64,000 nt of DNA from Bacteroidales bacterium (GTDB taxonomy: Bacteria; Bacteroidota; Bacteroidia; Bacteroidales; VadinHA17). The notes beneath the pieces were generated by a model. That model was not told where the DNA came from. It did no database searches and saw only the letters and a program-made list of their open reading frames with translations. Positions 1-64,000 of this stretch are shown one piece after another; position 1 is the first letter of the stretch, and every line of letters starts with the position of its first letter. A program made the position numbers and the translations under genes. Location: contig JBBQZN010000001.1 of assembly GCA_038207725.1 (NCBI GenBank), forward strand, positions 3,862-67,861, read 5' to 3'.

Positions 1-435
1 GCCTCAAAAATCAGGGAGAAAGTTGATAAAACAAACCTTCTTCAATATATTGCCCCCCAGGATCTAAGGGCATTTGGTCTTATCCCTGAAATTATAGGAC
101 GACTTCCTGTTCTTACTCACCTCAATCCTCTTGACAGGGATGCACTCCGCGCAATTCTTACCGAACCGAAAAATGCACTCGTAAAGCAATATATAAAACT
201 CTTTTCAATGGATAACATTGAGCTGACATTTGGCGAAGGAGTACTCGAATACATTGTTGATAAGGCTATTGAATTCAAACTTGGCGCCCGTGGCCTGAGA
301 TCAATTTGTGAAGCCATTATGCTTGATGCCATGTTCGAGTTGCCATCAGAAGACACAAAAGAGTTTCAAATAACAATTGACTACGCCAGTCATAAAATGG
401 AACGTATAAACCTTAAAGTTCTAAAAGCATCTTAA
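1..435 (+). CDS. clpX: ClpX ATP-dependent protease ATPase subunit, C-terminal part (5' end outside window)
   Basis: Frame 1 is open from base 1 to TAA at 433-435. Translation includes [34 protein letters not shown] and [10 protein letters not shown], typical of the ClpX C-terminal region. Confidence 0.9.
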
Positions 436-480
436 GGCAGGGAAATGTCCTGGCATGTATATTCAAAATAATAAAAACAG

Positions 481-507
481 AAAAGGGACATGAAGCATGT
501 CCCTTTT
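481..507. terminator. Bidirectional intrinsic terminator between convergent clpX and a lipoprotein gene
   Basis: Perfect 8-bp stem GGGACATG (485-492) / CATGTCCC (496-503) with a 3-nt loop. It has an A-run on the left and a T-run on the right. Confidence 0.55.
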
Positions 508-530
508 CTATTTTCATCATTATTAATCAT

Positions 531-1397
531 TTACAAACCCATTACACGGTGTTTGTGTTTCAGTAAAATCTCCTTCGATTCCCCTCCTCTTGTAACAACA
601 GCTTTGGCATCACATTCACCGGTACCGTAATTCATCTCAACAGGCAGTGCGTCATTTCTTTCCAGTTTAACAACGCCAGCCACTATAAACTGACATACCC
701 TTTTCCACTGTAGTGCCGTGACAATAGTATTCGTATATATAACCCCGTTAATGTTCTTCCCTGCTGCAGATCCTGTTATAAGACACTCATCGTCCCAGAT
801 ATTCCTGGTAAGGAGCCCGGCAGTCCACTCACGCTGATGTGTAAATGACCTTTCGATAAATTTGTTGTTTGGAAGTGTCAGTTTGCCACCTGTAAGTGTT
901 GCAGAGAAAACCAGGTTCCGATTATTGTTGTATCCCATGTTCTCAAATACTTTAGTACCCTCAACTTTAATATCGTTAAAATAATAATCCTGAAATGTAA
1001 CAGTCCTTTTCGAACCTGCAACAAGACGCGGACCAGTCACATTAATAAGGATCTTCCCTTTTCTTACATTATTATTCATCCCTTCACACCCCGTGCCATA
1101 GTCGACAGTCACAATCTTTGGCCACTGATTAGCAGTCGGACGGGTAATAATAATAACCGGGCATGAATCAGCAATAATGATTTCAGCTTCTGAATCAGTT
1201 CCTTTTCCAATCATCTGATCGAGGATTATTGTAGCATTATCTGCTGTATTGAAAACATCCTCAAATACCGCATCACTTACAGCCTCATCATCAGCAAGAT
1301 CTACAGTTGTCTGTTCAAGTAAGGCCTCATCTTTCATGCAAGAGTTGAAAGTGAATAACGCAAGAGCTGCTATCGTCAGAAATAATTTTGTTTTCAT
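531..1397 (-). CDS. Hypothetical lipoprotein (288 aa)
   Basis: Long ORF with signal peptide MKTKLFLTIAALALFTFNSC (lipobox Cys). I recognise no family. Confidence 0.6.
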   Translation of the reverse strand: MKTKLFLTIAALALFTFNSCMKDEALLEQTTVDLADDEAVSDAVFEDVFNTADNATIILDQMIGKGTDSEAEIIIADSCPVIIITRPTANQWPKIVTVDYGTGCEGMNNNVRKGKILINVTGPRLVAGSKRTVTFQDYYFNDIKVEGTKVFENMGYNNNRNLVFSATLTGGKLTLPNNKFIERSFTHQREWTAGLLTRNIWDDECLITGSAAGKNINGVIYTNTIVTALQWKRVCQFIVAGVVKLERNDALPVEMNYGTGECDAKAVVTRGGESKEILLKHKHRVMGL

Positions 1398-1480
1398 AGT
1401 TCCCTTTTTAAATTAATTGTTTCGATTAACAGACTTTTAGATGATTGTTAAATAAAAAGGTTTAATCAAGAAACAAAAAA

Positions 1481-1966
1481 TTATTTTCTGCCGTAAATAA
1501 TATTGGTATAAGATATACCCTCAGGGCCAGATGTCAGTGTCTCCTCCTTCTCAATTACCTTCCAGATCTTAAGGTCGATCTCTGGAAAATAAATATCAGC
1601 TTCAGCAATCTGATGTACATGCGTAATGTAAAGACGATCGGCAAATTGCATAAATTGCCGGTAAACAGAGCCTCCTCCAATAATGAAGGTCTCGCCGTCG
1701 TCTCTGCACTTCTCAATTGCATCCGCTATTGAATATGCAGTCACAGATCCTTCAATAATTTCAGTGGGCTTATCGGTTATTACAATATTTTTACGGTTAG
1801 GAAGTGGTCTCCGGGGCAATGATTCCCATGTTTTCTTACCCATAATCACACTCTTTCCAGAGGTAAGTCTTTTAAACCTTTTAAGATCTTCAGGCAGATG
1901 CCAAAGGAGATCATTGTTTTTACCAATTCCCCAGTTCTCCGATACTGCTACAATAATTGAAATCAT
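1481..1966 (-). CDS. folA: Dihydrofolate reductase
   Basis: MISIIVAVSENWGIGKNNDLLWHLPEDLKRFKRLTSGK...IIGGGSVY is a classic DHFR pattern. I chose the ATG at 1966; the ORF-track start at 2041 would overlap thyA. Confidence 0.9.
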   Translation of the reverse strand: MISIIVAVSENWGIGKNNDLLWHLPEDLKRFKRLTSGKSVIMGKKTWESLPRRPLPNRKNIVITDKPTEIIEGSVTAYSIADAIEKCRDDGETFIIGGGSVYRQFMQFADRLYITHVHQIAEADIYFPEIDLKIWKVIEKEETLTSGPEGISYTNIIYGRK

Positions 1967-1976
1967 AATCTGCTTT

Positions 1977-2771
1977 TTATACTGAAATCTCTCCCTTGAT
2001 ACCGGGATGCGAAATATAATCAGTGAGTGAAAAATCCTCAAATCTGAAACCGGTGATATCAGTTAGCTCTCTGTTAATTGTCAGAACAGGCAATTTGTAA
2101 GGCTCACGTGCTAACTGAAGTTTCACCTGTTCTATATGATTAAGGTATATATGGGCATCTCCCAGAGTATGAATAAATTCGCCAGGCTTCAGTCCTGCAA
2201 CCTTTGCAACCATAAGAGTAAGAAGTGCATAGGAGGCAATATTAAAGGGAACACCCAGAAATATATCTGCACTGCGCTGGTACAACTGACATGATAGTCT
2301 GCCGCCCGCAACATAAAACTGAAATAATATGTGACATGGAGGTAAAGCCATTTTGTCAAGCTCTCCCACATTCCAGGAACAGACAATATGCCTTCGGGAA
2401 TCAGGTGATTTCTTTATTGAATCAATAACATTGAGAAGCTGATCAACTTTTTTGCCTCCATCGGCAGGCCACGATCTCCACTGATATCCGTAAACAGGCC
2501 CCAGGTTACCGTCTTTATCTGCCCATTCGTTCCAGATTCTTACACCATTATCAGTCAGGTATTTAATATTTGTATCACCTGATATAAACCAGAGAAGTTC
2601 GTGAATTATCGATTTCAGGTGCAGCTTTTTTGTAGTTAGCACCGGAAAGCCGTCGTCGAGATTGAACCTCATCTGATACCCGAAAACACTTATAGTTCCT
2701 GTTCCTGTCCTGTCGGTTTTCTCAATTCCGGTTCTGATTACATGATCAAGAAGATCAATATATTGCTTCAT
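1977..2771 (-). CDS. thyA: Thymidylate synthase (ThyA type)
   Basis: 264 aa with [20 protein letters not shown] and DAHIY motifs. Confidence 0.95.
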
Positions 2772-3364
2772 TTTTTCTTCGTCTTTCTCTTCTCAATCTC
2801 ATCCCTTATAGCAGCGGCCTTTTCGTAGTTTTCAGTTTTTACTGCTTCATCAATCATCTTGAAAAGTTCCTCGTCGGAAGTTGACTCATATTTAGCCCTT
2901 TCAGGTTCAAATATATTATCAATATCATTTGCTGTTGAAAGATCCCCGTCTTCCGGGTTAACTGTTATCCCGGCCTTTTCAAGAATCTCCTCTGTAATAT
3001 AAATCTGACATTCAAATCGCAAAGCCAGGGCAACAGCATCAGATGTACGGCTGTCGATTGTATACTCTTTATTCCCGTTTGAACATAACAGTTGTGAGAA
3101 AAAAACACCCTCTTCCAGTTTATAAATCATAACTTCCTGCACTACTATATCAAATTCGTCGGCGAATCTCTTAAAGAGGTCATGGGTAAGCGGACGGGGC
3201 GGAGAAAGATTTTCAAGCTTAATTACAATAGCCTGAGCTTCAAAGCCACCGATTATAATCGGGATTCTTCTGTCGCCATTCTCTTCAACCAGAATCAGCG
3301 CATAAGCACCCGTTTGTGTCTGGCTGTATGAAATCCCCATCACTTTAAGCTTAACTCTCTTCAT
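2768..3364 (-). CDS. Bifunctional nuclease family protein (DUF151-like) with C-terminal UVR motif
   Basis: The N-terminus has the [22 protein letters not shown] pattern. The C-terminus has [19 protein letters not shown] (UvrB/C-like). A 4-nt ATGA overlap links it to thyA. Confidence 0.75.
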
Positions 3365-3412
3365 ATTAATTGTTTAAGCATCAGAAGAATGAACATATTA
3401 TAATCCTTTCGA

Positions 3413-3420
3413 CAAATATA
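3413..3420 (-). promoter_or_regulatory. Candidate Bacteroidota -7 box (TATATTTG on minus strand) for the nuclease-thyA-folA operon
   Basis: Plus-strand CAAATATA equals TAnnTTTG on the minus strand. It lies 49 nt upstream of the ATG at 3364. Confidence 0.35.
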
Positions 3421-3579
3421 AAGATATTACAGCCATGACATAAATATCGCCTCCTCTTTTTATTAACACAGAATCAAAATATAAGGTTGTAAATGGAATT
3501 ATCTGTCTTATTGATTGCGCTTGTATTTCTTCCGGCTGCTCCGGATTTGAGTGATTAGTAAAAATTTTCATCGCAAAGG

Positions 3580-3609
3580 TTTGTAAATAATCTTATTTGT
3601 ATATCTTTG
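3580..3609 (+). promoter_or_regulatory. Candidate promoter of rplU-rpmA (-33 TTTG / -7 TATCTTTG)
   Basis: TTTG at 3580-3583 and TATCTTTG at 3602-3609, 18 nt apart, about 95 nt upstream of the rplU ATG. Confidence 0.4.
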
Positions 3610-3649
3610 CAGTCCGAAAATGAATAAATCCGAAGGGGCTTATTGAAGT

Positions 3650-3671
3650 TATATAATCACAGGATTATATA
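3650..3671 (+). promoter_or_regulatory. Hairpin in the rplU 5' leader
   Basis: Perfect 9-bp stem TATATAATC / GATTATATA with loop ACAG, 33 nt upstream of the rplU ATG. Confidence 0.3.
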
Positions 3672-3703
3672 CGCCTCACGGAGTAACGAAAAACAGAAAA
3701 AAA

Positions 3704-4231
3704 ATGTACGCAATCGTTGAAATTGCTGGTCAGCAGTTTAAAGTAGAGGAAGGCAAAAAGATTTTTGTCCATCGCCTCGAAGTAGAAGAAGGAAAGCAGA
3801 TTGAATTTGATCAGGTTCTTTTAATTGAAGATGAAGGTAAAATCACTATCGGAGAACCTACAATAAAAGACGCTGTTGTTGAAGGCAAGATACTTGATCA
3901 CATGAGAGGTGACAAGGTTATTGTTTTTAAAAAGAAAAGGAAAAAGGGTTACAGGGTTAAAAACGGTCACCGTCAGAACTTCACCCAGGTAGAGATTGTC
4001 AGCATTAACGGCAAATCAACACCAAAGAAAGCTGCTCCTAAAAAAGAGGAAGCAAAAGTAGCTGAAACTGTTGCAACAGAGCCGGTAGCTGAAAAGAAAA
4101 CTGCAAAAAAACCTGCAGCAAAAAAAGAAGCTCCAGCTGAAACTAAGAAAGCTGCAGCTAAAAAGCCTGCTGAGAAGAAACCGGCAGCAAAGAAGCCGGC
4201 AGCAAAGAAACCAGCCAAAGGCAAAGAATAA
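3704..4231 (+). CDS. rplU: 50S ribosomal protein L21 with a ~70-aa Lys/Ala/Pro-rich C-terminal extension
   Basis: MYAIVEIAGQQFKVEEGKKIFVHRL... is the L21 core. A tail of AKKPAAKK-type repeats follows from about codon 104. Confidence 0.9.
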   Translation: MYAIVEIAGQQFKVEEGKKIFVHRLEVEEGKQIEFDQVLLIEDEGKITIGEPTIKDAVVEGKILDHMRGDKVIVFKKKRKKGYRVKNGHRQNFTQVEIVSINGKSTPKKAAPKKEEAKVAETVATEPVAEKKTAKKPAAKKEAPAETKKAAAKKPAEKKPAAKKPAAKKPAKGKE

Positions 4232-4267
4232 GAAATTAAAACTACAAGTATTTAAAAGTATAAAATT

Positions 4268-4528
4268 ATGGCACACAAGAAAGGAGCAGGTAGCTCACGT
4301 AACGGCCGCGACTCAGAAAGTAAACGCCTTGGTGTTAAACTCTACGGAGGTCAGGTAGCCAAAGCTGGCAACATCATCGTGCGTCAGAGAGGAACTAAAC
4401 ATAATCCCGGCCTGAATGTAGGACTTGGAAAAGACCATACTCTCTTTGCACTTACCGACGGTGAAATAGAGTTTAAAAGAAAAAGAGATAATAAATCATA
4501 TGTATCGGTTAAGCCGATAACTGAATAG
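4268..4528 (+). CDS. rpmA: 50S ribosomal protein L27
   Basis: [39 protein letters not shown] is canonical L27. Confidence 0.95.
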
Positions 4529-4549
4529 TTTATTCGCTTAAAAAAGATT

Positions 4550-4597
4550 ACTCCCGAAATTCTTTCCTCAAACAGGAAAGCATTCTCGGGAGTTTTT
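4550..4597 (+). terminator. Intrinsic terminator after rpmA
   Basis: Long imperfect hairpin ACTCCCGA...TCTCGGGAGT containing the inner stem CTTTCCT/AGGAAAG, followed by TTTTT. Confidence 0.55.
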
Positions 4598-4609
4598 AAT
4601 ATTTTTACG

Positions 4610-4631
4610 GCAGGCTTTAAGCCTGCTTTTT
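4610..4631 (+). terminator. Second hairpin plus T-tract (tandem terminator) upstream of serS
   Basis: GCAGGC-TTTAA-GCCTGC followed by TTTTT. Confidence 0.45.
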
Positions 4632-4649
4632 ATTTATATACTTCAGATT

Positions 4650-5924
4650 ATGTTAACAATTAACCTCCTCCGTGAAAAGAAAGAATTCATCATTGAAAGG
4701 CTCAGGATAAAAAACTTTGCAGCAGATGAAATAATAAACAAAATCCTTGAACTCGATTCTTCACGCCGCGAAATTCAATCAAAAACCGATCATCTGCAGA
4801 GCGAAATGAACAGGATCTCAAAAGAGATCGGCTCAATGATGAAGGATGGTAAAAAAGCTGAAGCTGAAGCAGCCAAGGAAAATACCTACCGTCTGAAGGA
4901 AGAGATCAAAACGCTGTCCGACAAGCTTATACCTATCGATACTGAACTGAAAAATGAGATAATCAGGCTCCCTAATCTCCCTCATGAATCAGTCCCTCCC
5001 GGACATGGCGCCGACGATAACCTGAAAGTAAAAGAAGGCGGGAAAATACCGGTAACCTCAGACTCAGCACTCCCTCACTGGGACCTTATAAAAAAGTACG
5101 ATATTATTGACTTTGAACTTGGTATTAAACTCACAGGAGCAGGGTTCCCTGTTTATAAGGGAAAAGGCGCCAAACTGCAGAGAGCTCTTATCAGCTTCTT
5201 CCTCGATGAGGGCGAAAAAGCAGGGTACAGGGAGATTATGCCTCCTATTATGGTAAATGAAGACTCGGGATTTGGTACAGGACAACTTCCTGATAAAGAA
5301 GGACAGATGTACCATGCAACTCTCGATAACTTCTACATGATCCCAACAGCAGAGGTCCCGGTTACAAATATTTACAGAGATGTTATACTCAGCGCTGATG
5401 TTCTACCTGTAAAAAATATTGCCTATACCCCATGCTTCAGAAGAGAAGCCGGTTCATGGGGAGCTCATGTAAGAGGGCTAAACCGTCTTCACCAGTTCGA
5501 TAAAGTGGAGATAGTTCAGATTGCACATCCCGATAATTCCTATAAATCTCTTGAAGAGATGGTAAGTCATGTTGAGGGACTTGTTTCAAAACTTGAACTT
5601 CCTTACAGAATACTCAGGCTGTGCGGTGGCGATATGTCGTTTACATCAGCGCTTACCTACGATTTTGAAGTATGGTCGGCAGCTCAGAAAAGATGGCTCG
5701 AAGTGAGCTCTGTGTCAAACTTTGAATCTTTTCAGGCTAACAGGTTGAAATGCAGGTTTAAGGACAAAGGTGATAAACAAACCACGCTAGTTCATACACT
5801 TAACGGCAGCGCTCTTGCATTGCCAAGAATAGTTGCCGCTATCCTCGAGAACAACCAGACTGATGAAGGTATAAGAATACCAAAAGTTCTGATTCCTTAT
5901 ACCGGATTTGATCTGATAAATTAG
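4650..5924 (+). CDS. serS: Seryl-tRNA synthetase
   Basis: 424 aa with an N-terminal coiled-coil arm and class II motifs (FRRE.GS.G...RGL.R.HQF.KVE; TLNGSALA.PR). Confidence 0.95.
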   Translation: MLTINLLREKKEFIIERLRIKNFAADEIINKILELDSSRREIQSKTDHLQSEMNRISKEIGSMMKDGKKAEAEAAKENTYRLKEEIKTLSDKLIPIDTELKNEIIRLPNLPHESVPPGHGADDNLKVKEGGKIPVTSDSALPHWDLIKKYDIIDFELGIKLTGAGFPVYKGKGAKLQRALISFFLDEGEKAGYREIMPPIMVNEDSGFGTGQLPDKEGQMYHATLDNFYMIPTAEVPVTNIYRDVILSADVLPVKNIAYTPCFRREAGSWGAHVRGLNRLHQFDKVEIVQIAHPDNSYKSLEEMVSHVEGLVSKLELPYRILRLCGGDMSFTSALTYDFEVWSAAQKRWLEVSSVSNFESFQANRLKCRFKDKGDKQTTLVHTLNGSALALPRIVAAILENNQTDEGIRIPKVLIPYTGFDLIN

Positions 5925-5962
5925 TTATGCCCCTATGCCCCCTCCAGACAATTGATACTTAA

Positions 5963-6850
5963 GTGGATCGTACCAGACAATCATACATTTATGCCGGACT
6001 GGCGATCTTTTTCTGGTCTACGGTTCCTACTGCCTTTAAGATAAGTCTTGGTGAGCTGGATATTCTGACAATGCTTACAATAGCATCGCTGACATCAGCT
6101 GCAGTTCTTTTTATGGTAATTACAAGCACAGGAAAAACGAAACTGATACTGAACGGCACTAAAAAGGAAATCCTCAATTCAGCGATCCTTGGTTTCATTA
6201 ATCCATTCCTGTATTATATGATTCTGCTGAGAGCATACCAGCTTCTTCCTGCCCAGGTGGCTCAGCCTCTGAATATGGTCTGGCCTATAATACTCGTTTT
6301 TCTCTCAGTCCCCATGCTCGGACAGAAAATTGAAAAAAAGAGTTTTATTGCGTTGTTTATAAGTTTTGCCGGAGTATACATAATTTCATCACAGGGAAAA
6401 CCATTCTCCTCAGAACATGCTGATATAAAAGGAATTTTACTGGCTACTGGAAGTTCCATATTCTGGTCACTGTATTTTATTCTCAATGTGAAAGATAAAA
6501 GAGATGAAGCTGTAAAGCTTTTTCTTAATTTCTTCTTTGGATCATTATACCTTACTGCAGCAATGATTATTACAGGCAAATGGCAGATAAATATCGGAGC
6601 TAAAGGATTGGCAGCTGCAGTATATATTGGTTTATTCGAGATGGGTATTACATTCCTCTTCTGGCTTAAAGCACTTCAGCTGGCAAAAACAACCGATAAA
6701 GTAAGTAACCTGGTATATCTGGCCCCTTTTGTTTCTCTTGTTTTTGTATACTTTATTCTTCATGAACCCGTTTATTACACTACGCCGGCAGGCCTGCTAC
6801 TGATCATTTCGGGAATATTGATCCAGAACCGGAAATATGCCGGAAAATAA
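5963..6850 (+). CDS. EamA/DMT-family transporter
   Basis: About 10 predicted TM segments in two EamA-like halves. GTG start as given in the ORF track. Confidence 0.75.
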   Translation: MDRTRQSYIYAGLAIFFWSTVPTAFKISLGELDILTMLTIASLTSAAVLFMVITSTGKTKLILNGTKKEILNSAILGFINPFLYYMILLRAYQLLPAQVAQPLNMVWPIILVFLSVPMLGQKIEKKSFIALFISFAGVYIISSQGKPFSSEHADIKGILLATGSSIFWSLYFILNVKDKRDEAVKLFLNFFFGSLYLTAAMIITGKWQINIGAKGLAAAVYIGLFEMGITFLFWLKALQLAKTTDKVSNLVYLAPFVSLVFVYFILHEPVYYTTPAGLLLIISGILIQNRKYAGK

Positions 6851-6895
6851 ATAATTATCTTTACCGTTCTATTTGACGCTAATTTATCTGAAAAA

Positions 6896-8182
6896 ATGAG
6901 AAAGCTATTCATATTAAGTGTACTAATTACACTAATTTTTGGGTCTTGTAAAAAAGATCCTGTTCAGCCTGACCTTACTCCTGCTATGGGAAGGGATAGT
7001 CTTTACTATATAATGAACGACTGGTATTACTGGTACGATAAAATGCCTACCGTTCAAAAGGAAGATTATGCAGATCCTTTTAAGCTTATGGATGCCATGC
7101 GCTACAAGGTACTTGACAGATGGAGCTTTGTAGCAGATTATGATGAGTTTATGGCCGAAATGGCTGGTACCTTTGTCGGACATGGCTTCAGGGTAGGACT
7201 TGATTTTGCCGGCAATGCCAGAATAGCTCAGATTTATAATGCATCACCTCTTTATGGTGAAGGTGTAAGGAGAGGATGGATAATTAAAAAGATTAATAAC
7301 ACCCTTTTGGCTCCAATACTCATCGCAGGCGATGGTGCAGCCTACTCGGCACTTATAAAACCGGCAACAGCAGGAATCATAAATCTCTTTGAATTTCAGA
7401 AGCCTGACGGAAGTCTCGAAGTTTTCTCATCGACAAAATCGACCTTTACTTTAAACACAGTAATTCTTTCAGAAGTACTTCAGTTAAAAAACGGCCGGGC
7501 TGGCCACCTTGTATTTGACCAGTTCATAACACCTTCGGCTGGCGAACTGGCAACGGCCTTTGCACTGTTCAAGGAAAATAATGTAACTGATCTGATTCTT
7601 GACCTGAGATATAATTCAGGTGGCTATCTGAATATAGCTCAGACACTTGCAAGCTATATTGCAGGGGATGGCAAAGCCGGTCAGGTCTTTGCAAAGCTTT
7701 CATATAATAATAAACGACAGGCAGCAAACTCTACTTACCTGTTCAAAACGACAGCGTCCTCATTGTCTCTTTCCAGACTGGTAGTTATAACAACCCGATC
7801 TACTGCCTCGGCAAGTGAAGCGGTAATGAACAGCCTCAAACCATTTATGAGTGTTATAAGCATTGGTGATACCACAAATGGGAAACCGACGGGGATGAAC
7901 GGCTGGGAGATAGGCAAGAAATACTATATGTGGCCGGTAACATTCAAGATGGTTAATTCGCAGAATTCAGGTGATTACTTTGAAGGCATCTCCCCTGCTA
8001 AACTTGCTGGTGACGATATTGCACATGACTTCAACGATGTAAATGAAGCATGCCTGAAAGAGGCAATCTACTATCTTGAAAATGGTTCGTTCACAGCAAA
8101 AGGGTCAGCAGAATTTGTTAGGTATCCGCAGTTTTCAGATAAGCCTGCATGGATGCAGAAACCTATGGCTCTCGAAAAATAG
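6896..8182 (+). CDS. S41-family peptidase lipoprotein
   Basis: Signal peptide plus lipobox (LIFGSC). S41-like motifs [12 protein letters not shown] and TRSTASASE. Confidence 0.7.
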
Positions 8183-8183
8183 A

Positions 8184-8765
8184 ATGCCCGATAGCCCCGT
8201 CAGATTGAAAATAATTCCGAAAGAGAGGATAATTCTGGGGATAGACCCCGGAACCAGCATGACAGGATACGGTGTAATAAAAACTGCTGGCACTGTACCT
8301 GAACTTGTTGCCATAGGCGCTATCGACCTTTCAAAAATTGATGATCATTATGTCAAACTGAAACAGATCTTCGACAGGGTTTCAGAAATAATAGATGAAT
8401 ATCATCCTGATGAACTGGCAATTGAAGCCCCCTTCTTTGGAAAAAACGTTCAGTCGATGCTTAAACTGGGGCGCGCGCAGGGAGCTGCAATAGCTGCAGC
8501 GCTTAACCGGTCAGTTCCTATTTTTGAATATGCCCCCCGTAAAATCAAGATGTCAATCACCGGTCAGGGAGCAGCCTCCAAGGAACAGGTTGCCTCAATG
8601 CTTATGCGTATTCTGAAGTTCAACCTTACCGAGATTAAACTTGATGCAACAGACGGACTTGCTGCGGCATTATGTCATTTTTACCAGACAAATAAGCCAG
8701 TCCGAGATAAGTCGTACAACAGCTGGAAGGATTTCATGAATAAAAATCCCAAAAGGGTTAAATAA
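8184..8765 (+). CDS. ruvC: Holliday junction resolvase RuvC
   Basis: [30 protein letters not shown] and [10 protein letters not shown] motifs. I chose the ATG at 8184; the 8076 start overlaps the preceding gene. Confidence 0.9.
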
Positions 8766-8770
8766 AAACT

Positions 8771-9472
8771 TCAGACAACAGCATAGGCTAGAGCAATAAC
8801 ACTGACCCGTACTCCCTCTGTTTTAAGAAGTTCATTTGTACATGATTCAATAGTAGATCCTGTTGTTATAACATCATCAACAAGGAGAATATGCTTTCCC
8901 TTAATCAGATCCTGATCAGTAACTGCAAAAATTCCCTCCACATTCGTCCATCTGTCATATCTTGAACGTTTTGTCTGTGTATCCGATACACTCACTCTTG
9001 CCAGTGACAGCAAATCGACAGGAACACCTGTTGACTCTGATAAACCGGCTGATATCAATTCGCTTTGATTGAATCCTCTTGTTCTTTTTTTTACAGGATG
9101 CAGTGGAACAGGTATTATTAAATCGATCTCGTCTGTGAATCCTGATTCTTTAAGTGATCTTCCGTATATTTTGCCCAATTCTATCCCCAGTTCCTGAATA
9201 CCATTATATTTAAGATTATGAATCAACCTTCGGATTCTGCTTCCCTTATTATAATATGAGAATGCAGCAGCTTTCTCAATACAACATCTGCCCCAGAAAA
9301 GCTGTGCTACAGGATTCTCCGGCTGAGTGTGGTATTCTGTTCTGGGTATACGGACATAACAATCGGTGCAAATCAGGCTCTCATTTCTCATGAGGTGATC
9401 GCCACAGCCATAGCAGAGCCTTGGAAAGAGAAGGCTTATAAAATCATCCCAAAAGTCATAGAAATAACTCAT
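8771..9472 (-). CDS. ComF-family phosphoribosyltransferase-domain protein
   Basis: N-terminal Cys pairs (CYGC...CTDC) and the C-terminal PRTase motif ILLVDDVITTGST. Confidence 0.8.
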   Translation of the reverse strand: MSYFYDFWDDFISLLFPRLCYGCGDHLMRNESLICTDCYVRIPRTEYHTQPENPVAQLFWGRCCIEKAAAFSYYNKGSRIRRLIHNLKYNGIQELGIELGKIYGRSLKESGFTDEIDLIIPVPLHPVKKRTRGFNQSELISAGLSESTGVPVDLLSLARVSVSDTQTKRSRYDRWTNVEGIFAVTDQDLIKGKHILLVDDVITTGSTIESCTNELLKTEGVRVSVIALAYAVV

Positions 9473-9520
9473 GCAGCGAGCAGAATTACAACTGTAAAAA
9501 TATAAAAAAATCGGGATATT

Positions 9521-9919
9521 TTATAACACCACTTTTGAACTGATTTTAGCAGCCATGTCCTTAAATTCTTCAGGTGAGAATTTAAGCTTGGGATTTTTGA
9601 AGTTTATATCCTCCATGGTGTCCATAGGCACCAGATGAATATGGGCGTGAGGAACCTCAAGTCCGAGTATTGCCACACCAATGCGGTTACATGGAAATAC
9701 TTCCCTTATAGCAGCAGCTACTTTCTTTGAGAAGACCATCATACCTGAAAGATATTGATCATCAAGATCAAAGATATAATCTGTCTCCAGTTTAGGAACA
9801 ATAAGGGTATGCCCTGCACGCAACGGGTTAATATCGAGAAATGCAAAATACTTATCATCTCCGGCAATTTTGTAGCAAGGAATTTCCCCTCTTATAATTT
9901 TTGTGAAAATTGTTGCCAT
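9521..9919 (-). CDS. HIT-family (histidine triad) protein
   Basis: IFTKIIRGEIP...AFLDINP...GHTLIVPK...VPHAHIHLVP (HxHxHxx triad). Confidence 0.85.
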   Translation of the reverse strand: MATIFTKIIRGEIPCYKIAGDDKYFAFLDINPLRAGHTLIVPKLETDYIFDLDDQYLSGMMVFSKKVAAAIREVFPCNRIGVAILGLEVPHAHIHLVPMDTMEDINFKNPKLKFSPEEFKDMAAKISSKVVL

Positions 9920-9937
9920 CGCTATTTAAAGATTGTA

Positions 9938-10411
9938 TCAGAGAGAAATGGAAATCACCTCAAACGGAATGATCCCGGAAGGTACTGTGATATTTACAAC
10001 ATCACCTACTTTTTTCCCGATAAGCCCCTGGGCTATTGGTGAACTTACAGCTATTTTACCTAGTTTGAAATTTGCTTCGCTCTCGGGAACAAGCTGATAT
10101 TCCATTATAGAGTTGTTGACTTTATTCCTGATCTTCACTCTGTTAAGTATCCTGATTGTTGAAGTATCAATTTTAGATTCATCAATAATCCTTGCTCTGG
10201 CCACAGTATCCTCAAGTTTTGAAATCTTCATCTCAAGCATACCCTGAGCCTCTTTGGCAGCAGCATATTCAGCATTCTCAGAAAGGTCACCTTTGTCCCT
10301 TGCCTCAGCAATCTGCCTCGAAATTGAAGGTCTCTCAATTTTTCTTAACTGGTCGAGATCGGCCTTAAGATTATGGAGTCCTTCCTCTGTCACATAAATA
10401 ACCTCTGACAT
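9938..10411 (-). CDS. greA: Transcription elongation factor GreA
   Basis: 157 aa with AR..GDLSENAEY.AAKE and C-terminal SPIAQGLIGKKVGD motifs. Confidence 0.95.
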   Translation of the reverse strand: MSEVIYVTEEGLHNLKADLDQLRKIERPSISRQIAEARDKGDLSENAEYAAAKEAQGMLEMKISKLEDTVARARIIDESKIDTSTIRILNRVKIRNKVNNSIMEYQLVPESEANFKLGKIAVSSPIAQGLIGKKVGDVVNITVPSGIIPFEVISISL

Positions 10412-10427
10412 TTTACCTCTCTTATTA

Positions 10428-10464
10428 TTAAAAAATAAGAAGAATTCCGGGGTTGCCGGAACTC
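10428..10464 (-). terminator. Terminator-like hairpin plus U-tract. It serves either the upstream Lys-rich gene or the greA leader.
   Basis: Minus strand reads GAGTTCCGG-CAACC-CCGGAATTC (9-bp stem, 1 mismatch) followed by TTCTTATTTTTT. It sits 17 nt upstream of the greA ATG. Confidence 0.45.
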
Positions 10465-10472
10465 TTCAAAAG

Positions 10473-10480
10473 CAAATATA
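10473..10480 (-). promoter_or_regulatory. Candidate -7 box (TATATTTG) upstream of greA
   Basis: Plus-strand CAAATATA, 62 nt upstream of the greA ATG and immediately upstream of the hairpin. Confidence 0.35.
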
Positions 10481-10545
10481 TAAACTTTTTTAATTAATTA
10501 CAAAATTATATAGCCTGAACAGGTGTTTTCCAAGTATTTATAAGA

Positions 10546-10923
10546 CTATTTATATTTCCTTCCGGCTTTGCGTCCGGCTGTTTTTGTATTTTTCTTTTTA
10601 GCCTTATCCCTTTCAATTGTTTCCTTCTGATTTTTTTTCATACGCTCCTGTACATCAGTAGTTTGAATATCAAGTGTTCTCTGCTGCGACCTCTTTATGT
10701 TTTTATCATAATCGCTCTTTTGCTTTTTGTCTTTTGCCTCCTGCTTTTTAACAGCCATGGTGACAGCCCTTGGCTGCTTTATCTTTGCCTCCTTGCTGTT
10801 ACTTCTGGATTTTCCAAATAATCCTTTTTCAGCCCTTCGTGAAGCATTCTTTTTAAAAATCTGTGCATCAGCAGATCCGGCTGCCACAGAAAATACAATG
10901 AGAATAAGTATCAGTTTTTTCAT
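10546..10923 (-). CDS. Small secreted Lys-rich protein (125 aa)
   Basis: Signal peptide MKKLILILIVFSVAAGSADA followed by a highly basic low-complexity sequence. Confidence 0.5.
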   Translation of the reverse strand: MKKLILILIVFSVAAGSADAQIFKKNASRRAEKGLFGKSRSNSKEAKIKQPRAVTMAVKKQEAKDKKQKSDYDKNIKRSQQRTLDIQTTDVQERMKKNQKETIERDKAKKKNTKTAGRKAGRKYK

Positions 10924-11023
10924 AGAGCTAAATTATTCAATATCAGCGGTAACAATATTTTTATTCAACAGTCGTTAATTGTCCGTAGCTAATACTAATT
11001 TTGTATAATTAATTTATATTCCA

Positions 11024-11503
11024 TTGAGAACCTGTTCAAAAATAAGATTTTTTTTAATTGCCACAACTCTGATCCTTTCAATAAGTTCATGTAACCGCAA
11101 GAATGATGTCATTCCTGATGTTATAGTTAATTTCAATCTCGACCTTAACGATCCTGAGTTTGTAAATCTCAATGCCATGGGAGGATCAGTTACTGTAAAT
11201 GCAAGTACAAATAACTGGGGCCGCTATGCCGCAGGTTACGACGGCAACGGTATCATAATTTACGCTGGAGTAAACGAATTCTATGCCTACGATAGAACCT
11301 GTCCTCACGATTATGCAGAAAACTCACTCAGCATAAAAGTCAATATTGATCCTCAATCTTCATTAACAGCAGTATGCCCTGAGTGCGGAACAACATATGC
11401 TCTTTCTGCTAATGGCACCCCGGCCAGCGGCGTGGGCAGATATCCTCTCAAAAACTACAAAGCCACCTTCGACGGCAGATTCGTATATGTAAGAAACTAC
11501 TAA
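11024..11503 (+). CDS. Lipoprotein with Rieske-like CxH...CxxC motif
   Basis: TTG start and lipobox (LSISSC). C-terminal pattern YAYDRTCPH...[10 protein letters not shown]...G.G..PLKNY resembles a Rieske fold in which the last His is replaced by Cys. Confidence 0.5.
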
Positions 11504-12894
11504 TACCTGTAATGATCGGGCTTGTAAGGACCTGTTGCAGGCACTCCTATATAATCTGACTGTTCCTTTGTAAGTTTCGTCAGCTTTACTCCAAGCTGAT
11601 CAAGATGCAGACGTGCCACTTCTTCATCAAGGTCTTTCGGAAGCCTGTAAACACCTATCTCATAATTCTTCTTCCAAAGTTCTATCTGAGCAAGTGTCTG
11701 ATTACTGAATGAGTTACTCATTACAAATGACGGGTGACCTGTTGCACATCCAAGGTTTACAAGTCTGCCTTCAGCGAGTATGAAGATTGAATGACCATCA
11801 GGGAATATATATTTATCAACCTGAGGTTTGATATTTATCCTTTCAATTCCTTTAAGTTCATTGAGAGTGTCAACCTGAATCTCATTATCGAAGTGGCCAA
11901 TATTACATACTATAGCCTGATCTTTCATCTTCTTCATGTGTTCGACTGTGATGATATCGAAGTTACCGGTAGCGGTTACATAAATATTACCTTCACCAAG
12001 AGTATCTTCAACTGTCTTCACTTCGAAACCTTCCATAGAAGCCTGAAGTGCACATATCGGATCTATTTCAGTTACTATAACCCTGGAACCATAAGAGGTC
12101 ATTGATTTTGCGCAACCTTTTCCAACATCACCGTATCCGCAAACTACAACTACTTTGCCTGCAAGCATAACGTCGGTAGCTCTTTTGATTCCATCAGCAA
12201 GTGATTCACGGCAACCGTAAAGGTTATCGAACTTTGATTTTGTAACCGAATCATTAACATTTATTGCAGGAACAAGAAGCTCACCATTCTCAAGCATCTG
12301 ATATAGTCTGTGTACTCCTGTTGTTGTCTCTTCAGAGATTCCTTTGAGTTCACTGACGGTCCTGTGCCATTTTCCCGGTTCTTTTGCAAGCAGATCCTTG
12401 AGTGTTGCAAGAATAATAGCTTCTTCCCTGTTTGAAGGGTGCTTGTCGAGAACCTTAGGATCGTTTTCAGCTTTAAATCCGAGATGAACCATAAGTGAGG
12501 CATCGCCGCCATCATCTACAAGAAGATTAGGGCCTTTTCCCCCGGGAAACGTAAGAGCCTGTGCTGTACACCACCAATATTCCTCAAGGGTCTCACCCTT
12601 CCAGGCAAAAACAGGAATCCCCTTAGCAGCAATTGCAGCAGCTGCATGATCCTGTGTCGAAAATATATTACAGCTTGCCCAGCGTACATCAGCACCAAGT
12701 TCTGCAAGTGTCTCAATTAGTACGGCTGTCTGAATTGTCATATGAAGTGATCCGGTAATACGGGCTCCTTTAAGTGGTTTCTCAGCAGAATATTTCTTTC
12801 TGATTGCCAGTAATCCCGGCATCTCTTTTTCCGCAATTTCAATCTCTTTCCGGCCAAAATCTGCCAGTGTTATGTCTTTTACCTGGTATTGCAT
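11500..12894 (-). CDS. ahcY: Adenosylhomocysteinase
   Basis: 464 aa: [28 protein letters not shown], the NAD-binding [10 protein letters not shown], and C-terminal [10 protein letters not shown]. Confidence 0.95.
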
Positions 12895-12937
12895 TGTATA
12901 GTTTGTTATTTTAAATAATAGTAATTTTTCAAGAGTG

Positions 12938-12945
12938 CAAAGATA
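12938..12945 (-). promoter_or_regulatory. Candidate -7 box (TATCTTTG) for ahcY
   Basis: Plus-strand CAAAGATA, 44 nt upstream of the ATG at 12894. Confidence 0.4.
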
Positions 12946-12967
12946 ATAATAATATTATTAATATTGT

Positions 12968-13897
12968 TCAGCCCAACAGCTCAATAACCTGTTGTTTATC
13001 AAGTTCCATCTGTGCTGATAGCTTTTCCAAATTTTCGAATTTGACCTCTCCTCGCAGTCTTTTCCTGAAAGTTATCGTCAGCTTACAGCCGTAGATATCT
13101 TTATTGAAATTCAGAATATTAACTTCAATTGTCCTCTGCCCCGGTTCTGAATTAACCGTTGGATTTGTACCTATACTCAGCATCCCCGGATGTGTGGATC
13201 CGTCAAGTTGTACCTGTACGGCGTACACACCATTCATAGGGATGAGTTTGTGCGTATCATCAGGCTCAATATTTGCAGTAGGAAATCCTATAGATCTTCC
13301 TATCTGCCGTCCTGATATCACACTACCTGACAGACTATAATAATACCCCAGCCATTTGTTAGCCTCATCAATCCTTCCGGTAAGAAGCGCCTCCCTTATT
13401 ACTGAAGAGCTGATTGCGCCCTCCTCAGTATGAAATCCCTGAACCTGCTCAACAGTGAAATGGTGTGCTTCGGCACAATTAGTAATTGTATCAAAATCTC
13501 CCTCGCCCTTTCTGCCAAAATGATGATTGAATCCTAGTATAAGATGCTTAGTCCCTATTTTATCAACAAGAATATTTTTAATGAAATCGCATGCAGGAAT
13601 TGTACTGAATTCCCTGCTGAACTCTATAAGCACAAGATGATCGATACCTGCCTTTTCCAGACGCACAATTTTTTCGTCCATTGTTGTGAGAAAGAATAGC
13701 GGTTTATCACCATTCTCCAGCACGAGGCGGGGATGAGGGGAAAAAGTGACAACTAACGACTCACCTTTTGTCTCTTTCGACTTATCTGTAAGCCTGTTAA
13801 GCAGGGTCATATGCCCCCTGTGAACTCCGTCAAAAATTCCAAGAGTTACCGAGGGTGAGCGAAGTGACAGGTTAATATATCCTTGATGTATGATCAT
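12968..13897 (-). CDS. ribF: Bifunctional riboflavin kinase / FAD synthetase
   Basis: GIFDGVHRGH (FMN adenylyltransferase) and the GFPTAN riboflavin kinase region. I prefer the ATG at 13897 over the TTG at 13927 because a -7 box lies at 13916-13923. Confidence 0.9.
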   Translation of the reverse strand: MIIHQGYINLSLRSPSVTLGIFDGVHRGHMTLLNRLTDKSKETKGESLVVTFSPHPRLVLENGDKPLFFLTTMDEKIVRLEKAGIDHLVLIEFSREFSTIPACDFIKNILVDKIGTKHLILGFNHHFGRKGEGDFDTITNCAEAHHFTVEQVQGFHTEEGAISSSVIREALLTGRIDEANKWLGYYYSLSGSVISGRQIGRSIGFPTANIEPDDTHKLIPMNGVYAVQVQLDGSTHPGMLSIGTNPTVNSEPGQRTIEVNILNFNKDIYGCKLTITFRKRLRGEVKFENLEKLSAQMELDKQQVIELLG

Positions 13898-13915
13898 AAT
13901 ATTTGTATCACGTTG

Positions 13916-13923
13916 CAAAAATA
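13916..13923 (-). promoter_or_regulatory. Candidate -7 box (TATTTTTG) for ribF
   Basis: Plus-strand CAAAAATA, 19 nt upstream of the ATG at 13897. Confidence 0.3.
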
Positions 13924-14001
13924 ACAAAGCCGGTTGAAATGAACCCTAATTATGATTTTGTTTTCGTACTTTTATAAAAAGAATCCGATTTACATCTGAG
14001 A

Positions 14002-16029
14002 ATGAAACCAGTCAGTTTTTACGCATCAGACCCCTGGCTTAATCCCTTTACATCTGTAATTGACAGCCGTATTGCCAAATGCCTGGTTAAAGAAAAGAAT
14101 CTCACAGGAAAGGGGAATCTTTCTGAATTTGCCATGGGTCACTATTATTATGGACTTCACCATAATGGCGATGCATGGATTTTCAGGGAATGGGCTCCTA
14201 ATGCTACAGACATATATCTTACCGGTACATTTTCAGGATGGAAAGAGACGCCTGAATACAGGATGAAAAGGATTAATAACAATGGTGACTGGGAACTTTC
14301 ACTCCCGTCTGATTTTCTTAAACACGGAGATCTTTTCAAACTTTTTTTACACTGGCAGGGTGGAAAAGGTGAACGCATACCATCATATGCAAACCGCGTT
14401 GTTCAGGATGATACTACCAAAATATTCAGTGCGCAGGTCTGGAAACCTGCAAAAGAGTATGAATGGAAAAGCAATTCTTTCAAAGCCTCATCGAATGCCG
14501 CTACAATATATGAAGCTCATATTGGAATGGCAACCAGCGAAGAAAAAACCGGGACCTACAGTGAATTCACAAAGAATATTCTTCCCCTGATCGTAAAGGC
14601 CGGATATAATACAATCCAGTTGATGGCCATTCAGGAACATCCGTTTTACGGTTCATTCGGATATCATGTTTCGAGCTTTTTCGCTGCCTCCTCTCGTTTT
14701 GGAACACCTGAAGAACTTAAAGAACTTGTTGATACAGCACACGCATCGGGCATCAAAGTAATCATGGATCTCGTTCATTCCCACTCTGTTAAAAATGTAA
14801 ATGAGGGACTTGGCCTTTTTGACGGATCACCGGGACAGTACTTTCATGCAAATAACCGCCGGCAACACAAGGCATGGGATTCCCTTTGCTTTGATTACGG
14901 GAAAGACAACGTTGTCCACTTTCTTCTTTCTAACTGCAGATACTGGCTAGAAGAGTACCGATTTGACGGTTACAGGTTTGATGGAATAACAAGTATGATC
15001 TACTATGACCATGGCCTTGAAAAGAATTTTACAACATACGATGAATATTTTGACGGAAATCAGGATGAAGATGCAATGATATACCTTTTCTTGGCAAATA
15101 AAATGATTCATGAATATAAGCCTGATGCCATTACTATTGCCGAAGAGATGAGCGGAATGCCAGGAATTGCAGCTGCCATTAAGCACAAAGGATTCGGATT
15201 TGATTACAGGCTTTCAATGGGTGTTCCTGACTTCTGGATAAAACTGGTTAAGGAAACATTCGACGAGAACTGGGACATGGGTAAACTTATGTATGAGCTT
15301 ACACAGCACAGGCCTGAAGAGAAGATAATATCGTACTGTGAATCTCATGATCAGGCATTGGTCGGCGACAAGACACTTATATTCAGAATGATAGAGGCTG
15401 AGATGTACTCGGGTATGGCAAAATCATTTCATAGTATTAAGGTCGACAGGGGAATCGCTCTTCATAAGATGATAAGGCTCATTACATTCAGTACTTCAGG
15501 TGGAGGATATCTGAATTTTATGGGTAATGAATTCGGACATCCTGAGTGGATTGATTTTCCCAGGGAGGGAAATAACTGGAGTTTTAAATATGCGAGAAGA
15601 CAATGGAACCTTGCTGAGGATAAAGAACTTAAATATCAGTTCCTGTCAAAATTTGACAAAAAAATGCTGAAGCTCCAAAATGACTACAGTATCCTCGAAA
15701 ACATGAATATCAGCAGGATATATGATAACAACAGTGACAAGATAATTGCCTTCATGCGTGGGGAGCTCCTATTCGTATTTAACTTCAACCCTTCTGTTTC
15801 ATTTACCGATTACGGAATTCCGGTTCAGGGAAAATTCAGAATTATTCTTGATAGCGACGACTCCCAGTTCGGAGGCTTTGACAGAGTTGAGCGTAAAACG
15901 TCATATCTCTCTGTAAAAAAAGCAGAAAGGAACATTATTAATGCTCCTTTATACCTTTATCTGTACCTGCCAGCCAGAACTGCTCTTGTTTTTAAGAAAG
16001 AGCAGCTCCGCAGAGCAACCGATATCTAG
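14002..16029 (+). CDS. glgB: 1,4-alpha-glucan branching enzyme (GH13, eukaryote-like short type)
   Basis: 675 aa with GH13 regions VIMDLVHSH, YRFDGYRFDGITSM, IAEEMSG and YCESHDQALVGDK. Confidence 0.9.
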   Translation: MKPVSFYASDPWLNPFTSVIDSRIAKCLVKEKNLTGKGNLSEFAMGHYYYGLHHNGDAWIFREWAPNATDIYLTGTFSGWKETPEYRMKRINNNGDWELSLPSDFLKHGDLFKLFLHWQGGKGERIPSYANRVVQDDTTKIFSAQVWKPAKEYEWKSNSFKASSNAATIYEAHIGMATSEEKTGTYSEFTKNILPLIVKAGYNTIQLMAIQEHPFYGSFGYHVSSFFAASSRFGTPEELKELVDTAHASGIKVIMDLVHSHSVKNVNEGLGLFDGSPGQYFHANNRRQHKAWDSLCFDYGKDNVVHFLLSNCRYWLEEYRFDGYRFDGITSMIYYDHGLEKNFTTYDEYFDGNQDEDAMIYLFLANKMIHEYKPDAITIAEEMSGMPGIAAAIKHKGFGFDYRLSMGVPDFWIKLVKETFDENWDMGKLMYELTQHRPEEKIISYCESHDQALVGDKTLIFRMIEAEMYSGMAKSFHSIKVDRGIALHKMIRLITFSTSGGGYLNFMGNEFGHPEWIDFPREGNNWSFKYARRQWNLAEDKELKYQFLSKFDKKMLKLQNDYSILENMNISRIYDNNSDKIIAFMRGELLFVFNFNPSVSFTDYGIPVQGKFRIILDSDDSQFGGFDRVERKTSYLSVKKAERNIINAPLYLYLYLPARTALVFKKEQLRRATDI

Positions 16030-19000
16030 TCAATCCACCTTAAAAGGTAGAAATCCTGTTTGTGTGGCAGATCAACATGCTTCGGATATATCCTTATGCC
16101 GTAAAAGAATGCGCCTGCTTTCTCGGGAACCAGACTTGCCCTGTAAAGACATTTCCCGCTTTTACAGCTAACCATATGAAACTCTTCACTTGCAACAAAC
16201 TTATGCTCGCCGTGTTTACCCATATGCGTTATTATAAACTCAACTCCAACATTCTCTCTTGGGATTCTCTTTACATCGAGGGCAATTTCTGCCTTATAGT
16301 CATGCCCTGACCTGTAAACATTTTCACCTGCCTTCTCAAAACTATAGTTTATAACCTCAATATTATCCCACTCCTCGCGCATAGTCTGTTTCCAGGCAGC
16401 AAGCTCTTTTGCCTTTTCAAAATTATTGTTAATCAGGTATTTATTTCGTGTATTAAGCTTTCTGTAATACTTTTCAAAATAGTCGTCGATCTGTCTCTTC
16501 ATTGTAAATTCAGGAGCAATCTTAACCATAGTATTTTTTACAAGGCTCATCCACTCAACTGGCACTCCCTGATCGTTAAACGAATAGTAGGCCGGAACTA
16601 TCTCATATTCAAGCATATTGTAAATAGTTTCCGCATCAATATCATCCTGAAGATCCTGATTTTCAAATGTCCTTTTCTTGGGTAAAGCCCAGCCTGCAAA
16701 AGCACGGTATCCTTCCACCCACCAGCCGTCAAGAACACTGAAATGAATTGTCCCGTTCATAACAGCCTTTTCACCGCTGGTACCTGAGGCTTCAAGTGGC
16801 CTGGTTGGAGTATTAAGCCAGATGTCAACACCCCTGACGAGGTATTTTGCCAGTTCAATATCGTAGTTCTCTAGGAAAATTACTTTGCCTGTAAACCGTG
16901 GCATCTGCGAGATCTCAAAGATTCTTTTAATCAGATCCTGGCCACCTCCATCATTTGGATGAGCTTTCCCTGCATAGATAAATTGTACCGGCTTATCCGG
17001 ATTATTAACAATCCTGTCAAGTCTGTCAAGATCCCTGAAAAGAAGTGACGCTCTTTTGTATGTGGCAAATCTGCGGGCAAACCCTATCGTCAGAGCTTTC
17101 TCATCAAGATGACTACTGATATTCAGCAGAGTACGGGGACTTACGTGTTTCTCAATCATATCAGACTGAAGACGCTTTCTGATATTCGAGAAAAGTTTCT
17201 TTTTAAGTCCTGTCTTAACCTCATAGATCTTTTTATCCTCAACGTTGTAAAGTCTTTCCCAGAGTCTCCTGTCGGTCTGGTCAAAATTAACATTTCCTGT
17301 GAGGCTCTTATAAACTTCCCTCCACTCAGGGGCTGTCCATGTAGGGTGATGAACTCCGTTAGTCACATGTCCGATAAACAACTCTTCTTTCAGATATCCC
17401 GGCCAGAGTTTACTAAACATCCCCCGGCTTACTTCACCATGAAGTTTACTTACTCCATTCACCTCCTGCGACATCCTTGTTGCAAGGTAACTCATATTGA
17501 ATTTCCTGTCATAATCACCTTCACATTGTCCGAGAGCCATAAGCTGTTCCCAGCTTATTGTAAGTCTGCTATGATAATGTGAGATATATTTACGGAGAAG
17601 GTCCTCATCAAAAGCATCATGTCCTGCAGGTACAGGGGTATGTGTAGTAAAGAGGGTTGATGACCTGACTACCTCAAGCGCCTGATTGAATGTAAGATGA
17701 TGATCATTATTCAGTATCCTCATTCTTTCGAGGCTAATAAATGCAGAGTGTCCCTCATTGCTGTGATATACATCGGGATGCAATCCCATGGCCTCGAGAG
17801 CTCTTATCCCCCCGATGCCCAGTATAAGTTCCTGTCTAAGTCTGTTTTCATTATCGCCGCCATACAGATAATGTGTTACAGTACGGTCTTCAGGTAAATT
17901 ATCGTCAAAATCAGTATCAAGAAGAACGAGCCTGACTTTACCTACCATAGCCTCCCATACTCTGATGCTAACAGTTCTGCCAGGCCATACAAGGCTAACT
18001 ACAAGATGATTACCTTCCGTGTCTTTTACCGGACTTATCGGAAGTCGGGAAAACTCTTCTGCATCATATATTGATAACTGTTCTCCTCTTGGGCCTAGTT
18101 TTTGTTTGAAATAACCATATCTGTATAGCAGTCCGATACCAGTGATATTCAGATTCGAATCACTTGCTTCTTTCAGATAATCTCCGGCAAGAATTCCCAA
18201 ACCTCCGGAGTATGTCTTCAGACATGGATGAATTCCAAATTCCATACTGAAATAGGCAACAGAAGGGCTACTGATATCATCGGGACGATCTTTGTATTGA
18301 GTGAAAAGGTCAAAAATTCTTTTTAATTCACCTAAAAATTCCTCATCATCCTCGAGTATCATAAGCCTCTTATAATCTATCTTTTCAAGAAGCAGTTTCG
18401 GATTATGACGCACTTCCTCCCAAAGCGATGGATCCATATGGCAAAACAACGATTCGGCTTCTGAATTCCATGACCACCATAAATTGTTTGCAAGTTCTTT
18501 GAGGGCACCCAGTTTTTCAGGAACATCACTCTGAACATAGATATCTTTCCATACCGGAACCTGGTGCGGTTTTCTTACTACAAGACCTGGTGCTTCAACA
18601 AATTTTGCAAATTCCCGGGGCTCATCTCTCCTTTCACTGCTTTTCGTCAGAGCTATTTTATACGCATAGAAATAATGATCCACGAGCGTATCCCACATTG
18701 CTATCCTTGATACTTCATGTGCTTTCTTTCGGGCTTCCTTTATATCATCATCGCTTAAACCGATAAACGAAGACATGAAAGCTCTTATCTTATCAACTAC
18801 CTCAGCCTCATTATCATCAGTTCTTTCAATAACGGAAATACCATAGCCCGGATTCTCAAAATAGGTTTTAACCCAGAGTCCGAATCCTGAAAGTGAGGTT
18901 GTAACAGTTGGAATCGAGAACATTAAACTCTCGAGAGGGGTATATCCCCATGGTTCGTAATATGACGGGAAAACCGAAAGGTCAAATCCTATCAACAGAT

Positions 19001-20249
19001 CGAAGTATGGAATATTAAAGATGCCATCATCACCATTAAGATAAGATGGAACGAAAATTATTTTAACTTTTGAATCCTGAGTATTATGGAGGTTGTTTAC
19101 TTCAAGTCGCTGGAGGACAGGGTCGGTATGGGGATAATGCAAACTGTGAGTAAGGAATCTGTCTCCACCGTTTTTTGGTCCGTCATGGTTAAGTACTTCG
19201 ATAATATCCTGACGTGGTCCCTTATGGTATGCAGGTATCAGGAAGAAAGCAACACACTCTTTTTTAATTCTACCCTCCTTCTGAAGTTCACCCAGCGAAT
19301 CTATAAAGATATCAATCCCCTTGTTTCTGAACTCATATCTGCCGCTGTTAACAATATATACACAGTCATCTGACAACGAATATCCCAGAACTGCTTCCGC
19401 AACATTTTTCAGACTGGATCTTGCATTTTTTCTTACCTCTTCGAACCGGTCAATACCGGGAACAAATGAGTCTTCAAATCCATTTGGTGTTACAATATCA
19501 ACATCCTTACCAAGAAAATGGCTGCATTCCCGTGAAGTAATATCGCTGACAGTTGTAAAGACATCAGAAACAGTTGCTGCAATCTTTTCGAGTGACTGTT
19601 TTGCTACAACATTGAACTCCCGCGCAATCTGCACCGGATTATAACTCTCCATTTTCCCATACAGCGGACGACCGTTCCCTGCAATACACCTGCCAAGTAC
19701 TGTTGCGTGACTTGTAAAAGATGTTGCGATCCATGGAGCGAACTTTTCAAGGTATAATACCCCTGATCCTGTCATCCACTCATGAAACTGTGCAATAATA
19801 TTATGGTTGCTGTGATAAAACCCAGAAAAACTTTCTATCAGTTTTCCGGCAGCGTATCCGAAAAGAGCAGGCTCAACATAATCCCACTGACCTGAAATGC
19901 TATCGAGTTTGTATGTTTCCCAGAAACCAGCAAAAATCTCATTCTGCTGCCCGAAATATGGTGTAAAATCAATAAGAATAACAATTGGTTTCCCTGAAAT
20001 ATTCCACCTGCCAGTTTTTACCCTCAGTCCTTCTGACGCTGCTCTTCCCTTCCAGTCTGCAAAGAGGGAATCGTCAGGAATAAATTCAGGATTGGTAATA
20101 TCCTCTCTCCATACATCAGGTCCGATGAGAATATAATTATCGCCTAACTGGTTAATAATTTTAAGTGCTTTAGTAGATATTACCGTATGGATTCCTCCAA
20201 CCTTATTACAAACTTCCCAACTTGTTTCAAAAATAAAATCAACCTTCAT
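16026..20249 (-). CDS. Fusion protein: GT3-type glycogen synthase (N) :: GT35 alpha-glucan phosphorylase (C)
   Basis: 1407 aa with no internal stop. The N half has FETSWEVCNKVGGI and the E-X7-E motif YEPWGYTPLE. The C half has WWSWN..A..LF (DUF3417-like), SNEGHSAF, TTHTPVPAGHD and the PLP-Lys region EASGTSGEKAVMNG. Confidence 0.9.
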   Translation of the reverse strand: MKVDFIFETSWEVCNKVGGIHTVISTKALKIINQLGDNYILIGPDVWREDITNPEFIPDDSLFADWKGRAASEGLRVKTGRWNISGKPIVILIDFTPYFGQQNEIFAGFWETYKLDSISGQWDYVEPALFGYAAGKLIESFSGFYHSNHNIIAQFHEWMTGSGVLYLEKFAPWIATSFTSHATVLGRCIAGNGRPLYGKMESYNPVQIAREFNVVAKQSLEKIAATVSDVFTTVSDITSRECSHFLGKDVDIVTPNGFEDSFVPGIDRFEEVRKNARSSLKNVAEAVLGYSLSDDCVYIVNSGRYEFRNKGIDIFIDSLGELQKEGRIKKECVAFFLIPAYHKGPRQDIIEVLNHDGPKNGGDRFLTHSLHYPHTDPVLQRLEVNNLHNTQDSKVKIIFVPSYLNGDDGIFNIPYFDLLIGFDLSVFPSYYEPWGYTPLESLMFSIPTVTTSLSGFGLWVKTYFENPGYGISVIERTDDNEAEVVDKIRAFMSSFIGLSDDDIKEARKKAHEVSRIAMWDTLVDHYFYAYKIALTKSSERRDEPREFAKFVEAPGLVVRKPHQVPVWKDIYVQSDVPEKLGALKELANNLWWSWNSEAESLFCHMDPSLWEEVRHNPKLLLEKIDYKRLMILEDDEEFLGELKRIFDLFTQYKDRPDDISSPSVAYFSMEFGIHPCLKTYSGGLGILAGDYLKEASDSNLNITGIGLLYRYGYFKQKLGPRGEQLSIYDAEEFSRLPISPVKDTEGNHLVVSLVWPGRTVSIRVWEAMVGKVRLVLLDTDFDDNLPEDRTVTHYLYGGDNENRLRQELILGIGGIRALEAMGLHPDVYHSNEGHSAFISLERMRILNNDHHLTFNQALEVVRSSTLFTTHTPVPAGHDAFDEDLLRKYISHYHSRLTISWEQLMALGQCEGDYDRKFNMSYLATRMSQEVNGVSKLHGEVSRGMFSKLWPGYLKEELFIGHVTNGVHHPTWTAPEWREVYKSLTGNVNFDQTDRRLWERLYNVEDKKIYEVKTGLKKKLFSNIRKRLQSDMIEKHVSPRTLLNISSHLDEKALTIGFARRFATYKRASLLFRDLDRLDRIVNNPDKPVQFIYAGKAHPNDGGGQDLIKRIFEISQMPRFTGKVIFLENYDIELAKYLVRGVDIWLNTPTRPLEASGTSGEKAVMNGTIHFSVLDGWWVEGYRAFAGWALPKKRTFENQDLQDDIDAETIYNMLEYEIVPAYYSFNDQGVPVEWMSLVKNTMVKIAPEFTMKRQIDDYFEKYYRKLNTRNKYLINNNFEKAKELAAWKQTMREEWDNIEVINYSFEKAGENVYRSGHDYKAEIALDVKRIPRENVGVEFIITHMGKHGEHKFVASEEFHMVSCKSGKCLYRASLVPEKAGAFFYGIRIYPKHVDLPHKQDFYLLRWID

Positions 20250-20277
20250 CTCTAAATCTTATTTATTTAAGTTTTAA

Positions 20278-21849
20278 TTACTTTTTTTTAATTACTGTTT
20301 TTTTTGCCTTAACTGCCGGTTTCTTTTTTACAGTTTTTGCAACTTTAGTTTTGTCTTTAACTGCTGCAGCCCTGACTTTTGGTTTAGCTGCTAATTTCTT
20401 CTCAGGAAGTTTTACAACTTCTGCTTTTACTTTAGCCTTAACCGTTTTTTTAGTCACTGGTGCAGTACTTTTTTCAACAGCGGCTATAACCAGGTTTTTG
20501 GTAGACTTTTTTATTTTTGAAGCAGGTTTTATCTTCGAAACCTTTTTTGTAAGCTTTTCGATCTCAAAGGCCTGACGCTCAATAAGCATGTCCTTTTCAA
20601 TAAGCTGATTACCAAGCTTGTAAATCTGATCCTGTTCAGCAGTATCTGGAAATAATTTCTTTAACCTGATCTCAAAATCGCTAAGTACGTTCATGTAATT
20701 CATAAACGCATCGTATGGGGTTTCATAAGGATTGAAATAAGCATGAACAGCTCCATCGGAAAAAAACTTGGTCGCCATATAATAAAAATGGTCGCTTGAC
20801 TGAAGGTATTCCCAATCCTTTTTTATCTGCATGTCTTCACTCTTATTAACTTTCGCGGCAAGGCTGTAAAGCTTGTCAAGTGCAGCTACCTGAAGCTCAT
20901 TCCCGAGCCAGGCAGTAATGTCGCGTTCTTCATCTGCCCATGAGATAGGGGAAGGAATGCCAATTGCGGATACCGGTTGCAATGTATCAGCTATCTCAGT
21001 CGGAGTCATAAAACGGAAAGGTGTTTTCTTAAGAATAGTTCCCGGCATATGTTCCAGGAAATCAAAGATTCCGGTCTCTTTCCAGTTGTGTTCTCCGAAT
21101 GTCTCATAGTCAAGAAAAATGTTCAGAAGTTCGCTTTTGGGAGCCAGCTTGTTTATCCACGATGCGTATTTATCAGCAGTAAGCGGCCATGAATTCCAAT
21201 CACGGTTTGAAAAGCGGAAAGCAATATCATCACTCAAAACAAAGTTCCTGAGAAGAACTTTCAATCGGGGATTTATTGAATTACAATACAGAAAATTAGG
21301 GCTCTTCCATCCAAGAACATGTTTAGCTCCTTCTGTAAGAATTGATTTAAACCCCATATCTGCTACCCATGACCCTATCTGGTCAGAATAAATGAGTTCA
21401 GTATTGCGGAATGAGCTAGCTTCAACACCAAGGTACTGCCTCAGCATGTCTCTGTGATTATTGACCTGCCTCTCAAATTCGCTTCTGCTTCTCAGTGAAA
21501 CCAGAGAATGCGAATTTGTCTCCGCAAGAAATTCCACCATTCCTGTTTCTGCAAGTTCTTTGAATGAATCAAGAACTTCAGGAGCGTATAGCCTGAACTG
21601 GTTAATTGCCAGTCCTGAAAGGGAATAGGTTACTTTGAATTTCCCTTTATGTTTATGTATCAGGTCAAGAATAATCTTATTGGCAGGCAGGTAGCATTTA
21701 TCGGCTACCTTCCGCATTATTGATTCGTTGGAGTAATCATCATAATAATAATGATCATGACCCAGATCAAAAAACCTGTAACGCTTTAGCCGGAAAGGCT
21801 GATGAACCTGAAAATAAAAACAGATTGCTTTTTTGTTCGCTGCACTCAT
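20278..21849 (-). CDS. GH57-family glycoside hydrolase with a Lys-rich C-terminal tail
   Basis: N-terminal FYFQVHQPFRLKRY and DYETFGEHNW are GH57-like. The last ~85 aa are KxxAVKAK-type low complexity. Confidence 0.8.
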   Translation of the reverse strand: MSAANKKAICFYFQVHQPFRLKRYRFFDLGHDHYYYDDYSNESIMRKVADKCYLPANKIILDLIHKHKGKFKVTYSLSGLAINQFRLYAPEVLDSFKELAETGMVEFLAETNSHSLVSLRSRSEFERQVNNHRDMLRQYLGVEASSFRNTELIYSDQIGSWVADMGFKSILTEGAKHVLGWKSPNFLYCNSINPRLKVLLRNFVLSDDIAFRFSNRDWNSWPLTADKYASWINKLAPKSELLNIFLDYETFGEHNWKETGIFDFLEHMPGTILKKTPFRFMTPTEIADTLQPVSAIGIPSPISWADEERDITAWLGNELQVAALDKLYSLAAKVNKSEDMQIKKDWEYLQSSDHFYYMATKFFSDGAVHAYFNPYETPYDAFMNYMNVLSDFEIRLKKLFPDTAEQDQIYKLGNQLIEKDMLIERQAFEIEKLTKKVSKIKPASKIKKSTKNLVIAAVEKSTAPVTKKTVKAKVKAEVVKLPEKKLAAKPKVRAAAVKDKTKVAKTVKKKPAVKAKKTVIKKK

Positions 21850-21859
21850 ATCTTAATAC

Positions 21860-23152
21860 TTAATTATTTTCAAGAACTCTGTTATAAATATCCCTTACAT
21901 GCCGGGCTGAATTATCCCATTTAAGGCGAATCACCTCTTCTTTGCCGTTTTTAATAAACATATTTGAGAGAGCGGGGTAAGTAAGGATGCCATAAATTGC
22001 ATCAGCCATGGCATCTATATCCCAGAAATCGGTTTTAACAGCATGAGTAAGAATCTCTGCCACACCTGACTGTTTGCTTATTATGACAGGAACATTTGAT
22101 GCCATTGCCTCAAGTGGAGATATTCCAAAAGGTTCTGAAACAGATGGCATTATATAAACATCACTCATTTCGAGCATTGAGAAAACATCGGCCCCCTTAA
22201 GAAAACCTGTGAAATGAAACCTGTCAGTAATTTTCAGAGCGGCAGCTCTTCTCATCATTCTCTCCATCATATCGCCTGATCCTGCCATAACAAACCTGAC
22301 ATTATCCATGACCTGCAGAACTTTATATGCAGCTTCAATAAAATACTCAGGTCCTTTCTGAAGTGTAATCCTTCCCAAAAAGGTAACAACCTTTTCGTCG
22401 AATCCCTTTCTCAAAATAAGGTTCCCGGAAATGGTTACAGGTTCAACGGCATTATAAACAGTCTCGACCTTATCAGGATTAATATTATACTTATTGATAA
22501 CAATATCGCGGGTAAGATTACTCACAGTTATTATTTTGGAAGCAGCATCCATTCCGCTTTTCTCTATTCTGTAAACATCAGGGTTTACATTTCCACCGCT
22601 TCTGTCGAAATCGGTGGCATGAACATGTATTACAAGAGGTTTTCCTGAAACCTCCATAGCAGCAATCCCTGCAGGGTAAGCAAGCCAGTCGTGGGCATGT
22701 ATTATGTCAAACTCATTTTCCTCAGCAATAACTGAAGCAACAATGGCATAATTCTGAATCTCTTCCATTAGGTCATTGTCGTACCTGCCTGAGAAGTCGA
22801 CCATTCCTTTTGTGTTTGTCTTAACAAAAAGGCTAAAACCGGCAACTTCCGATCTGATAACTTTCCAGAAGTCTTCCGGATCGGTGTAGGGTACAATTCT
22901 GGATGAAATTTCAATTTTTTCAATTGGGATCCTGTTTCCTTTAAAATAGACCTTTTTAAATGCCACAGGTGTTTTATTTGCGCCAATAAGTCTGACAACA
23001 TTCTGATCTTCATCACCCCATGCTTTAGGGACAACAAAGATAACCTCAAGATCTTCAAGAGTAGCCATCCCTTTAGTCAGGCCATAACTGGCAGTTCCCA
23101 AACCACCAGAGATATGTGGAGGGAATTCCCATCCGAACATTAACACACGCAT
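21860..23152 (-). CDS. GT4-family glycosyltransferase
   Basis: MRVLMFGWEFPPHISGGLGTA, and an E-X7-E motif in PSVSEPFGISPLEAMA. Confidence 0.85.
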   Translation of the reverse strand: MRVLMFGWEFPPHISGGLGTASYGLTKGMATLEDLEVIFVVPKAWGDEDQNVVRLIGANKTPVAFKKVYFKGNRIPIEKIEISSRIVPYTDPEDFWKVIRSEVAGFSLFVKTNTKGMVDFSGRYDNDLMEEIQNYAIVASVIAEENEFDIIHAHDWLAYPAGIAAMEVSGKPLVIHVHATDFDRSGGNVNPDVYRIEKSGMDAASKIITVSNLTRDIVINKYNINPDKVETVYNAVEPVTISGNLILRKGFDEKVVTFLGRITLQKGPEYFIEAAYKVLQVMDNVRFVMAGSGDMMERMMRRAAALKITDRFHFTGFLKGADVFSMLEMSDVYIMPSVSEPFGISPLEAMASNVPVIISKQSGVAEILTHAVKTDFWDIDAMADAIYGILTYPALSNMFIKNGKEEVIRLKWDNSARHVRDIYNRVLENN

Positions 23153-23164
23153 ATCTCTACTTTG

Positions 23165-25114
23165 TTATTGGTTAGCATATTTTGTCTCAAGCAGATTAAT
23201 AATTCTCAATACCTCTCCTACACTCCAGGCCTGCGATATTGATCCATTAGGAGCATGTGGTGGATTACCATCATGAATTTCTGACAGTGTACTTACGCCA
23301 TGCTCACTCATTACGGCTTCCAGTCCATATATTAATTTTCTTACTTTCTGTACTCCCTGCTGACCATAAACTCTTAACCAGCCTTCACAAAATGGTCCAT
23401 AAAGCCATGGCCAGACAGTTCCCTGATGGTAGGCTCTGTCTCTCTCTTCCTGCGTTCCATAATAAGTTCCCCTGTAAAACTTATTTCCCGGAGATAGTGT
23501 CCTCAAGCCCCTTACTGTGACAAGTTCCTTATCGGCTACATCGAGAACCTTTTTCATCTGCTCCTTGTCGAGCATAGAGTAGGGCAATGAAACTGCAATA
23601 AGCATATTTGGCCTGACAAAAGTGTTTTTTCCTTCATCATCATTTACATAATCAGCCAGATAGCCTCCTTTTTCTTCCCAGAAAAGTTGTATAAACGAGC
23701 TCTTTACCAATTCAGGCAGTGACTCATACTCCTTAATAAATTTCTTATCGCCAGCATCTTTTGCCATTTCCAGTGAAAAACATAATGCATTGTACCACAG
23801 AGCATTAATTTCAACTGCAAATCCTCTTCTTGGTGTAACCGGAACGCCATGAACTACGGCATCCATCCAGGTGAGGGACTTTCCGGGGGCATCAGCGTAA
23901 ATAAGACCATTTTCCCTCATGTGAATATTGAAACCTGTCCCATTTTTGAAAGAATGAAGAACTGATTTTGCAGCTTCACCATATCTCTCCCAGCCATCTT
24001 TACCTCCATGGGCAATATATTGCTGAACAGCCCAGAAGAACCAGAGGGGCGCATCAACTGAATTGAAAGCAGGATTATTATCATCACCCATATTGGGGAA
24101 TAATCCATTCTTCATTTTACCTGCCTGAGTATCGAGCACCTCTCTGTAAAGTGTCAGTCCTTGCTTCGCCAAAGCAAGCCCCGGAAGTGAGATAAAGGTG
24201 TCTCGTCCCCATGCGCCAAACCATGGATAGCCGGCAATAATAAGAGTTTTGCCTCTGCGCTTTTCAATAAATTGCTGAGCAGCATTTTTCAGGCAGCTTA
24301 TAAAACTGTTTCTCGGAATTTTACCAGTTACTGTTTTTGTAAATTTCTGCTTTAAACCTGAAGTTTTCTCCTCTTTTGTGGATGCTGAGAATACTATTAT
24401 ATCACCCTCTTTGGCTTCAATTTCGAAGAAACCGGGGGTGAAGAGGTCTTCCGAATAATCATAACCCCTCTTCTGTTCCTCAATATATTCTACGCCACGG
24501 TACCAGTCAGGCACATGAACAAATTCTGCTTTTGTTGAAAACTGCATGTGCAGATAAGGAAATCCATCATACATTTTGGATTTTATTCCGTTTTCTATAT
24601 GATCAATTTTTGTATTAGCTGAAAGATTGGCATGTGTCAGTTCATGTATATTCCTGAAAGCAAGGAACGGACGAAGTTGCAATTTCATCGGTTCTGAAGC
24701 TTCCAATACAGTAAACCTCAAAAGAAACTGCTCCTCATAATGAACAAGCATTCTTTCCTGTTTTAGAATAACACCACCTACCCTGTAAATTCTTGCGGGT
24801 ATATTGTCGGCATTATAATCATCAATATATTTATGCCCTCTGGGACTAAAAAAATCACCCTTATATTTGATTATCCCGGTATTAAAACTCTTATCATTAT
24901 TTACTACGGTTACATCGATAGTTGAAAGCAGCACATACCTTTCTCCTCCGAGTTCATCAACAGGACAAATAAGGGTTCCATGATACTTCCTGGTATTACA
25001 ACCGACAATAGTTGTGGATGAATATGACCCCGCCCTGTTGGTCCTTATCATTTCTCTGGTAAGTGAATATTCAAGATTTACTACCTGCTCTTTCTCGAAC
25101 TTAATGTAACTCAT
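23165..25114 (-). CDS. Amylo-alpha-1,6-glucosidase / glycogen debranching enzyme (GDE_C type)
   Basis: 649 aa with GYPWFGAWGRDTFISL and YHQGTVWPW motifs. Confidence 0.85.
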   Translation of the reverse strand: MSYIKFEKEQVVNLEYSLTREMIRTNRAGSYSSTTIVGCNTRKYHGTLICPVDELGGERYVLLSTIDVTVVNNDKSFNTGIIKYKGDFFSPRGHKYIDDYNADNIPARIYRVGGVILKQERMLVHYEEQFLLRFTVLEASEPMKLQLRPFLAFRNIHELTHANLSANTKIDHIENGIKSKMYDGFPYLHMQFSTKAEFVHVPDWYRGVEYIEEQKRGYDYSEDLFTPGFFEIEAKEGDIIVFSASTKEEKTSGLKQKFTKTVTGKIPRNSFISCLKNAAQQFIEKRRGKTLIIAGYPWFGAWGRDTFISLPGLALAKQGLTLYREVLDTQAGKMKNGLFPNMGDDNNPAFNSVDAPLWFFWAVQQYIAHGGKDGWERYGEAAKSVLHSFKNGTGFNIHMRENGLIYADAPGKSLTWMDAVVHGVPVTPRRGFAVEINALWYNALCFSLEMAKDAGDKKFIKEYESLPELVKSSFIQLFWEEKGGYLADYVNDDEGKNTFVRPNMLIAVSLPYSMLDKEQMKKVLDVADKELVTVRGLRTLSPGNKFYRGTYYGTQEERDRAYHQGTVWPWLYGPFCEGWLRVYGQQGVQKVRKLIYGLEAVMSEHGVSTLSEIHDGNPPHAPNGSISQAWSVGEVLRIINLLETKYANQ

Positions 25115-25246
25115 GTGTTTACAATTTGACTTTTAAAAAAAATGTCTACGTAAGGTAATAAAAATATTTGATCTGACCAAAACAGTATGCATCGGGCAAA
25201 GAAATCAATAAAATTTTTGAAAATTAGTGCCGGAATAAAAAAAGAA

Positions 25247-25254
25247 TAACTTTG
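25247..25254 (+). promoter_or_regulatory. Candidate -7 box (TAACTTTG) for the thioredoxin-like lipoprotein pair
   Basis: 44 nt upstream of the ATG at 25298. Confidence 0.35.
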
Positions 25255-25297
25255 CATTTCAATATTTTAAAATAATTACAAACTAACATCTTACTTA

Positions 25298-26464
25298 ATG
25301 AACAAAAGGATTTTAATCATCATAGTTGCAGCTCTTTTAATTGCAGGATGTAAAAACAACAGCGTAAGAATTTCAGGAAACTTAATAAACACAAATGGCG
25401 GAGGTTATATTTTTCTTGATGAACTGAGAACAGAGAACCTCTTAACCGTTGATTCAATTAAAGTCGGAGATGACGGATCTTTCAGTTTTAAAAGAGAAAT
25501 AGATCAGCCATCATTCTACCTTTTAAAGATCAGCGAAAACAACTTTCTTACTTTGCTGATGGAACCGGGTCAGAAAATAACTCTCAATGCGTTTTATGAT
25601 TCGCTTAACTATCCCGTTGAAGTTACCGGATCGAAGGGAACTGAACTCATGGCTGAGTATAACAGAAGCCTCAGGAAAACAATAAATAAACTTACTGCAC
25701 TCAACAGTATCTACATGGCAAACGTCGACAGCCCCGAGTTGCCCAAAGTTATTGAAGGGCTTGACAGTATGGCACAAGGATATCTGAGTGAAATAAACCT
25801 GTATACCAAAAAATATATTGATGAAAACCTGACATCATTGGTCAGTCTTGTGGCCCTCTATCAGCAGGTCGCTCCAAGTGTTTATGTTCTTAATCCGGCA
25901 AAGGATCTTAAATATTTTGTAAAAGTCGACTCTTCACTTTCAATTAATTACCCTGAATATGAGCCTGTTAAATCTCTGCATAGCCAGGTACTTGAAATTA
26001 CAGCTACCATGAAGAGCGAGTCAGGAGAAACTGAATCTGCCAGTGAAATGAAAGAAGCTCCGGAAATTGCACTTCCGTCACCAGCAGGTGATACAATAAG
26101 ATTGTCATCAACAAGAGGCTCAATTGTTTTACTTGATTTCTGGGCAACATGGTGCGCTCCCTGCCGGATGGAAAATCCAAATCTTGTGAAGGCATATAAT
26201 ACATACAAGCGAAAAGGATTTCAGATTTATCAGGTTTCACTTGATAAAACAAAAGAGGCCTGGATGAAAGGTATCAAGGACGATAAGCTTGAGAACTGGA
26301 TTCATGTAAGTGATGTTCAATACTGGAACTCTGTTGTAGTGCCTCTTTACAAAATAGAATCAATCCCCTCAAACTTACTTCTTGACAAAGACGGCAGGAT
26401 AATAGCAACCAATCTAAGGGGGGAACAGCTTCAGAAAAAACTTGAAGAGATCTTTAACAAATAA
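25298..26464 (+). CDS. TlpA-like thiol-disulfide oxidoreductase lipoprotein (DUF4369-like N domain plus thioredoxin fold)
   Basis: Lipobox LIAGC and active site FWATWCAPCR. Confidence 0.8.
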   Translation: MNKRILIIIVAALLIAGCKNNSVRISGNLINTNGGGYIFLDELRTENLLTVDSIKVGDDGSFSFKREIDQPSFYLLKISENNFLTLLMEPGQKITLNAFYDSLNYPVEVTGSKGTELMAEYNRSLRKTINKLTALNSIYMANVDSPELPKVIEGLDSMAQGYLSEINLYTKKYIDENLTSLVSLVALYQQVAPSVYVLNPAKDLKYFVKVDSSLSINYPEYEPVKSLHSQVLEITATMKSESGETESASEMKEAPEIALPSPAGDTIRLSSTRGSIVLLDFWATWCAPCRMENPNLVKAYNTYKRKGFQIYQVSLDKTKEAWMKGIKDDKLENWIHVSDVQYWNSVVVPLYKIESIPSNLLLDKDGRIIATNLRGEQLQKKLEEIFNK

Positions 26465-26497
26465 CTGCTTAATTCAGGAAACCGTAATCCTATTTTA

Positions 26498-27655
26498 ATG
26501 AAACGTATACTTCTATTTCTTGTTCCTGCCCTGCTTCTGTCTGGATGCAATAACAAAAACAAGTTCACTGTCGAAGGAGTAGTAAATGGTGAAACCAAAA
26601 ATTACATTTATATCAGCAGGGTTGATGTTGATAAACCTGTTTTTATTGATTCAATCGAGATAAAGAAAAACGGAAATTTCAAAGTCAAGGTAAGTGCTTC
26701 TGAGCCTGATTTCTATCAACTGGGGTTTTCAAGCAAAGACTTTATAACTCTGCTTGCCGAACCAGATGAAAAAATTATGCTTAAGTTTAACAATAAGAAT
26801 CTTTTTGAAAGTTATTCAGTTACAGGTTCAGAAGGTTCTGAAAAGATCAGGGTACTTGATATGGCCCTGAATGTAACAAAAAGACAACTCGATTCACTTA
26901 CTTCATTATATAAACAAGAATCCACAGGTCCGGGATTTGAGAAGAGAGGCGCTGAACTGGAAGCTGAATATACAAGAATCCTGAAAGATCAGCGCAGAGC
27001 GAACATAGAGTTTATAATAACCAATCTGGGTTCACTTGCTGCAATAAAAGCGATATATCAGCGAATTGACCCGGAAACATATGTGCTGTATGACCCGCGT
27101 GATTTGCAGTATATGAAGATCGCAACAGATTCTCTGAAGCGTGTTTATCCTGAATCAAAACATGTAAAAGCGCTTGCTGCTGATTTCGGGAAAGAAATGA
27201 ACCTGCTATATTCCAATCAGATGAACCAGCTTGCAAAGGATCTTCCTGAAACAAAACTTGATCCTGATCTGATGGATGTTACAGGCAAGAGAATAAAAAT
27301 GTCATCGATAAAAGGGAAGTATATACTACTTACATTCTGGTCTACATCTTCGAAAGAATGTGTAGAAGAGAACCTTCAGTTTAAAGAGATCTATAAACTT
27401 TATAGTAAGAAGGGATTTGAGATTTATCAGATAAATCTTGATGAAAATGAAACCATGTGGAAGTCTGCTGTCAAATTCGATGAACTTCCATGGATTAGTA
27501 CGAGAGAAGATAATCCGCTGAATCCGGCTAACGCTATTCTTTTCAATGTCAAATCACTACCAACAAACTATCTTTTCGACAAGGAAGGAAAAATCATAGC
27601 TTCGAATCTTCATGGAAGGCCTCTTATGGTTAAACTCAATCAGTTGTTTAATTAA
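26498..27655 (+). CDS. TlpA-like paralog with a degenerate active site
   Basis: Same architecture and length as the upstream gene (lipobox LLSGC). The CxxC position reads FWSTSSKECV, so the first Cys is Ser. Confidence 0.75.
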   Translation: MKRILLFLVPALLLSGCNNKNKFTVEGVVNGETKNYIYISRVDVDKPVFIDSIEIKKNGNFKVKVSASEPDFYQLGFSSKDFITLLAEPDEKIMLKFNNKNLFESYSVTGSEGSEKIRVLDMALNVTKRQLDSLTSLYKQESTGPGFEKRGAELEAEYTRILKDQRRANIEFIITNLGSLAAIKAIYQRIDPETYVLYDPRDLQYMKIATDSLKRVYPESKHVKALAADFGKEMNLLYSNQMNQLAKDLPETKLDPDLMDVTGKRIKMSSIKGKYILLTFWSTSSKECVEENLQFKEIYKLYSKKGFEIYQINLDENETMWKSAVKFDELPWISTREDNPLNPANAILFNVKSLPTNYLFDKEGKIIASNLHGRPLMVKLNQLFN

Positions 27656-27665
27656 TTGAATTCAT

Positions 27666-28412
27666 TTGGATACGCAGAAAAAAATATTCTTCGCTTCTGA
27701 TTTTCATCTTGGATTAGAAACCGGGGCGCCTCCTGTTGAACGGGAAAAGAGGGTTGTCAGTTGGCTTAAATCCATTGCCGGAGAAGCTGAAGAGATTTAT
27801 CTGCTTGGTGACATCTTTGATTTTTGGTGGGAATATAAACTTGTCGTTCCCCGGGGGTTCACAAGATTTCTTGGCACTGTTGCTGAGATTACTGATTCGG
27901 GAATCCCGGTGCATTTTTTTACAGGGAACCATGATATGTGGGTATCGTCTTACCTTTCAAAGGAGTGCGGATTGATAATCCATACTGAACCCATTACTGC
28001 AATTTTAAATGGCAAAAAATTTCATCTTGCCCATGGAGAAGGCCTTGGAACCAGAGATAACGGATATAAGATACTCCTTTCAATGTTCCATAACAAACTA
28101 CTAAGAGTTCTTTATTCTGCACTTCATCCAAGAATAGGTGTGGGAATAGGTCTGCGATGGTCTTTAAATTCGCGACTCGGAAAAGGTATTTCAAGAGAAT
28201 TTTTGGGGGAAGAGAATGAGGATCTTCTGCGATATGCAAAATCGGTTCTTGAGAAGGATAATATTGACTATTTCATTTTTGGTCACCGGCATCTTGGCAT
28301 GAAGTTTAACCTTATGGACAAAGCAGAAGTTGTCATACTCGGCGACTGGATAACGAAGGGAAACTATGCTGAATGGGACGGATCTAACCTGTCATTCAAA
28401 AAAATTGACTAA
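27666..28412 (+). CDS. lpxH: UDP-2,3-diacylglucosamine diphosphatase
   Basis: FFASDFHLG, LGDIFDFWWEY, GNHD and FGHRH metallophosphoesterase motifs. TTG start as in the ORF track. Confidence 0.85.
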   Translation: MDTQKKIFFASDFHLGLETGAPPVEREKRVVSWLKSIAGEAEEIYLLGDIFDFWWEYKLVVPRGFTRFLGTVAEITDSGIPVHFFTGNHDMWVSSYLSKECGLIIHTEPITAILNGKKFHLAHGEGLGTRDNGYKILLSMFHNKLLRVLYSALHPRIGVGIGLRWSLNSRLGKGISREFLGEENEDLLRYAKSVLEKDNIDYFIFGHRHLGMKFNLMDKAEVVILGDWITKGNYAEWDGSNLSFKKID

Positions 28413-29524
28413 TCAATTCTGTCTTCAACCTTGACGGTAAGAGTATAATATGAATAAAGGTCATTGATCTTTTCGAATATATATTCAAGCTTGCTGCCCG
28501 ATTTTCTGGCCATATCAATTAATCCCATATTGCCCGTACTGTCCTGGACAATTGTCTGTCCCGACAATGATTTTCTGAAGAGTTCCTTGAGCCCGACTTT
28601 ATCGTAAGTGTTAATAATGTCAAGCTTCTCTTTAAGGTGATCAACTTCTGAATTAAGAATAAGATTTCCGGTTGTCAGCGAATACTCCTTATCGATCATG
28701 CGAATCATTGCCACAGGCATTCCGAATTTCTCCTCAGGTTCTCTGCCCGGACTGTATTTTGCAACGTTTTCAAGGATTTCGACCAGAATGCTGAAAACTC
28801 TCTTTCTCAAAGAAGATTCTACATCCTCCTCCGCAAGTTTTGTCTCTGTAAAGGAGAGTACCTCTTTTCCTACGTCAGGAGTAATATGACCCGACCAGAT
28901 AAGATAAATATTATTCTCACTCATAATGTGCTCAAGCTGAGACACTGACTTGCCATGAAATGTTTTTTCAGTTCCTCCCAAATGTGATCCAACACCACCG
29001 GAGTCAACTGTTTTGCTTAAAATAAAATATGAGTATTTATCATCAACGGGGACAAAGTCATAGTCGAGCTTGTTTCCAGTCTTTTTTGCCATTTCAATCA
29101 GTCCAAGACCAGCACCACCCTTGGTACTGAATTCAGAGTTACTAAGCATCTGTCTGTAAACTGATCTTATTTCACTTGTTTCAAGATTGTTGATCTCATC
29201 CAGTCTTGTTTTCAGGTCATTTATGCCTGAAGTGGGAAGGACATTTCCTGTTGTAACCGTGTAACCGTTATCTGTCTTGGAGTAGACAACGAGAGACATA
29301 TTTGCATGTTCACTTTTATCGCTATGTCTTGAAACATTCTGAAGACTTTCAAGGACAAACATGAAAAGTCGTTTCCTTCCAACAAATCCGAATTCAGAAT
29401 TTTCCATTTCCTTTTCCAGAAGCAGCAACAGAGGAACCGAATTTTCATTTGTTACAACGCCCCTGTAAACAAACATAAGGCGCTCCTTCATCATTTTATC
29501 GCGTATCTGCCGGGTTAGATTCAT
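28409..29524 (-). CDS. Tandem-duplicated SiaB-like (HATPase-fold, anti-sigma-kinase-like) protein
   Basis: Two ~185-aa halves share motifs: VLESLQNVSRHS / LVEILENVAKYS; GGAGLGLIEMAKKTGNKLDYDF / TGNMGLIDMARKSGSKLEYIF; YSYFILSKTV / YSYYTLTVKV. The family name is from memory. Confidence 0.5.
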   Translation of the reverse strand: MNLTRQIRDKMMKERLMFVYRGVVTNENSVPLLLLLEKEMENSEFGFVGRKRLFMFVLESLQNVSRHSDKSEHANMSLVVYSKTDNGYTVTTGNVLPTSGINDLKTRLDEINNLETSEIRSVYRQMLSNSEFSTKGGAGLGLIEMAKKTGNKLDYDFVPVDDKYSYFILSKTVDSGGVGSHLGGTEKTFHGKSVSQLEHIMSENNIYLIWSGHITPDVGKEVLSFTETKLAEEDVESSLRKRVFSILVEILENVAKYSPGREPEEKFGMPVAMIRMIDKEYSLTTGNLILNSEVDHLKEKLDIINTYDKVGLKELFRKSLSGQTIVQDSTGNMGLIDMARKSGSKLEYIFEKINDLYSYYTLTVKVEDRID

Positions 29525-29642
29525 GCAAAGAAGATCAGGAAGATTAATAAGAAGCTAAAAATAATAAAAAATGATAACACTACAAATAAAAAGTTACATC
29601 AGTCTCATTAACAAATAGTTTCAGATCCTAAGAAATTGCCTT

Positions 29643-30170
29643 TCAGCCTAAAATCCTTCTACAGCTACTGCAAAGGGAGTAACCCTTCTGATCAATGTCT
29701 TCAACATAGGTACTTGACTTCATTACGCAGGAAGGGGTATGGCAATGAATAAGACCATAAGTATGTCCCAGCTCATGGATTATCTCTTTTATAAACCGTT
29801 CATTAAGAAGCTTTTTATCTTCATCTATTCCGTATCTCTCGTTACTCAGTCTGTAATGCGAGGCTATGCCTGATCTTCCATTCAGGAATGCCTGTCCGAA
29901 AATATAAGTAAGGATCGGAATGTAAAGATCAACACTGAAAAGCCCTATTGTTTTAGATGAATCTGAAGCGAAGTAAGTTTCTAACTCTTTCAACAGTTTT
30001 CCTCCGTGGTATTGGCGCCGGGGAGGATCGTAGTACTCACTGAGATCGAGATGACCCTCTTTAAGACTTACTGAAACCATGAATTCTTTACTCACCGATT
30101 CAGCAACTTCATTAAGAAATTCATTTTCGAAATACCCGAAGGAAACCAGTGTAATGTTTTGCAGATTCAT
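29643..30170 (-). CDS. Archaemetzincin-family zinc metalloprotease
   Basis: HELGHTYGLIHCHTPSCVMKSS...CSSC fits the archaemetzincin signature HEXXHXXGX3CX4CXMX~17CXXC. Confidence 0.8.
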   Translation of the reverse strand: MNLQNITLVSFGYFENEFLNEVAESVSKEFMVSVSLKEGHLDLSEYYDPPRRQYHGGKLLKELETYFASDSSKTIGLFSVDLYIPILTYIFGQAFLNGRSGIASHYRLSNERYGIDEDKKLLNERFIKEIIHELGHTYGLIHCHTPSCVMKSSTYVEDIDQKGYSLCSSCRRILG

Positions 30171-30255
30171 TCAATAAAAAACATAGTAAGATGTTCAGAA
30201 AATGATGTAATTCGCACCTCCCTCCTTAATGAGGAGTACATCTTTCCTGATTGCC

Positions 30256-31596
30256 TTAATCAGTCTGTTTTAGACCGTATTTTGAAATTTTATTGTAAAG
30301 GGTTACCCTGTCAACCTGTAAAGCTTTGGCAGCACGTGAAATATTCCAGCCATATTTGTTAAGAATCTGAATGATATGGGTCTTCTCAATATCATCGAGA
30401 CTCTCAGCGGAACTGCTAACCATCGTTTTCTCCAGAGGGAGGTCCCTGAGAGTTATTTTCTTTCCATTACCAATAACAATTGCTCTTTCAATCATGTTTT
30501 CCAGTTCTCTGACATTCCCCGGGAAATTAAATTCTTCAAGACGGCTAAGGGCTGCCTGATCAATTGTTACCGGCGGCTTATTCATTGAAGTACAATATTT
30601 TCTGATAAAATACTCCACCAATAGAGGAATATCCTCAACCCTGTCGCGAAGAGGAGGCACATATATATTTACAACATTCAGCCTGTAATACAAATCTTCA
30701 CGGAAACTCCCTTTCTCCACCATACTCTTAAGATCTCTGTTTGTCGCACAGATGACTCTGAAATCGGAGGAAATCTCCTTGTTGCCTCCTACCCTGATGA
30801 ATTTCTTTGTTTCAAGTACCCTGAGCAGGTCAATCTGCATTTTAATTGAAATTGTTGCTATCTCATCCAGAAATATAGTGCCGTTATCAGCCATCTCAAA
30901 CCTTCCTTTTCTGTTGTACATAGCGCCCGTGAAAGCCCCTTTTTCATGTCCGAATAATTCACTCTCAAGAAGACTTTCAGTAAGAGCACCGCAGTGTACA
31001 CTAACAAGAGGAAAAAACCTGCGTGCTGAGTTGGAATGTATCGCTTTCGCAACCAGCTCTTTTCCTGTACCGCTCTCCCCTGTTATTACAACCGATGAAT
31101 TTGACTGGGCAACACTTTCAATCTCTTTCAGGACAGCCTTTATGTTTTCACTTTTGCCAATAAGATCTTCCACATTTTCCAGCGATACAACCTTATTCTT
31201 AAGTGTCTCATTCTCATCGGCGAGGGAAATCTGTCTTGATGCATTCCTGATCAGATGAGACAGATCATCCGGGTCAAAAGGCTTTGTAATATAATCGAAT
31301 GCACCATCCTTCAATGCCTGAACAGCAGTATCAACAGTAGCAAATGCAGTCATTACAATAACGATTGAATCAGCCTTAATATGTTTAATCCTTCTGAGCA
31401 TCTCAAGCCCGTCCATCCCGGGCATTTTAATATCAGCTAGGATGATATCGTAACTTTCTGTTTCCAGCATTAAAAGCGCCGTTTTGGCATTTTCCGCACT
31501 ATTAACATGGTAACCATCCTCTATAAACCAGCTATACAATGATTCTCTAACTGATTCCTCATCATCGACTATCAGAATTGAAATTTTTTTCGCCAT
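30256..31596 (-). CDS. Sigma-54-dependent response regulator (REC-AAA+-HTH, NtrC family)
   Basis: REC domain (ILIVDDE...DIILADIKMPGMDG), Walker A GESGTGKE, the sigma-54 contact loop GAFTGA, and a C-terminal Fis-type HTH. Confidence 0.9.
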   Translation of the reverse strand: MAKKISILIVDDEESVRESLYSWFIEDGYHVNSAENAKTALLMLETESYDIILADIKMPGMDGLEMLRRIKHIKADSIVIVMTAFATVDTAVQALKDGAFDYITKPFDPDDLSHLIRNASRQISLADENETLKNKVVSLENVEDLIGKSENIKAVLKEIESVAQSNSSVVITGESGTGKELVAKAIHSNSARRFFPLVSVHCGALTESLLESELFGHEKGAFTGAMYNRKGRFEMADNGTIFLDEIATISIKMQIDLLRVLETKKFIRVGGNKEISSDFRVICATNRDLKSMVEKGSFREDLYYRLNVVNIYVPPLRDRVEDIPLLVEYFIRKYCTSMNKPPVTIDQAALSRLEEFNFPGNVRELENMIERAIVIGNGKKITLRDLPLEKTMVSSSAESLDDIEKTHIIQILNKYGWNISRAAKALQVDRVTLYNKISKYGLKQTD

Positions 31597-31607
31597 GATT
31601 TTTTCTC

Positions 31608-33284
31608 CTAAATTCTGATTATTGGTAGTGTTATTGAAATAGTCGTTCCTTTTCCAAGTTCAGATTTGACATCGATCTTTCCGTTGTGGCTTTTAATTAT
31701 TCCATGAACAATCGCAAGACCCAGACCTATTCCGCTTGTGTCATGCTTTGTTGAGAAGAATGGCTGAAAGATATGAGGGGTATCGTCTTCCGGTATGCCA
31801 ATCCCGTTATCAGAAATATCAATCTTTACAGTTTCGGCATCGGGATTAGATGTTGAGATCGTTATTTCACCGTTTTCAAGTACAGCCTCTGTTGCATTAA
31901 CAAGTAAGGCGACGCAGGCCTGTTTAATCTGATTTGGACTGCAGAATACGAGATCGGATTTCGCAGCAAGATCAATATGAAATCCTAAATTGGCTATCCT
32001 GATCGGATGAGACATAAGCTCATAGGTGTCCTGCAAAATCTTATGAAGATGCTTTGATTCAAAATCTTCCTGATCTTTTCTTGAAAAATCAAGTAAGCCT
32101 TTTACTATCTCCCCGCATCTTTTAGTTTCATTTTCTATTAGTTTAAGATGCTTCAGGATTGTTGCCTTCTTTGCTTCATTAAGATCGGGATTGCTAAGCT
32201 GCTTATGAATTAGTTTTGTATAAACCAGTATCCCCGAAAGCGGATTATTTATTTCATGAGCAACAGAAGATGATAATTTACCCAGCGAAGCTATTCTCTC
32301 TATATGAATTAGTTCGTTCTGTGCTGCTCCCAGCTCTTCCGATTTTTTCTGTACCTTGTATTCAAGTTGTTGTGACCAGTTCTGAAGTTCCTCCGTAGCT
32401 GACTGAAGATTGTCGAGCATATCATTAAAAGCATGCGAAACCATCCTCATATCATCGAGCTGATTTGGTTTTATTTCCAGCCTGGTCTTCTTATTCCCGT
32501 TAGAAACGGCAATACTTGCTCTTATTATGTCGTTCAACGGATTCTTAATTTTTTTCCTGGTGAAAAAGATCAGCACAGAAACAAGCAGTAATGTCGAAAA
32601 AGTTGCAAGCAGATAGAACCGCGACGAAGATTTTGCTACAGCATTATCGAGATCGTACAGAGGAAGTTTTATCACCAGAGAACCCAGAACCTCATCACTC
32701 TCACTATGTGCGTGACATTCACTTGTCCAGCATGATTTTTCATTCAGGATCGGAGAGCGGATGAGAAGATGTCTGTGAGAATTGTCATTATCATTCATAC
32801 TGCACTCACTGTTTATTTCAATTATCCTGTATGACTTCTCCTTTCGGGGAAACATACTCTGCAGATTGGAATGACAACTTATGCAGTCAGGATTGCTGTG
32901 TGTAGTTGTGTCAGAGGAGAACGATGAATACACAAGGCTGTCTTTGTCATCATACATATTCACTTCGTCAATACCTGACATTGTATTAATAACGTCAAGA
33001 GTGCCCTGAAGAGTACTTTTATTATTTTCTAGCATAGAATGATAGAGGGAGCCTTCAACAATGGAACCTATATTGTTCCCATTCTGACGAATAACTGTAT
33101 TGAGGTTCTGCTCATAAACAGAACGGAAAATGAATCCGAAAAGGACAAACAGTATTATACACGAGAGTGTTATAATATAGACCACACGGCTATATATGGA
33201 AGAACGGAACCTGACATACTTCCCAAGAAATGTCAGGAATCGGTTCTTTTTAGTATTAACACTCTCTGAATGAATCACTTGCAA
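31608..33284 (-). CDS. Sensor histidine kinase with a Cys/His-rich periplasmic domain (CXXCH, CX4CH)
   Basis: Two TM segments (~aa 34-55 and 224-242) flank a loop containing CISCH and CWTSECH. Then HAMP-like, HisKA (SVAHEINNPL) and HATPase (GIGLGLAIV) regions. Confidence 0.85.
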   Translation of the reverse strand: MQVIHSESVNTKKNRFLTFLGKYVRFRSSIYSRVVYIITLSCIILFVLFGFIFRSVYEQNLNTVIRQNGNNIGSIVEGSLYHSMLENNKSTLQGTLDVINTMSGIDEVNMYDDKDSLVYSSFSSDTTTHSNPDCISCHSNLQSMFPRKEKSYRIIEINSECSMNDNDNSHRHLLIRSPILNEKSCWTSECHAHSESDEVLGSLVIKLPLYDLDNAVAKSSSRFYLLATFSTLLLVSVLIFFTRKKIKNPLNDIIRASIAVSNGNKKTRLEIKPNQLDDMRMVSHAFNDMLDNLQSATEELQNWSQQLEYKVQKKSEELGAAQNELIHIERIASLGKLSSSVAHEINNPLSGILVYTKLIHKQLSNPDLNEAKKATILKHLKLIENETKRCGEIVKGLLDFSRKDQEDFESKHLHKILQDTYELMSHPIRIANLGFHIDLAAKSDLVFCSPNQIKQACVALLVNATEAVLENGEITISTSNPDAETVKIDISDNGIGIPEDDTPHIFQPFFSTKHDTSGIGLGLAIVHGIIKSHNGKIDVKSELGKGTTISITLPIIRI

Positions 33285-33368
33285 TTGTGCTGAATATTAA
33301 TCTACTTAAGTTAAGCTAAGGCAAAACCTATAGTCAGATAAAGTATTTATCTGAATTTTTCAGCAGCT

Positions 33369-34079
33369 CTAATTTAGGAAAGATTTCTGAAAATCCTGCC
33401 ATACTTCATCAGGTAGTTCACGAAGTGGATTATCGCAGAATTCGCCTCCATCCTGCAAAACAAGAACAGAGCTTTCAGGTGAATTCTTTACAACAGAATG
33501 TGCCAGAAAATCCTTAAACCGGTCAAGCTCCTTCTTAACCCATGCAACTGCATCATCTGCAAGATAATAAGTACTTGTTTCAGTTTTCCATTCAGATGGT
33601 TTTACCTTATAAACCCATCCCATTCCATATGGATCGGCATTAAGGATTTCCGGGTTTTCAATAAGCCTGCTATTGGTATCTGTAATAGTTCCCGATAAAG
33701 GTGAATAGACCTTAAGGCGTTTCCCATCCTGCTCAATTAATGCCAGTTGTTCGCCTTTCTTAATAAAAGCACCACGTTCTTTAATCTCAGTAATTTGAAC
33801 ATCCCCGGTAGCATGAACGAGAAAATCACCCAAACCAATCATGGCATTGCCCGATCTTTCAAGGTGAGCCCATGTATGGTTTTTGCTGTAAAAGACTCCC
33901 TGCGGGATTCTTATAATTCCGGCAGACAGTATCCCTGCTGCCCTGCTGACACTCCCTTTTATAGATCCGCGCCTGTTAATCATAATCCAGAATGGGATTA
34001 TCAACAGCAGAAAAGTTATGATTATTATGTATTCAATTCCTTTTGTCTCAAAAATATTTGTATAACTGAAGCCTTCCAT
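33369..34079 (-). CDS. Membrane-anchored GcvH-like (glycine-cleavage H fold) protein
   Basis: One N-terminal TM (IIIITFLLLIIPFWIMI) followed by NRRGSIKG. Then HTWAHLERSG...GLGDF...YSPLSGTI...NADPYGMGWVYKVKP, which is GcvH-like. Confidence 0.7.
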   Translation of the reverse strand: MEGFSYTNIFETKGIEYIIIITFLLLIIPFWIMINRRGSIKGSVSRAAGILSAGIIRIPQGVFYSKNHTWAHLERSGNAMIGLGDFLVHATGDVQITEIKERGAFIKKGEQLALIEQDGKRLKVYSPLSGTITDTNSRLIENPEILNADPYGMGWVYKVKPSEWKTETSTYYLADDAVAWVKKELDRFKDFLAHSVVKNSPESSVLVLQDGGEFCDNPLRELPDEVWQDFQKSFLN

Positions 34080-34118
34080 TTTTATCTGATTTTATGTCTG
34101 TACTTATTTACAGACTGG

Positions 34119-35390
34119 TTAATTATTTTCCTCTTTTGCCCATGTTGGAGATTCTCTTAGAACCGGCAATCTGTTGACCACCCATCTGAAGATCCAGATT
34201 TCTGTAAAAATCACGGCAAGTGTTACCACCAGTTCCATCCATGTCGGGATATATCTGATTGCCGCATCCCATCTGAAACCAATAACAGTGACATTGAGCC
34301 TGTTAATTATGACGCCAATCATTGTAACAATAGCGGCAATCTTAACAAGATTAATATTTTTCTTTCTGTAACTGGTAAAGAAAAGCATCATAGGAAGAAT
34401 TATAAAAACTATCATTTCTGTCAGATACCAATATCCTAATGGTGAATCGAGATATGTCCACCTCTTACCATGAACAAATACCAGAACCTGAAGAAAAAAG
34501 TATGCAAACATAGCTACCGAGCAAATTTTCGAGAGACCAATAACAATTCCGTTGTGTGCCTTATGGTTTTTCTCGCTTATCTGATCGGAGAAAACCTTAT
34601 TGCTGATCGATCCTTCAAAAATAACCATTGAGAGTCCGGCAAAAACACTTGATACAAAAAACATAATTGGAATAAACTCCGAATACCAGAGTGGGTGTAT
34701 CTTATCCTTTGCCATAAGGTAAAGTGCTCCAAGACCCGACTGATGAAGTGTTGAAAGAGTAATGCCGAATATCACAGCAGCAACAGTCATTCCCGATAAT
34801 ATTTTTCTGGCCCTTTTAGCTCCAAGCCATTCGGCTATTGCCGGAGAAAATTCGATAAGCTGAGCTATCATATAGAGCAAAAAATGCCATGCAACCAGAA
34901 AGAGTACCGAACTGGTGCCAAAGCTGTTACCTATGATCGGATTTATTACATTCCACGGACGTCCAAGGTCGAGAAGAAGGGCACCTGCATAGAAAACGTA
35001 TGCAAGAAATCCGTTGAGAACTGTAATCCTGACGATGGAATGGTATTTCTTCATATTAAGGATGTAAAACATAAAGGTGAGGACATAGGCTCCACCTGCA
35101 AAAGCGACACCAGTAACTACATCAAACCCAATCCATAAACCCCAGGGAACTTCCTGTGTCAGGTTTGTCACTGCTCCTAATCCTTTCCAGAATCTTATGA
35201 CAATAAGGGCCAGACCCAGTATGATTATCGGAATTGAGATAATATTAAAAGGGGTCAGAAACTTGCCTCTTGGTTTCATTTCTCCAACCAGGAAATTCCA
35301 GATGGATTTTCCATCATTGTCTTTAGCTAAAATATATTCAGATTTAATCATGATCTTCAGAAGTGAGGTGTTTATCTTTTGTTGCTTCAC
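34119..35390 (-). CDS. NrfD/PsrC-family polytopic membrane protein (quinone-interacting subunit)
   Basis: About 10 TM segments with NrfD-like length and hydropathy, directly downstream of a Tat 4Fe-4S protein. An alternative ATG at 35351 overlaps the upstream stop codon in ATGATTAA. Confidence 0.8.
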   Translation of the reverse strand: MKQQKINTSLLKIMIKSEYILAKDNDGKSIWNFLVGEMKPRGKFLTPFNIISIPIIILGLALIVIRFWKGLGAVTNLTQEVPWGLWIGFDVVTGVAFAGGAYVLTFMFYILNMKKYHSIVRITVLNGFLAYVFYAGALLLDLGRPWNVINPIIGNSFGTSSVLFLVAWHFLLYMIAQLIEFSPAIAEWLGAKRARKILSGMTVAAVIFGITLSTLHQSGLGALYLMAKDKIHPLWYSEFIPIMFFVSSVFAGLSMVIFEGSISNKVFSDQISEKNHKAHNGIVIGLSKICSVAMFAYFFLQVLVFVHGKRWTYLDSPLGYWYLTEMIVFIILPMMLFFTSYRKKNINLVKIAAIVTMIGVIINRLNVTVIGFRWDAAIRYIPTWMELVVTLAVIFTEIWIFRWVVNRLPVLRESPTWAKEENN

Positions 35391-36207
35391 GTATTCCCAG
35401 TAAGATTGCAGGCCATAACACGAATATTGATGGTACTGCGTAAAGGAATCCTTTTGAAAGAGAGGGGTATGACTCTGTCTGAATATTGGTATTCAGTCCC
35501 AGTTCCTTAAACGGTACACCAGCCAGATAAAGGAAACCGGTCCCACCCGCTTCATGTTCTCCATATATATGATCTATGTATTGTTCAGGGTTATCATTTA
35601 TTCTTTTCCTGGCCACCTTAATAAGTTCCCTGCGGGTTCCGTAAACCAGAGCCCCGGCCGGGCAATTCTCTACACAGGCGGGTAGCTTTCCTTCCTGAAG
35701 TCTGCCGTAGCACATATTGCATTTTTCGATTTTGGGATTAGCACTATGATATTCGAACTTTGGTACATCAAAAGGACAGGAAACCATACAATAGCGGCAA
35801 CCCATGCATTTATCGGCTCTCCATATCACTGCTCCTTCCTTTGTTTTGTACATTGCCTGAGTGAGACATGCTGCAGTACAAGCAGGCTCATTACAGTGCA
35901 TACATTGCTTTTTAAGATAAGTTTCTCCCTTCTCTGTGTTGAAAGCATTAACAACAGTACGGTGAAGCTCATCAGTATTTCTTATTACACCTGCCTGAAT
36001 AGCATCTGCAGGTGCCGGTAAATTGTTAGCTTCAGCACATGATGATTCGCATGTCTGGCAACCTGCACAGAGCGTCGAATCATATAATATTCCTGTGAAT
36101 TCAATATCACCTTTCTCAGAAGTCGCGCCTTTTAATGCTTTCCCGGAAGCCAAGGCAACACCGGTTACCCCTACCACCCTGAAAAAATTCCTTCTATTCA
36201 ATGCCAT
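35344..36207 (-). CDS. Tat-exported 4x[4Fe-4S] ferredoxin subunit (NrfC/HybA/DsrO-like) with a C-terminal TM anchor
   Basis: Twin-arginine signal MALNRRNFFRVVG. Four Cys clusters (CAGCQTCESSC; CMHCNEPAC; CMGCRYCMVSCP; CNMC...CVENCP). Hydrophobic C-terminal helix SIFVLWPAILLGI. Confidence 0.85.
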   Translation of the reverse strand: MALNRRNFFRVVGVTGVALASGKALKGATSEKGDIEFTGILYDSTLCAGCQTCESSCAEANNLPAPADAIQAGVIRNTDELHRTVVNAFNTEKGETYLKKQCMHCNEPACTAACLTQAMYKTKEGAVIWRADKCMGCRYCMVSCPFDVPKFEYHSANPKIEKCNMCYGRLQEGKLPACVENCPAGALVYGTRRELIKVARKRINDNPEQYIDHIYGEHEAGGTGFLYLAGVPFKELGLNTNIQTESYPSLSKGFLYAVPSIFVLWPAILLGIREATKDKHLTSEDHD

Positions 36208-36225
36208 AATAGTTGATTCTAATAA

Positions 36226-37938
36226 TTAATACATTTCATAAAACCAAAGTTGTCTTGAAGAATCAATGAACTTTGTCTGGAAATCTTCCCAGACTTCAGG
36301 TCCGAGTTCTGACAGGGGAGCATCGGAAAGTTCGCCTCCATCCTGAAGAATAACCGTAGCATACATATTTGATTCGCCCTGCAGGGAGCTTGAAAGAAAG
36401 TCTTTCAGTCTTGAAAATTCTTTTACAATAAACTGTTTTTGTTTCTCAGCCATAAAAAGCAGTTGATTTTCTTTAACCCAGTTTGTAGGTTCGATCCTGT
36501 ATATCCATCCTTCAGAATAAGGACTCGTATTAATCAGAGACGAGTTTACCTCGAGGATACTATTATGTTCTAATATCGTTCCCGATATCGGAGCGTAAAG
36601 ATTAAGTTGTTTCCCGTTGTGAATTACAGACAGTATAATATCTCCTTTCTTAACTTCTTCACCAGTTTTTTTCATCTTGATCCGGGTAATAGCTCCGGTA
36701 ACATGCTGTAGAAAATCATCGATCCCAACCTTCACAACTCCGCTCTGTTCCATGAAGGCCCAGGTATGGGTTTTGTCGAAATAAAGACCTTTCGGAATTA
36801 TTATTGTTTTCTCATTTAGAACCTCTTTTACAGTATTCACAACAGGGCTGATAAGGGCCTTTCTGCCTCTGAAATATCTTAGGACAAGATCAACTGTAAG
36901 TACAAGCACCATCAGAACTATAAAAATTATAAACAATGATTTAAAAACAGAAGTTTTGCTCCCGGTTACAACAGGCTGAATCTGTGCATTCAATAGCTTA
37001 TCAATGGCACTCAGTCGTTCGCTTGCCAGCAAATCGGTGTAGCCGATTCCGTTCAGGTACTGTTGACCGTCTGACAAAATCCATTTTACAAAAGCAGTCG
37101 CACCCTCATTCTGCGGAGTTAAAGCGCTTACTGTGTAAACATTATTGATAAGTGTTTTTGGATATTTTCCGATCCATACGCCTCTTGTAAATGCATTCAG
37201 GTCGCTGTAAATATCCTCGTTTGATTCAAGTATGCCATTGTTGTTCCTGTCGATCGGCAGCAGCTTAAGGTTTGCCGTAAGAGTCTGTTTCTGAAAATCG
37301 ACAATGCTTACCAGACTGCAAAATGCAATTGCCATCGGGTTATTCTTAACTGCATCAATCAATTCACGGCTGGTTTGTACTTCAATGCATGTGACCGGCT
37401 TGTTGCCGGTTGAAAGAAAACCACTAATGTTTTCTGACATTGATTTGTTATTCAGTAAATAAACTTTTACTTCATCTCTGGCATCATTGGCAAGAAGCTT
37501 ACCCCACCTTGGAACATCGGATGATGTGAGCAGATTTCCCAGAGCAACAGGAGAAATGCCCTTTTCGTTCAGAACAGAGAGGAAAGGGTTATTTTCATTT
37601 ATTACAGGAACAATTATATCGCGACCGGCAACGGTGGTATATAACGAATTACCTTCCATCATTCTGATTTCATTTCCTCCGACAATTCCAATATCGTTGC
37701 TTTTCAGGCTGAATTCAGCGCTGTTTCCGGACGATATTTTTTCAACAGCAACCAGAGTGCCCGTATTTAAACGGTTATACTCTGCAGCAAATACAGAAGA
37801 CAGAGTGAAAAGATCCTGATCGGCGAGAACCTTAATTGTATCCTTTCCTGCCTGATAGCTTACTGAGTAGTTATCATTACTAATTAAGGCATTGTGAAAC
37901 AGGAAGAGGCTGAATAATAAACAAACTGCTTTTTTCAT
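36226..37938 (-). CDS. Signal peptide + PstS-like periplasmic binding domain + TM + C-terminal GcvH-like domain
   Basis: I chose the ATG at 37938 (MKKAVCLLFSLFLF). The PBP_like_2-type pattern is GRDIIVPVINENNP..., AIAFCSL and FVKWILSDGQQYL. The TM is SLFIIFIVLMVLVLTVDLVL followed by RYFRGRK. Then THTWAFMEQSG...YAPISGTI...PYSEGWIYRIEP. Confidence 0.7.
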   Translation of the reverse strand: MKKAVCLLFSLFLFHNALISNDNYSVSYQAGKDTIKVLADQDLFTLSSVFAAEYNRLNTGTLVAVEKISSGNSAEFSLKSNDIGIVGGNEIRMMEGNSLYTTVAGRDIIVPVINENNPFLSVLNEKGISPVALGNLLTSSDVPRWGKLLANDARDEVKVYLLNNKSMSENISGFLSTGNKPVTCIEVQTSRELIDAVKNNPMAIAFCSLVSIVDFQKQTLTANLKLLPIDRNNNGILESNEDIYSDLNAFTRGVWIGKYPKTLINNVYTVSALTPQNEGATAFVKWILSDGQQYLNGIGYTDLLASERLSAIDKLLNAQIQPVVTGSKTSVFKSLFIIFIVLMVLVLTVDLVLRYFRGRKALISPVVNTVKEVLNEKTIIIPKGLYFDKTHTWAFMEQSGVVKVGIDDFLQHVTGAITRIKMKKTGEEVKKGDIILSVIHNGKQLNLYAPISGTILEHNSILEVNSSLINTSPYSEGWIYRIEPTNWVKENQLLFMAEKQKQFIVKEFSRLKDFLSSSLQGESNMYATVILQDGGELSDAPLSELGPEVWEDFQTKFIDSSRQLWFYEMY

Positions 37939-38010
37939 TTTCCTTGTATTATAGTTTATTCTGTTGTTGTTAAAAAAATCTGTGATGCTTTTAAAATACA
38001 TCATCAGACT

Positions 38011-38028
38011 ATTCAACTATAATGCCAA
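38011..38028 (-). promoter_or_regulatory. Candidate sigma-54 (-24/-12) promoter
   Basis: Minus strand reads TTGGCATTATAGTTGAAT, compared with the consensus TGGCAC-N5-TTGCW. The GG and TTG elements are correctly spaced, and -12 reads GA instead of GC. It lies about 75 nt upstream of the ATG at 37938. Confidence 0.45.
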
Positions 38029-38061
38029 GGTTGAAAACGGAAGATATGTTACTGATTATAT

Positions 38062-38077
38062 GTCTGTTATAACAGAC
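38062..38077. promoter_or_regulatory. Perfect 16-bp palindrome, candidate enhancer-binding-protein site (UAS)
   Basis: GTCTGTTATAACAGAC equals its own reverse complement. It lies about 35-50 bp upstream of the -24 element. Confidence 0.4.
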
Positions 38078-38183
38078 TGTAGAATTTACCTAATTTAAAA
38101 ATGTGTTGAATTTACTTACACTATATAAATATTAAGCATGTAACTGACTGAAAATAAATATGATTAAGGACAATGTATATATT

Positions 38184-38199
38184 TTCAACAGCTGTTGAA
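38184..38199. promoter_or_regulatory. Second perfect 16-bp palindrome (binding site or terminator stem)
   Basis: TTCAACAGCTGTTGAA. It lies 59 nt downstream of the stop of the Gfo/Idh/MocA gene and about 160 bp upstream of the sigma-54-like promoter. Confidence 0.3.
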
Positions 38200-38257
38200 T
38201 AATGCAACACATCTTTACGATAGGCCCTATTATTCGCAATATGCGACGATTAAAAAA

Positions 38258-39454
38258 TCAGATATTTATTACTTTCTGAATAATTTTGCCTGTTTTCTTC
38301 TCTTTCAGCATAAGTTTAACACTGCCGTCGGGCATCTTTTCCTTTTTTACAAGAAAATGATCAGTATCAAAATCAATGTTCTCATTTTGTGATACATGTC
38401 CGGTTTTGCCCCGCCACTCAGAAATCTGAACAGGCTCCCATTGTTTTGATTTTGATGACGCGTAGCATGCGTCGATGATCGCATTTACTATATATCCGTC
38501 ATAAAACGTCTCCCCGGGGAGTTTACCCTGGTCCATTGAATCGAGCATGTCGGTAAACATATCGGGGTACCCCAGTGCATGAACCTCATCGCCCACGGGG
38601 AATAGCCAGCCGGTATCACTTTCTGATTTTTCTGCTACATATTTGTCAGTAGCGCCTGTTGTAAAAACTTCAAATCCTGTCCTGAGCCAGTGGTCTAGTC
38701 TGATAGTCCCTTCTGTTCCTGCCACCTCATCTCTAAGGTCCATTCCGCCTCTGTAATTCCAGCTAACCTCTATCTGGGATATTGCTCCGGTTTCGTATTT
38801 TATCAGGGCAATTGCATGGTCTTCTGCCTCAATTGGCTTAACCTGGGTTTCCGCCCAGCACATGACCTCCACAGGCCGGACTTCTTTGCCGATAAAGTTT
38901 CTTCCGATTTCAATACAGTGACAACCCATGTCCACCAATGCTCCTCCTCCCGATTGCTTTTTATCCCAGAACCACGCACTATGAGGACCCGAATGTGCTT
39001 CGCGTGAACGTGTCCATAGAATGCGACCGCATGAACCATTTCTGACAAGTTCAATTGCCTTTAATGTTTTTGGAGTATAGACAAGGTCTTCGAGATAACC
39101 ATTAAAGACCCCTGCTTTTTCGGCGGCTTCCATTACTTCCTTTGCTTCGGCACCATTCATTGCAAGAGGTTTGGTACAGAGAACATTTTTCCCTGCCGCG
39201 ATTGCCATTAATATCGCTTCTTTGTGAAGAAAATTAGGCAGTGCTACAATTACAGTATCTGTCTCCGGATCGTCAACAGCAACCTTCATATTTCCCGTAT
39301 ACTTCGGGATATTCCATTTTGCTGCGAATGATTTTGCAGATTCTTCAGGAATTGAACACACATGCTGAATTATGTCTTTTCTTCTCTGACCCAGTAAAGA
39401 CATAGTATAGAAGGTACCGATAAGTCCTGTACCAAGAAGGGATATTTTTCTCAT
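38258..39454 (-). CDS. Gfo/Idh/MocA-family NAD(P)-dependent oxidoreductase
   Basis: N-terminal Rossmann fold ISLLGTGLIGTFY and the EKP-like motif LCTKPLAM. 398 aa. Confidence 0.85.
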   Translation of the reverse strand: MRKISLLGTGLIGTFYTMSLLGQRRKDIIQHVCSIPEESAKSFAAKWNIPKYTGNMKVAVDDPETDTVIVALPNFLHKEAILMAIAAGKNVLCTKPLAMNGAEAKEVMEAAEKAGVFNGYLEDLVYTPKTLKAIELVRNGSCGRILWTRSREAHSGPHSAWFWDKKQSGGGALVDMGCHCIEIGRNFIGKEVRPVEVMCWAETQVKPIEAEDHAIALIKYETGAISQIEVSWNYRGGMDLRDEVAGTEGTIRLDHWLRTGFEVFTTGATDKYVAEKSESDTGWLFPVGDEVHALGYPDMFTDMLDSMDQGKLPGETFYDGYIVNAIIDACYASSKSKQWEPVQISEWRGKTGHVSQNENIDFDTDHFLVKKEKMPDGSVKLMLKEKKTGKIIQKVINI

Positions 39455-39485
39455 TTGTTCTGAACTTAGAGTTATTACTTCAAAA

Positions 39486-39493
39486 CAAATTTA
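39486..39493 (-). promoter_or_regulatory. Candidate -7 box (TAAATTTG) for the oxidoreductase gene
   Basis: Plus-strand CAAATTTA, 32 nt upstream of the ATG at 39454. Confidence 0.3.
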
Positions 39494-39507
39494 ATAAAAA
39501 ATATGGA

Positions 39508-39668
39508 GTCAGGGTTCGGCTCCGCTCACCCTGACACCACATTCCCGGAACTTTTTGGATAATTAACCGATCCTAGCTCACCCTGACACCACATTCCCGG
39601 AACTTTTTGGCGAGCGGAGTCGACGTCAGAGCGAGCGGAGTCGAGCTCACCCTGCCCAACCTTCCCGG
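39508..39668. repeat. GC-rich repeat cluster downstream of, and overlapping, the comM 3' end
   Basis: Identical 35-mers GCTCACCCTGACACCACATTCCCGGAACTTTTTGG at 39524-39558 and 39576-39610. A third, degenerate copy GCTCACCCTG-N7-TTCCCGG at 39645-39668 is the comM 3' end itself. CGAGCGGAGTCGA occurs twice (39611, 39632). Inverted repeat GTCAGGGT/ACCCTGAC (39508/39528). Confidence 0.8.
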
Positions 39669-41185
39669 TCAAGATTCCGATAGTTTATAGCTTCTGATAT
39701 ATGTTCGGCCTTAATGTACTCCGATTCATCAAGATCGGCTATAGTTCTGGCGACCTTCAAAATCCTGTCATAAGCTCTTGCCGAGAGTCCTCTCAAATCC
39801 ATAGCAGTTTTCAGCAACTTACCACCTGCCTCATCGAGCTGACAATACTTGCGCTGCATAGAGGAAGTCATCTGCGAATTGGAGTAAATTCCCTTTACAG
39901 ATTCAAACCGTTTTGCCTGAATTGCCCTTGCTTTAATTACCCTTTCCCTTACGGCAAGAGAATTCTCTATGTTCCCTTTATCAGAGAGTTTATCGTAATT
40001 AACGGGAACAACCTCGATATGAATGTCAATCCGGTCGAGCAAGGGACCGGAAATCCTGTTTAAATATTTCTGTACCATGCCTGCCGAACACATGCATTCT
40101 TTTTCAGGGTGGTTATGGAATCCGCACGGACAAGGATTCATACTTGCTACAAGCATCACATTAGCAGGATAGTCGACAGATGATTTTGCCCTTGAGATCG
40201 TAATAACCCTGTCTTCAAGAGGCTGTCTCATGACTTCCAGAACCGACCTTTTAAACTCAGGCAGTTCATCAAGAAAAAGAACCCCATTATGACTCAGAGA
40301 AATTTCTCCGGGCTGCGGATATGTTCCTCCCCCGACGAGTGCCACATCAGATATTGTGTGATGAGGTGACCGGAATGGTCTCCTAATCATCAGAGCTGTA
40401 TGATCATCAATTTTACCGGCAACTGAATGGATCTTTGTTGTCTCCAGAGCTTCATCGAGTGTCAGAGGCGGGATTATTGTGGGGATCCTCTTCGCTAACA
40501 TTGTTTTACCGGCACCAGGAGGACCAACCATAATCAGGTTATGAGATCCCGCGGCTGCAACTTCGAGGGCCCGTTTTACACTTTCCTGTCCGCGAACATC
40601 CGAAAAATCTACATCATATTTATTTGCCTCACTATTAAAGATAGCATCGAGATCAACAGTAACAGGAGTAAATGTACGAGTGCCGTTGAAAAATTCAACA
40701 ACACTGCCCAGGTTCTCCATCCCATATACGTTTAAGCCGCTAACGACGGCTGCTTCAAGAGCATTTTTAACAGGAACGATTATTCCTTTGAAACCCTCCT
40801 CCTTTGCTTTCAAAGCGATAGGAAGAACACCTTTGACAGGCTGAAGCGTTCCGTCAAGAGATAGTTCACCCATCATAATATATGATTCCATCTCACTCTT
40901 CGAAACAAGTTCATCAGCCGCGAGTATTCCCATAGCCAGAGGGAGGTCATATGATGAGCCTTCCTTTCGGATATCCGCAGGAGCCATATTGATAACAACC
41001 TGCTTTCCGGGCCAGTGAAAACTTAGCGTCAGCAGAGCCGAAGCAATTCTGTGCTGGCTTTCCTTCACGGCACTATCGGGCAATCCTACAAGAAAAAATT
41101 GTACTCCACGCGATACATTAACCTCAATGGTTACTGTTACGGCATCAATACCGGTAACGGCACTGGCGAAAGTTTTTACTAACAT
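39647..41185 (-). CDS. comM: YifB/ComM-family Mg-chelatase-like ATPase
   Basis: Lon-like N-terminal domain (DLPLAMGILAA), AAA+ Walker A MVGPPGAGKTMLA, and GVLFLDELPEF. I chose the ATG at 41185 (MLVKTFASAV). Confidence 0.9.
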   Translation of the reverse strand: MLVKTFASAVTGIDAVTVTIEVNVSRGVQFFLVGLPDSAVKESQHRIASALLTLSFHWPGKQVVINMAPADIRKEGSSYDLPLAMGILAADELVSKSEMESYIMMGELSLDGTLQPVKGVLPIALKAKEEGFKGIIVPVKNALEAAVVSGLNVYGMENLGSVVEFFNGTRTFTPVTVDLDAIFNSEANKYDVDFSDVRGQESVKRALEVAAAGSHNLIMVGPPGAGKTMLAKRIPTIIPPLTLDEALETTKIHSVAGKIDDHTALMIRRPFRSPHHTISDVALVGGGTYPQPGEISLSHNGVLFLDELPEFKRSVLEVMRQPLEDRVITISRAKSSVDYPANVMLVASMNPCPCGFHNHPEKECMCSAGMVQKYLNRISGPLLDRIDIHIEVVPVNYDKLSDKGNIENSLAVRERVIKARAIQAKRFESVKGIYSNSQMTSSMQRKYCQLDEAGGKLLKTAMDLRGLSARAYDRILKVARTIADLDESEYIKAEHISEAINYRNLDREGWAG

Positions 41186-41292
41186 AATATACTGTTTACT
41201 AGCACTTAGGAAACGCAGTATAAAAATAAGAAAAAATAAGATAAAAGACAAATAACAAACAAATGAATGAAAGTTGGTAAGATGAGGACAAT

Positions 41293-41327
41293 AAAAAACC
41301 CGGGAAATTTTTTAAGATTATCCGGGC
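41293..41327 (-). terminator. Intrinsic terminator after the TIM-barrel gene
   Basis: Minus strand has a GCCCGGA...TCCCGGG stem followed by TTTTTTATT. Confidence 0.45.
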
Positions 41328-41347
41328 TTAAGTATATTTATGCTATT

Positions 41348-42448
41348 CTACATCAGAATATTACGCGCATACTGTATACAGGTTGCAGTTTCTTTAACCT
41401 GATTAGACCATGGCTTTATCTCATATTCAAGCTCAATGTCTGCATAGATAGGCCACTTCTCTTTTTTAAGAAGAAGCAGGACATCAGATATCGGTGCTTC
41501 ACCCTGTCCCCAAACCTGGTTCATATTAGCCGGATCAGTTTTAGGACCAGTCTTATCTTTCATATGAACACTTATAATACGTTCGTGATACTTTTCGATT
41601 ATCGTATTCGGATGAATTCCCGTTGATCCAAAGAAATGACCCATATCAAAATTCATCATAACGGATTTTGAAACAGCAAGAATTGGATCATAACTGAATC
41701 CTGGAGTTGCAAACTGCATGTGGTTATGCAAGATCGCATACATTCCGTGTTTTTCAGCAAACGGAGCAAGTTTCTTTGCAGTTTCCTCACTGATTTCGTC
41801 ACAAACTCCCTTTGCCCCCATGGCTTTTGCAACTTTGAATGCATAGTCTATCTCTTCGTCTGACCAGCGGGCTGGGGAGAATTTTACAATATGAACATCA
41901 ATTCCGGCATCATTTACGAGTTTGCGGGCTTCTGCAACTTTGGACATTGGAACTGATACTCTCCATGCTTTTAAATCGGCAGCGTACTTTTCAGCTGCAG
42001 CTATCTGTTCGGGTGTCCTCTGTGGACGCTGGCCACCACCCTGTGCTCCAGGGGCCCCTGCAGGAGTTGCACCTGCTGGTTGTCCGCCTGCTGGAGGTGC
42101 TGTGACAAAACGTGTTGCTCCTCCGCCCATTCCCTGCGCTGGATTCTTTGGTGCTCCAAGGAATGTCTCCAGGTCACCGCTCATAAGTTCAATGTTGCTG
42201 ATTCCTGATTCCACACAATATTTTACAATGTTTTCCAGCCCGGCAGGCATGCTTCTCCAGCTATATGTTATTGCGCCGAACTTAACACCTCCAAAATTAG
42301 AATCTGGTTTTGCTGCTGCAATAGCTGCAGCCACTGCCGGACTCTTTCCTAAAAGGTGCACAGGCATCATAGATACAGCGGCAATAGCAGCTGTATTTCC
42401 AAGGAACTTGCGCCTTGAAATTTCTTTTTTCGAATTATTGTTTTCCAT
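41348..42448 (-). CDS. Tat-signal sugar-phosphate isomerase/epimerase (xylose-isomerase-like TIM barrel) with a Pro/Gly/Ala-rich insertion
   Basis: SRRKFLGNTAAIAAV twin-arginine signal. TIM-barrel-like motifs (IELMS, VHIVKF, VHMKD). Low-complexity insert GGGATRFVTAPPAGGQPAGATPAGAPGAQGGGQRPQR. Confidence 0.75.
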   Translation of the reverse strand: MENNNSKKEISRRKFLGNTAAIAAVSMMPVHLLGKSPAVAAAIAAAKPDSNFGGVKFGAITYSWRSMPAGLENIVKYCVESGISNIELMSGDLETFLGAPKNPAQGMGGGATRFVTAPPAGGQPAGATPAGAPGAQGGGQRPQRTPEQIAAAEKYAADLKAWRVSVPMSKVAEARKLVNDAGIDVHIVKFSPARWSDEEIDYAFKVAKAMGAKGVCDEISEETAKKLAPFAEKHGMYAILHNHMQFATPGFSYDPILAVSKSVMMNFDMGHFFGSTGIHPNTIIEKYHERIISVHMKDKTGPKTDPANMNQVWGQGEAPISDVLLLLKKEKWPIYADIELEYEIKPWSNQVKETATCIQYARNILM

Positions 42449-42488
42449 ATTCTAAAATATTATTTTAGTTGATTAAGTTTAACATTTA

Positions 42489-42611
42489 CTATAATGACCA
42501 TCCGTTGCTACTCGGTGCTGTATTTCCTGTTCCGCCCATAACATAACGTGGAATAATTGTAAAAGCAACGGCGGATGTCGCTGTTGTACCAAGAAAGCTA
42601 CGCCTTGACAA
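42489..42611 (-). pseudogene. Orphan N-terminal fragment (Tat signal) of a Gfo/Idh/MocA-type oxidoreductase
   Basis: The 40-codon frame reads (L/M)SRRSFLGTTATSAVAFTIIPRYVMGGTGNTAPSSNGWSL*. It matches the typical SRRxFL...(T)IVPRHVLGG...APS leader of exported Gfo/Idh/MocA enzymes and stops before any Rossmann motif. The nearest ATG (42655) is in another frame across poly-A runs. Confidence 0.4.
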
Positions 42612-42807
42612 TGTTTTGCTATCAGGATTTTTTTGCCTTTTTTCGCCTGGCTCATTTTAGTTAGATTGAGATTAAAGAAGTTATAACCACTAAATTAAAC
42701 AAAATCATTGCAGATTACGACAATATTTCAAAATAACTAACAGGTTTTAAGGATTTTTAAGAGTTGACTGCCGTAACAAATGTTACAAATTGCCGGTATA
42801 TTAAGGC

Positions 42808-42837
42808 AAAAAAAAGCCCGGGTTATGAATCCCGGAC
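42808..42837 (-). terminator. Intrinsic terminator of the amtB-glnK operon
   Basis: Minus strand has a GTCCGGG-ATTCATAA-CCCGGGC stem followed by T8. Confidence 0.55.
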
Positions 42838-42861
42838 TCAAAAAACCAAGCTAACTTAACT

Positions 42862-43206
42862 CTATATTGCTTTACCTCCCCTTTCGCCGGTACGTATCCT
42901 TATGCACTCTTCCAGAGGAGTTATAAATATCTTGCCATCCCCAACCGAACCTTCTCCGTTTGTTTTGGCTGCCTTAAGAATGGCATTTATTGTAATATCA
43001 ACAAACGCCTCATTCACTGCAATTTCTATTTTTATTTTAGGGATTAGATCAGGAACGATCCTCTGTCCCCTGTACATCTCCTCAATTCTCTGCTGACCAT
43101 GTCCCGATACCCTGCTGACTGTAATTCTGGTAATCTCAGCGGCGATAAGAGTCTCGCGAACTTTATCCAGCTGTACTTCTCTTATAATTGCTGTAATTAA
43201 TTTCAT
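42862..43206 (-). CDS. glnK: P-II nitrogen regulatory protein
   Basis: 114 aa: MKLITAIIRE..LDKVRE.L, T-loop GHGQQ...MYRGQ, and C-terminal GDGKIFITPLEE..RIRTGE. Confidence 0.9.
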   Translation of the reverse strand: MKLITAIIREVQLDKVRETLIAAEITRITVSRVSGHGQQRIEEMYRGQRIVPDLIPKIKIEIAVNEAFVDITINAILKAAKTNGEGSVGDGKIFITPLEECIRIRTGERGGKAI

Positions 43207-43231
43207 TTTAATAAATTTAAAAAGTTAACAC

Positions 43232-44563
43232 CTAACTGGGATTTAACATTCCGTATCCTCTTTCTCCGTGATACGCTCTGTCGAGACCTGCCATTTCATC
43301 ATCTTCCGATGATTTTATCTTCACAAACTTGTTTATAACGAAGAGCAAAACAAATGTCATTACTGCAGCATAGGCAATTGCTATCAGAACAGCAAAAGAC
43401 TGTACTCCAAGCTGGTTCCATACTGTCCAGCTTCCGCCTGCAGCCGATGCCGCATCAAGCATCCACGACGGACGGATGAAGAATACCAGAAGCAGAGCCC
43501 CAACAATTCCTCCTACGCCATGTATTCCAAATGCGTCAAGACTATCATCATATCCCATTTTGTTTTTAACCTGTATTGCCATGTAGCAAACCAACGAGGC
43601 AATAATTCCAAGTGCCATTGCTCCGTATGGCTGTACCACACCTGCTGCAGGAGTAACAGCAACCAGTCCGGCCAGGATTCCGCTGGCAAATCCCAGGGCT
43701 GTGGCTTTGCCCTGATGAAAGCTTTCAATTAATACCCATGTAAGTGCGCCTGAAGCAGCAGCAACCTGTGTTGCGGTAAGTGCCTGTGCAGTGCTTAACC
43801 CTGAACCGATACTGCTACCTGCATTGAATCCAAACCAGCCTACCCATAAAAGACCGGCGCCCAGCATTGTAATAACCAGATTATTCGGACGAATTACCTG
43901 GTATGGATAACCGCGACGGACACCAAGAAACAGTGCTGCTACCAAACCGCTGACGCCAGCAGAAATATGTACAACTGTACCCCCGGCAAAATCGATTGCT
44001 CCCTTTGCACCCAGATTAAACAGGAATCCATCGGACGCCCATACCCAGTGACAAAGCGGATTATATACAAGCAGACTCCAAAGTGCAATAAAGAAGCAAT
44101 ATGCTTTAAATGAGACCCTTTCGGCAAATGCTCCGGCGATAAGGGCCGGGGTTATTATTGCAAACTTCCCCTGAAACATGGAAAAAACATATTCCGGAAC
44201 TCCGGCATCCATAACATTAGTGTCAATCCCTTTCAGAAAGAAATAATCAGAATTCCAGCCAAACCATCCGCCAAGAACATTTGAACCAAAACTCATGCTA
44301 TATCCTACAACGACCCACAGAACACTAATTATTCCCATTGCAACATAACTGTGCATTATTGTTCCCAGAACATTCTTCGACCTTACCAGACCGCCATAAA
44401 ACATTGCAAGCCCCGGTATCATTAATAATACCAGCGCAGTTGAAGTAAGCATCCAGGCAGTTGCACCTGTATCAATCGCAGTTCCGTCTGCAGCATTCAA
44501 TCCTGTTAATCCGGCAAATAGAAATGTCAGAATTAACAAGTGTCTTTTCCATTTTGATCTCAT
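43232..44563 (-). CDS. amtB: Ammonium transporter
   Basis: 443 aa, 11-12 TM segments, Amt motifs DFAGGTVVHISAG and DDSLDAFGIHGVGG. Confidence 0.9.
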   Translation of the reverse strand: MRSKWKRHLLILTFLFAGLTGLNAADGTAIDTGATAWMLTSTALVLLMIPGLAMFYGGLVRSKNVLGTIMHSYVAMGIISVLWVVVGYSMSFGSNVLGGWFGWNSDYFFLKGIDTNVMDAGVPEYVFSMFQGKFAIITPALIAGAFAERVSFKAYCFFIALWSLLVYNPLCHWVWASDGFLFNLGAKGAIDFAGGTVVHISAGVSGLVAALFLGVRRGYPYQVIRPNNLVITMLGAGLLWVGWFGFNAGSSIGSGLSTAQALTATQVAAASGALTWVLIESFHQGKATALGFASGILAGLVAVTPAAGVVQPYGAMALGIIASLVCYMAIQVKNKMGYDDSLDAFGIHGVGGIVGALLLVFFIRPSWMLDAASAAGGSWTVWNQLGVQSFAVLIAIAYAAVMTFVLLFVINKFVKIKSSEDDEMAGLDRAYHGERGYGMLNPS

Positions 44564-44603
44564 AATCGATTTTTTAATCTGATAATTATTAATTAAATCC
44601 CGA

Positions 44604-44611
44604 CAAATATA
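44604..44611 (-). promoter_or_regulatory. Candidate -7 box (TATATTTG) for amtB-glnK
   Basis: Plus-strand CAAATATA, 41 nt upstream of the ATG at 44563. Confidence 0.35.
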
Positions 44612-44620
44612 AATGTTTTT

Positions 44621-44780
44621 GGGGGTTCATTAATTTTTTATACTCTTTTATTCTCTGTTACCCCCTCTTTTTCATAGGGTCATTATGTTCATTTATATCT
44701 TTTTATATTATATCACCTCTTTTTAAGGGGTAATAACAATATTATTTATATTTTGTATAAATTAATGAATTACCCCTTAA
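44621..44780. promoter_or_regulatory. Two related inverted-repeat units upstream of the amtB promoter
   Basis: IR1 is GGGGGT (44621-44626) / ACCCCC (44660-44665) with a 33-nt AT-rich spacer. IR2 is TTAAGGGGTAA (44723-44733) / TTACCCCTTAA (44770-44780) with a 36-nt AT-rich spacer. The direct repeat CCTCTTTTT occurs at 44663-44671 (spanning the IR1 right arm) and 44716-44724 (immediately 5' of the IR2 left arm). Confidence 0.5.
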
Positions 44781-44862
44781 GTAAAAGCAGACAGGGGAGA
44801 GCAATTTTGGAAGAAATAAAGAATTAACTTTGATTCAGATAATGTTAAACTCTTTCGGAAAA

Positions 44863-45248
44863 ATGAAACCCACAATTTCAATCTTTACCTGCTTACTGCT
44901 GATAATGAGCATGATTTCCTGTTCGTCAATTCTCATACACTTATTACAATGTTTACTAGGATGCTTGCCGGACAGGGTGATAATACAATATGTTATTACA
45001 ATGAAAGGGTTGATAAGAAAATGGGATCGCATGCCTCACAACTTGCAAAAGCCGTATGTATTTTCAGCCCCTTGCAGTATTATGGGGTACAACAAATTAC
45101 ATCGGCGATGAGCCTGAACTGGAGTTTTTCAACAATGTCCCCACTGTCTGGGATGAAACGAGGGTGCTTTACGCAAAGATCTGCTACAATTCCTGTAAAT
45201 ATTGCCGCGAATAATGGATTTGCCATACATATATCACCTGTGAAATAA
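44863..45248 (+). pseudogene. Decayed glycoside hydrolase lipoprotein gene (GH97-like C-terminal motifs) with a large internal deletion and frameshifts
   Basis: An intact lipoprotein signal MKPTISIFTCLLLIMSMISC runs within a few codons into FTRMLAGQGD, SHASQLAKAVCIFSPLQYYG and, in another frame, EPELEFFNNVPTVWDETRVLYAK. At least 2 frame changes and only ~125 codons in total. The GH97 assignment is from remembered motifs. Confidence 0.45.
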
Positions 45249-45275
45249 TCGATGCATTTTCTGGTATTGATGGCG

Positions 45276-45312
45276 AAAATAAAAACAGGGGAATGCGATG
45301 GCACGCCCCTGT
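45276..45312 (-). terminator. Intrinsic terminator of the PadR operon
   Basis: Minus strand has ACAGGGG-N14-CCCCTGT (7-bp stem) followed by TTTTTATTTT. Confidence 0.55.
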
Positions 45313-45334
45313 ATAAGAAACCTGTAAGTAGAAA

Positions 45335-46273
45335 TTATATCTCCGATGCTTTAATCATCAGTAAATTTGTCTCTACGGCATCAAGATAGGTAAGCGACCA
45401 TAGAAGGCTGTTATCCGTAAAGTACCACATTGCCCAATCGGGATTAATGCTGCCCTTCCATCCAAGATCAAGAATCACAGGAAGATTCTTTGCAGTCAGC
45501 TCATATCCCTGAGTATTTTCCATTTCTTTAATCAACCTTGTGAGAGCTCGTGAGAGTTTTGATGCCAGAGGTGCATCGCTTGATTCGAGAAGAGAATTGG
45601 CTGCAGCCGACCGTGCTTCGGGTCTACAGAGAACTGCTAGGTCATTTTTCCATTGTTCAGTTGTAAGCCCTTCCTGTTTAAGAATTATCTCTTTATACTC
45701 TTTCACAACATCTAAAACATCGCCGATCATTACATTTATTCTATTATCAGTGCCCGTTACCGGAAGTTTGTCGAGTGCCAACTCTATCTTATGATATTTA
45801 CGTGCAAGAGTATAACTGTCATCAATTCTTGATTTCGTAACGCTTAGTGAAAGTAGTGCATTGAAGACAGAAATAAGAGCGAGCAGCAAAAGAACAAATA
45901 CAGTATTATAGATATTGAAATTCTTGTTCTTACCTGTTACATATAAAAATACAGGAAGAAAAACAACAAAAGGAAATGGTAGTGCTATTGTAAGCGCTAA
46001 GCCGGCAAAAGGCCAGTGCTGAATCTTGAAAAACATTGCTGTAAAGACTACAAAACATGTAAGGTAAGTTACGTAATGCAATAATTTATTCTGATTATTA
46101 CCTTCCTGCCTGTAATGATTAATCAGAGATAAAGGAAGAAATCCCAGTACAAGTATTGCCATTCCAAGAGTCAGCAATATGCCTGCCCCCGGATAGTGAT
46201 TCACTTTAAATATCGCGCCCGTAAAAATAACAAGGGTTGTTAGCACGCCGAAAATATAGATTTTTTGTTTCAT
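45335..46273 (-). CDS. Polytopic membrane protein: 2x FK(V/I)xH(Y/W)PGAG TM hairpins + TM + helical domain (GldL-like / GldM-N-like)
   Basis: AIFKVNHYPGAG and MFFKIQHWPFAG hairpins, then the TM NTVFVLLLLALISVFNALLSL, then a ~170-aa helical domain ending LLWSLTYLDAVETNLLMIKASEI. Confidence 0.65.
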   Translation of the reverse strand: MKQKIYIFGVLTTLVIFTGAIFKVNHYPGAGILLTLGMAILVLGFLPLSLINHYRQEGNNQNKLLHYVTYLTCFVVFTAMFFKIQHWPFAGLALTIALPFPFVVFLPVFLYVTGKNKNFNIYNTVFVLLLLALISVFNALLSLSVTKSRIDDSYTLARKYHKIELALDKLPVTGTDNRINVMIGDVLDVVKEYKEIILKQEGLTTEQWKNDLAVLCRPEARSAAANSLLESSDAPLASKLSRALTRLIKEMENTQGYELTAKNLPVILDLGWKGSINPDWAMWYFTDNSLLWSLTYLDAVETNLLMIKASEI

Positions 46274-46292
46274 GACTCTTTATTTTTATAGA

Positions 46293-47729
46293 TTATCTAC
46301 CCCCCGCCAATACACGCTGGAGGTTTAGTTCGACAGTAAGTATGGTGCTTTTCAGAAGCTCCAGGGAGTGCAGAGCCGCAATCATTGTGTATGATTTGTC
46401 ATTCTTCATCTCTCCCGGCAATAAATCAGAAGGAGCAAGAAAGTCTGATAATATCTTTATTTCCTTCCCTGCTGCCAGAGAATTTATATACTGTTTATAC
46501 ACCGCAAGTGCGTTATCAAGCTCTTGTCTTAATTGAGTTCCGGGTAACAGGAATTCTTTTACAGGTCCGGGATTAAATGCGTTTGTAAGCTTACTTATCT
46601 CTATATCAGAGCCTTTACTGATCTGAGCTAACTGCTCTTTGCTGGTTGCAGGCATACCGGGTTTCACTTCCGATGCCTGAACCATTTTCATCTCTGTTTC
46701 GGAAATCAGGGCTAACAGGTTTGTAGTGCTGGTGTGAAGCTGCAAGACCTGAGGGTTGATTAGAGAATTGTGAGCATCTGTAAAAAACGAATTGCTTTTC
46801 TCACGAAGGTGATTACTCATAGCCTGCTGGCTCCGGAGATTCGGGTAGTATCCCGCATCGTAATTATTCTGCAGGTTAAGATTTACCAATACTCCGGGAA
46901 CAATAATGGCAAGTGTTCCTATTATTATAAAAATGAAAGTCGCATTAATGTTAGTATCTTCTTTATAGCTTATCCAGGTATACCATGGAAATACTATTAC
47001 ACCAAGAATGATGGCTCCCAGAATTATAAATGTAGTTGCCAGAGGCCAGTGCTGAATCTTAAATAACATACCTGCCATGTAGAATATCATACCTGCTGCA
47101 CCAATAATATACAGAGGTCTTTTTGACTTGCTTTCCTCATCTTTAAATCTGTTTACCAGGAGTGCTGGTATGAAAAAGAATATTCCGAAAAGAACTGTAA
47201 AACTTAATAATTCGCCAGCCATAGGCCAGTGCTGAATTTTAAATACGGTGCCCAGTATCAGGAACAGACCAGTTAAAAATGATGAAATGAACAGAAACAG
47301 TTTATTCCTGCTGTGAGTTTCCTTCCAGAGAACCCCAAGCGCTGAAGGAAGGAATAAAAAGGCCAGTATAAATGCTCCAAGGGAAAGCATTATACCCGCA
47401 CCCGGCCAGTGCTGGATTTTGAACAATGCCGCAGTTCCAAAAACAATTGTGCCTGCAACTCCTGAAAATTTCATAAGTGTTTTCATATATCTGTATTTAG
47501 TGTCGACTGAATAAAGGGTCTCTTCCTGTATCTCCTGTAATCTGCGCGGACCCATTTTACTTTTAACCTTCCTGTAAGCTTCAGCAAAACTTATTCCCTG
47601 CTGCATCTCAGACTCAACGTCACAACATACGTGATCGATAAGATCGTGCAGAAGATGTGAAAATACTATCTCCTGCCTGCCTATATCACGGCTTATCTGG
47701 TCAATATGATGTAAGCTGAGTTCAGGCAT
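46293..47729 (-). CDS. Polytopic membrane protein: cytoplasmic N domain + 3x FKIQHWPGAG hairpins + TM + helical domain
   Basis: The motif LFKIQHWP(G/M/L)A(G/T) occurs three times, each between two hydrophobic helices. The C-terminal ~190 aa end in MIAALHSLELLKSTILTVELNLQRVL. The start overlaps the padR stop by 8 nt. Confidence 0.65.
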   Translation of the reverse strand: MPELSLHHIDQISRDIGRQEIVFSHLLHDLIDHVCCDVESEMQQGISFAEAYRKVKSKMGPRRLQEIQEETLYSVDTKYRYMKTLMKFSGVAGTIVFGTAALFKIQHWPGAGIMLSLGAFILAFLFLPSALGVLWKETHSRNKLFLFISSFLTGLFLILGTVFKIQHWPMAGELLSFTVLFGIFFFIPALLVNRFKDEESKSKRPLYIIGAAGMIFYMAGMLFKIQHWPLATTFIILGAIILGVIVFPWYTWISYKEDTNINATFIFIIIGTLAIIVPGVLVNLNLQNNYDAGYYPNLRSQQAMSNHLREKSNSFFTDAHNSLINPQVLQLHTSTTNLLALISETEMKMVQASEVKPGMPATSKEQLAQISKGSDIEISKLTNAFNPGPVKEFLLPGTQLRQELDNALAVYKQYINSLAAGKEIKILSDFLAPSDLLPGEMKNDKSYTMIAALHSLELLKSTILTVELNLQRVLAGGR

Positions 47730-48066
47730 GGCTCAGGCCGGGTTTGTGTTCAACTATACGCTGCAGTGAGTCGATATACTCGCTCAATTCCTTAAGCTTC
47801 TCCGCTACAACAGAATGTCCATGTTGAGTAAGCTTATAATAGATACGGATCCGGTTATTGAAATTTTCCGCATCTGTTATGAGCACGCCTTCACTTTCAA
47901 GCTTATGTAATACAGGATAGAGGGCCCCATAGGTAAGTTTTATTTTCCCGTCAGTAAGTTCTTCAACCTTTTTGGTAATCTCATAACCATACATACGGCC
48001 GTTTTCTTCGAGGAGTTTAAGAACAATTGTTTTCAGGGAACCTTTAATAAGATCTGTTGATATCAT
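47722..48066 (-). CDS. PadR-family transcriptional regulator
   Basis: 114 aa: LKGSLKTIVLKLL..NGRMYGYEI.K.....DGKIKLTYGALYPVLHKLE.EG. Confidence 0.9.
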   Translation of the reverse strand: MISTDLIKGSLKTIVLKLLEENGRMYGYEITKKVEELTDGKIKLTYGALYPVLHKLESEGVLITDAENFNNRIRIYYKLTQHGHSVVAEKLKELSEYIDSLQRIVEHKPGLSHA

Positions 48067-48071
48067 GCTTT

Positions 48072-48098
48072 CAGTATATTTAAGTTTCTTATATACTG
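48072..48098. promoter_or_regulatory. Candidate PadR operator (8-bp inverted repeat)
   Basis: CAGTATAT-N11-ATATACTG lies between the -7 box and the padR ATG. Confidence 0.35.
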
Positions 48099-48106
48099 CA
48101 AATATA
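48099..48106 (-). promoter_or_regulatory. Candidate -7 box (TATATTTG) for the padR operon
   Basis: Plus-strand CAAATATA, 33 nt upstream of the ATG at 48066. Confidence 0.35.
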
Positions 48107-48271
48107 AAATATTAATTTTTACAAAGGCAAATATTTTTTGAAATATTTTTTGTTTGGAACGAAATTGACCAAAATGTTCACGTATAATATATGGTATGGA
48201 ACGGTCGCGACCATTACATAGCGCCGCCATTCAAAAAATCCCGAAAAAAACATTAAATTAACAAATATTAA

Positions 48272-48279
48272 TATCTTTG
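48272..48279 (+). promoter_or_regulatory. Candidate -7 box (TATCTTTG) for the tetR efflux operon
   Basis: 58 nt upstream of the ATG at 48337. Confidence 0.4.
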
Positions 48280-48285
48280 GTCAAT

Positions 48286-48320
48286 TGGTTAAACCATATA
48301 GTTAATCCTGATGGTTAAAC
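48286..48320 (+). promoter_or_regulatory. Candidate TetR operator
   Basis: The 11-bp palindrome TGGTTAAACCA (48286-48296) plus a direct half-repeat TGGTTAAAC (48312-48320) lie between the -7 box and the start codon. Confidence 0.35.
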
Positions 48321-48336
48321 ATTAATTACAATTTTC

Positions 48337-48948
48337 ATGACTGAGATCGAAAAACAAACCGAAGAGAAAATTTTTGAAGCAGCAACAGATGTATTCGTTG
48401 ATAAGGGAATGGATGGCGCCCGGATGCAGGATATTGCAACCCATGCCGGTATAAATAAAGCCCTTCTACATTATTACTTCCGGACAAAGGATCAGCTCTT
48501 CGATGCAGTATTCCAAATGATTGCAAAAAGAATACTGAAAAAACTCGCGCCTGTATTTGATGAAAAGCTGACTCTTGAAGATAAAATAAGGTTCTTCTTC
48601 AAAGAACATATTTCATTTCTTCAGGATAATCCAAAGCTTCCTGCCTTTCTTCTGAATGAGGTAAACAGAAATCCTGAAAGAATAAAGAAACTGATTGCCA
48701 ACGTCGACATGGAGTACCTTTGGAATAAGCTATATCAGCAGCATAAAGAAGATTTTATAAAATATAATATAACAGAAGCATTACTGCCGCAGTTGATGAT
48801 TTCAATTGCCTCACTTAGTGTTTTTCCTTTTGCGGCCAGAGGTATTATGGAAGCAATTCTCGACAAAACCGGAAGCTCATTCAATGAGTTTATTGACGAG
48901 AGAAAGGAGTTTGCTGCAGAGTTTGTAATAAAAGCTATAACAAAATAA
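48337..48948 (+). CDS. TetR/AcrR-family transcriptional regulator
   Basis: The N-terminal HTH is IFEAATDVFVDKGMDGARMQDIATHAGINKALLHYYFRTKDQLF. Confidence 0.9.
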   Translation: MTEIEKQTEEKIFEAATDVFVDKGMDGARMQDIATHAGINKALLHYYFRTKDQLFDAVFQMIAKRILKKLAPVFDEKLTLEDKIRFFFKEHISFLQDNPKLPAFLLNEVNRNPERIKKLIANVDMEYLWNKLYQQHKEDFIKYNITEALLPQLMISIASLSVFPFAARGIMEAILDKTGSSFNEFIDERKEFAAEFVIKAITK

Positions 48949-49008
48949 AAAGTTCCTTAAGTGCTCTAAAATCCGAAGTGCCTTAAGTTGTAATAAAAAG
49001 AAAAAGAC

Positions 49009-50298
49009 ATGAAAAGAAAAATCCTGATTCTAATATTAATATGGCCACTTTCACTTTTTGGCCAGAAAATTATGACACTTAAGGAATGCTACGATCTGGC
49101 TGCATCATCAAATGCTCTTTCGGGTGAAAAAGCTGCCTTGTCGGCGATTACAGAACTTAAAGACAAGAATCTCTCCAAAGGATGGCTTCCTACTCTTGAT
49201 GCTAACGGAAGTATACTCTATAACTCATCGGTAGTAGACATGAGCAGTGTACTGGGGGCTCTTCCAATCCCCGGAATTGCATCTGCTATAAAACCGCTTC
49301 CACACGAACAGTACAAAATAACTGTCGATATAAACCAGTTAATCTATGATGGAGGAGCTATTGAGGGTGCGAGGATGCTCGGGAAAGCAGAACTGAATGT
49401 AAACGAAAAACAGACTGAAGCAGATCTGTATAAACTAAGGAGTCAGATAAACGCTTATTATTTCAACATTTTGCTTATTGAGCGGCAGAAGGAGCTTTTG
49501 AATAATTACCTCGGGGTAATATCAAAACGTATCAGGTCGATGGAGTCGGCAGCCGACAATGGTGTTATACTCCGAACTGACATAGATGTTCTGAATTCCG
49601 AAAAAATCAAACTGACTCAGCAACTTTCCGAAAATGAAATTAGAAGATCCTCCATTATAAAAATACTGTCATCGATTACGGGAAAAGAGATTGAGAATTC
49701 CACTCAATTCATTATCCCATCGGCCGGCAACTCCTCAGGAAATGAAATTACGCGACCTGAATTGCAGATTTTTGATCTTAGAAAAGAACAACTTTCAGCA
49801 GGAATGAAAGTTCTTGACAGCCGGAGGATGCCGAAAGCGTTTGGCTTTGCAACTCTGGGTTACGGTAATCCTCCGGGGAGCAACTTCTTCAAAGATGAAT
49901 TTGCTCCATATTATATTGTAGGTGCAGGTGTTAAATGGAATATTTTTGACTGGAATAAAACAAAAAATGAAAGAGGTATCTTAAGCATCCAGCAGGGGAT
50001 AATTGAAAACCGCAAAAAAGATCTTTCAGATAATCTTTCAATACTTCTTGAATCAAAAAACTCGGAAATAGCAAATCTGAAAAGTTTGCTTGAGACCGAT
50101 ATGGAACTCATCACTCTACGAAAAAGAATTACGGCAACCTCTGAATCGCAGTATGAAAACGGAACCATAACCGCTACCGACTATCTTAACGAATTAAATT
50201 CAGAAAGTCAGGCAGTTATAAACTATGAGATCCATAAGATAAACCTTGCAATGGCAGGAATTGAATACCTTAATATAAGTGGAAAAGAGATAGAATAG
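49009..50298 (+). CDS. TolC-family outer membrane efflux protein
   Basis: Signal peptide followed by two coiled-coil/beta repeats typical of OEP family proteins. 429 aa. Confidence 0.8.
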   Translation: MKRKILILILIWPLSLFGQKIMTLKECYDLAASSNALSGEKAALSAITELKDKNLSKGWLPTLDANGSILYNSSVVDMSSVLGALPIPGIASAIKPLPHEQYKITVDINQLIYDGGAIEGARMLGKAELNVNEKQTEADLYKLRSQINAYYFNILLIERQKELLNNYLGVISKRIRSMESAADNGVILRTDIDVLNSEKIKLTQQLSENEIRRSSIIKILSSITGKEIENSTQFIIPSAGNSSGNEITRPELQIFDLRKEQLSAGMKVLDSRRMPKAFGFATLGYGNPPGSNFFKDEFAPYYIVGAGVKWNIFDWNKTKNERGILSIQQGIIENRKKDLSDNLSILLESKNSEIANLKSLLETDMELITLRKRITATSESQYENGTITATDYLNELNSESQAVINYEIHKINLAMAGIEYLNISGKEIE

Positions 50299-50342
50299 AC
50301 GCCCCCATTAGCCCTCGCAGGGCTATATTGATAACAAGTATA

Positions 50343-50368
50343 AAGCCCCCTTTAGGGGGTTGGGGGCC
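50343..50368. repeat. GC-rich hairpin repeat, copy 1 (AAGCCCCCTTTAGGGGGTTGGGGGCC)
   Basis: CCCCC-TTTA-GGGGG hairpin. Nearly identical (1-nt T indel) to 52963-52988. It is preceded by another small hairpin, GCCCT-CGC-AGGGC, at 50311-50323. Confidence 0.8.
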
Positions 50369-50423
50369 AACATGGAGAAGAAACAAAATACCAAAATATA
50401 GACAAACAATAGACTATAATAAT

Positions 50424-51317
50424 ATGAAAACCAAAACATTAATATTCCTGTCATTAGTCGCTCTTTCAGGATGTAAAAACAGTACCGATCAGGCAGATGC
50501 CTTTGGTAACTTTGAAGCCACAGAAGTAATTATATCAGCAGAAACATCAGGCAGGATAATCGATTATGACGCCACAGAAGGAACAAAAATAGAAAAGGGT
50601 TCCTTACTGGCATTGATCGACACAACTCTGTTTCATCTTCAAAAAGCTGAAATAAATGCAGGAATTAAAAGTGTAAAAACACGCTTGGCATCTGTAAATG
50701 CTCAGAATGAAATACTTAACCAGCAGATAAGTAACCTCATGGTCAATGTTAAACGCATCGAAAAAATGCTGAAAGATGATGCAGCCACACAAAAACAGCT
50801 TGATGACCTCACCGGACAGGTTGCAGTATTACAAAAACAGATAGATGCAAATAACACTCAAAAAGCTTCCATTAACGCTGAATCGGGTGTATTTGAATCG
50901 AGAAGAGCAACAGTAAATGAGCAGATTAGGAGAAGCAGTATCATAATGCCCCTGAGCGGAACAATAATTGAAAAATATTCTGAAGAGGGTGAAATGACAG
51001 CTGCCGGAAAACCCCTTGCAAAAATTGCTGACCTTTCCCTTATTAAACTTAAGGTCTATATAAGCGGTGGTCAGCTTGTCAATGTTAAAACCGGAGAGAA
51101 ATGTACTGTAAGAACTGACAATGGAGAAAAAGGATATGTCTCCTTAACCGGAACAATATCGCATATTGCCGAAAAAGCAGAATTTACTCCAAAGATCATA
51201 CAAACTAAAGAAGAGAGGGTTACCCTGGTTTATGCAGTAACAATTGATGTTGTTAATGATGGTACCCTGAAATCGGGCATGCCCGGAGAAGCAATTTTTA
51301 CATTACAACAGAAATGA
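50424..51317 (+). CDS. HlyD-family membrane fusion / periplasmic adaptor lipoprotein (YbhG-like)
   Basis: I chose the ATG at 50424 (MKTKTLIFLSLVALSGC). Coiled-coil middle and beta-barrel C-terminus (VYAVTIDV.N..G.LK.GMPGEA). Confidence 0.85.
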   Translation: MKTKTLIFLSLVALSGCKNSTDQADAFGNFEATEVIISAETSGRIIDYDATEGTKIEKGSLLALIDTTLFHLQKAEINAGIKSVKTRLASVNAQNEILNQQISNLMVNVKRIEKMLKDDAATQKQLDDLTGQVAVLQKQIDANNTQKASINAESGVFESRRATVNEQIRRSSIIMPLSGTIIEKYSEEGEMTAAGKPLAKIADLSLIKLKVYISGGQLVNVKTGEKCTVRTDNGEKGYVSLTGTISHIAEKAEFTPKIIQTKEERVTLVYAVTIDVVNDGTLKSGMPGEAIFTLQQK

Positions 51318-51323
51318 TCGACG

Positions 51324-52238
51324 ATGAAAGCTATTGAGTCATCATCGGTGAGTAAAAGCTTCGGAAGCGTAAAAGCACTGAACGATATTTCCTTTTCAGT
51401 AAATGAATCAGAGGTTTTTGGCTTCATTGGACCTGATGGTGCAGGCAAAACAACCCTTTTCAGGATTATTACCACTCTTCTTAAACCTGCGGAAGGAAGT
51501 ATGAAGGTACTAGGGTTTGATACTGTTTCAGATTATAAAGAGCTGCGGAAAAATATTGGCTACATGCCGGGCCGTTTCAGCTTGTATCAGGATTTATCAG
51601 TTGAAGAAAACCTTAATTTTTATGCAACGGTATTCGGTACCACTGTTAAGGAAAACTATGACCTCATATCAGATATATACTCTCATATTGAACCTTTTAA
51701 AAACCGCCTGGCAGGAAAACTTTCAGGAGGCATGAAACAAAAACTGGCACTCTCCTGCGCACTCATCCATAAACCGAAGCTTCTGGTACTCGATGAACCG
51801 ACAACCGGTGTGGATGCTGTTTCAAGGTCGGAATTCTGGGATATGCTGGCTAAACTACGATCTCATAATATTACAATTATAGTTTCCACTCCATATATGG
51901 ATGAGGCAATGAGGTGCGACAGGGTAGCGCTTTTACAGGGAGGGAAAATTATGGCAGTGGATACACCACAGAAAATAAGGGATGGTTTCAGCAGAAAACT
52001 GTTTGCAGTCAGGTCAGCTGAAAAGTATAAACTGATAACTACGCTCAGAAAGTTTGAGGGGACATTGACAGCATATCCGTTTGGTGACTCAGTGCATGTT
52101 ACATTCCTGAATGACCATGCCGGTAACGATTTTTTCGATTTTATGAAGAAAGAGGGGCTTTATGATGTACTGGTTCAGGAGACTGAAGCAGGTATAGAGG
52201 ACAGGTTCCTGGAGTTGATGCGAAAATCTGAGGCGTAA
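51324..52238 (+). CDS. ABC transporter ATP-binding protein (YbhF N-half-like)
   Basis: Walker A GPDGAGKTT, signature LSGGMKQK, Walker B LLVLDEPT. Confidence 0.9.
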   Translation: MKAIESSSVSKSFGSVKALNDISFSVNESEVFGFIGPDGAGKTTLFRIITTLLKPAEGSMKVLGFDTVSDYKELRKNIGYMPGRFSLYQDLSVEENLNFYATVFGTTVKENYDLISDIYSHIEPFKNRLAGKLSGGMKQKLALSCALIHKPKLLVLDEPTTGVDAVSRSEFWDMLAKLRSHNITIIVSTPYMDEAMRCDRVALLQGGKIMAVDTPQKIRDGFSRKLFAVRSAEKYKLITTLRKFEGTLTAYPFGDSVHVTFLNDHAGNDFFDFMKKEGLYDVLVQETEAGIEDRFLELMRKSEA

Positions 52239-52975
52239 TGGAAAAAAAGGTAATAGAGGTTAAAAGCCTGGTAAAAAAATTCGGTAGTTTTATTGCAAAT
52301 GACAATCTGACTTTTGATGTTTCAGAAGGTGAAATATTCGGATTTCTCGGAGCAAACGGTGCCGGAAAAACAACAGCAATACGCATCCTCTCGGGACTTT
52401 CAAAACCAACATCCGGCATTGTCAGGGTCGCAGGATTCGATGCCTATAAAGATACAGAGCAGATTAAACGGAATATAGGTTATATGTGCCAAAAATTTTC
52501 ACTGTATGAGGACCTTACTGTAAAAGAGAATATTATTCTTTATGGGGGCATCTACGGGATGAAGATAAATCTTTTAAAGGCGAGGCTATCAGAACTTCTT
52601 GACAAACTTAAATTCAGGGAATTTGAAAACAGAGTAATATCCGATCTGCCTCTCGGATTACGCCAGAAACTGGCATTTTCAGTTGCTGTCCTGCATGAAC
52701 CGAGAATTGTATTCCTCGATGAACCAACCGGAGGTGTCGATCCGATAACCCGCCGGCAATTCTGGGAGATGATCTATGAAACTGCAGCCCGTGGAATAAC
52801 TGTATTTGTCACAACACATTATATGGATGAAGCAGAATACTGCGACAGGATTTCTATAATGAATGAAGGGAAGATTGTCGCACTTGACACCCCCGAAAAC
52901 CTTAAGAAACAGTATGCTGCAGAATCGGTTGAGGATGTTTTTATTAAGATAGCGAGACCGGTAAGCCCCCTTTAG
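52238..52975 (+). CDS. ABC transporter ATP-binding protein (YbhF C-half-like)
   Basis: Walker A GANGAGKTT, Walker B IVFLDEPTGG. Start overlaps the upstream stop codon. The last 4 codons (VSPL) lie in the GC-rich repeat. Confidence 0.9.
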   Translation: MEKKVIEVKSLVKKFGSFIANDNLTFDVSEGEIFGFLGANGAGKTTAIRILSGLSKPTSGIVRVAGFDAYKDTEQIKRNIGYMCQKFSLYEDLTVKENIILYGGIYGMKINLLKARLSELLDKLKFREFENRVISDLPLGLRQKLAFSVAVLHEPRIVFLDEPTGGVDPITRRQFWEMIYETAARGITVFVTTHYMDEAEYCDRISIMNEGKIVALDTPENLKKQYAAESVEDVFIKIARPVSPL

Positions 52976-52988
52976 GGGGTTTGGGGGC
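52963..52988. repeat. GC-rich hairpin repeat, copy 2 (AAGCCCCCTTTAGGGGGTTTGGGGGC)
   Basis: Same element as 50343-50368. It supplies the stop codon (CCC CTT TAG) of the ABC ATPase gene. Confidence 0.8.
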
Positions 52989-53060
52989 AAGAAAGCGGAA
53001 GGCAAAAAGGAACTTAAATATTCTATATATTGAAGATATTAAAGCAGTTAATACTAACTT

Positions 53061-54170
53061 ATGAAGCGATTTTTAGGTTTTGTTAAAAAGGAGTTCCTCC
53101 ACATTTTCAGAGATTACCGGACTCTTTTTATCCTTTTCGGAATACCTGCAGCACAGATCCTTATTTTCGGATATGCAGTAAGTATGGACATTAAGAATGC
53201 CGGAATTGCAATACTGGACCTTTCAAATGACGAGGTAACACAGAAACTGACTGACAAAATTATATCCTCCGGATTTTTCAAAAAAACAGAAACACTCCTT
53301 CATTATGACGATATAGACTGGGTTTTTAAGAGAGGGAAAACTAAAGCGGTAATCATCTTTGAAGATGGATTCGGGAAAAATCTTACAGCAGAAGGGAAAG
53401 CGTCAATGAGCATAATTGCTGATGGTTCTGAGCCGAATACTGCAACCCTTGTAACCAGCTATACAATGGCAATTGTTAACAGTTACACAGCTGAGCTGGC
53501 CGGACCATCCAATCTATCAATGGCAGGAATACAGCCTGAAGTAAAGATGTATTATAACCCTGAGCTGAAAAGTCATTTTATGTTCGTCCCGGGGGTTATA
53601 ACTCTTATTCTTATACTGATTTGTGCACTCATGACTTCAGTGACAATCACCCGCGAAAAGGAATTCGGAACTATGGAGGTTCTTCTTGTATCTCCTCTCC
53701 GGCCTATTCAGATAATTCTGGGCAAAGTAATGCCCTATTTCATTCTTTCTTTCGTCAATGTTCTTCTGATTCTTGCTCTGTCGTGGTTAGTATTTGGTCT
53801 GCCTGTAAAGGGCAGCCTGGTCCTTCTTCTTGCAGAAAGCATGCTGTATATTCTTATGAGTCTTACACTTGGCATTCTGATATCAACAGTTTCATCAAGT
53901 ATGCAGCAGGCTATATTTATTTCACTTATTGGTCTTATGCTTCCTACGATACTTCTTTCGGGTTTTATTTTTCCGATCGAGAACATGCCTAAGATCTATG
54001 ATTATGTGAGCATGATTATGCCACCCAGATATTTTATAGTCATAATAAAGAATATTATGATAAAGGGAACCGGACTTCTGTATATATGGAAAGAGACTCT
54101 TATACTGATAGTTATGACGCTTGCGTTTATAGGAATAAGTGTCAGGAAATTTAAGATAAGGTTGGAATAA
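53061..54170 (+). CDS. ABC-2-type transporter permease (YbhS/YbhR-like)
   Basis: 369 aa with an N-terminal TM, a large periplasmic loop and 5 C-terminal TM segments (ABC-2 pattern). Confidence 0.85.
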   Translation: MKRFLGFVKKEFLHIFRDYRTLFILFGIPAAQILIFGYAVSMDIKNAGIAILDLSNDEVTQKLTDKIISSGFFKKTETLLHYDDIDWVFKRGKTKAVIIFEDGFGKNLTAEGKASMSIIADGSEPNTATLVTSYTMAIVNSYTAELAGPSNLSMAGIQPEVKMYYNPELKSHFMFVPGVITLILILICALMTSVTITREKEFGTMEVLLVSPLRPIQIILGKVMPYFILSFVNVLLILALSWLVFGLPVKGSLVLLLAESMLYILMSLTLGILISTVSSSMQQAIFISLIGLMLPTILLSGFIFPIENMPKIYDYVSMIMPPRYFIVIIKNIMIKGTGLLYIWKETLILIVMTLAFIGISVRKFKIRLE

Positions 54171-54177
54171 GGGCGAA

Positions 54178-54198
54178 AAGACGCAAGACGCATGACGC
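54178..54198. repeat. Short tandem heptamer (AAGACGC AAGACGC ATGACGC)
   Basis: Three consecutive 7-mers in the spacer between the two permease genes. Confidence 0.6.
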
Positions 54199-54270
54199 AA
54201 GGCAAAAGAAGGATGGATTATAAAAATGTATTTGGTTTGAGCCGATGTTAATTAAATAATAGATTTTAAG

Positions 54271-55389
54271 ATGAGAACAATATTATACCTGATACGAAAA
54301 GAATTTATTCAGATTTTCAGGAATAAGTTTATTTCGAAAGCCATTTTTGCAGTACCAATTGTTCAGATGCTGTTACTTGTTCCGGCTATTACATTCGAGA
54401 TTAAGAATGTGGATATGACTATTATAGATAAAGATATGACACCTGAATCAAGGGGATTGATCAGCAAACTTAAAGGCTCTTCATTCTTTAAAATTGCTTA
54501 CTCAACATTTTCAGAAGAGCAGGCACTCTCTTTGCTTCACAATAACAGATGCAATGTGATACTGCAAATTCCTGAAGGTTTCGGAAGAGACCTTATGAAT
54601 GGGGAAAAGGGGAGTCTGCTAGCTACAGTAAATGCGATAAATGCCTCTACGGCCCAATTATCATGGGCATATCTTAATGGCGTGATAAGGGATTACAATA
54701 TGGAATTGCTTTCAGCCAATATGAACTTTGCATCGGCAAGTTTATTGCCCCGCATTGAAATAACAAACAGGTACTGGTATAACGAAGAGCTTAATTACAA
54801 ATTCTATATGCTGCCAGGCATACTTGTTATTCTTGTAACAGCAATCGGATTTCTTCTGGCAGGACTTAACATGGTAAGAGAAAAAGAGATTGGAACAATT
54901 GAACAGATAAATGTAACACCTGTCAGGAAGCACCATTTTATTATTGCGAAGATGGTTCCCTTTTTGCTTATAGGACTTATTGATCTGGCATTGGGTTTAT
55001 TGATTGGCAAGATAGCATTCAATATACCCTTTGAAGGAAGTATTCTTTTAATGTTCACGGGGGGTGCCATCTTTCTAGTAGCAGTACTGGGTCTGGCTCT
55101 CTTTATTTCCACATTTTCGGATACTCAGCAGCAGTACATGTTTGTTGCTTTCTTCTGTATGATAATTTTTATCCTGATGAGTGGAATATTCACTCCTTAC
55201 GAAAGTATGCCCCGATGGGCACAGGATTTTAACCTTATTAACCCGGTTGCATATCTGATGCGTATAAACAGGATGGTAATGCTTAAAGGTTCAGGCATAA
55301 CTGACATAAGCCGCGAACTCTGGTCGCTTGTTATTATTGCTGTGTTTTTCTCAACACTGGCTGTTGGCAGATACCGGAAGACTAGTTAA
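54271..55389 (+). CDS. ABC-2-type transporter permease (paralog)
   Basis: 372 aa with the same architecture as the upstream gene. Confidence 0.85.
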   Translation: MRTILYLIRKEFIQIFRNKFISKAIFAVPIVQMLLLVPAITFEIKNVDMTIIDKDMTPESRGLISKLKGSSFFKIAYSTFSEEQALSLLHNNRCNVILQIPEGFGRDLMNGEKGSLLATVNAINASTAQLSWAYLNGVIRDYNMELLSANMNFASASLLPRIEITNRYWYNEELNYKFYMLPGILVILVTAIGFLLAGLNMVREKEIGTIEQINVTPVRKHHFIIAKMVPFLLIGLIDLALGLLIGKIAFNIPFEGSILLMFTGGAIFLVAVLGLALFISTFSDTQQQYMFVAFFCMIIFILMSGIFTPYESMPRWAQDFNLINPVAYLMRINRMVMLKGSGITDISRELWSLVIIAVFFSTLAVGRYRKTS

Positions 55390-55396
55390 ATATTTA

Positions 55397-56263
55397 CTAA
55401 TCCTCCATCATTATTGTTGCCTTGACAGGCCAGTGGTCTGATATGTAGACCCCTTTATCTTTTTTGATAATGGTACTGTGATCAATTACCTTCATGCCTG
55501 CTTTTACAAAAATATAATCGATCCTTTGCTGGGCAGGATTGTCGGTAAAACCATTAAATGTATATAATGGGCCCCAGGGCTTTTTCTGAGAGATAACAAA
55601 AGAATCGTTCATTTGAGGAACACTTTCGTCAGGACCGGTAAGAATGGCATATCCAGCTGAAGCAGGATTCATATTGAAATCCCCGGTAATAACAAATGGA
55701 TTCCCTTCAGCAATTTTCTCCACCTCTTTCAAAAGTATCCCCGAACTCATGATCCTGGCTGAATCTGAATCATGAGCAAAATGCGTATTGAAAAAGAAGA
55801 AATGCTCATGACTGTTCTTGTCTGATAGTTCCATCCAGGTAACAATCCTAGGCAGGGAGGCGCCCCATGCCATTGAACCAGGGATATCCGGTGTTTCAGA
55901 AAGCCAGAATGTTATAGTTCTTATCATATCAAACCTCTCCTTTCTGTAAAAAACAGGATTCATCTCACCGCTGCGTGCACCGTCATTACGTCCAACTCCC
56001 ACCGATGAATAATCAGTAAGAGCCGAATCAAGATATTCATACTGACTAGCCAGAACTTCCTGCATACCAAGGATATCAGGTCTCTCTGCAGTTATATACT
56101 CTGACACTTGGCTAGCTCTGTTAGACCAGGCATTTACCCCATCTTTGGGATTATCATACCTGATATTCAGTGTCATTACCTTTATGGAGTTGTCGGACTG
56201 ACGGCCACAACCTGAAATTAGCATAATAATAACTGAGAATATTATTGAAAGAAGCTTCATCAT
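55397..56263 (-). CDS. Endonuclease/exonuclease/phosphatase (EEP) family lipoprotein
   Basis: I chose the start at 56263 (MMKLLSIIFSVIIMLISGC). EEP motifs: ILGMQEV, ITGDFN, SDHWPV. Confidence 0.8.
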   Translation of the reverse strand: MMKLLSIIFSVIIMLISGCGRQSDNSIKVMTLNIRYDNPKDGVNAWSNRASQVSEYITAERPDILGMQEVLASQYEYLDSALTDYSSVGVGRNDGARSGEMNPVFYRKERFDMIRTITFWLSETPDIPGSMAWGASLPRIVTWMELSDKNSHEHFFFFNTHFAHDSDSARIMSSGILLKEVEKIAEGNPFVITGDFNMNPASAGYAILTGPDESVPQMNDSFVISQKKPWGPLYTFNGFTDNPAQQRIDYIFVKAGMKVIDHSTIIKKDKGVYISDHWPVKATIMMED

Positions 56264-56277
56264 TTTTATAGTTTTCA

Positions 56278-56285
56278 CAAAGATA
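56278..56285 (-). promoter_or_regulatory. Candidate -7 box (TATCTTTG) for the EEP lipoprotein gene
   Basis: Plus-strand CAAAGATA, 15 nt upstream of the ATG at 56263. This argues against the longer ORF start at 56308. Confidence 0.3.
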
Positions 56286-56366
56286 CTTATCAGAATGATA
56301 ATAAGCACTACGGTTCAATTACAGCTTCTCATATTTAATGCTGAGGGCTTGTGTACATAATATTTA

Positions 56367-56374
56367 TATATTTG
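56367..56374 (+). promoter_or_regulatory. Candidate -7 box (TATATTTG) for mutL
   Basis: 21 nt upstream of the ATG at 56395. Confidence 0.35.
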
Positions 56375-56394
56375 TGCAATTGTTTTTCAATCTG

Positions 56395-58203
56395 ATGCCT
56401 GATGTAATTAAACTTTTACCCGACTCCGTTGCAAACCAGATTGCTGCCGGAGAAGTAATACAGAGACCAGCCTCTGTGGTAAAGGAACTTGTCGAGAACT
56501 CAGTCGACGCCGGAGGAAAAAATATTACAGTTATAATTAAGGATTCCGGAAAGACCCTTATACAGATTATTGACGACGGGTCAGGTATGTCGGAGACCGA
56601 TGCAAGGCTATCCTTTGAACGCCACGCCACCTCAAAAATAACTACTGCCAGCGACTTATTCACCATAACAACAAAAGGATTCAGGGGTGAAGCACTTGCC
56701 TCAATAGCAGCAGTAGCCATGGTTGAGCTGAAAACAAGGAAGGCTGACAGTGAAACAGGTGTAATAATAGTCATTAACGGCTCGAAAACTGAAAAACAGG
56801 AGCCATGCAGCTGCCCTCCCGGTTCCAGCTTCTCAGTTAAAAACCTGTTTTATAACATACCGGCCCGGCGGAAGTTTCTGAAATCAGACAATACCGAAAT
56901 GAGGCATATTGTAAATGAATTTCAGAAGATAGTACTGGCTCACCCCGATATAAGGTTTTATCTTTATCACAATGATACCGAGGTCTATAACCTTTCTGCA
57001 GGAAACCTTCGCCAACGCATAATAGGAGTTTTTGGCAAACAGATTAACCAGGATCTTATTACACTGGAAACAGAAACAAGCCTTATAGTAATCAAAGGGT
57101 TTATCGGTAAACCGGAGAATGCCAGAAGAACTTTCGGAGAACAGTTCTTTTTTGTGAATAACCGGTTTATGAAACATCCTTATTTTCATAAAGCCGTGGC
57201 AGAGGCTTACCAGAATATTCTGCCTCCCGAAGCAATCCCTTCATACTTTATATTTATGGAAGCTGATCCTGCTTCTATTGATATAAACATTCATCCCACA
57301 AAAACTGAAATCAAGTTCGAAGATGAAAGGGCTATCTGGCAGATACTTATGGCCTCCGTGCGGGAAGCTCTGGGCAGGTTTAACATTGTCCCTTCACTTG
57401 ACTTTGAGAATGAAGCATTAATTGACATACCTGTCAGAAGTTCCTCAGGGCATATTCCTGAGGCTCCACGGATTGATATCAATCCGCAATATAATCCCTT
57501 TGACGGAGAAGAAAAAAATTATGAAAGACCGGGTTTTGTAGAACGCTTCGAGAAAGAAAACACTGAAAACTGGGAGAAGTTATATTCATCATTCGAGAAA
57601 GAAAATGAAGATCCCGACAGGTTTGCCAGATTAAAAGACTCCCTTCGCAAATTCTTCCAGATAAGAAATAAATACATAATTTGTCCGGTTAAATCGGGAC
57701 TAATGATTATTGATCAGAAGAGAGCACACGAGAGGATATTATATGAGAGATTTCTCAATTGTCTCAGCAGTGAACGGACAGTTAGTCAGACTGATATGTT
57801 TCCTGTGACCTCTGAAGTCAATCCTTCTGATTATTATATTCTCAAAGAGATTGAAAATGAACTTGAGCTTCTCGGATTCAGAATTCAATTCTCAGGAAAT
57901 AATAAGATTACAATAAATGGAAGACCAGCCGGCAGCGAATCGTCAGATCCGGTTGAAATGCTTCAGATACTTGTTGAGGAGTATAAGACAACAAAATCTG
58001 ATCCATCAACAGGGGCCAGAGAGAAAATTGCCTCAGCGATGGCCGGGGCCTCAGCAATACCTTATGGAAAAACACTGAATCAGAATGAAATGGAAGATCT
58101 TTTTGATTCCCTTTTTGCATGTTCAACACCTAATTATTCGCCAAAAGGAAAACCTGTAGTTAATATACTCACTCTCGAAGAATTGGATAAAAGGTTCAAA
58201 TAG
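56395..58203 (+). CDS. mutL: DNA mismatch repair protein MutL
   Basis: IKLLPDSVANQIAAGEVIQRPASVVKELVENS.DAG and GFRGEAL. I chose the ATG at 56395. Confidence 0.95.
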   Translation: MPDVIKLLPDSVANQIAAGEVIQRPASVVKELVENSVDAGGKNITVIIKDSGKTLIQIIDDGSGMSETDARLSFERHATSKITTASDLFTITTKGFRGEALASIAAVAMVELKTRKADSETGVIIVINGSKTEKQEPCSCPPGSSFSVKNLFYNIPARRKFLKSDNTEMRHIVNEFQKIVLAHPDIRFYLYHNDTEVYNLSAGNLRQRIIGVFGKQINQDLITLETETSLIVIKGFIGKPENARRTFGEQFFFVNNRFMKHPYFHKAVAEAYQNILPPEAIPSYFIFMEADPASIDINIHPTKTEIKFEDERAIWQILMASVREALGRFNIVPSLDFENEALIDIPVRSSSGHIPEAPRIDINPQYNPFDGEEKNYERPGFVERFEKENTENWEKLYSSFEKENEDPDRFARLKDSLRKFFQIRNKYIICPVKSGLMIIDQKRAHERILYERFLNCLSSERTVSQTDMFPVTSEVNPSDYYILKEIENELELLGFRIQFSGNNKITINGRPAGSESSDPVEMLQILVEEYKTTKSDPSTGAREKIASAMAGASAIPYGKTLNQNEMEDLFDSLFACSTPNYSPKGKPVVNILTLEELDKRFK

Positions 58204-58291
58204 GATCGTGTGACAATTTGACTGATTTTACTTAAAAGCTAAATTTTGGCTTAACAATTGAAGATAACTGACATTGCTTAATAAAATATAG

Positions 58292-59035
58292 ATGAACGGA
58301 TACGGCAGAGGATTTTTCGGGTTACCCCCGGTTGTGAAGAATATTATAATGCTCAATATAATTATGCTTTTAGCAGGTTATGCGACTAAAAGTGTTTTTG
58401 GAATTGATCTGACAATGGAACTCGGGATGTATTTCCCAAAATCGGAAGTATTCAGGCCTTTCCAGATTGTAACTCACATCTTTATGCATGGGGGCTTTAT
58501 GCATCTTCTTCTGAACATGTATGCCCTTTATATCTTCGGACAGGTACTTGAGAATGTATGGGGACCAAAAAGGTTCTTTATCTATTATATGGTCTGCGGG
58601 CTTGGTGCTGTTTTTGTTCATGAGACAGTTATCCTTTTCCAGTATGAAAAACTCATGAATCTTATAAGCCCTGAACAGCTGCAGATCGTTCTAGATGAGG
58701 GAACTGCATTTTTCAGAGAAGGAAAAGTATTTACAGATCAGAATATGCAGGACCTGCAGATACTTCTTAATACTCCGACGGTAGGAGCTTCAGGAGCTGT
58801 TTTCGGAATACTTCTTGCCTTCGGTGTTTTATTTCCAAATACCCAACTAATGCTTCTAATACCCCCTATTCCTATAAAAGCCAAATATCTGGTAATTGGA
58901 TATGGAGCAATTGAACTTTACTTCGCAATGACTCAGCCAAACAGCAATATTGCACATGCAGCACATCTCGGGGGGATGCTGTTCGGCTACCTGCTGATCA
59001 GATACTGGAGAAAAACAACTAACACGCTTTACTAA
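58292..59035 (+). CDS. Rhomboid-family intramembrane serine protease
   Basis: HIFMHGGFMHLLLNM, the catalytic GASGAVFG, and AHLGGMLFG. Confidence 0.85.
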   Translation: MNGYGRGFFGLPPVVKNIIMLNIIMLLAGYATKSVFGIDLTMELGMYFPKSEVFRPFQIVTHIFMHGGFMHLLLNMYALYIFGQVLENVWGPKRFFIYYMVCGLGAVFVHETVILFQYEKLMNLISPEQLQIVLDEGTAFFREGKVFTDQNMQDLQILLNTPTVGASGAVFGILLAFGVLFPNTQLMLLIPPIPIKAKYLVIGYGAIELYFAMTQPNSNIAHAAHLGGMLFGYLLIRYWRKTTNTLY

Positions 59036-59922
59036 TGGGAATCTGGGACGAAATAAAGGCAACTTTCAGAAATGGGAGTAACCTTAGCAGGATCATATAT
59101 ATAAACATAGGGGTATTCATCGCTATAACGATCGTAACCCTGATCGGAATACTGCTTGTTAAGCCTGAAATTGCCGATATGGCACTAAGGCTTCTATCTG
59201 TTCCATCGTCATTATCAAGTCTGCTTACACGACCCTGGACCCTTATCACATACATGTTCCTCCATAAAGATATATGGCATATTCTTTTCAATATGCTGTG
59301 GCTCTACTGGTTCGGCAAAATCTTTCTTGAATACCTCGATCAGCGAAAACTTGTTGCTGTATACCTTCTGGGGGGCATCAGCGGAGCAATTCTCTATATC
59401 TTTTCATTTAATGTTTTCCCGGCTTTTGCCGGCTTAGTGGCAGATTCGGTTGCTATTGGAGCATCAGCTTCAGTACTGGCAATAGTTATAGCAATAGCAG
59501 CATATGTACCTGATTATACAGTACAACTCTTTCTTTTCGGAAGGATTAAAATAAAATATGTAGCCCTTGCCATCTTTGTTTTTACCTCATTCATGGATTT
59601 TTCAAATAATTCAGGTGGTAAACTGGCTCATATTGGCGGAGCACTCTTTGGATATCTTTATACGCTGAACCTCCGGCAGGGAAGGGATATTGGCAAAAGC
59701 CTCAATAAGTTTATTGACGCTTTTGCAACACTTCTCAAGCCGCGCAAAAAGCTAAAAGTGACTCACAAAAAAGCCGCAAATGAGTTTGAGTATAACAAGA
59801 CGAAGACTGAACACCAGGCAAAAATAAACTCTATCCTCGACAAAATTTCAAAAGGAGGGTATGACAGCCTTACAAAAGAAGAGAAGGAGATGCTTTTCAA
59901 TGAGAGTCAGAAAAAAAATTGA
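59035..59922 (+). CDS. Rhomboid-family protein (paralog) with a basic C-terminal tail
   Basis: YMFLHKDIWHILFNM, GASASVLA and AHIGGALFG. Start overlaps the upstream stop codon. Confidence 0.8.
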   Translation: MGIWDEIKATFRNGSNLSRIIYINIGVFIAITIVTLIGILLVKPEIADMALRLLSVPSSLSSLLTRPWTLITYMFLHKDIWHILFNMLWLYWFGKIFLEYLDQRKLVAVYLLGGISGAILYIFSFNVFPAFAGLVADSVAIGASASVLAIVIAIAAYVPDYTVQLFLFGRIKIKYVALAIFVFTSFMDFSNNSGGKLAHIGGALFGYLYTLNLRQGRDIGKSLNKFIDAFATLLKPRKKLKVTHKKAANEFEYNKTKTEHQAKINSILDKISKGGYDSLTKEEKEMLFNESQKKN

Positions 59923-60035
59923 CCTTCTGAATCAGTCAGTTTATACATGCTTTGAACCAACTCATCAAAAACAGCCCGAAGGCAACAGTTTTTATCCCCG
60001 ATAAAGGGTAAATTCGTATTCAGTAAAATAAAACT

Positions 60036-61118
60036 TTGAAAAAGGTCATATATAAAGTCCTGCTTGTTGTTAATGCAATATTTGCACTTTTCCTTTTGCT
60101 TTCATATCTGGCAGTTCATGTTAATCCTGAAGACTTTGCTTTGCCCGCCTTATTCGGACTCGCTTACCCATACCTCTTGCTCATCAACCTGATAATTGTG
60201 ATTATCTGGGCTATGCTTTTAAGATTTGAAGCCATTATCTCAGTTGTGATCATAGCAATTGGGTTTACCCATTTTTCAAACTATATTAAACTGGCAAAAC
60301 CTAGTGGCGATAAGACAAACACATTCAAAGTAATGAGCTATAATGTAAGACTGTTCAATTACTTTGAGAGCAAAAAGAGTGTCAGCTCCGAATCAAAAGT
60401 TGTAGAATTCCTTAGTTCACAGAAACCCGACATCCTCTGTCTCCAGGAGTTTTATGTGATGGGCAATCCTACCGATAAGGAGAATTCTATTAAGAAAGCA
60501 CTTGGCGGCAAGTACTATTCACATATGAAAGTAATAGGAAGCGGCAAAAACAGGTACTATGGGATTGTGACATACAGCAAATATCCTATAATTAAAAAAG
60601 GAGAGATAATTCACCCGGGGTCATCAAGTCTCTCAATTTATACTGATGTTTTAATCAGCAAAGACACTTTCAGAATATATAATAACCACCTTCAGTCTTT
60701 CAGGCTAAAGAAGATGGAACGCTCATTCATTGAAGAACTTACACTCCCTAATGACAAAGAGACACTTGCTGAAGTAAAGAGCCTGGGGGTCAGCCTTAAA
60801 AAAGGATTCGTAAAAAGAGCACTTCAGTCCCAGGTAGTTAAAGCCCATATAAACAGATCACCATTTCCTGTTATAGTGGTTGGCGATTTTAACGATACTC
60901 CTGTTTCATATGCCTATAGAAAAATCCGTAAAGGATTGAATGACTCCTTCGTAAGCTCGGGTTATGGCGCCGGATTCACATATAAGGGCAATTACCCTCC
61001 TAACCGTATAGATTATATTCTTTACGATAAAGCCCTTACAAGTACAAGTTTTGAAATAAAAAAAGTGAAATATTCTGACCACTATCCTATTATCGCGTGG
61101 CTCAGGAAAAGGAACTAG
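60036..61118 (+). CDS. Membrane-anchored EEP-family protein
   Basis: Three N-terminal TM segments, then ILCLQEF, VVGDFND and SDHYPI. TTG start as in the ORF track. Confidence 0.75.
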   Translation: MKKVIYKVLLVVNAIFALFLLLSYLAVHVNPEDFALPALFGLAYPYLLLINLIIVIIWAMLLRFEAIISVVIIAIGFTHFSNYIKLAKPSGDKTNTFKVMSYNVRLFNYFESKKSVSSESKVVEFLSSQKPDILCLQEFYVMGNPTDKENSIKKALGGKYYSHMKVIGSGKNRYYGIVTYSKYPIIKKGEIIHPGSSSLSIYTDVLISKDTFRIYNNHLQSFRLKKMERSFIEELTLPNDKETLAEVKSLGVSLKKGFVKRALQSQVVKAHINRSPFPVIVVGDFNDTPVSYAYRKIRKGLNDSFVSSGYGAGFTYKGNYPPNRIDYILYDKALTSTSFEIKKVKYSDHYPIIAWLRKRN

Positions 61119-62059
61119 AAGGGTAATCTTCTGAAATCCACATTACCACCTGAAATAATCAATCCAACTTTTTTCCCTTTGAAATAATCAGGATTTTCTT
61201 TAATCACTGCCAGAGCCGTTGCTGATGAAGGTTCAATTATTATCTTCATTCTTTCCCACACAAAAAGCATCGATTCGATTATCGACTCCTCAGTAGCCGT
61301 AAATATCTCATCAACATTTTCTTTTATAATTGCAAAGGTGAGCTCACTGAGAGAAGTGAGAAGTCCGTCGGCTACTGTTAAAGGATTAACAGAAGGGGTC
61401 AGAATTCCTGTTTTAAGTGAAGTAAAGGCATCATTTGCATTAAGTGGTTCTGCTCCTATTACTTTAATTTTGCTGTTTGTATTTTTTACAGCTATTGATG
61501 TGCCGCTCAAAAGCCCTCCCCCACCAACCGGTGCAATAACAATATCAAGGTCATCCTTCTGTTCAAGAAGCTCAAGGGCAGAAGTACCCTGGCCGCATAT
61601 TACATTAAAATTATCATAGGGATGCACAAGAGTTGCGCCTCGCATATTCATAATCTCTTTTGTAGTCCCTTCGCGCGACTCAAGAGTAGACTTGCAGAAA
61701 GTGATCTCAGCACCATAGCCGGCAACAGCATTCTTTTTAACAACCGGAGCATTTTCAGGCATCACTATATATGCCTTTACCCCGTTCATTGCGGCTGCAA
61801 GGGCCAGAGCAGCAGCATGGTTTCCGGAAGAATGAGTGACAACTCCTCTTCTCTTTTCATCATCAGTGAGTGAGAGAACCGCATTTAAAGCTCCCCTGAA
61901 TTTAAAGGCACCCACCTTCTGAAAGTTTTCACATTTGAAGAACAACTCACAATTAAATTTTTCATTAACCAACCTGGAGCTTAGTACAGGGGTATAATGA
62001 ATAAATGGTCTTATTCTGCTGTGTGCTGATTGAATATCTGGCAGAGAAGGTAGTTTCAT
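61115..62059 (-). CDS. PLP-dependent serine/threonine dehydratase family enzyme (serine-racemase-like)
   Basis: FKCENFQKVGAFKFRGALNA (PLP Lys), HSSGNHAAALALAA, PVGGGGLLSG. Confidence 0.85.
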   Translation of the reverse strand: MKLPSLPDIQSAHSRIRPFIHYTPVLSSRLVNEKFNCELFFKCENFQKVGAFKFRGALNAVLSLTDDEKRRGVVTHSSGNHAAALALAAAMNGVKAYIVMPENAPVVKKNAVAGYGAEITFCKSTLESREGTTKEIMNMRGATLVHPYDNFNVICGQGTSALELLEQKDDLDIVIAPVGGGGLLSGTSIAVKNTNSKIKVIGAEPLNANDAFTSLKTGILTPSVNPLTVADGLLTSLSELTFAIIKENVDEIFTATEESIIESMLFVWERMKIIIEPSSATALAVIKENPDYFKGKKVGLIISGGNVDFRRLPF

Positions 62060-62072
62060 ATTATAGTTTTTT

Positions 62073-62080
62073 CAAAAATA
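62073..62080 (-). promoter_or_regulatory. Candidate -7 box (TATTTTTG) for the dehydratase gene
   Basis: Plus-strand CAAAAATA, 14 nt upstream of the ATG at 62059. Confidence 0.3.
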
Positions 62081-62126
62081 ATATATAATAAGCATTAATT
62101 TAGCAGAAATTTTAAATGACATAAAT

Positions 62127-62789
62127 ATGATCATATTGAATATCCGGGGAGTTCTCCTGCAGACTCAGTTAACAGATACCAGCACAGTTGATAATGTAGC
62201 TGAACTGCTGATGAAAGGGGGATTTATTATGATCCCGATAATACTTCTTTCATTGTTGAGTATTTATATTTTTATTGAAAGATTTAATTATATCCGCAAA
62301 AACAGCGTTGTAGATCAGCCACTTGTAAAAAGCATTATAAGCGAAATAAGAAGTAAACAAACCGGTTCAGCCCTTCTTAAAGCAAAACAAAGCAACACCT
62401 CAATGGGAAGAATTCTCGAAAGTGGACTGAACCAGACAGGGCGCTCACCTAAAGAGCTTGAAGGATACATGGAGTCGACTGCTAACCTTGAGATTTCGAT
62501 GATGGAAAAAGATACAGGGTATCTGGGAATTATTGCAGGCATTGCTCCGATGCTTGGCTTCATTGGAACAATCTCAGGAGTAATAAAAATCTTCTATAAC
62601 ATTTCGCTGGCTGATAATATAAGTATAGGGATCATAGCCGGTGGCTTATACCAGAAGATGATTTGCAGCGGAACAGGTCTTATTGTAGGAGTGATAGCTT
62701 ACGCATGCTATCATTATCTTCATATGATGATCGACCGTTTTTCAATAAACATGCAGCGGGAAGCAAATGAAGTTGTAAAAGCTTTTTGA
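62127..62789 (+). CDS. exbB: MotA/TolQ/ExbB proton-channel protein
   Basis: LLMKGGFIMIPIILLSLLSIYIFIERF and GIAPMLGFIGT. Three TM segments. Confidence 0.85.
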   Translation: MIILNIRGVLLQTQLTDTSTVDNVAELLMKGGFIMIPIILLSLLSIYIFIERFNYIRKNSVVDQPLVKSIISEIRSKQTGSALLKAKQSNTSMGRILESGLNQTGRSPKELEGYMESTANLEISMMEKDTGYLGIIAGIAPMLGFIGTISGVIKIFYNISLADNISIGIIAGGLYQKMICSGTGLIVGVIAYACYHYLHMMIDRFSINMQREANEVVKAF

Positions 62790-62790
62790 G

Positions 62791-63195
62791 ATGAAAATTA
62801 CCAGAAAAAGACATTTCAAACCAGAGGTCAGCACCTCTTCTCTGAATGATATAATGTTCTTTCTTCTTCTTTTCTTCCTGATAGTATCTTCGCTTGCTAA
62901 CCCTAATGTTATAAAGCTTCTGCTACCTGATTCAAAATCGGCACAGAACCTGAATAAACAGCAGGTAACAATTTCAGTAACAAAAGAGAAGAATTACTTT
63001 ATCGACAATCGTCAGATTGCCTTCAGCGATATTGAACCCCTCATCAAATCACGAACTGCCTCTCTCCAGGAACCTACCGTAATTCTGCGACTTGAGAATT
63101 CCCTAACAGTACAAGACCTTGTTGATATCCTTGAGATAGGGAACAGACTTAAGGTTAAGATGGTAATGGCAACAAATAAAAAGAGTCTTCCTTAA
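62791..63195 (+). CDS. exbD: ExbD/TolR biopolymer transport protein
   Basis: 134 aa with LNDIMFFLLLFFLI as the TM and a C-terminal periplasmic domain. Confidence 0.85.
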   Translation: MKITRKRHFKPEVSTSSLNDIMFFLLLFFLIVSSLANPNVIKLLLPDSKSAQNLNKQQVTISVTKEKNYFIDNRQIAFSDIEPLIKSRTASLQEPTVILRLENSLTVQDLVDILEIGNRLKVKMVMATNKKSLP

Positions 63196-63315
63196 CCTTT
63201 TAACTGTTGAAATTTCATTCTTTTACCTAAGCAAAATGTGCTAATCAAAACAAAATAGTTTTTATCTTGCATCCTTATTTTTTAGCACCTTATCTAATTA
63301 AACACCTCTGGATAA

Positions 63316-64000
63316 ATGAAAAACACTTTTAAAACATCCCTCTTAAATAATGGCAGGAAACTGTTCATGTTCGCAATTATTTTATTCTCCCCTCTGTCAC
63401 TTTTTGCAGCAGGAGGCAATGTCCCCTCGATTGGACCAGTAAGAATTGAATTTGTAATATTCGGACTTATCCTGCTTGGGGTTGCATTGTTTCATAAACA
63501 GACATTCTGGGTTGCAATAACAGGTCTCGCTGTACTTCTGACTTTCAAACTGATTTTTGACCCGGGGTTTCATTTTATCGGGCACATCTTCGGCACAGCA
63601 CCCTTGGGAGAACAACTTATGGATAAAGCTTTGCGCGAGGGTGAGTGGGGAATTATCCTTAACCTGCTTGGTTTATTACTCGGATTTGCAATTCTTTCCA
63701 AAATATTTGAAGAGTCAGGAGTGCCTGATGTACTGCCGAAATTTCTTCCTGATGACTGGAAGGGACCTTTCCTTCTTCTTGTCTTCGTTTTTATACTGTC
63801 AGCCTTCCTTGATAACATTGCTGCAGCTCTGATCGGAGGAACAATCGCACTTGTTGTTTTCAAGAAGAAAGTACATATAGGTTATATAGCTGCAATTGTT
63901 GCTGCCAGTAACGCAGGAGGCAGCGGAAGTGTTTTAGGCGATACAACAACTACAATGATGTGGATTGATGGTGTAAGTGCCTTAAATGTATTACATGCTT
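63316..64000 (+). CDS. ArsB/NhaD-superfamily (citrate-transporter-like) permease, 3' end outside window
   Basis: Not in the ORF track because it has no stop. The ATG at 63316 opens a frame with no stop codon through base 64000. Translation includes LSAFLDNIAAALIGG and NAGGSGSVLGDTTTTMMWI. Confidence 0.7.
   Translation, partial: MKNTFKTSLLNNGRKLFMFAIILFSPLSLFAAGGNVPSIGPVRIEFVIFGLILLGVALFHKQTFWVAITGLAVLLTFKLIFDPGFHFIGHIFGTAPLGEQLMDKALREGEWGIILNLLGLLLGFAILSKIFEESGVPDVLPKFLPDDWKGPFLLLVFVFILSAFLDNIAAALIGGTIALVVFKKKVHIGYIAAIVAASNAGGSGSVLGDTTTTMMWIDGVSALNVLHA

What the first reader, a model, noticed from the sequence alone, without database searches (positions are those of the whole stretch)
16026..20249. 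Single 1407-aa polypeptide fusing a glycogen synthase (GT3-like) to an alpha-glucan phosphorylase (GT35)
Seen: one uninterrupted ORF. Residues 1 to ~535 carry FETSWEVCNKVGGI and the E-X7-E motif YEPWGYTPLE. A ~30-aa linker lies around nt 18554-18644. Residues ~575-1300 carry WWSWN, SNEGHSAF, TTHTPVPAGHD and the PLP-lysine region EASGTSGEKAVMNG. A ~100-aa C-terminal domain follows. Both halves look catalytically intact. Established: GT3 synthases elongate glycogen, using UDP-glucose in eukaryotes, and GT35 enzymes phosphorolyse it, so these are opposing reactions. Inference: fusing the two implies reciprocal regulation or co-localisation on the granule, or that one half acts as a glucan-binding scaffold. 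Similar long ORFs may already exist unannotated in Bacteroidota databases; I cannot check.
Basis: partly seen in the sequence, partly recalled or inferred. Interest (0 to 1): 0.6.

Follow-up and report, generated by a model that had tools for sequence, protein, structure and literature searches.

The report
Fused glycogen synthase–phosphorylase gene, already catalogued
One 1407-residue protein in a Bacteroidales (Rikenellaceae-like) glycogen operon joins an intact glycogen synthase to an intact glycogen phosphorylase, but this fusion is widespread and already has its own database entry (KEGG K16153), so it is real, untested biochemically, and not new.

Summary
Window 16026-20249 (-) is one uninterrupted 1407-codon ORF. 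Residues 1-540 are a GT3 glycogen synthase, residues 541-563 a variable linker, and residues 564-1407 a clade-2 GT35 alpha-glucan phosphorylase. All quoted motifs are present. Catalytic residues of both halves match those of solved homologues (yeast and human glycogen synthase; Segatella copri phosphorylase ScGP, PDB 9L6I).

The fusion is not an assembly artefact. More than 100 protein clusters at 81-94% identity are about 1407 aa (1391-1409), and 38 species-level genomes carry the same single ORF. Both halves are under purifying selection.

It is not novel. JGI already names these proteins 'glycogen phosphorylase/synthase', and KEGG has K16153 for the architecture. NCBI calls them only 'alpha-glucan family phosphorylase'.

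Added here:
- The gene is the last of a conserved GH133-GT4-GH57 glycogen operon.
- The synthase half lacks the eukaryotic glucose-6-phosphate and phosphorylation control elements.
- Gut Bacteroidaceae, Prevotellaceae and Muribaculaceae carry the same two modules as adjacent separate genes, broken exactly at the linker. These split forms make one clade nested among fused forms.

I found no biochemical study of the fused enzyme.

The parts
16026..20249 (-). Complete CDS (1407 codons plus stop) of the fused glycogen synthase / alpha-glucan phosphorylase
   Evidence: The identical protein is already held in the public collection (NCBI source, contig of 119,949 bp).
18630..20249 (-). Residues 1-540: GT3 glycogen synthase module (GT-B fold family)
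   Evidence: Pfam PF05693, 328.9 bits. phmmer against human GYS1 E=1.3e-79 and yeast Gsy2p E=4.8e-74. Gsy2p residues E169, H193, R199, R320, K326, Y492, E509 and E517 correspond to E157, H181, R187, R304, K310, Y415, E432 and E440.
18930..18959 (-). E-X7-E motif YEPWGYTPLE (E432...E440)
   Evidence: E432 is kept in 25 of 26 and E440 in 26 of 26 diverse fused homologues.
18561..18629 (-). Residues 541-563: inter-module linker (SERRDEPREFAKFVEAPGLVVRK...)
   Evidence: No match to either family. The sequence is not conserved, while the length is roughly constant across 26 fused homologues. In species with split genes, the synthase stop codon and the phosphorylase start codon fall exactly here.
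18219..18524 (-). Residues 576-677: N-terminal alpha-helical domain of the phosphorylase (Pfam DUF3417)
   Evidence: PF11897, 112.4 bits. It aligns to the N-terminal region of ScGP.
16458..18260 (-). Residues 664-1264: catalytic core of the alpha-glucan family phosphorylase (GT35, TIGR02094)
   Evidence: TIGR02094, 826.9 bits against a cut-off of 191.7. ScGP (PDB 9L6I) E=3.5e-280. ScGP residues E278, H316, R507, R508, Y512 and K513 correspond to E832, H870, R1059, R1060, Y1064 and K1065.
16752..16793 (-). EASGTSGEKAVMNG: pyridoxal-phosphate lysine K1161 (equivalent to ScGP K609)
   Evidence: K1161 is invariant in 26 of 26 fused homologues. K609 carries PLP in ScGP (PMC12912991).
16029..16379 (-). 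Residues about 1291-1407: C-terminal beta-sheet domain typical of clade-2 phosphorylases
   Evidence: Aligns to ScGP up to residue 851 of 852. The domain is described in PMC12912991.
20278..21849 (-). GH57 family protein, immediately upstream in the same operon (28-nt gap)
   Evidence: PF03065, 250 bits. Found upstream of the fused gene in 29 of 38 fused loci.
21860..23152 (-). GT4 glycosyltransferase (best NCBIfam hit glgA_Coryne, below its cut-off), same operon
   Evidence: Conserved next to the fused gene in 24 of 38 fused loci.
23165..25114 (-). GH133 amylo-alpha-1,6-glucosidase (archaeal-type debranching enzyme), first gene of the operon
   Evidence: GDE_C 359 bits and GDE_N 228 bits. TIGR01561, 347 bits, just below its cut-off of 364. 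Conserved in 24 of 38 fused loci.
14002..16029 (+). GH13/CBM48 branching enzyme GlgB, convergent; its stop codon overlaps the stop of the fused gene in the palindrome CTAG (16026-16029)
   Evidence: The same tail-to-tail arrangement occurs in L001 and L025.

Best explanation
This is a member of the known bifunctional 'glycogen phosphorylase/synthase' family (KEGG K16153). It is encoded as the last gene of a glycogen operon (GH133 debranching enzyme, GT4, GH57, then synthase-phosphorylase) in a Rikenellaceae-like Bacteroidales genome.

Shown: one polypeptide carries two modules. The N-terminal module is a GT3 glycogen synthase with the full catalytic set. The C-terminal module is a PLP-dependent clade-2 alpha-glucan phosphorylase, closely related to the characterised Segatella copri enzyme. 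A variable linker of about 23 residues joins them.

Inferred:
- The synthase head extends alpha-1,4 chains from a nucleotide sugar. UDP-glucose is the likely donor, as in Prevotella bryantii extracts.
- The phosphorylase releases glucose-1-phosphate from the same non-reducing ends.
- The fusion fixes a 1:1 stoichiometry. It tethers the synthase to a phosphorylase that, by analogy with ScGP, forms a ring that grips glycogen particles. Both activities therefore sit on the granule.
- The synthase lacks the eukaryotic glucose-6-phosphate and phosphorylation switch. Net direction would then be set by substrate supply (UDP-glucose against phosphate and glucose-1-phosphate) and by effectors of the phosphorylase such as AMP.
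For: Architecture and families.

Catalytic residues against solved structures. The roles of the ScGP residues come from PMC12912991.

Conservation of both catalytic sets: 21 of 26 fused homologues at 31-52% identity keep all checked residues.

Purifying selection on both halves: pN 0.10-0.15 against pS about 0.8 when compared with three related genomes.

Recurrence:
- 120 of the 120 best clusters are full length, with the same Pfam set.
- 56 of the best 150 representatives at 50% identity carry the junction in one protein.
- 38 of 80 species-level loci have a single ORF.

Existing names: JGI names and K16153.

Functional linkage: the fused gene follows GDE-GT4-GH57 in 24-29 of 38 fused loci. 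In other Bacteroidales the same two modules are adjacent genes in the same order.

UDP-glucose route in a Bacteroidota species that lacks glgC: PMC7935935 and PMC4432691.

Loss of eukaryotic control elements: Gsy2p H500 corresponds to D423, which is invariant in the fused family. The arginine cluster R580/R581/R583/R592 corresponds to D, D, I and E.
Against: No enzyme assay of any fused member was found in the searchable literature. Both activities, the sugar donor, the oligomeric state and the benefit of fusion are therefore inferences.

AMP inhibits rather than activates ScGP on glycogen, so simple 'energy charge' logic for directionality is uncertain.

The distal AMP-site arginine of ScGP (R583) is a lysine here (K1135).

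A few family members (P0182, P0153, P0184) have lost catalytic residues, so intactness is not universal in the family.

My structure prediction failed (pLDDT 48), so nothing can be said about contacts between the two modules.
Confidence: 0.85

Rival explanations
1. The phosphorylase half works mainly in the synthetic or priming direction. It would hold or extend malto-oligosaccharide primers from glucose-1-phosphate for a GT3 synthase that, like its eukaryotic relatives, cannot start chains itself and has no glycogenin here.
For: ScGP catalyses the reverse (synthetic) reaction in vitro and binds glycogen particles. Eukaryotic GT3 synthases need a glycogenin-made primer (PMC11046441). No glycogenin-like (GT8) gene was seen in the window. 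The synthase is always N-terminal to the phosphorylase, and the two stay adjacent even when split.
Against: The kcat of ScGP in the synthetic direction is much lower than that of known phosphorylases. Cellular phosphate to glucose-1-phosphate ratios normally favour phosphorolysis (established biochemistry). The operon's GT4 enzyme is an alternative candidate for priming. There is no direct evidence.
Confidence: 0.1
2. One half is a catalytically silent glucan-binding or scaffolding module, as in the chlamydial GlgA-GlgB fusion where the branching domain is inactive.
For: There is precedent for an inactive partner in a glycogen-enzyme fusion (PMC7935935). Some K16153 family members do carry substitutions at catalytic positions: P0182 in both halves, P0153 and P0184 in the synthase.
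Against: The window protein keeps every catalytic residue checked in both halves. So do 21 of 26 diverse homologues. Non-synonymous divergence is equally low in both halves.
Confidence: 0.04
3. The long ORF is an assembly or sequencing artefact that joins two adjacent genes, as in Bacteroides and Prevotella, where the genes are separate.
For: Split, adjacent synthase and phosphorylase genes exist in 25 of 80 related loci. In several of them the two genes are in the same frame, separated only by stop codons in the linker.
Against: The closest relatives all have the uninterrupted 1407-codon frame in independent assemblies: L001, L025 and L077 at 78-83% identity, and more than 100 clusters of about 1407 aa (1391-1409). 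The linker is translated in frame and shows pN below pS.
Confidence: 0.01

Closest known systems
KEGG K16153 'glycogen phosphorylase/synthase [EC 2.4.1.1 2.4.1.11]' (JGI product names 'glycogen phosphorylase/synthase' and 'phosphorylase/glycogen(starch) synthase')
   Same: Same two-module architecture, length (about 1400 aa) and order (synthase N-terminal, phosphorylase C-terminal). The window protein's own 90% cluster contains a JGI member with that name.
   Different: Nothing architectural. NCBI names the same proteins only 'alpha-glucan family phosphorylase', which hides the synthase half.
Segatella copri glycogen phosphorylase ScGP (PDB 9L6I; PMC12912991), a clade-2 GT35 enzyme
   Same: Residues 564-1406 align end to end (935 bits, E=3.5e-280). 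[quoted passage not shown]
   Different: ScGP is a stand-alone 852-aa protein. Here its N-terminal loop is replaced by a linker to a synthase. The distal AMP-site residue R583 is K1135. Whether the pentamer and the AMP-induced decamer form with five synthase heads attached is unknown.
Eukaryotic GT3 glycogen synthases (human GYS1 PDB 8CVX/7Q0B; yeast Gsy2p PDB 3NAZ)
   Same: Same family (E about 1e-74 to 1e-79). Same catalytic and nucleotide-phosphate residues and the same E-X7-E motif.
   Different: The glucose-6-phosphate site histidine is aspartate (D423). Four of the six regulatory arginines are lost. There are no phosphorylatable N- or C-terminal tails. About 50 residues are missing between query residues 341 and 366 compared with GYS1 residues 371-444. 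From memory, that region holds the tetramerisation helices of the eukaryotic enzymes. No bacterial GT3 structure appeared in the PDB search.
Adjacent but separate GT3 synthase and clade-2 phosphorylase genes of Bacteroides, Phocaeicola, Prevotella, Parabacteroides and Muribaculaceae
   Same: Same two modules, same order, 42-50% identity. The gene boundary lies exactly where the linker is.
   Different: A stop codon and a new start split the protein. These pairs are not next to GDE-GT4-GH57 (0 of 25). They form one clade nested among fused forms in a neighbour-joining tree.
Other fused alpha-glucan enzymes: chlamydial GlgA-GlgB and TreS-Mak (PMC7935935)
   Same: Consecutive or related steps of glycogen metabolism joined in one polypeptide.
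   Different: Those fuse steps that run in the same direction. In GlgA-GlgB the second domain is inactive. Here a synthetic and a degradative enzyme are joined, and both look intact.

Membership tests
GT3 glycogen synthase (Pfam PF05693) | Profile match above the curated threshold | tested here: met
   328.9 bits against a cut-off of 27; two stretches covering residues 8-341 and about 366-538.
GT3 glycogen synthase (Pfam PF05693) | E-X7-E motif with the catalytic glutamates (Gsy2p E509, E517) | tested here: met
   E432 and E440 in YEPWGYTPLE. Conserved in 25 and 26 of 26 homologues.
GT3 glycogen synthase (Pfam PF05693) | N-domain glutamate and nucleotide-phosphate ligands (Gsy2p E169, R320, K326; residue roles recalled from the Gsy2p literature) | tested here: met
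   E157, R304 and K310. Conserved in 23, 25 and 26 of 26 homologues.
GT3 glycogen synthase (Pfam PF05693) | UDP-glucose as glucosyl donor | not testable with these tools
   Indirect only. The uracil-stacking tyrosine (Gsy2p Y492, role from memory) is Y415. Prevotella bryantii makes glycogen from UDP-glucose (PMC7935935).
Eukaryote-type regulated glycogen synthase | Glucose-6-phosphate site and regulatory arginine cluster (Gsy2p H500, R580, R581, R583, R587, R589, R592), plus phosphorylated tails | tested here: not met
   H500 corresponds to D423 (invariant D in the fused family). The arginines correspond to D500, D501, I503, R507, K509 and E512. The C-terminal tail is replaced by the linker and phosphorylase.
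GT35 alpha-glucan family phosphorylase (NCBIfam TIGR02094) | Profile match above the curated threshold | tested here: met
   826.9 bits against a cut-off of 191.7; residues 664-1264 cover the whole 600-position model.
GT35 alpha-glucan family phosphorylase (NCBIfam TIGR02094) | PLP-binding lysine and phosphate/substrate residues (ScGP K609, H316, R507, R508, K513) | tested here: met
   K1161, H870, R1059, R1060 and K1065. Conserved in 23-26 of 26 homologues.
Clade-2 glycogen phosphorylase (ScGP type) | Extra C-terminal beta-sheet domain and DUF3417 helical N-domain | tested here: met
   The alignment runs to ScGP residue 851 of 852. DUF3417 scores 112 bits.
Clade-2 glycogen phosphorylase (ScGP type) | [quoted passage not shown] | not testable with these tools
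   R583 corresponds to K1135. Among fused homologues the position is R in 14, K in 9 and another residue in 3 of 26. The oligomeric state was not predicted.
Thermococcales maltodextrin phosphorylase equivalog (NF041129) | Score above the equivalog cut-off | tested here: not met
   723.7 bits against a cut-off of 1500. Related, but not that equivalog.
KEGG K16153 glycogen phosphorylase/synthase | A GT3 synthase and a GT35 phosphorylase in one polypeptide | tested here: met
   Single ORF. Cluster mates are named accordingly by JGI. The KO name is quoted in PMC8307300.

The most novel reading that the evidence does not exclude
The fused form may be the ancestral state in Bacteroidota and is shared with some Planctomycetota. 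The well-studied stand-alone phosphorylase of gut Prevotella and Bacteroides would then be a product of one later fission.

In the fused enzyme, five synthase heads would ride on a pentameric phosphorylase ring clamped to a glycogen particle. That would make a self-contained turnover machine. Its net direction would be switched by ring stacking (AMP) and by UDP-glucose supply, which could underlie the glycogen cycling and energy spilling seen in related anaerobes.
Probability: 0.15. Interest if true: 0.55.

Novelty: already known. Interest (0 to 1): 0.22.

Why it matters
As a discovery it matters little. The architecture is catalogued (K16153) and occurs in thousands of Bacteroidota sequences.

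It has some value as a pointer. No fused member, and no bacterial GT3 synthase, appears among solved structures or in the literature I could search. The phosphorylase half now has a close structural reference, ScGP (2026). A fusion of opposing enzymes, with natural split variants in sister lineages, offers a ready comparison for asking how bacteria without GlgC/GlgA control glycogen synthesis against breakdown, and whether glycogen cycling is built into the enzyme.

There is also an annotation issue. NCBI product names omit the synthase half, so pathway reconstructions can wrongly score these genomes as lacking a glycogen synthase.

Tried and rejected
- AlphaFold2 on residues 1-700, using the only admissible alignment (27 sequences at 76-93% identity), gave mean pLDDT 48 and pTM 0.37. 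I discarded the model and ran no fold search. The full protein exceeds the 1200-residue limit.
- The look-up of encoding contigs found no record for the exact protein, although listing of cluster members shows the sequence is in the collection. The source record name was therefore not recovered. Taxonomy rests on the nearest genomes, Rikenellaceae MAGs at 78-83% identity.
- Five literature searches for a characterised fused enzyme found none. Two other searches failed on syntax. Lou et al. 1997 (PMC168755) is not held.
- The promoter and terminator scan of 13800-25400 was uninformative. Terminator-like sites were no more frequent than in shuffles, and the sigma-70 model does not suit Bacteroidota.
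- The assembly-artefact explanation was rejected.
- The idea of a eukaryote-like allosteric switch on the synthase was rejected, because the control residues are absent.
- No UDP-glucose or ADP-glucose pyrophosphorylase gene lies in the window, so the sugar donor cannot be inferred from context.


Full report
**Observation.** Window 16026-20249 on the minus strand is one open reading frame of 1407 codons with an ATG start and a single terminal stop. Pfam finds Glycogen_syn (PF05693, 328.9 bits; residues 8-341 plus a second stretch), DUF3417 (residues 576-677) and Phosphorylase (PF00343; residues 829-1179). NCBIfam finds the alpha-glucan family phosphorylase model TIGR02094 over its whole length (residues 664-1264; 826.9 bits against a cut-off of 191.7).

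**Are both halves intact?** Against solved structures, residues 5-538 align to human GYS1 (E=1.3e-79), C. elegans glycogen synthase and yeast Gsy2p.
- By counting in those alignments, Gsy2p E169, H193, R199, R320, K326, Y492, E509 and E517 correspond to E157, H181, R187, R304, K310, Y415, E432 and E440. The roles of these residues are recalled from the Gsy2p literature.
- The eukaryotic control apparatus is missing. The glucose-6-phosphate ligand H500 is D423. Regulatory arginines R580, R581, R583 and R592 are D, D, I and E. About 50 residues are absent between query residues 341 and 366, compared with GYS1 residues 371-444. The C-terminal tail is replaced by the linker.
- Residues 564-1406 align end to end with the Segatella copri phosphorylase ScGP (PDB 9L6I; 935 bits, E=3.5e-280).
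- ScGP K609 (PLP), H316, R507, R508, K513, Y512 and E278, whose roles are described in PMC12912991, correspond to K1161, H870, R1059, R1060, K1065, Y1064 and E832.
- The distal AMP-site residue R583 is K1135.

**Is the fusion real and recurrent?**
- The word-indexed search returned 6681 significant relatives. The best 120 clusters (81-94% identity) are about 1407 aa (1391-1409) and carry the same Pfam set. JGI names many of them 'glycogen phosphorylase/synthase' or 'phosphorylase/glycogen(starch) synthase', whereas NCBI calls them 'alpha-glucan family phosphorylase [Bacteroidales bacterium]'.
- The window protein itself is in the collection, and a member of its 90% cluster bears the JGI name.
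- An exhaustive search with residues 1-700 against representatives clustered at 50% identity gave 5853 hits. Of the best 150, 56 carry the synthase C-domain followed by the phosphorylase N-domain in one protein (29 of these are at least 1300 aa). Another 86 are synthase-only proteins of about 568 aa.
- In an alignment of 26 fused proteins at 31-52% identity to the window protein, the catalytic residues of both halves are kept in 23-26 sequences each. The linker varies in sequence but not much in length.
- Twenty-one of the 26 keep every checked residue. P0182 is degenerate in both halves, and P0153 and P0184 in the synthase.
- Against three related genomes, non-synonymous divergence is 0.10-0.15 in both halves while synonymous sites are saturated.
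- An assembly artefact is therefore excluded for practical purposes.

**Taxonomic spread, and fused against split.** This sample is not unbiased.
- 38 loci have a single fused ORF. These include Rikenellaceae (nearest at 83%), Alistipes, some Muribaculaceae, Lentimicrobiaceae, Flavobacteriales, three Planctomycetota MAGs and one bin labelled Desulfovibrionaceae.
- 25 loci have the synthase gene immediately followed by a separate phosphorylase gene. These include Prevotella bivia DSM 20514, Bacteroides faecis, Phocaeicola vulgatus, Parabacteroides, Tannerellaceae and most Muribaculaceae.
- 17 loci show the phosphorylase without a synthase within the sequence held. Two or three of these are cut by contig ends.
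- In the split species, the synthase stop and the phosphorylase start lie exactly where the linker is. In several cases the two genes are in the same frame with only stop codons between them.
- In a neighbour-joining tree of the phosphorylase halves (no support values), all split pairs fall in one clade nested among fused forms, with Planctomycetota and Flavobacteriales fused forms outside. This suggests an old fusion and a single later fission, but it needs a proper phylogeny.
- Some bin labels (Staphylococcus, Lachnospiraceae) are probably mis-binned contigs.

**Genomic context.** The fused gene is the last of four tightly spaced minus-strand genes: GH133 amylo-alpha-1,6-glucosidase (23165-25114), a GT4 glycosyltransferase (21860-23152), a GH57 protein (20278-21849), and then the fused gene. 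A GH13/CBM48 branching enzyme (14002-16029) converges on it, and the two stop codons share the palindrome CTAG. GDE-GT4-GH57 precedes the fused gene in 24-29 of 38 fused loci, including one Planctomycetota locus, and in none of the 25 split loci. No sugar-nucleotide pyrophosphorylase gene is in the window.

**What is known.** KEGG has a dedicated orthologue, K16153 'glycogen phosphorylase/synthase [EC 2.4.1.1 2.4.1.11]', quoted in PMC8307300 and used in metagenome studies.
- Reviews note that Bacteroidetes carry GT3 rather than GT5 synthases, possibly acquired by horizontal transfer (PMC11046441).
- Prevotella bryantii lacks glgC and makes glycogen from UDP-glucose (PMC7935935; PMC4432691).
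- ScGP, a stand-alone relative of the C-terminal half, forms a pentamer that wraps glycogen particles, and AMP-induced decamer formation inhibits it (PMC12912991). That paper does not mention the fused relatives.
- I found no paper that characterises a fused enzyme, and no bacterial GT3 or fused chain in the PDB copy.

**Mechanism.**
- Shown: two intact catalytic modules on one chain, in a glycogen operon, under selection.
- Inferred: the synthase extends, and the phosphorylase shortens, the same non-reducing chain ends. Fusion enforces 1:1 expression and places the synthase on a phosphorylase assembly that binds the granule. The Rosetta-stone relation to adjacent split genes suggests the two proteins also cooperate when separate.
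- Because the synthase lacks the eukaryotic switch, net flux is probably set by UDP-glucose supply, by the phosphate to glucose-1-phosphate ratio and by effectors of the phosphorylase. Simultaneous activity would amount to the glycogen cycling described for rumen anaerobes.
- Rivals: a priming or synthetic role for the phosphorylase half (about 0.1), a silent scaffold half (about 0.04), and an artefact (about 0.01).

**Failed or uninformative steps.** The structure prediction of residues 1-700 was of low confidence (pLDDT 48) and was not used. The exact-sequence contig look-up found nothing. The promoter and terminator scan was not above chance.

**Verdict.** Novelty: already known. Interest is low to modest. 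What remains open is the biochemistry and the reason for fusing opposing enzymes, for which the natural fused and split pairs and the new ScGP structure give a ready experimental frame.

Noticed in passing
window 33369-38016 (-): Two proteins with a glycine-cleavage H-protein (lipoyl-carrier-like) domain flank an NrfD-like membrane subunit and a 4Fe-4S (Fer4_11) subunit. One is 236 aa. The other is 596 aa, and its first 410 residues match nothing. This is an unusual pairing of H-protein domains with an NrfD/FeS quinone-interacting module.
   Followed up: no
window 21860-23152 (-): The operon's GT4 glycosyltransferase scores best against the Corynebacterium-type 'glycogen synthase' model TIGR02149 (135 bits, below the cut-off of 302). 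It also has a Glyco_transf_5 starch-synthase N-domain hit. It is co-conserved with the fused gene in 24 of 38 loci. It could be a second glucan-forming or priming enzyme. A review flags the role of such GT4 genes as unresolved.
   Followed up: partly
loci L040, L045, L048, L073 (about positions 1000-8550): In these Bacteroidales genomes (Prolixibacteraceae and Mariniphaga among them), GDE-GT4-GH57 is followed directly by the phosphorylase with no synthase module. This is a third state besides fused and split-adjacent.
   Followed up: partly
proteins P0182, P0153, P0184: Some full-length fused homologues have substitutions at catalytic positions. P0182 has them in both halves (for example E157N, E432Q and 8 of 14 phosphorylase sites). 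P0153 and P0184 have them in the synthase only. These are possible pseudo-enzyme or neofunctionalised members of the family.
   Followed up: partly
window 16026-16029: The stop codons of the convergent branching-enzyme gene (+) and the fused gene (-) overlap in the palindrome CTAG. The same tail-to-tail overlap is kept in related Rikenellaceae loci L001 and L025. A terminator-like hairpin for the minus strand lies inside the end of glgB (15950-15926), but such sites are not above chance.
   Followed up: partly
window 25298-27655 (+): Tandem paralogues, each with DUF4369 plus a thioredoxin-like/AhpC-TSA domain, sit divergent from the glycogen operon.
   Followed up: no
window 45335-47729 (-): Two adjacent proteins (312 and 478 aa) whose only recognisable feature is a GldL N-terminal domain, as found in the gliding / type IX secretion motor.
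   Followed up: no
window 28409-29524 (-) and 30256-33284 (-): A DUF6272 protein lies near a sigma-54-dependent response regulator and histidine kinase pair, with a peptidase-M54 ORF (29643-30170) in between.
   Followed up: no
window 531-1397 (-) and 11024-11503 (+): ORFs of 288 and 159 aa with no Pfam match at E<=1e-5. Whether they are real genes was not examined.
   Followed up: no
loci L018, L071, L075, L079: Bacteroidota-like glycogen loci sit in bins labelled Lachnospiraceae, Staphylococcus, Desulfovibrionaceae and Deltaproteobacteria. These are probably mis-binned contigs in public MAGs, so the taxonomic spread should be read with care.
   Followed up: no
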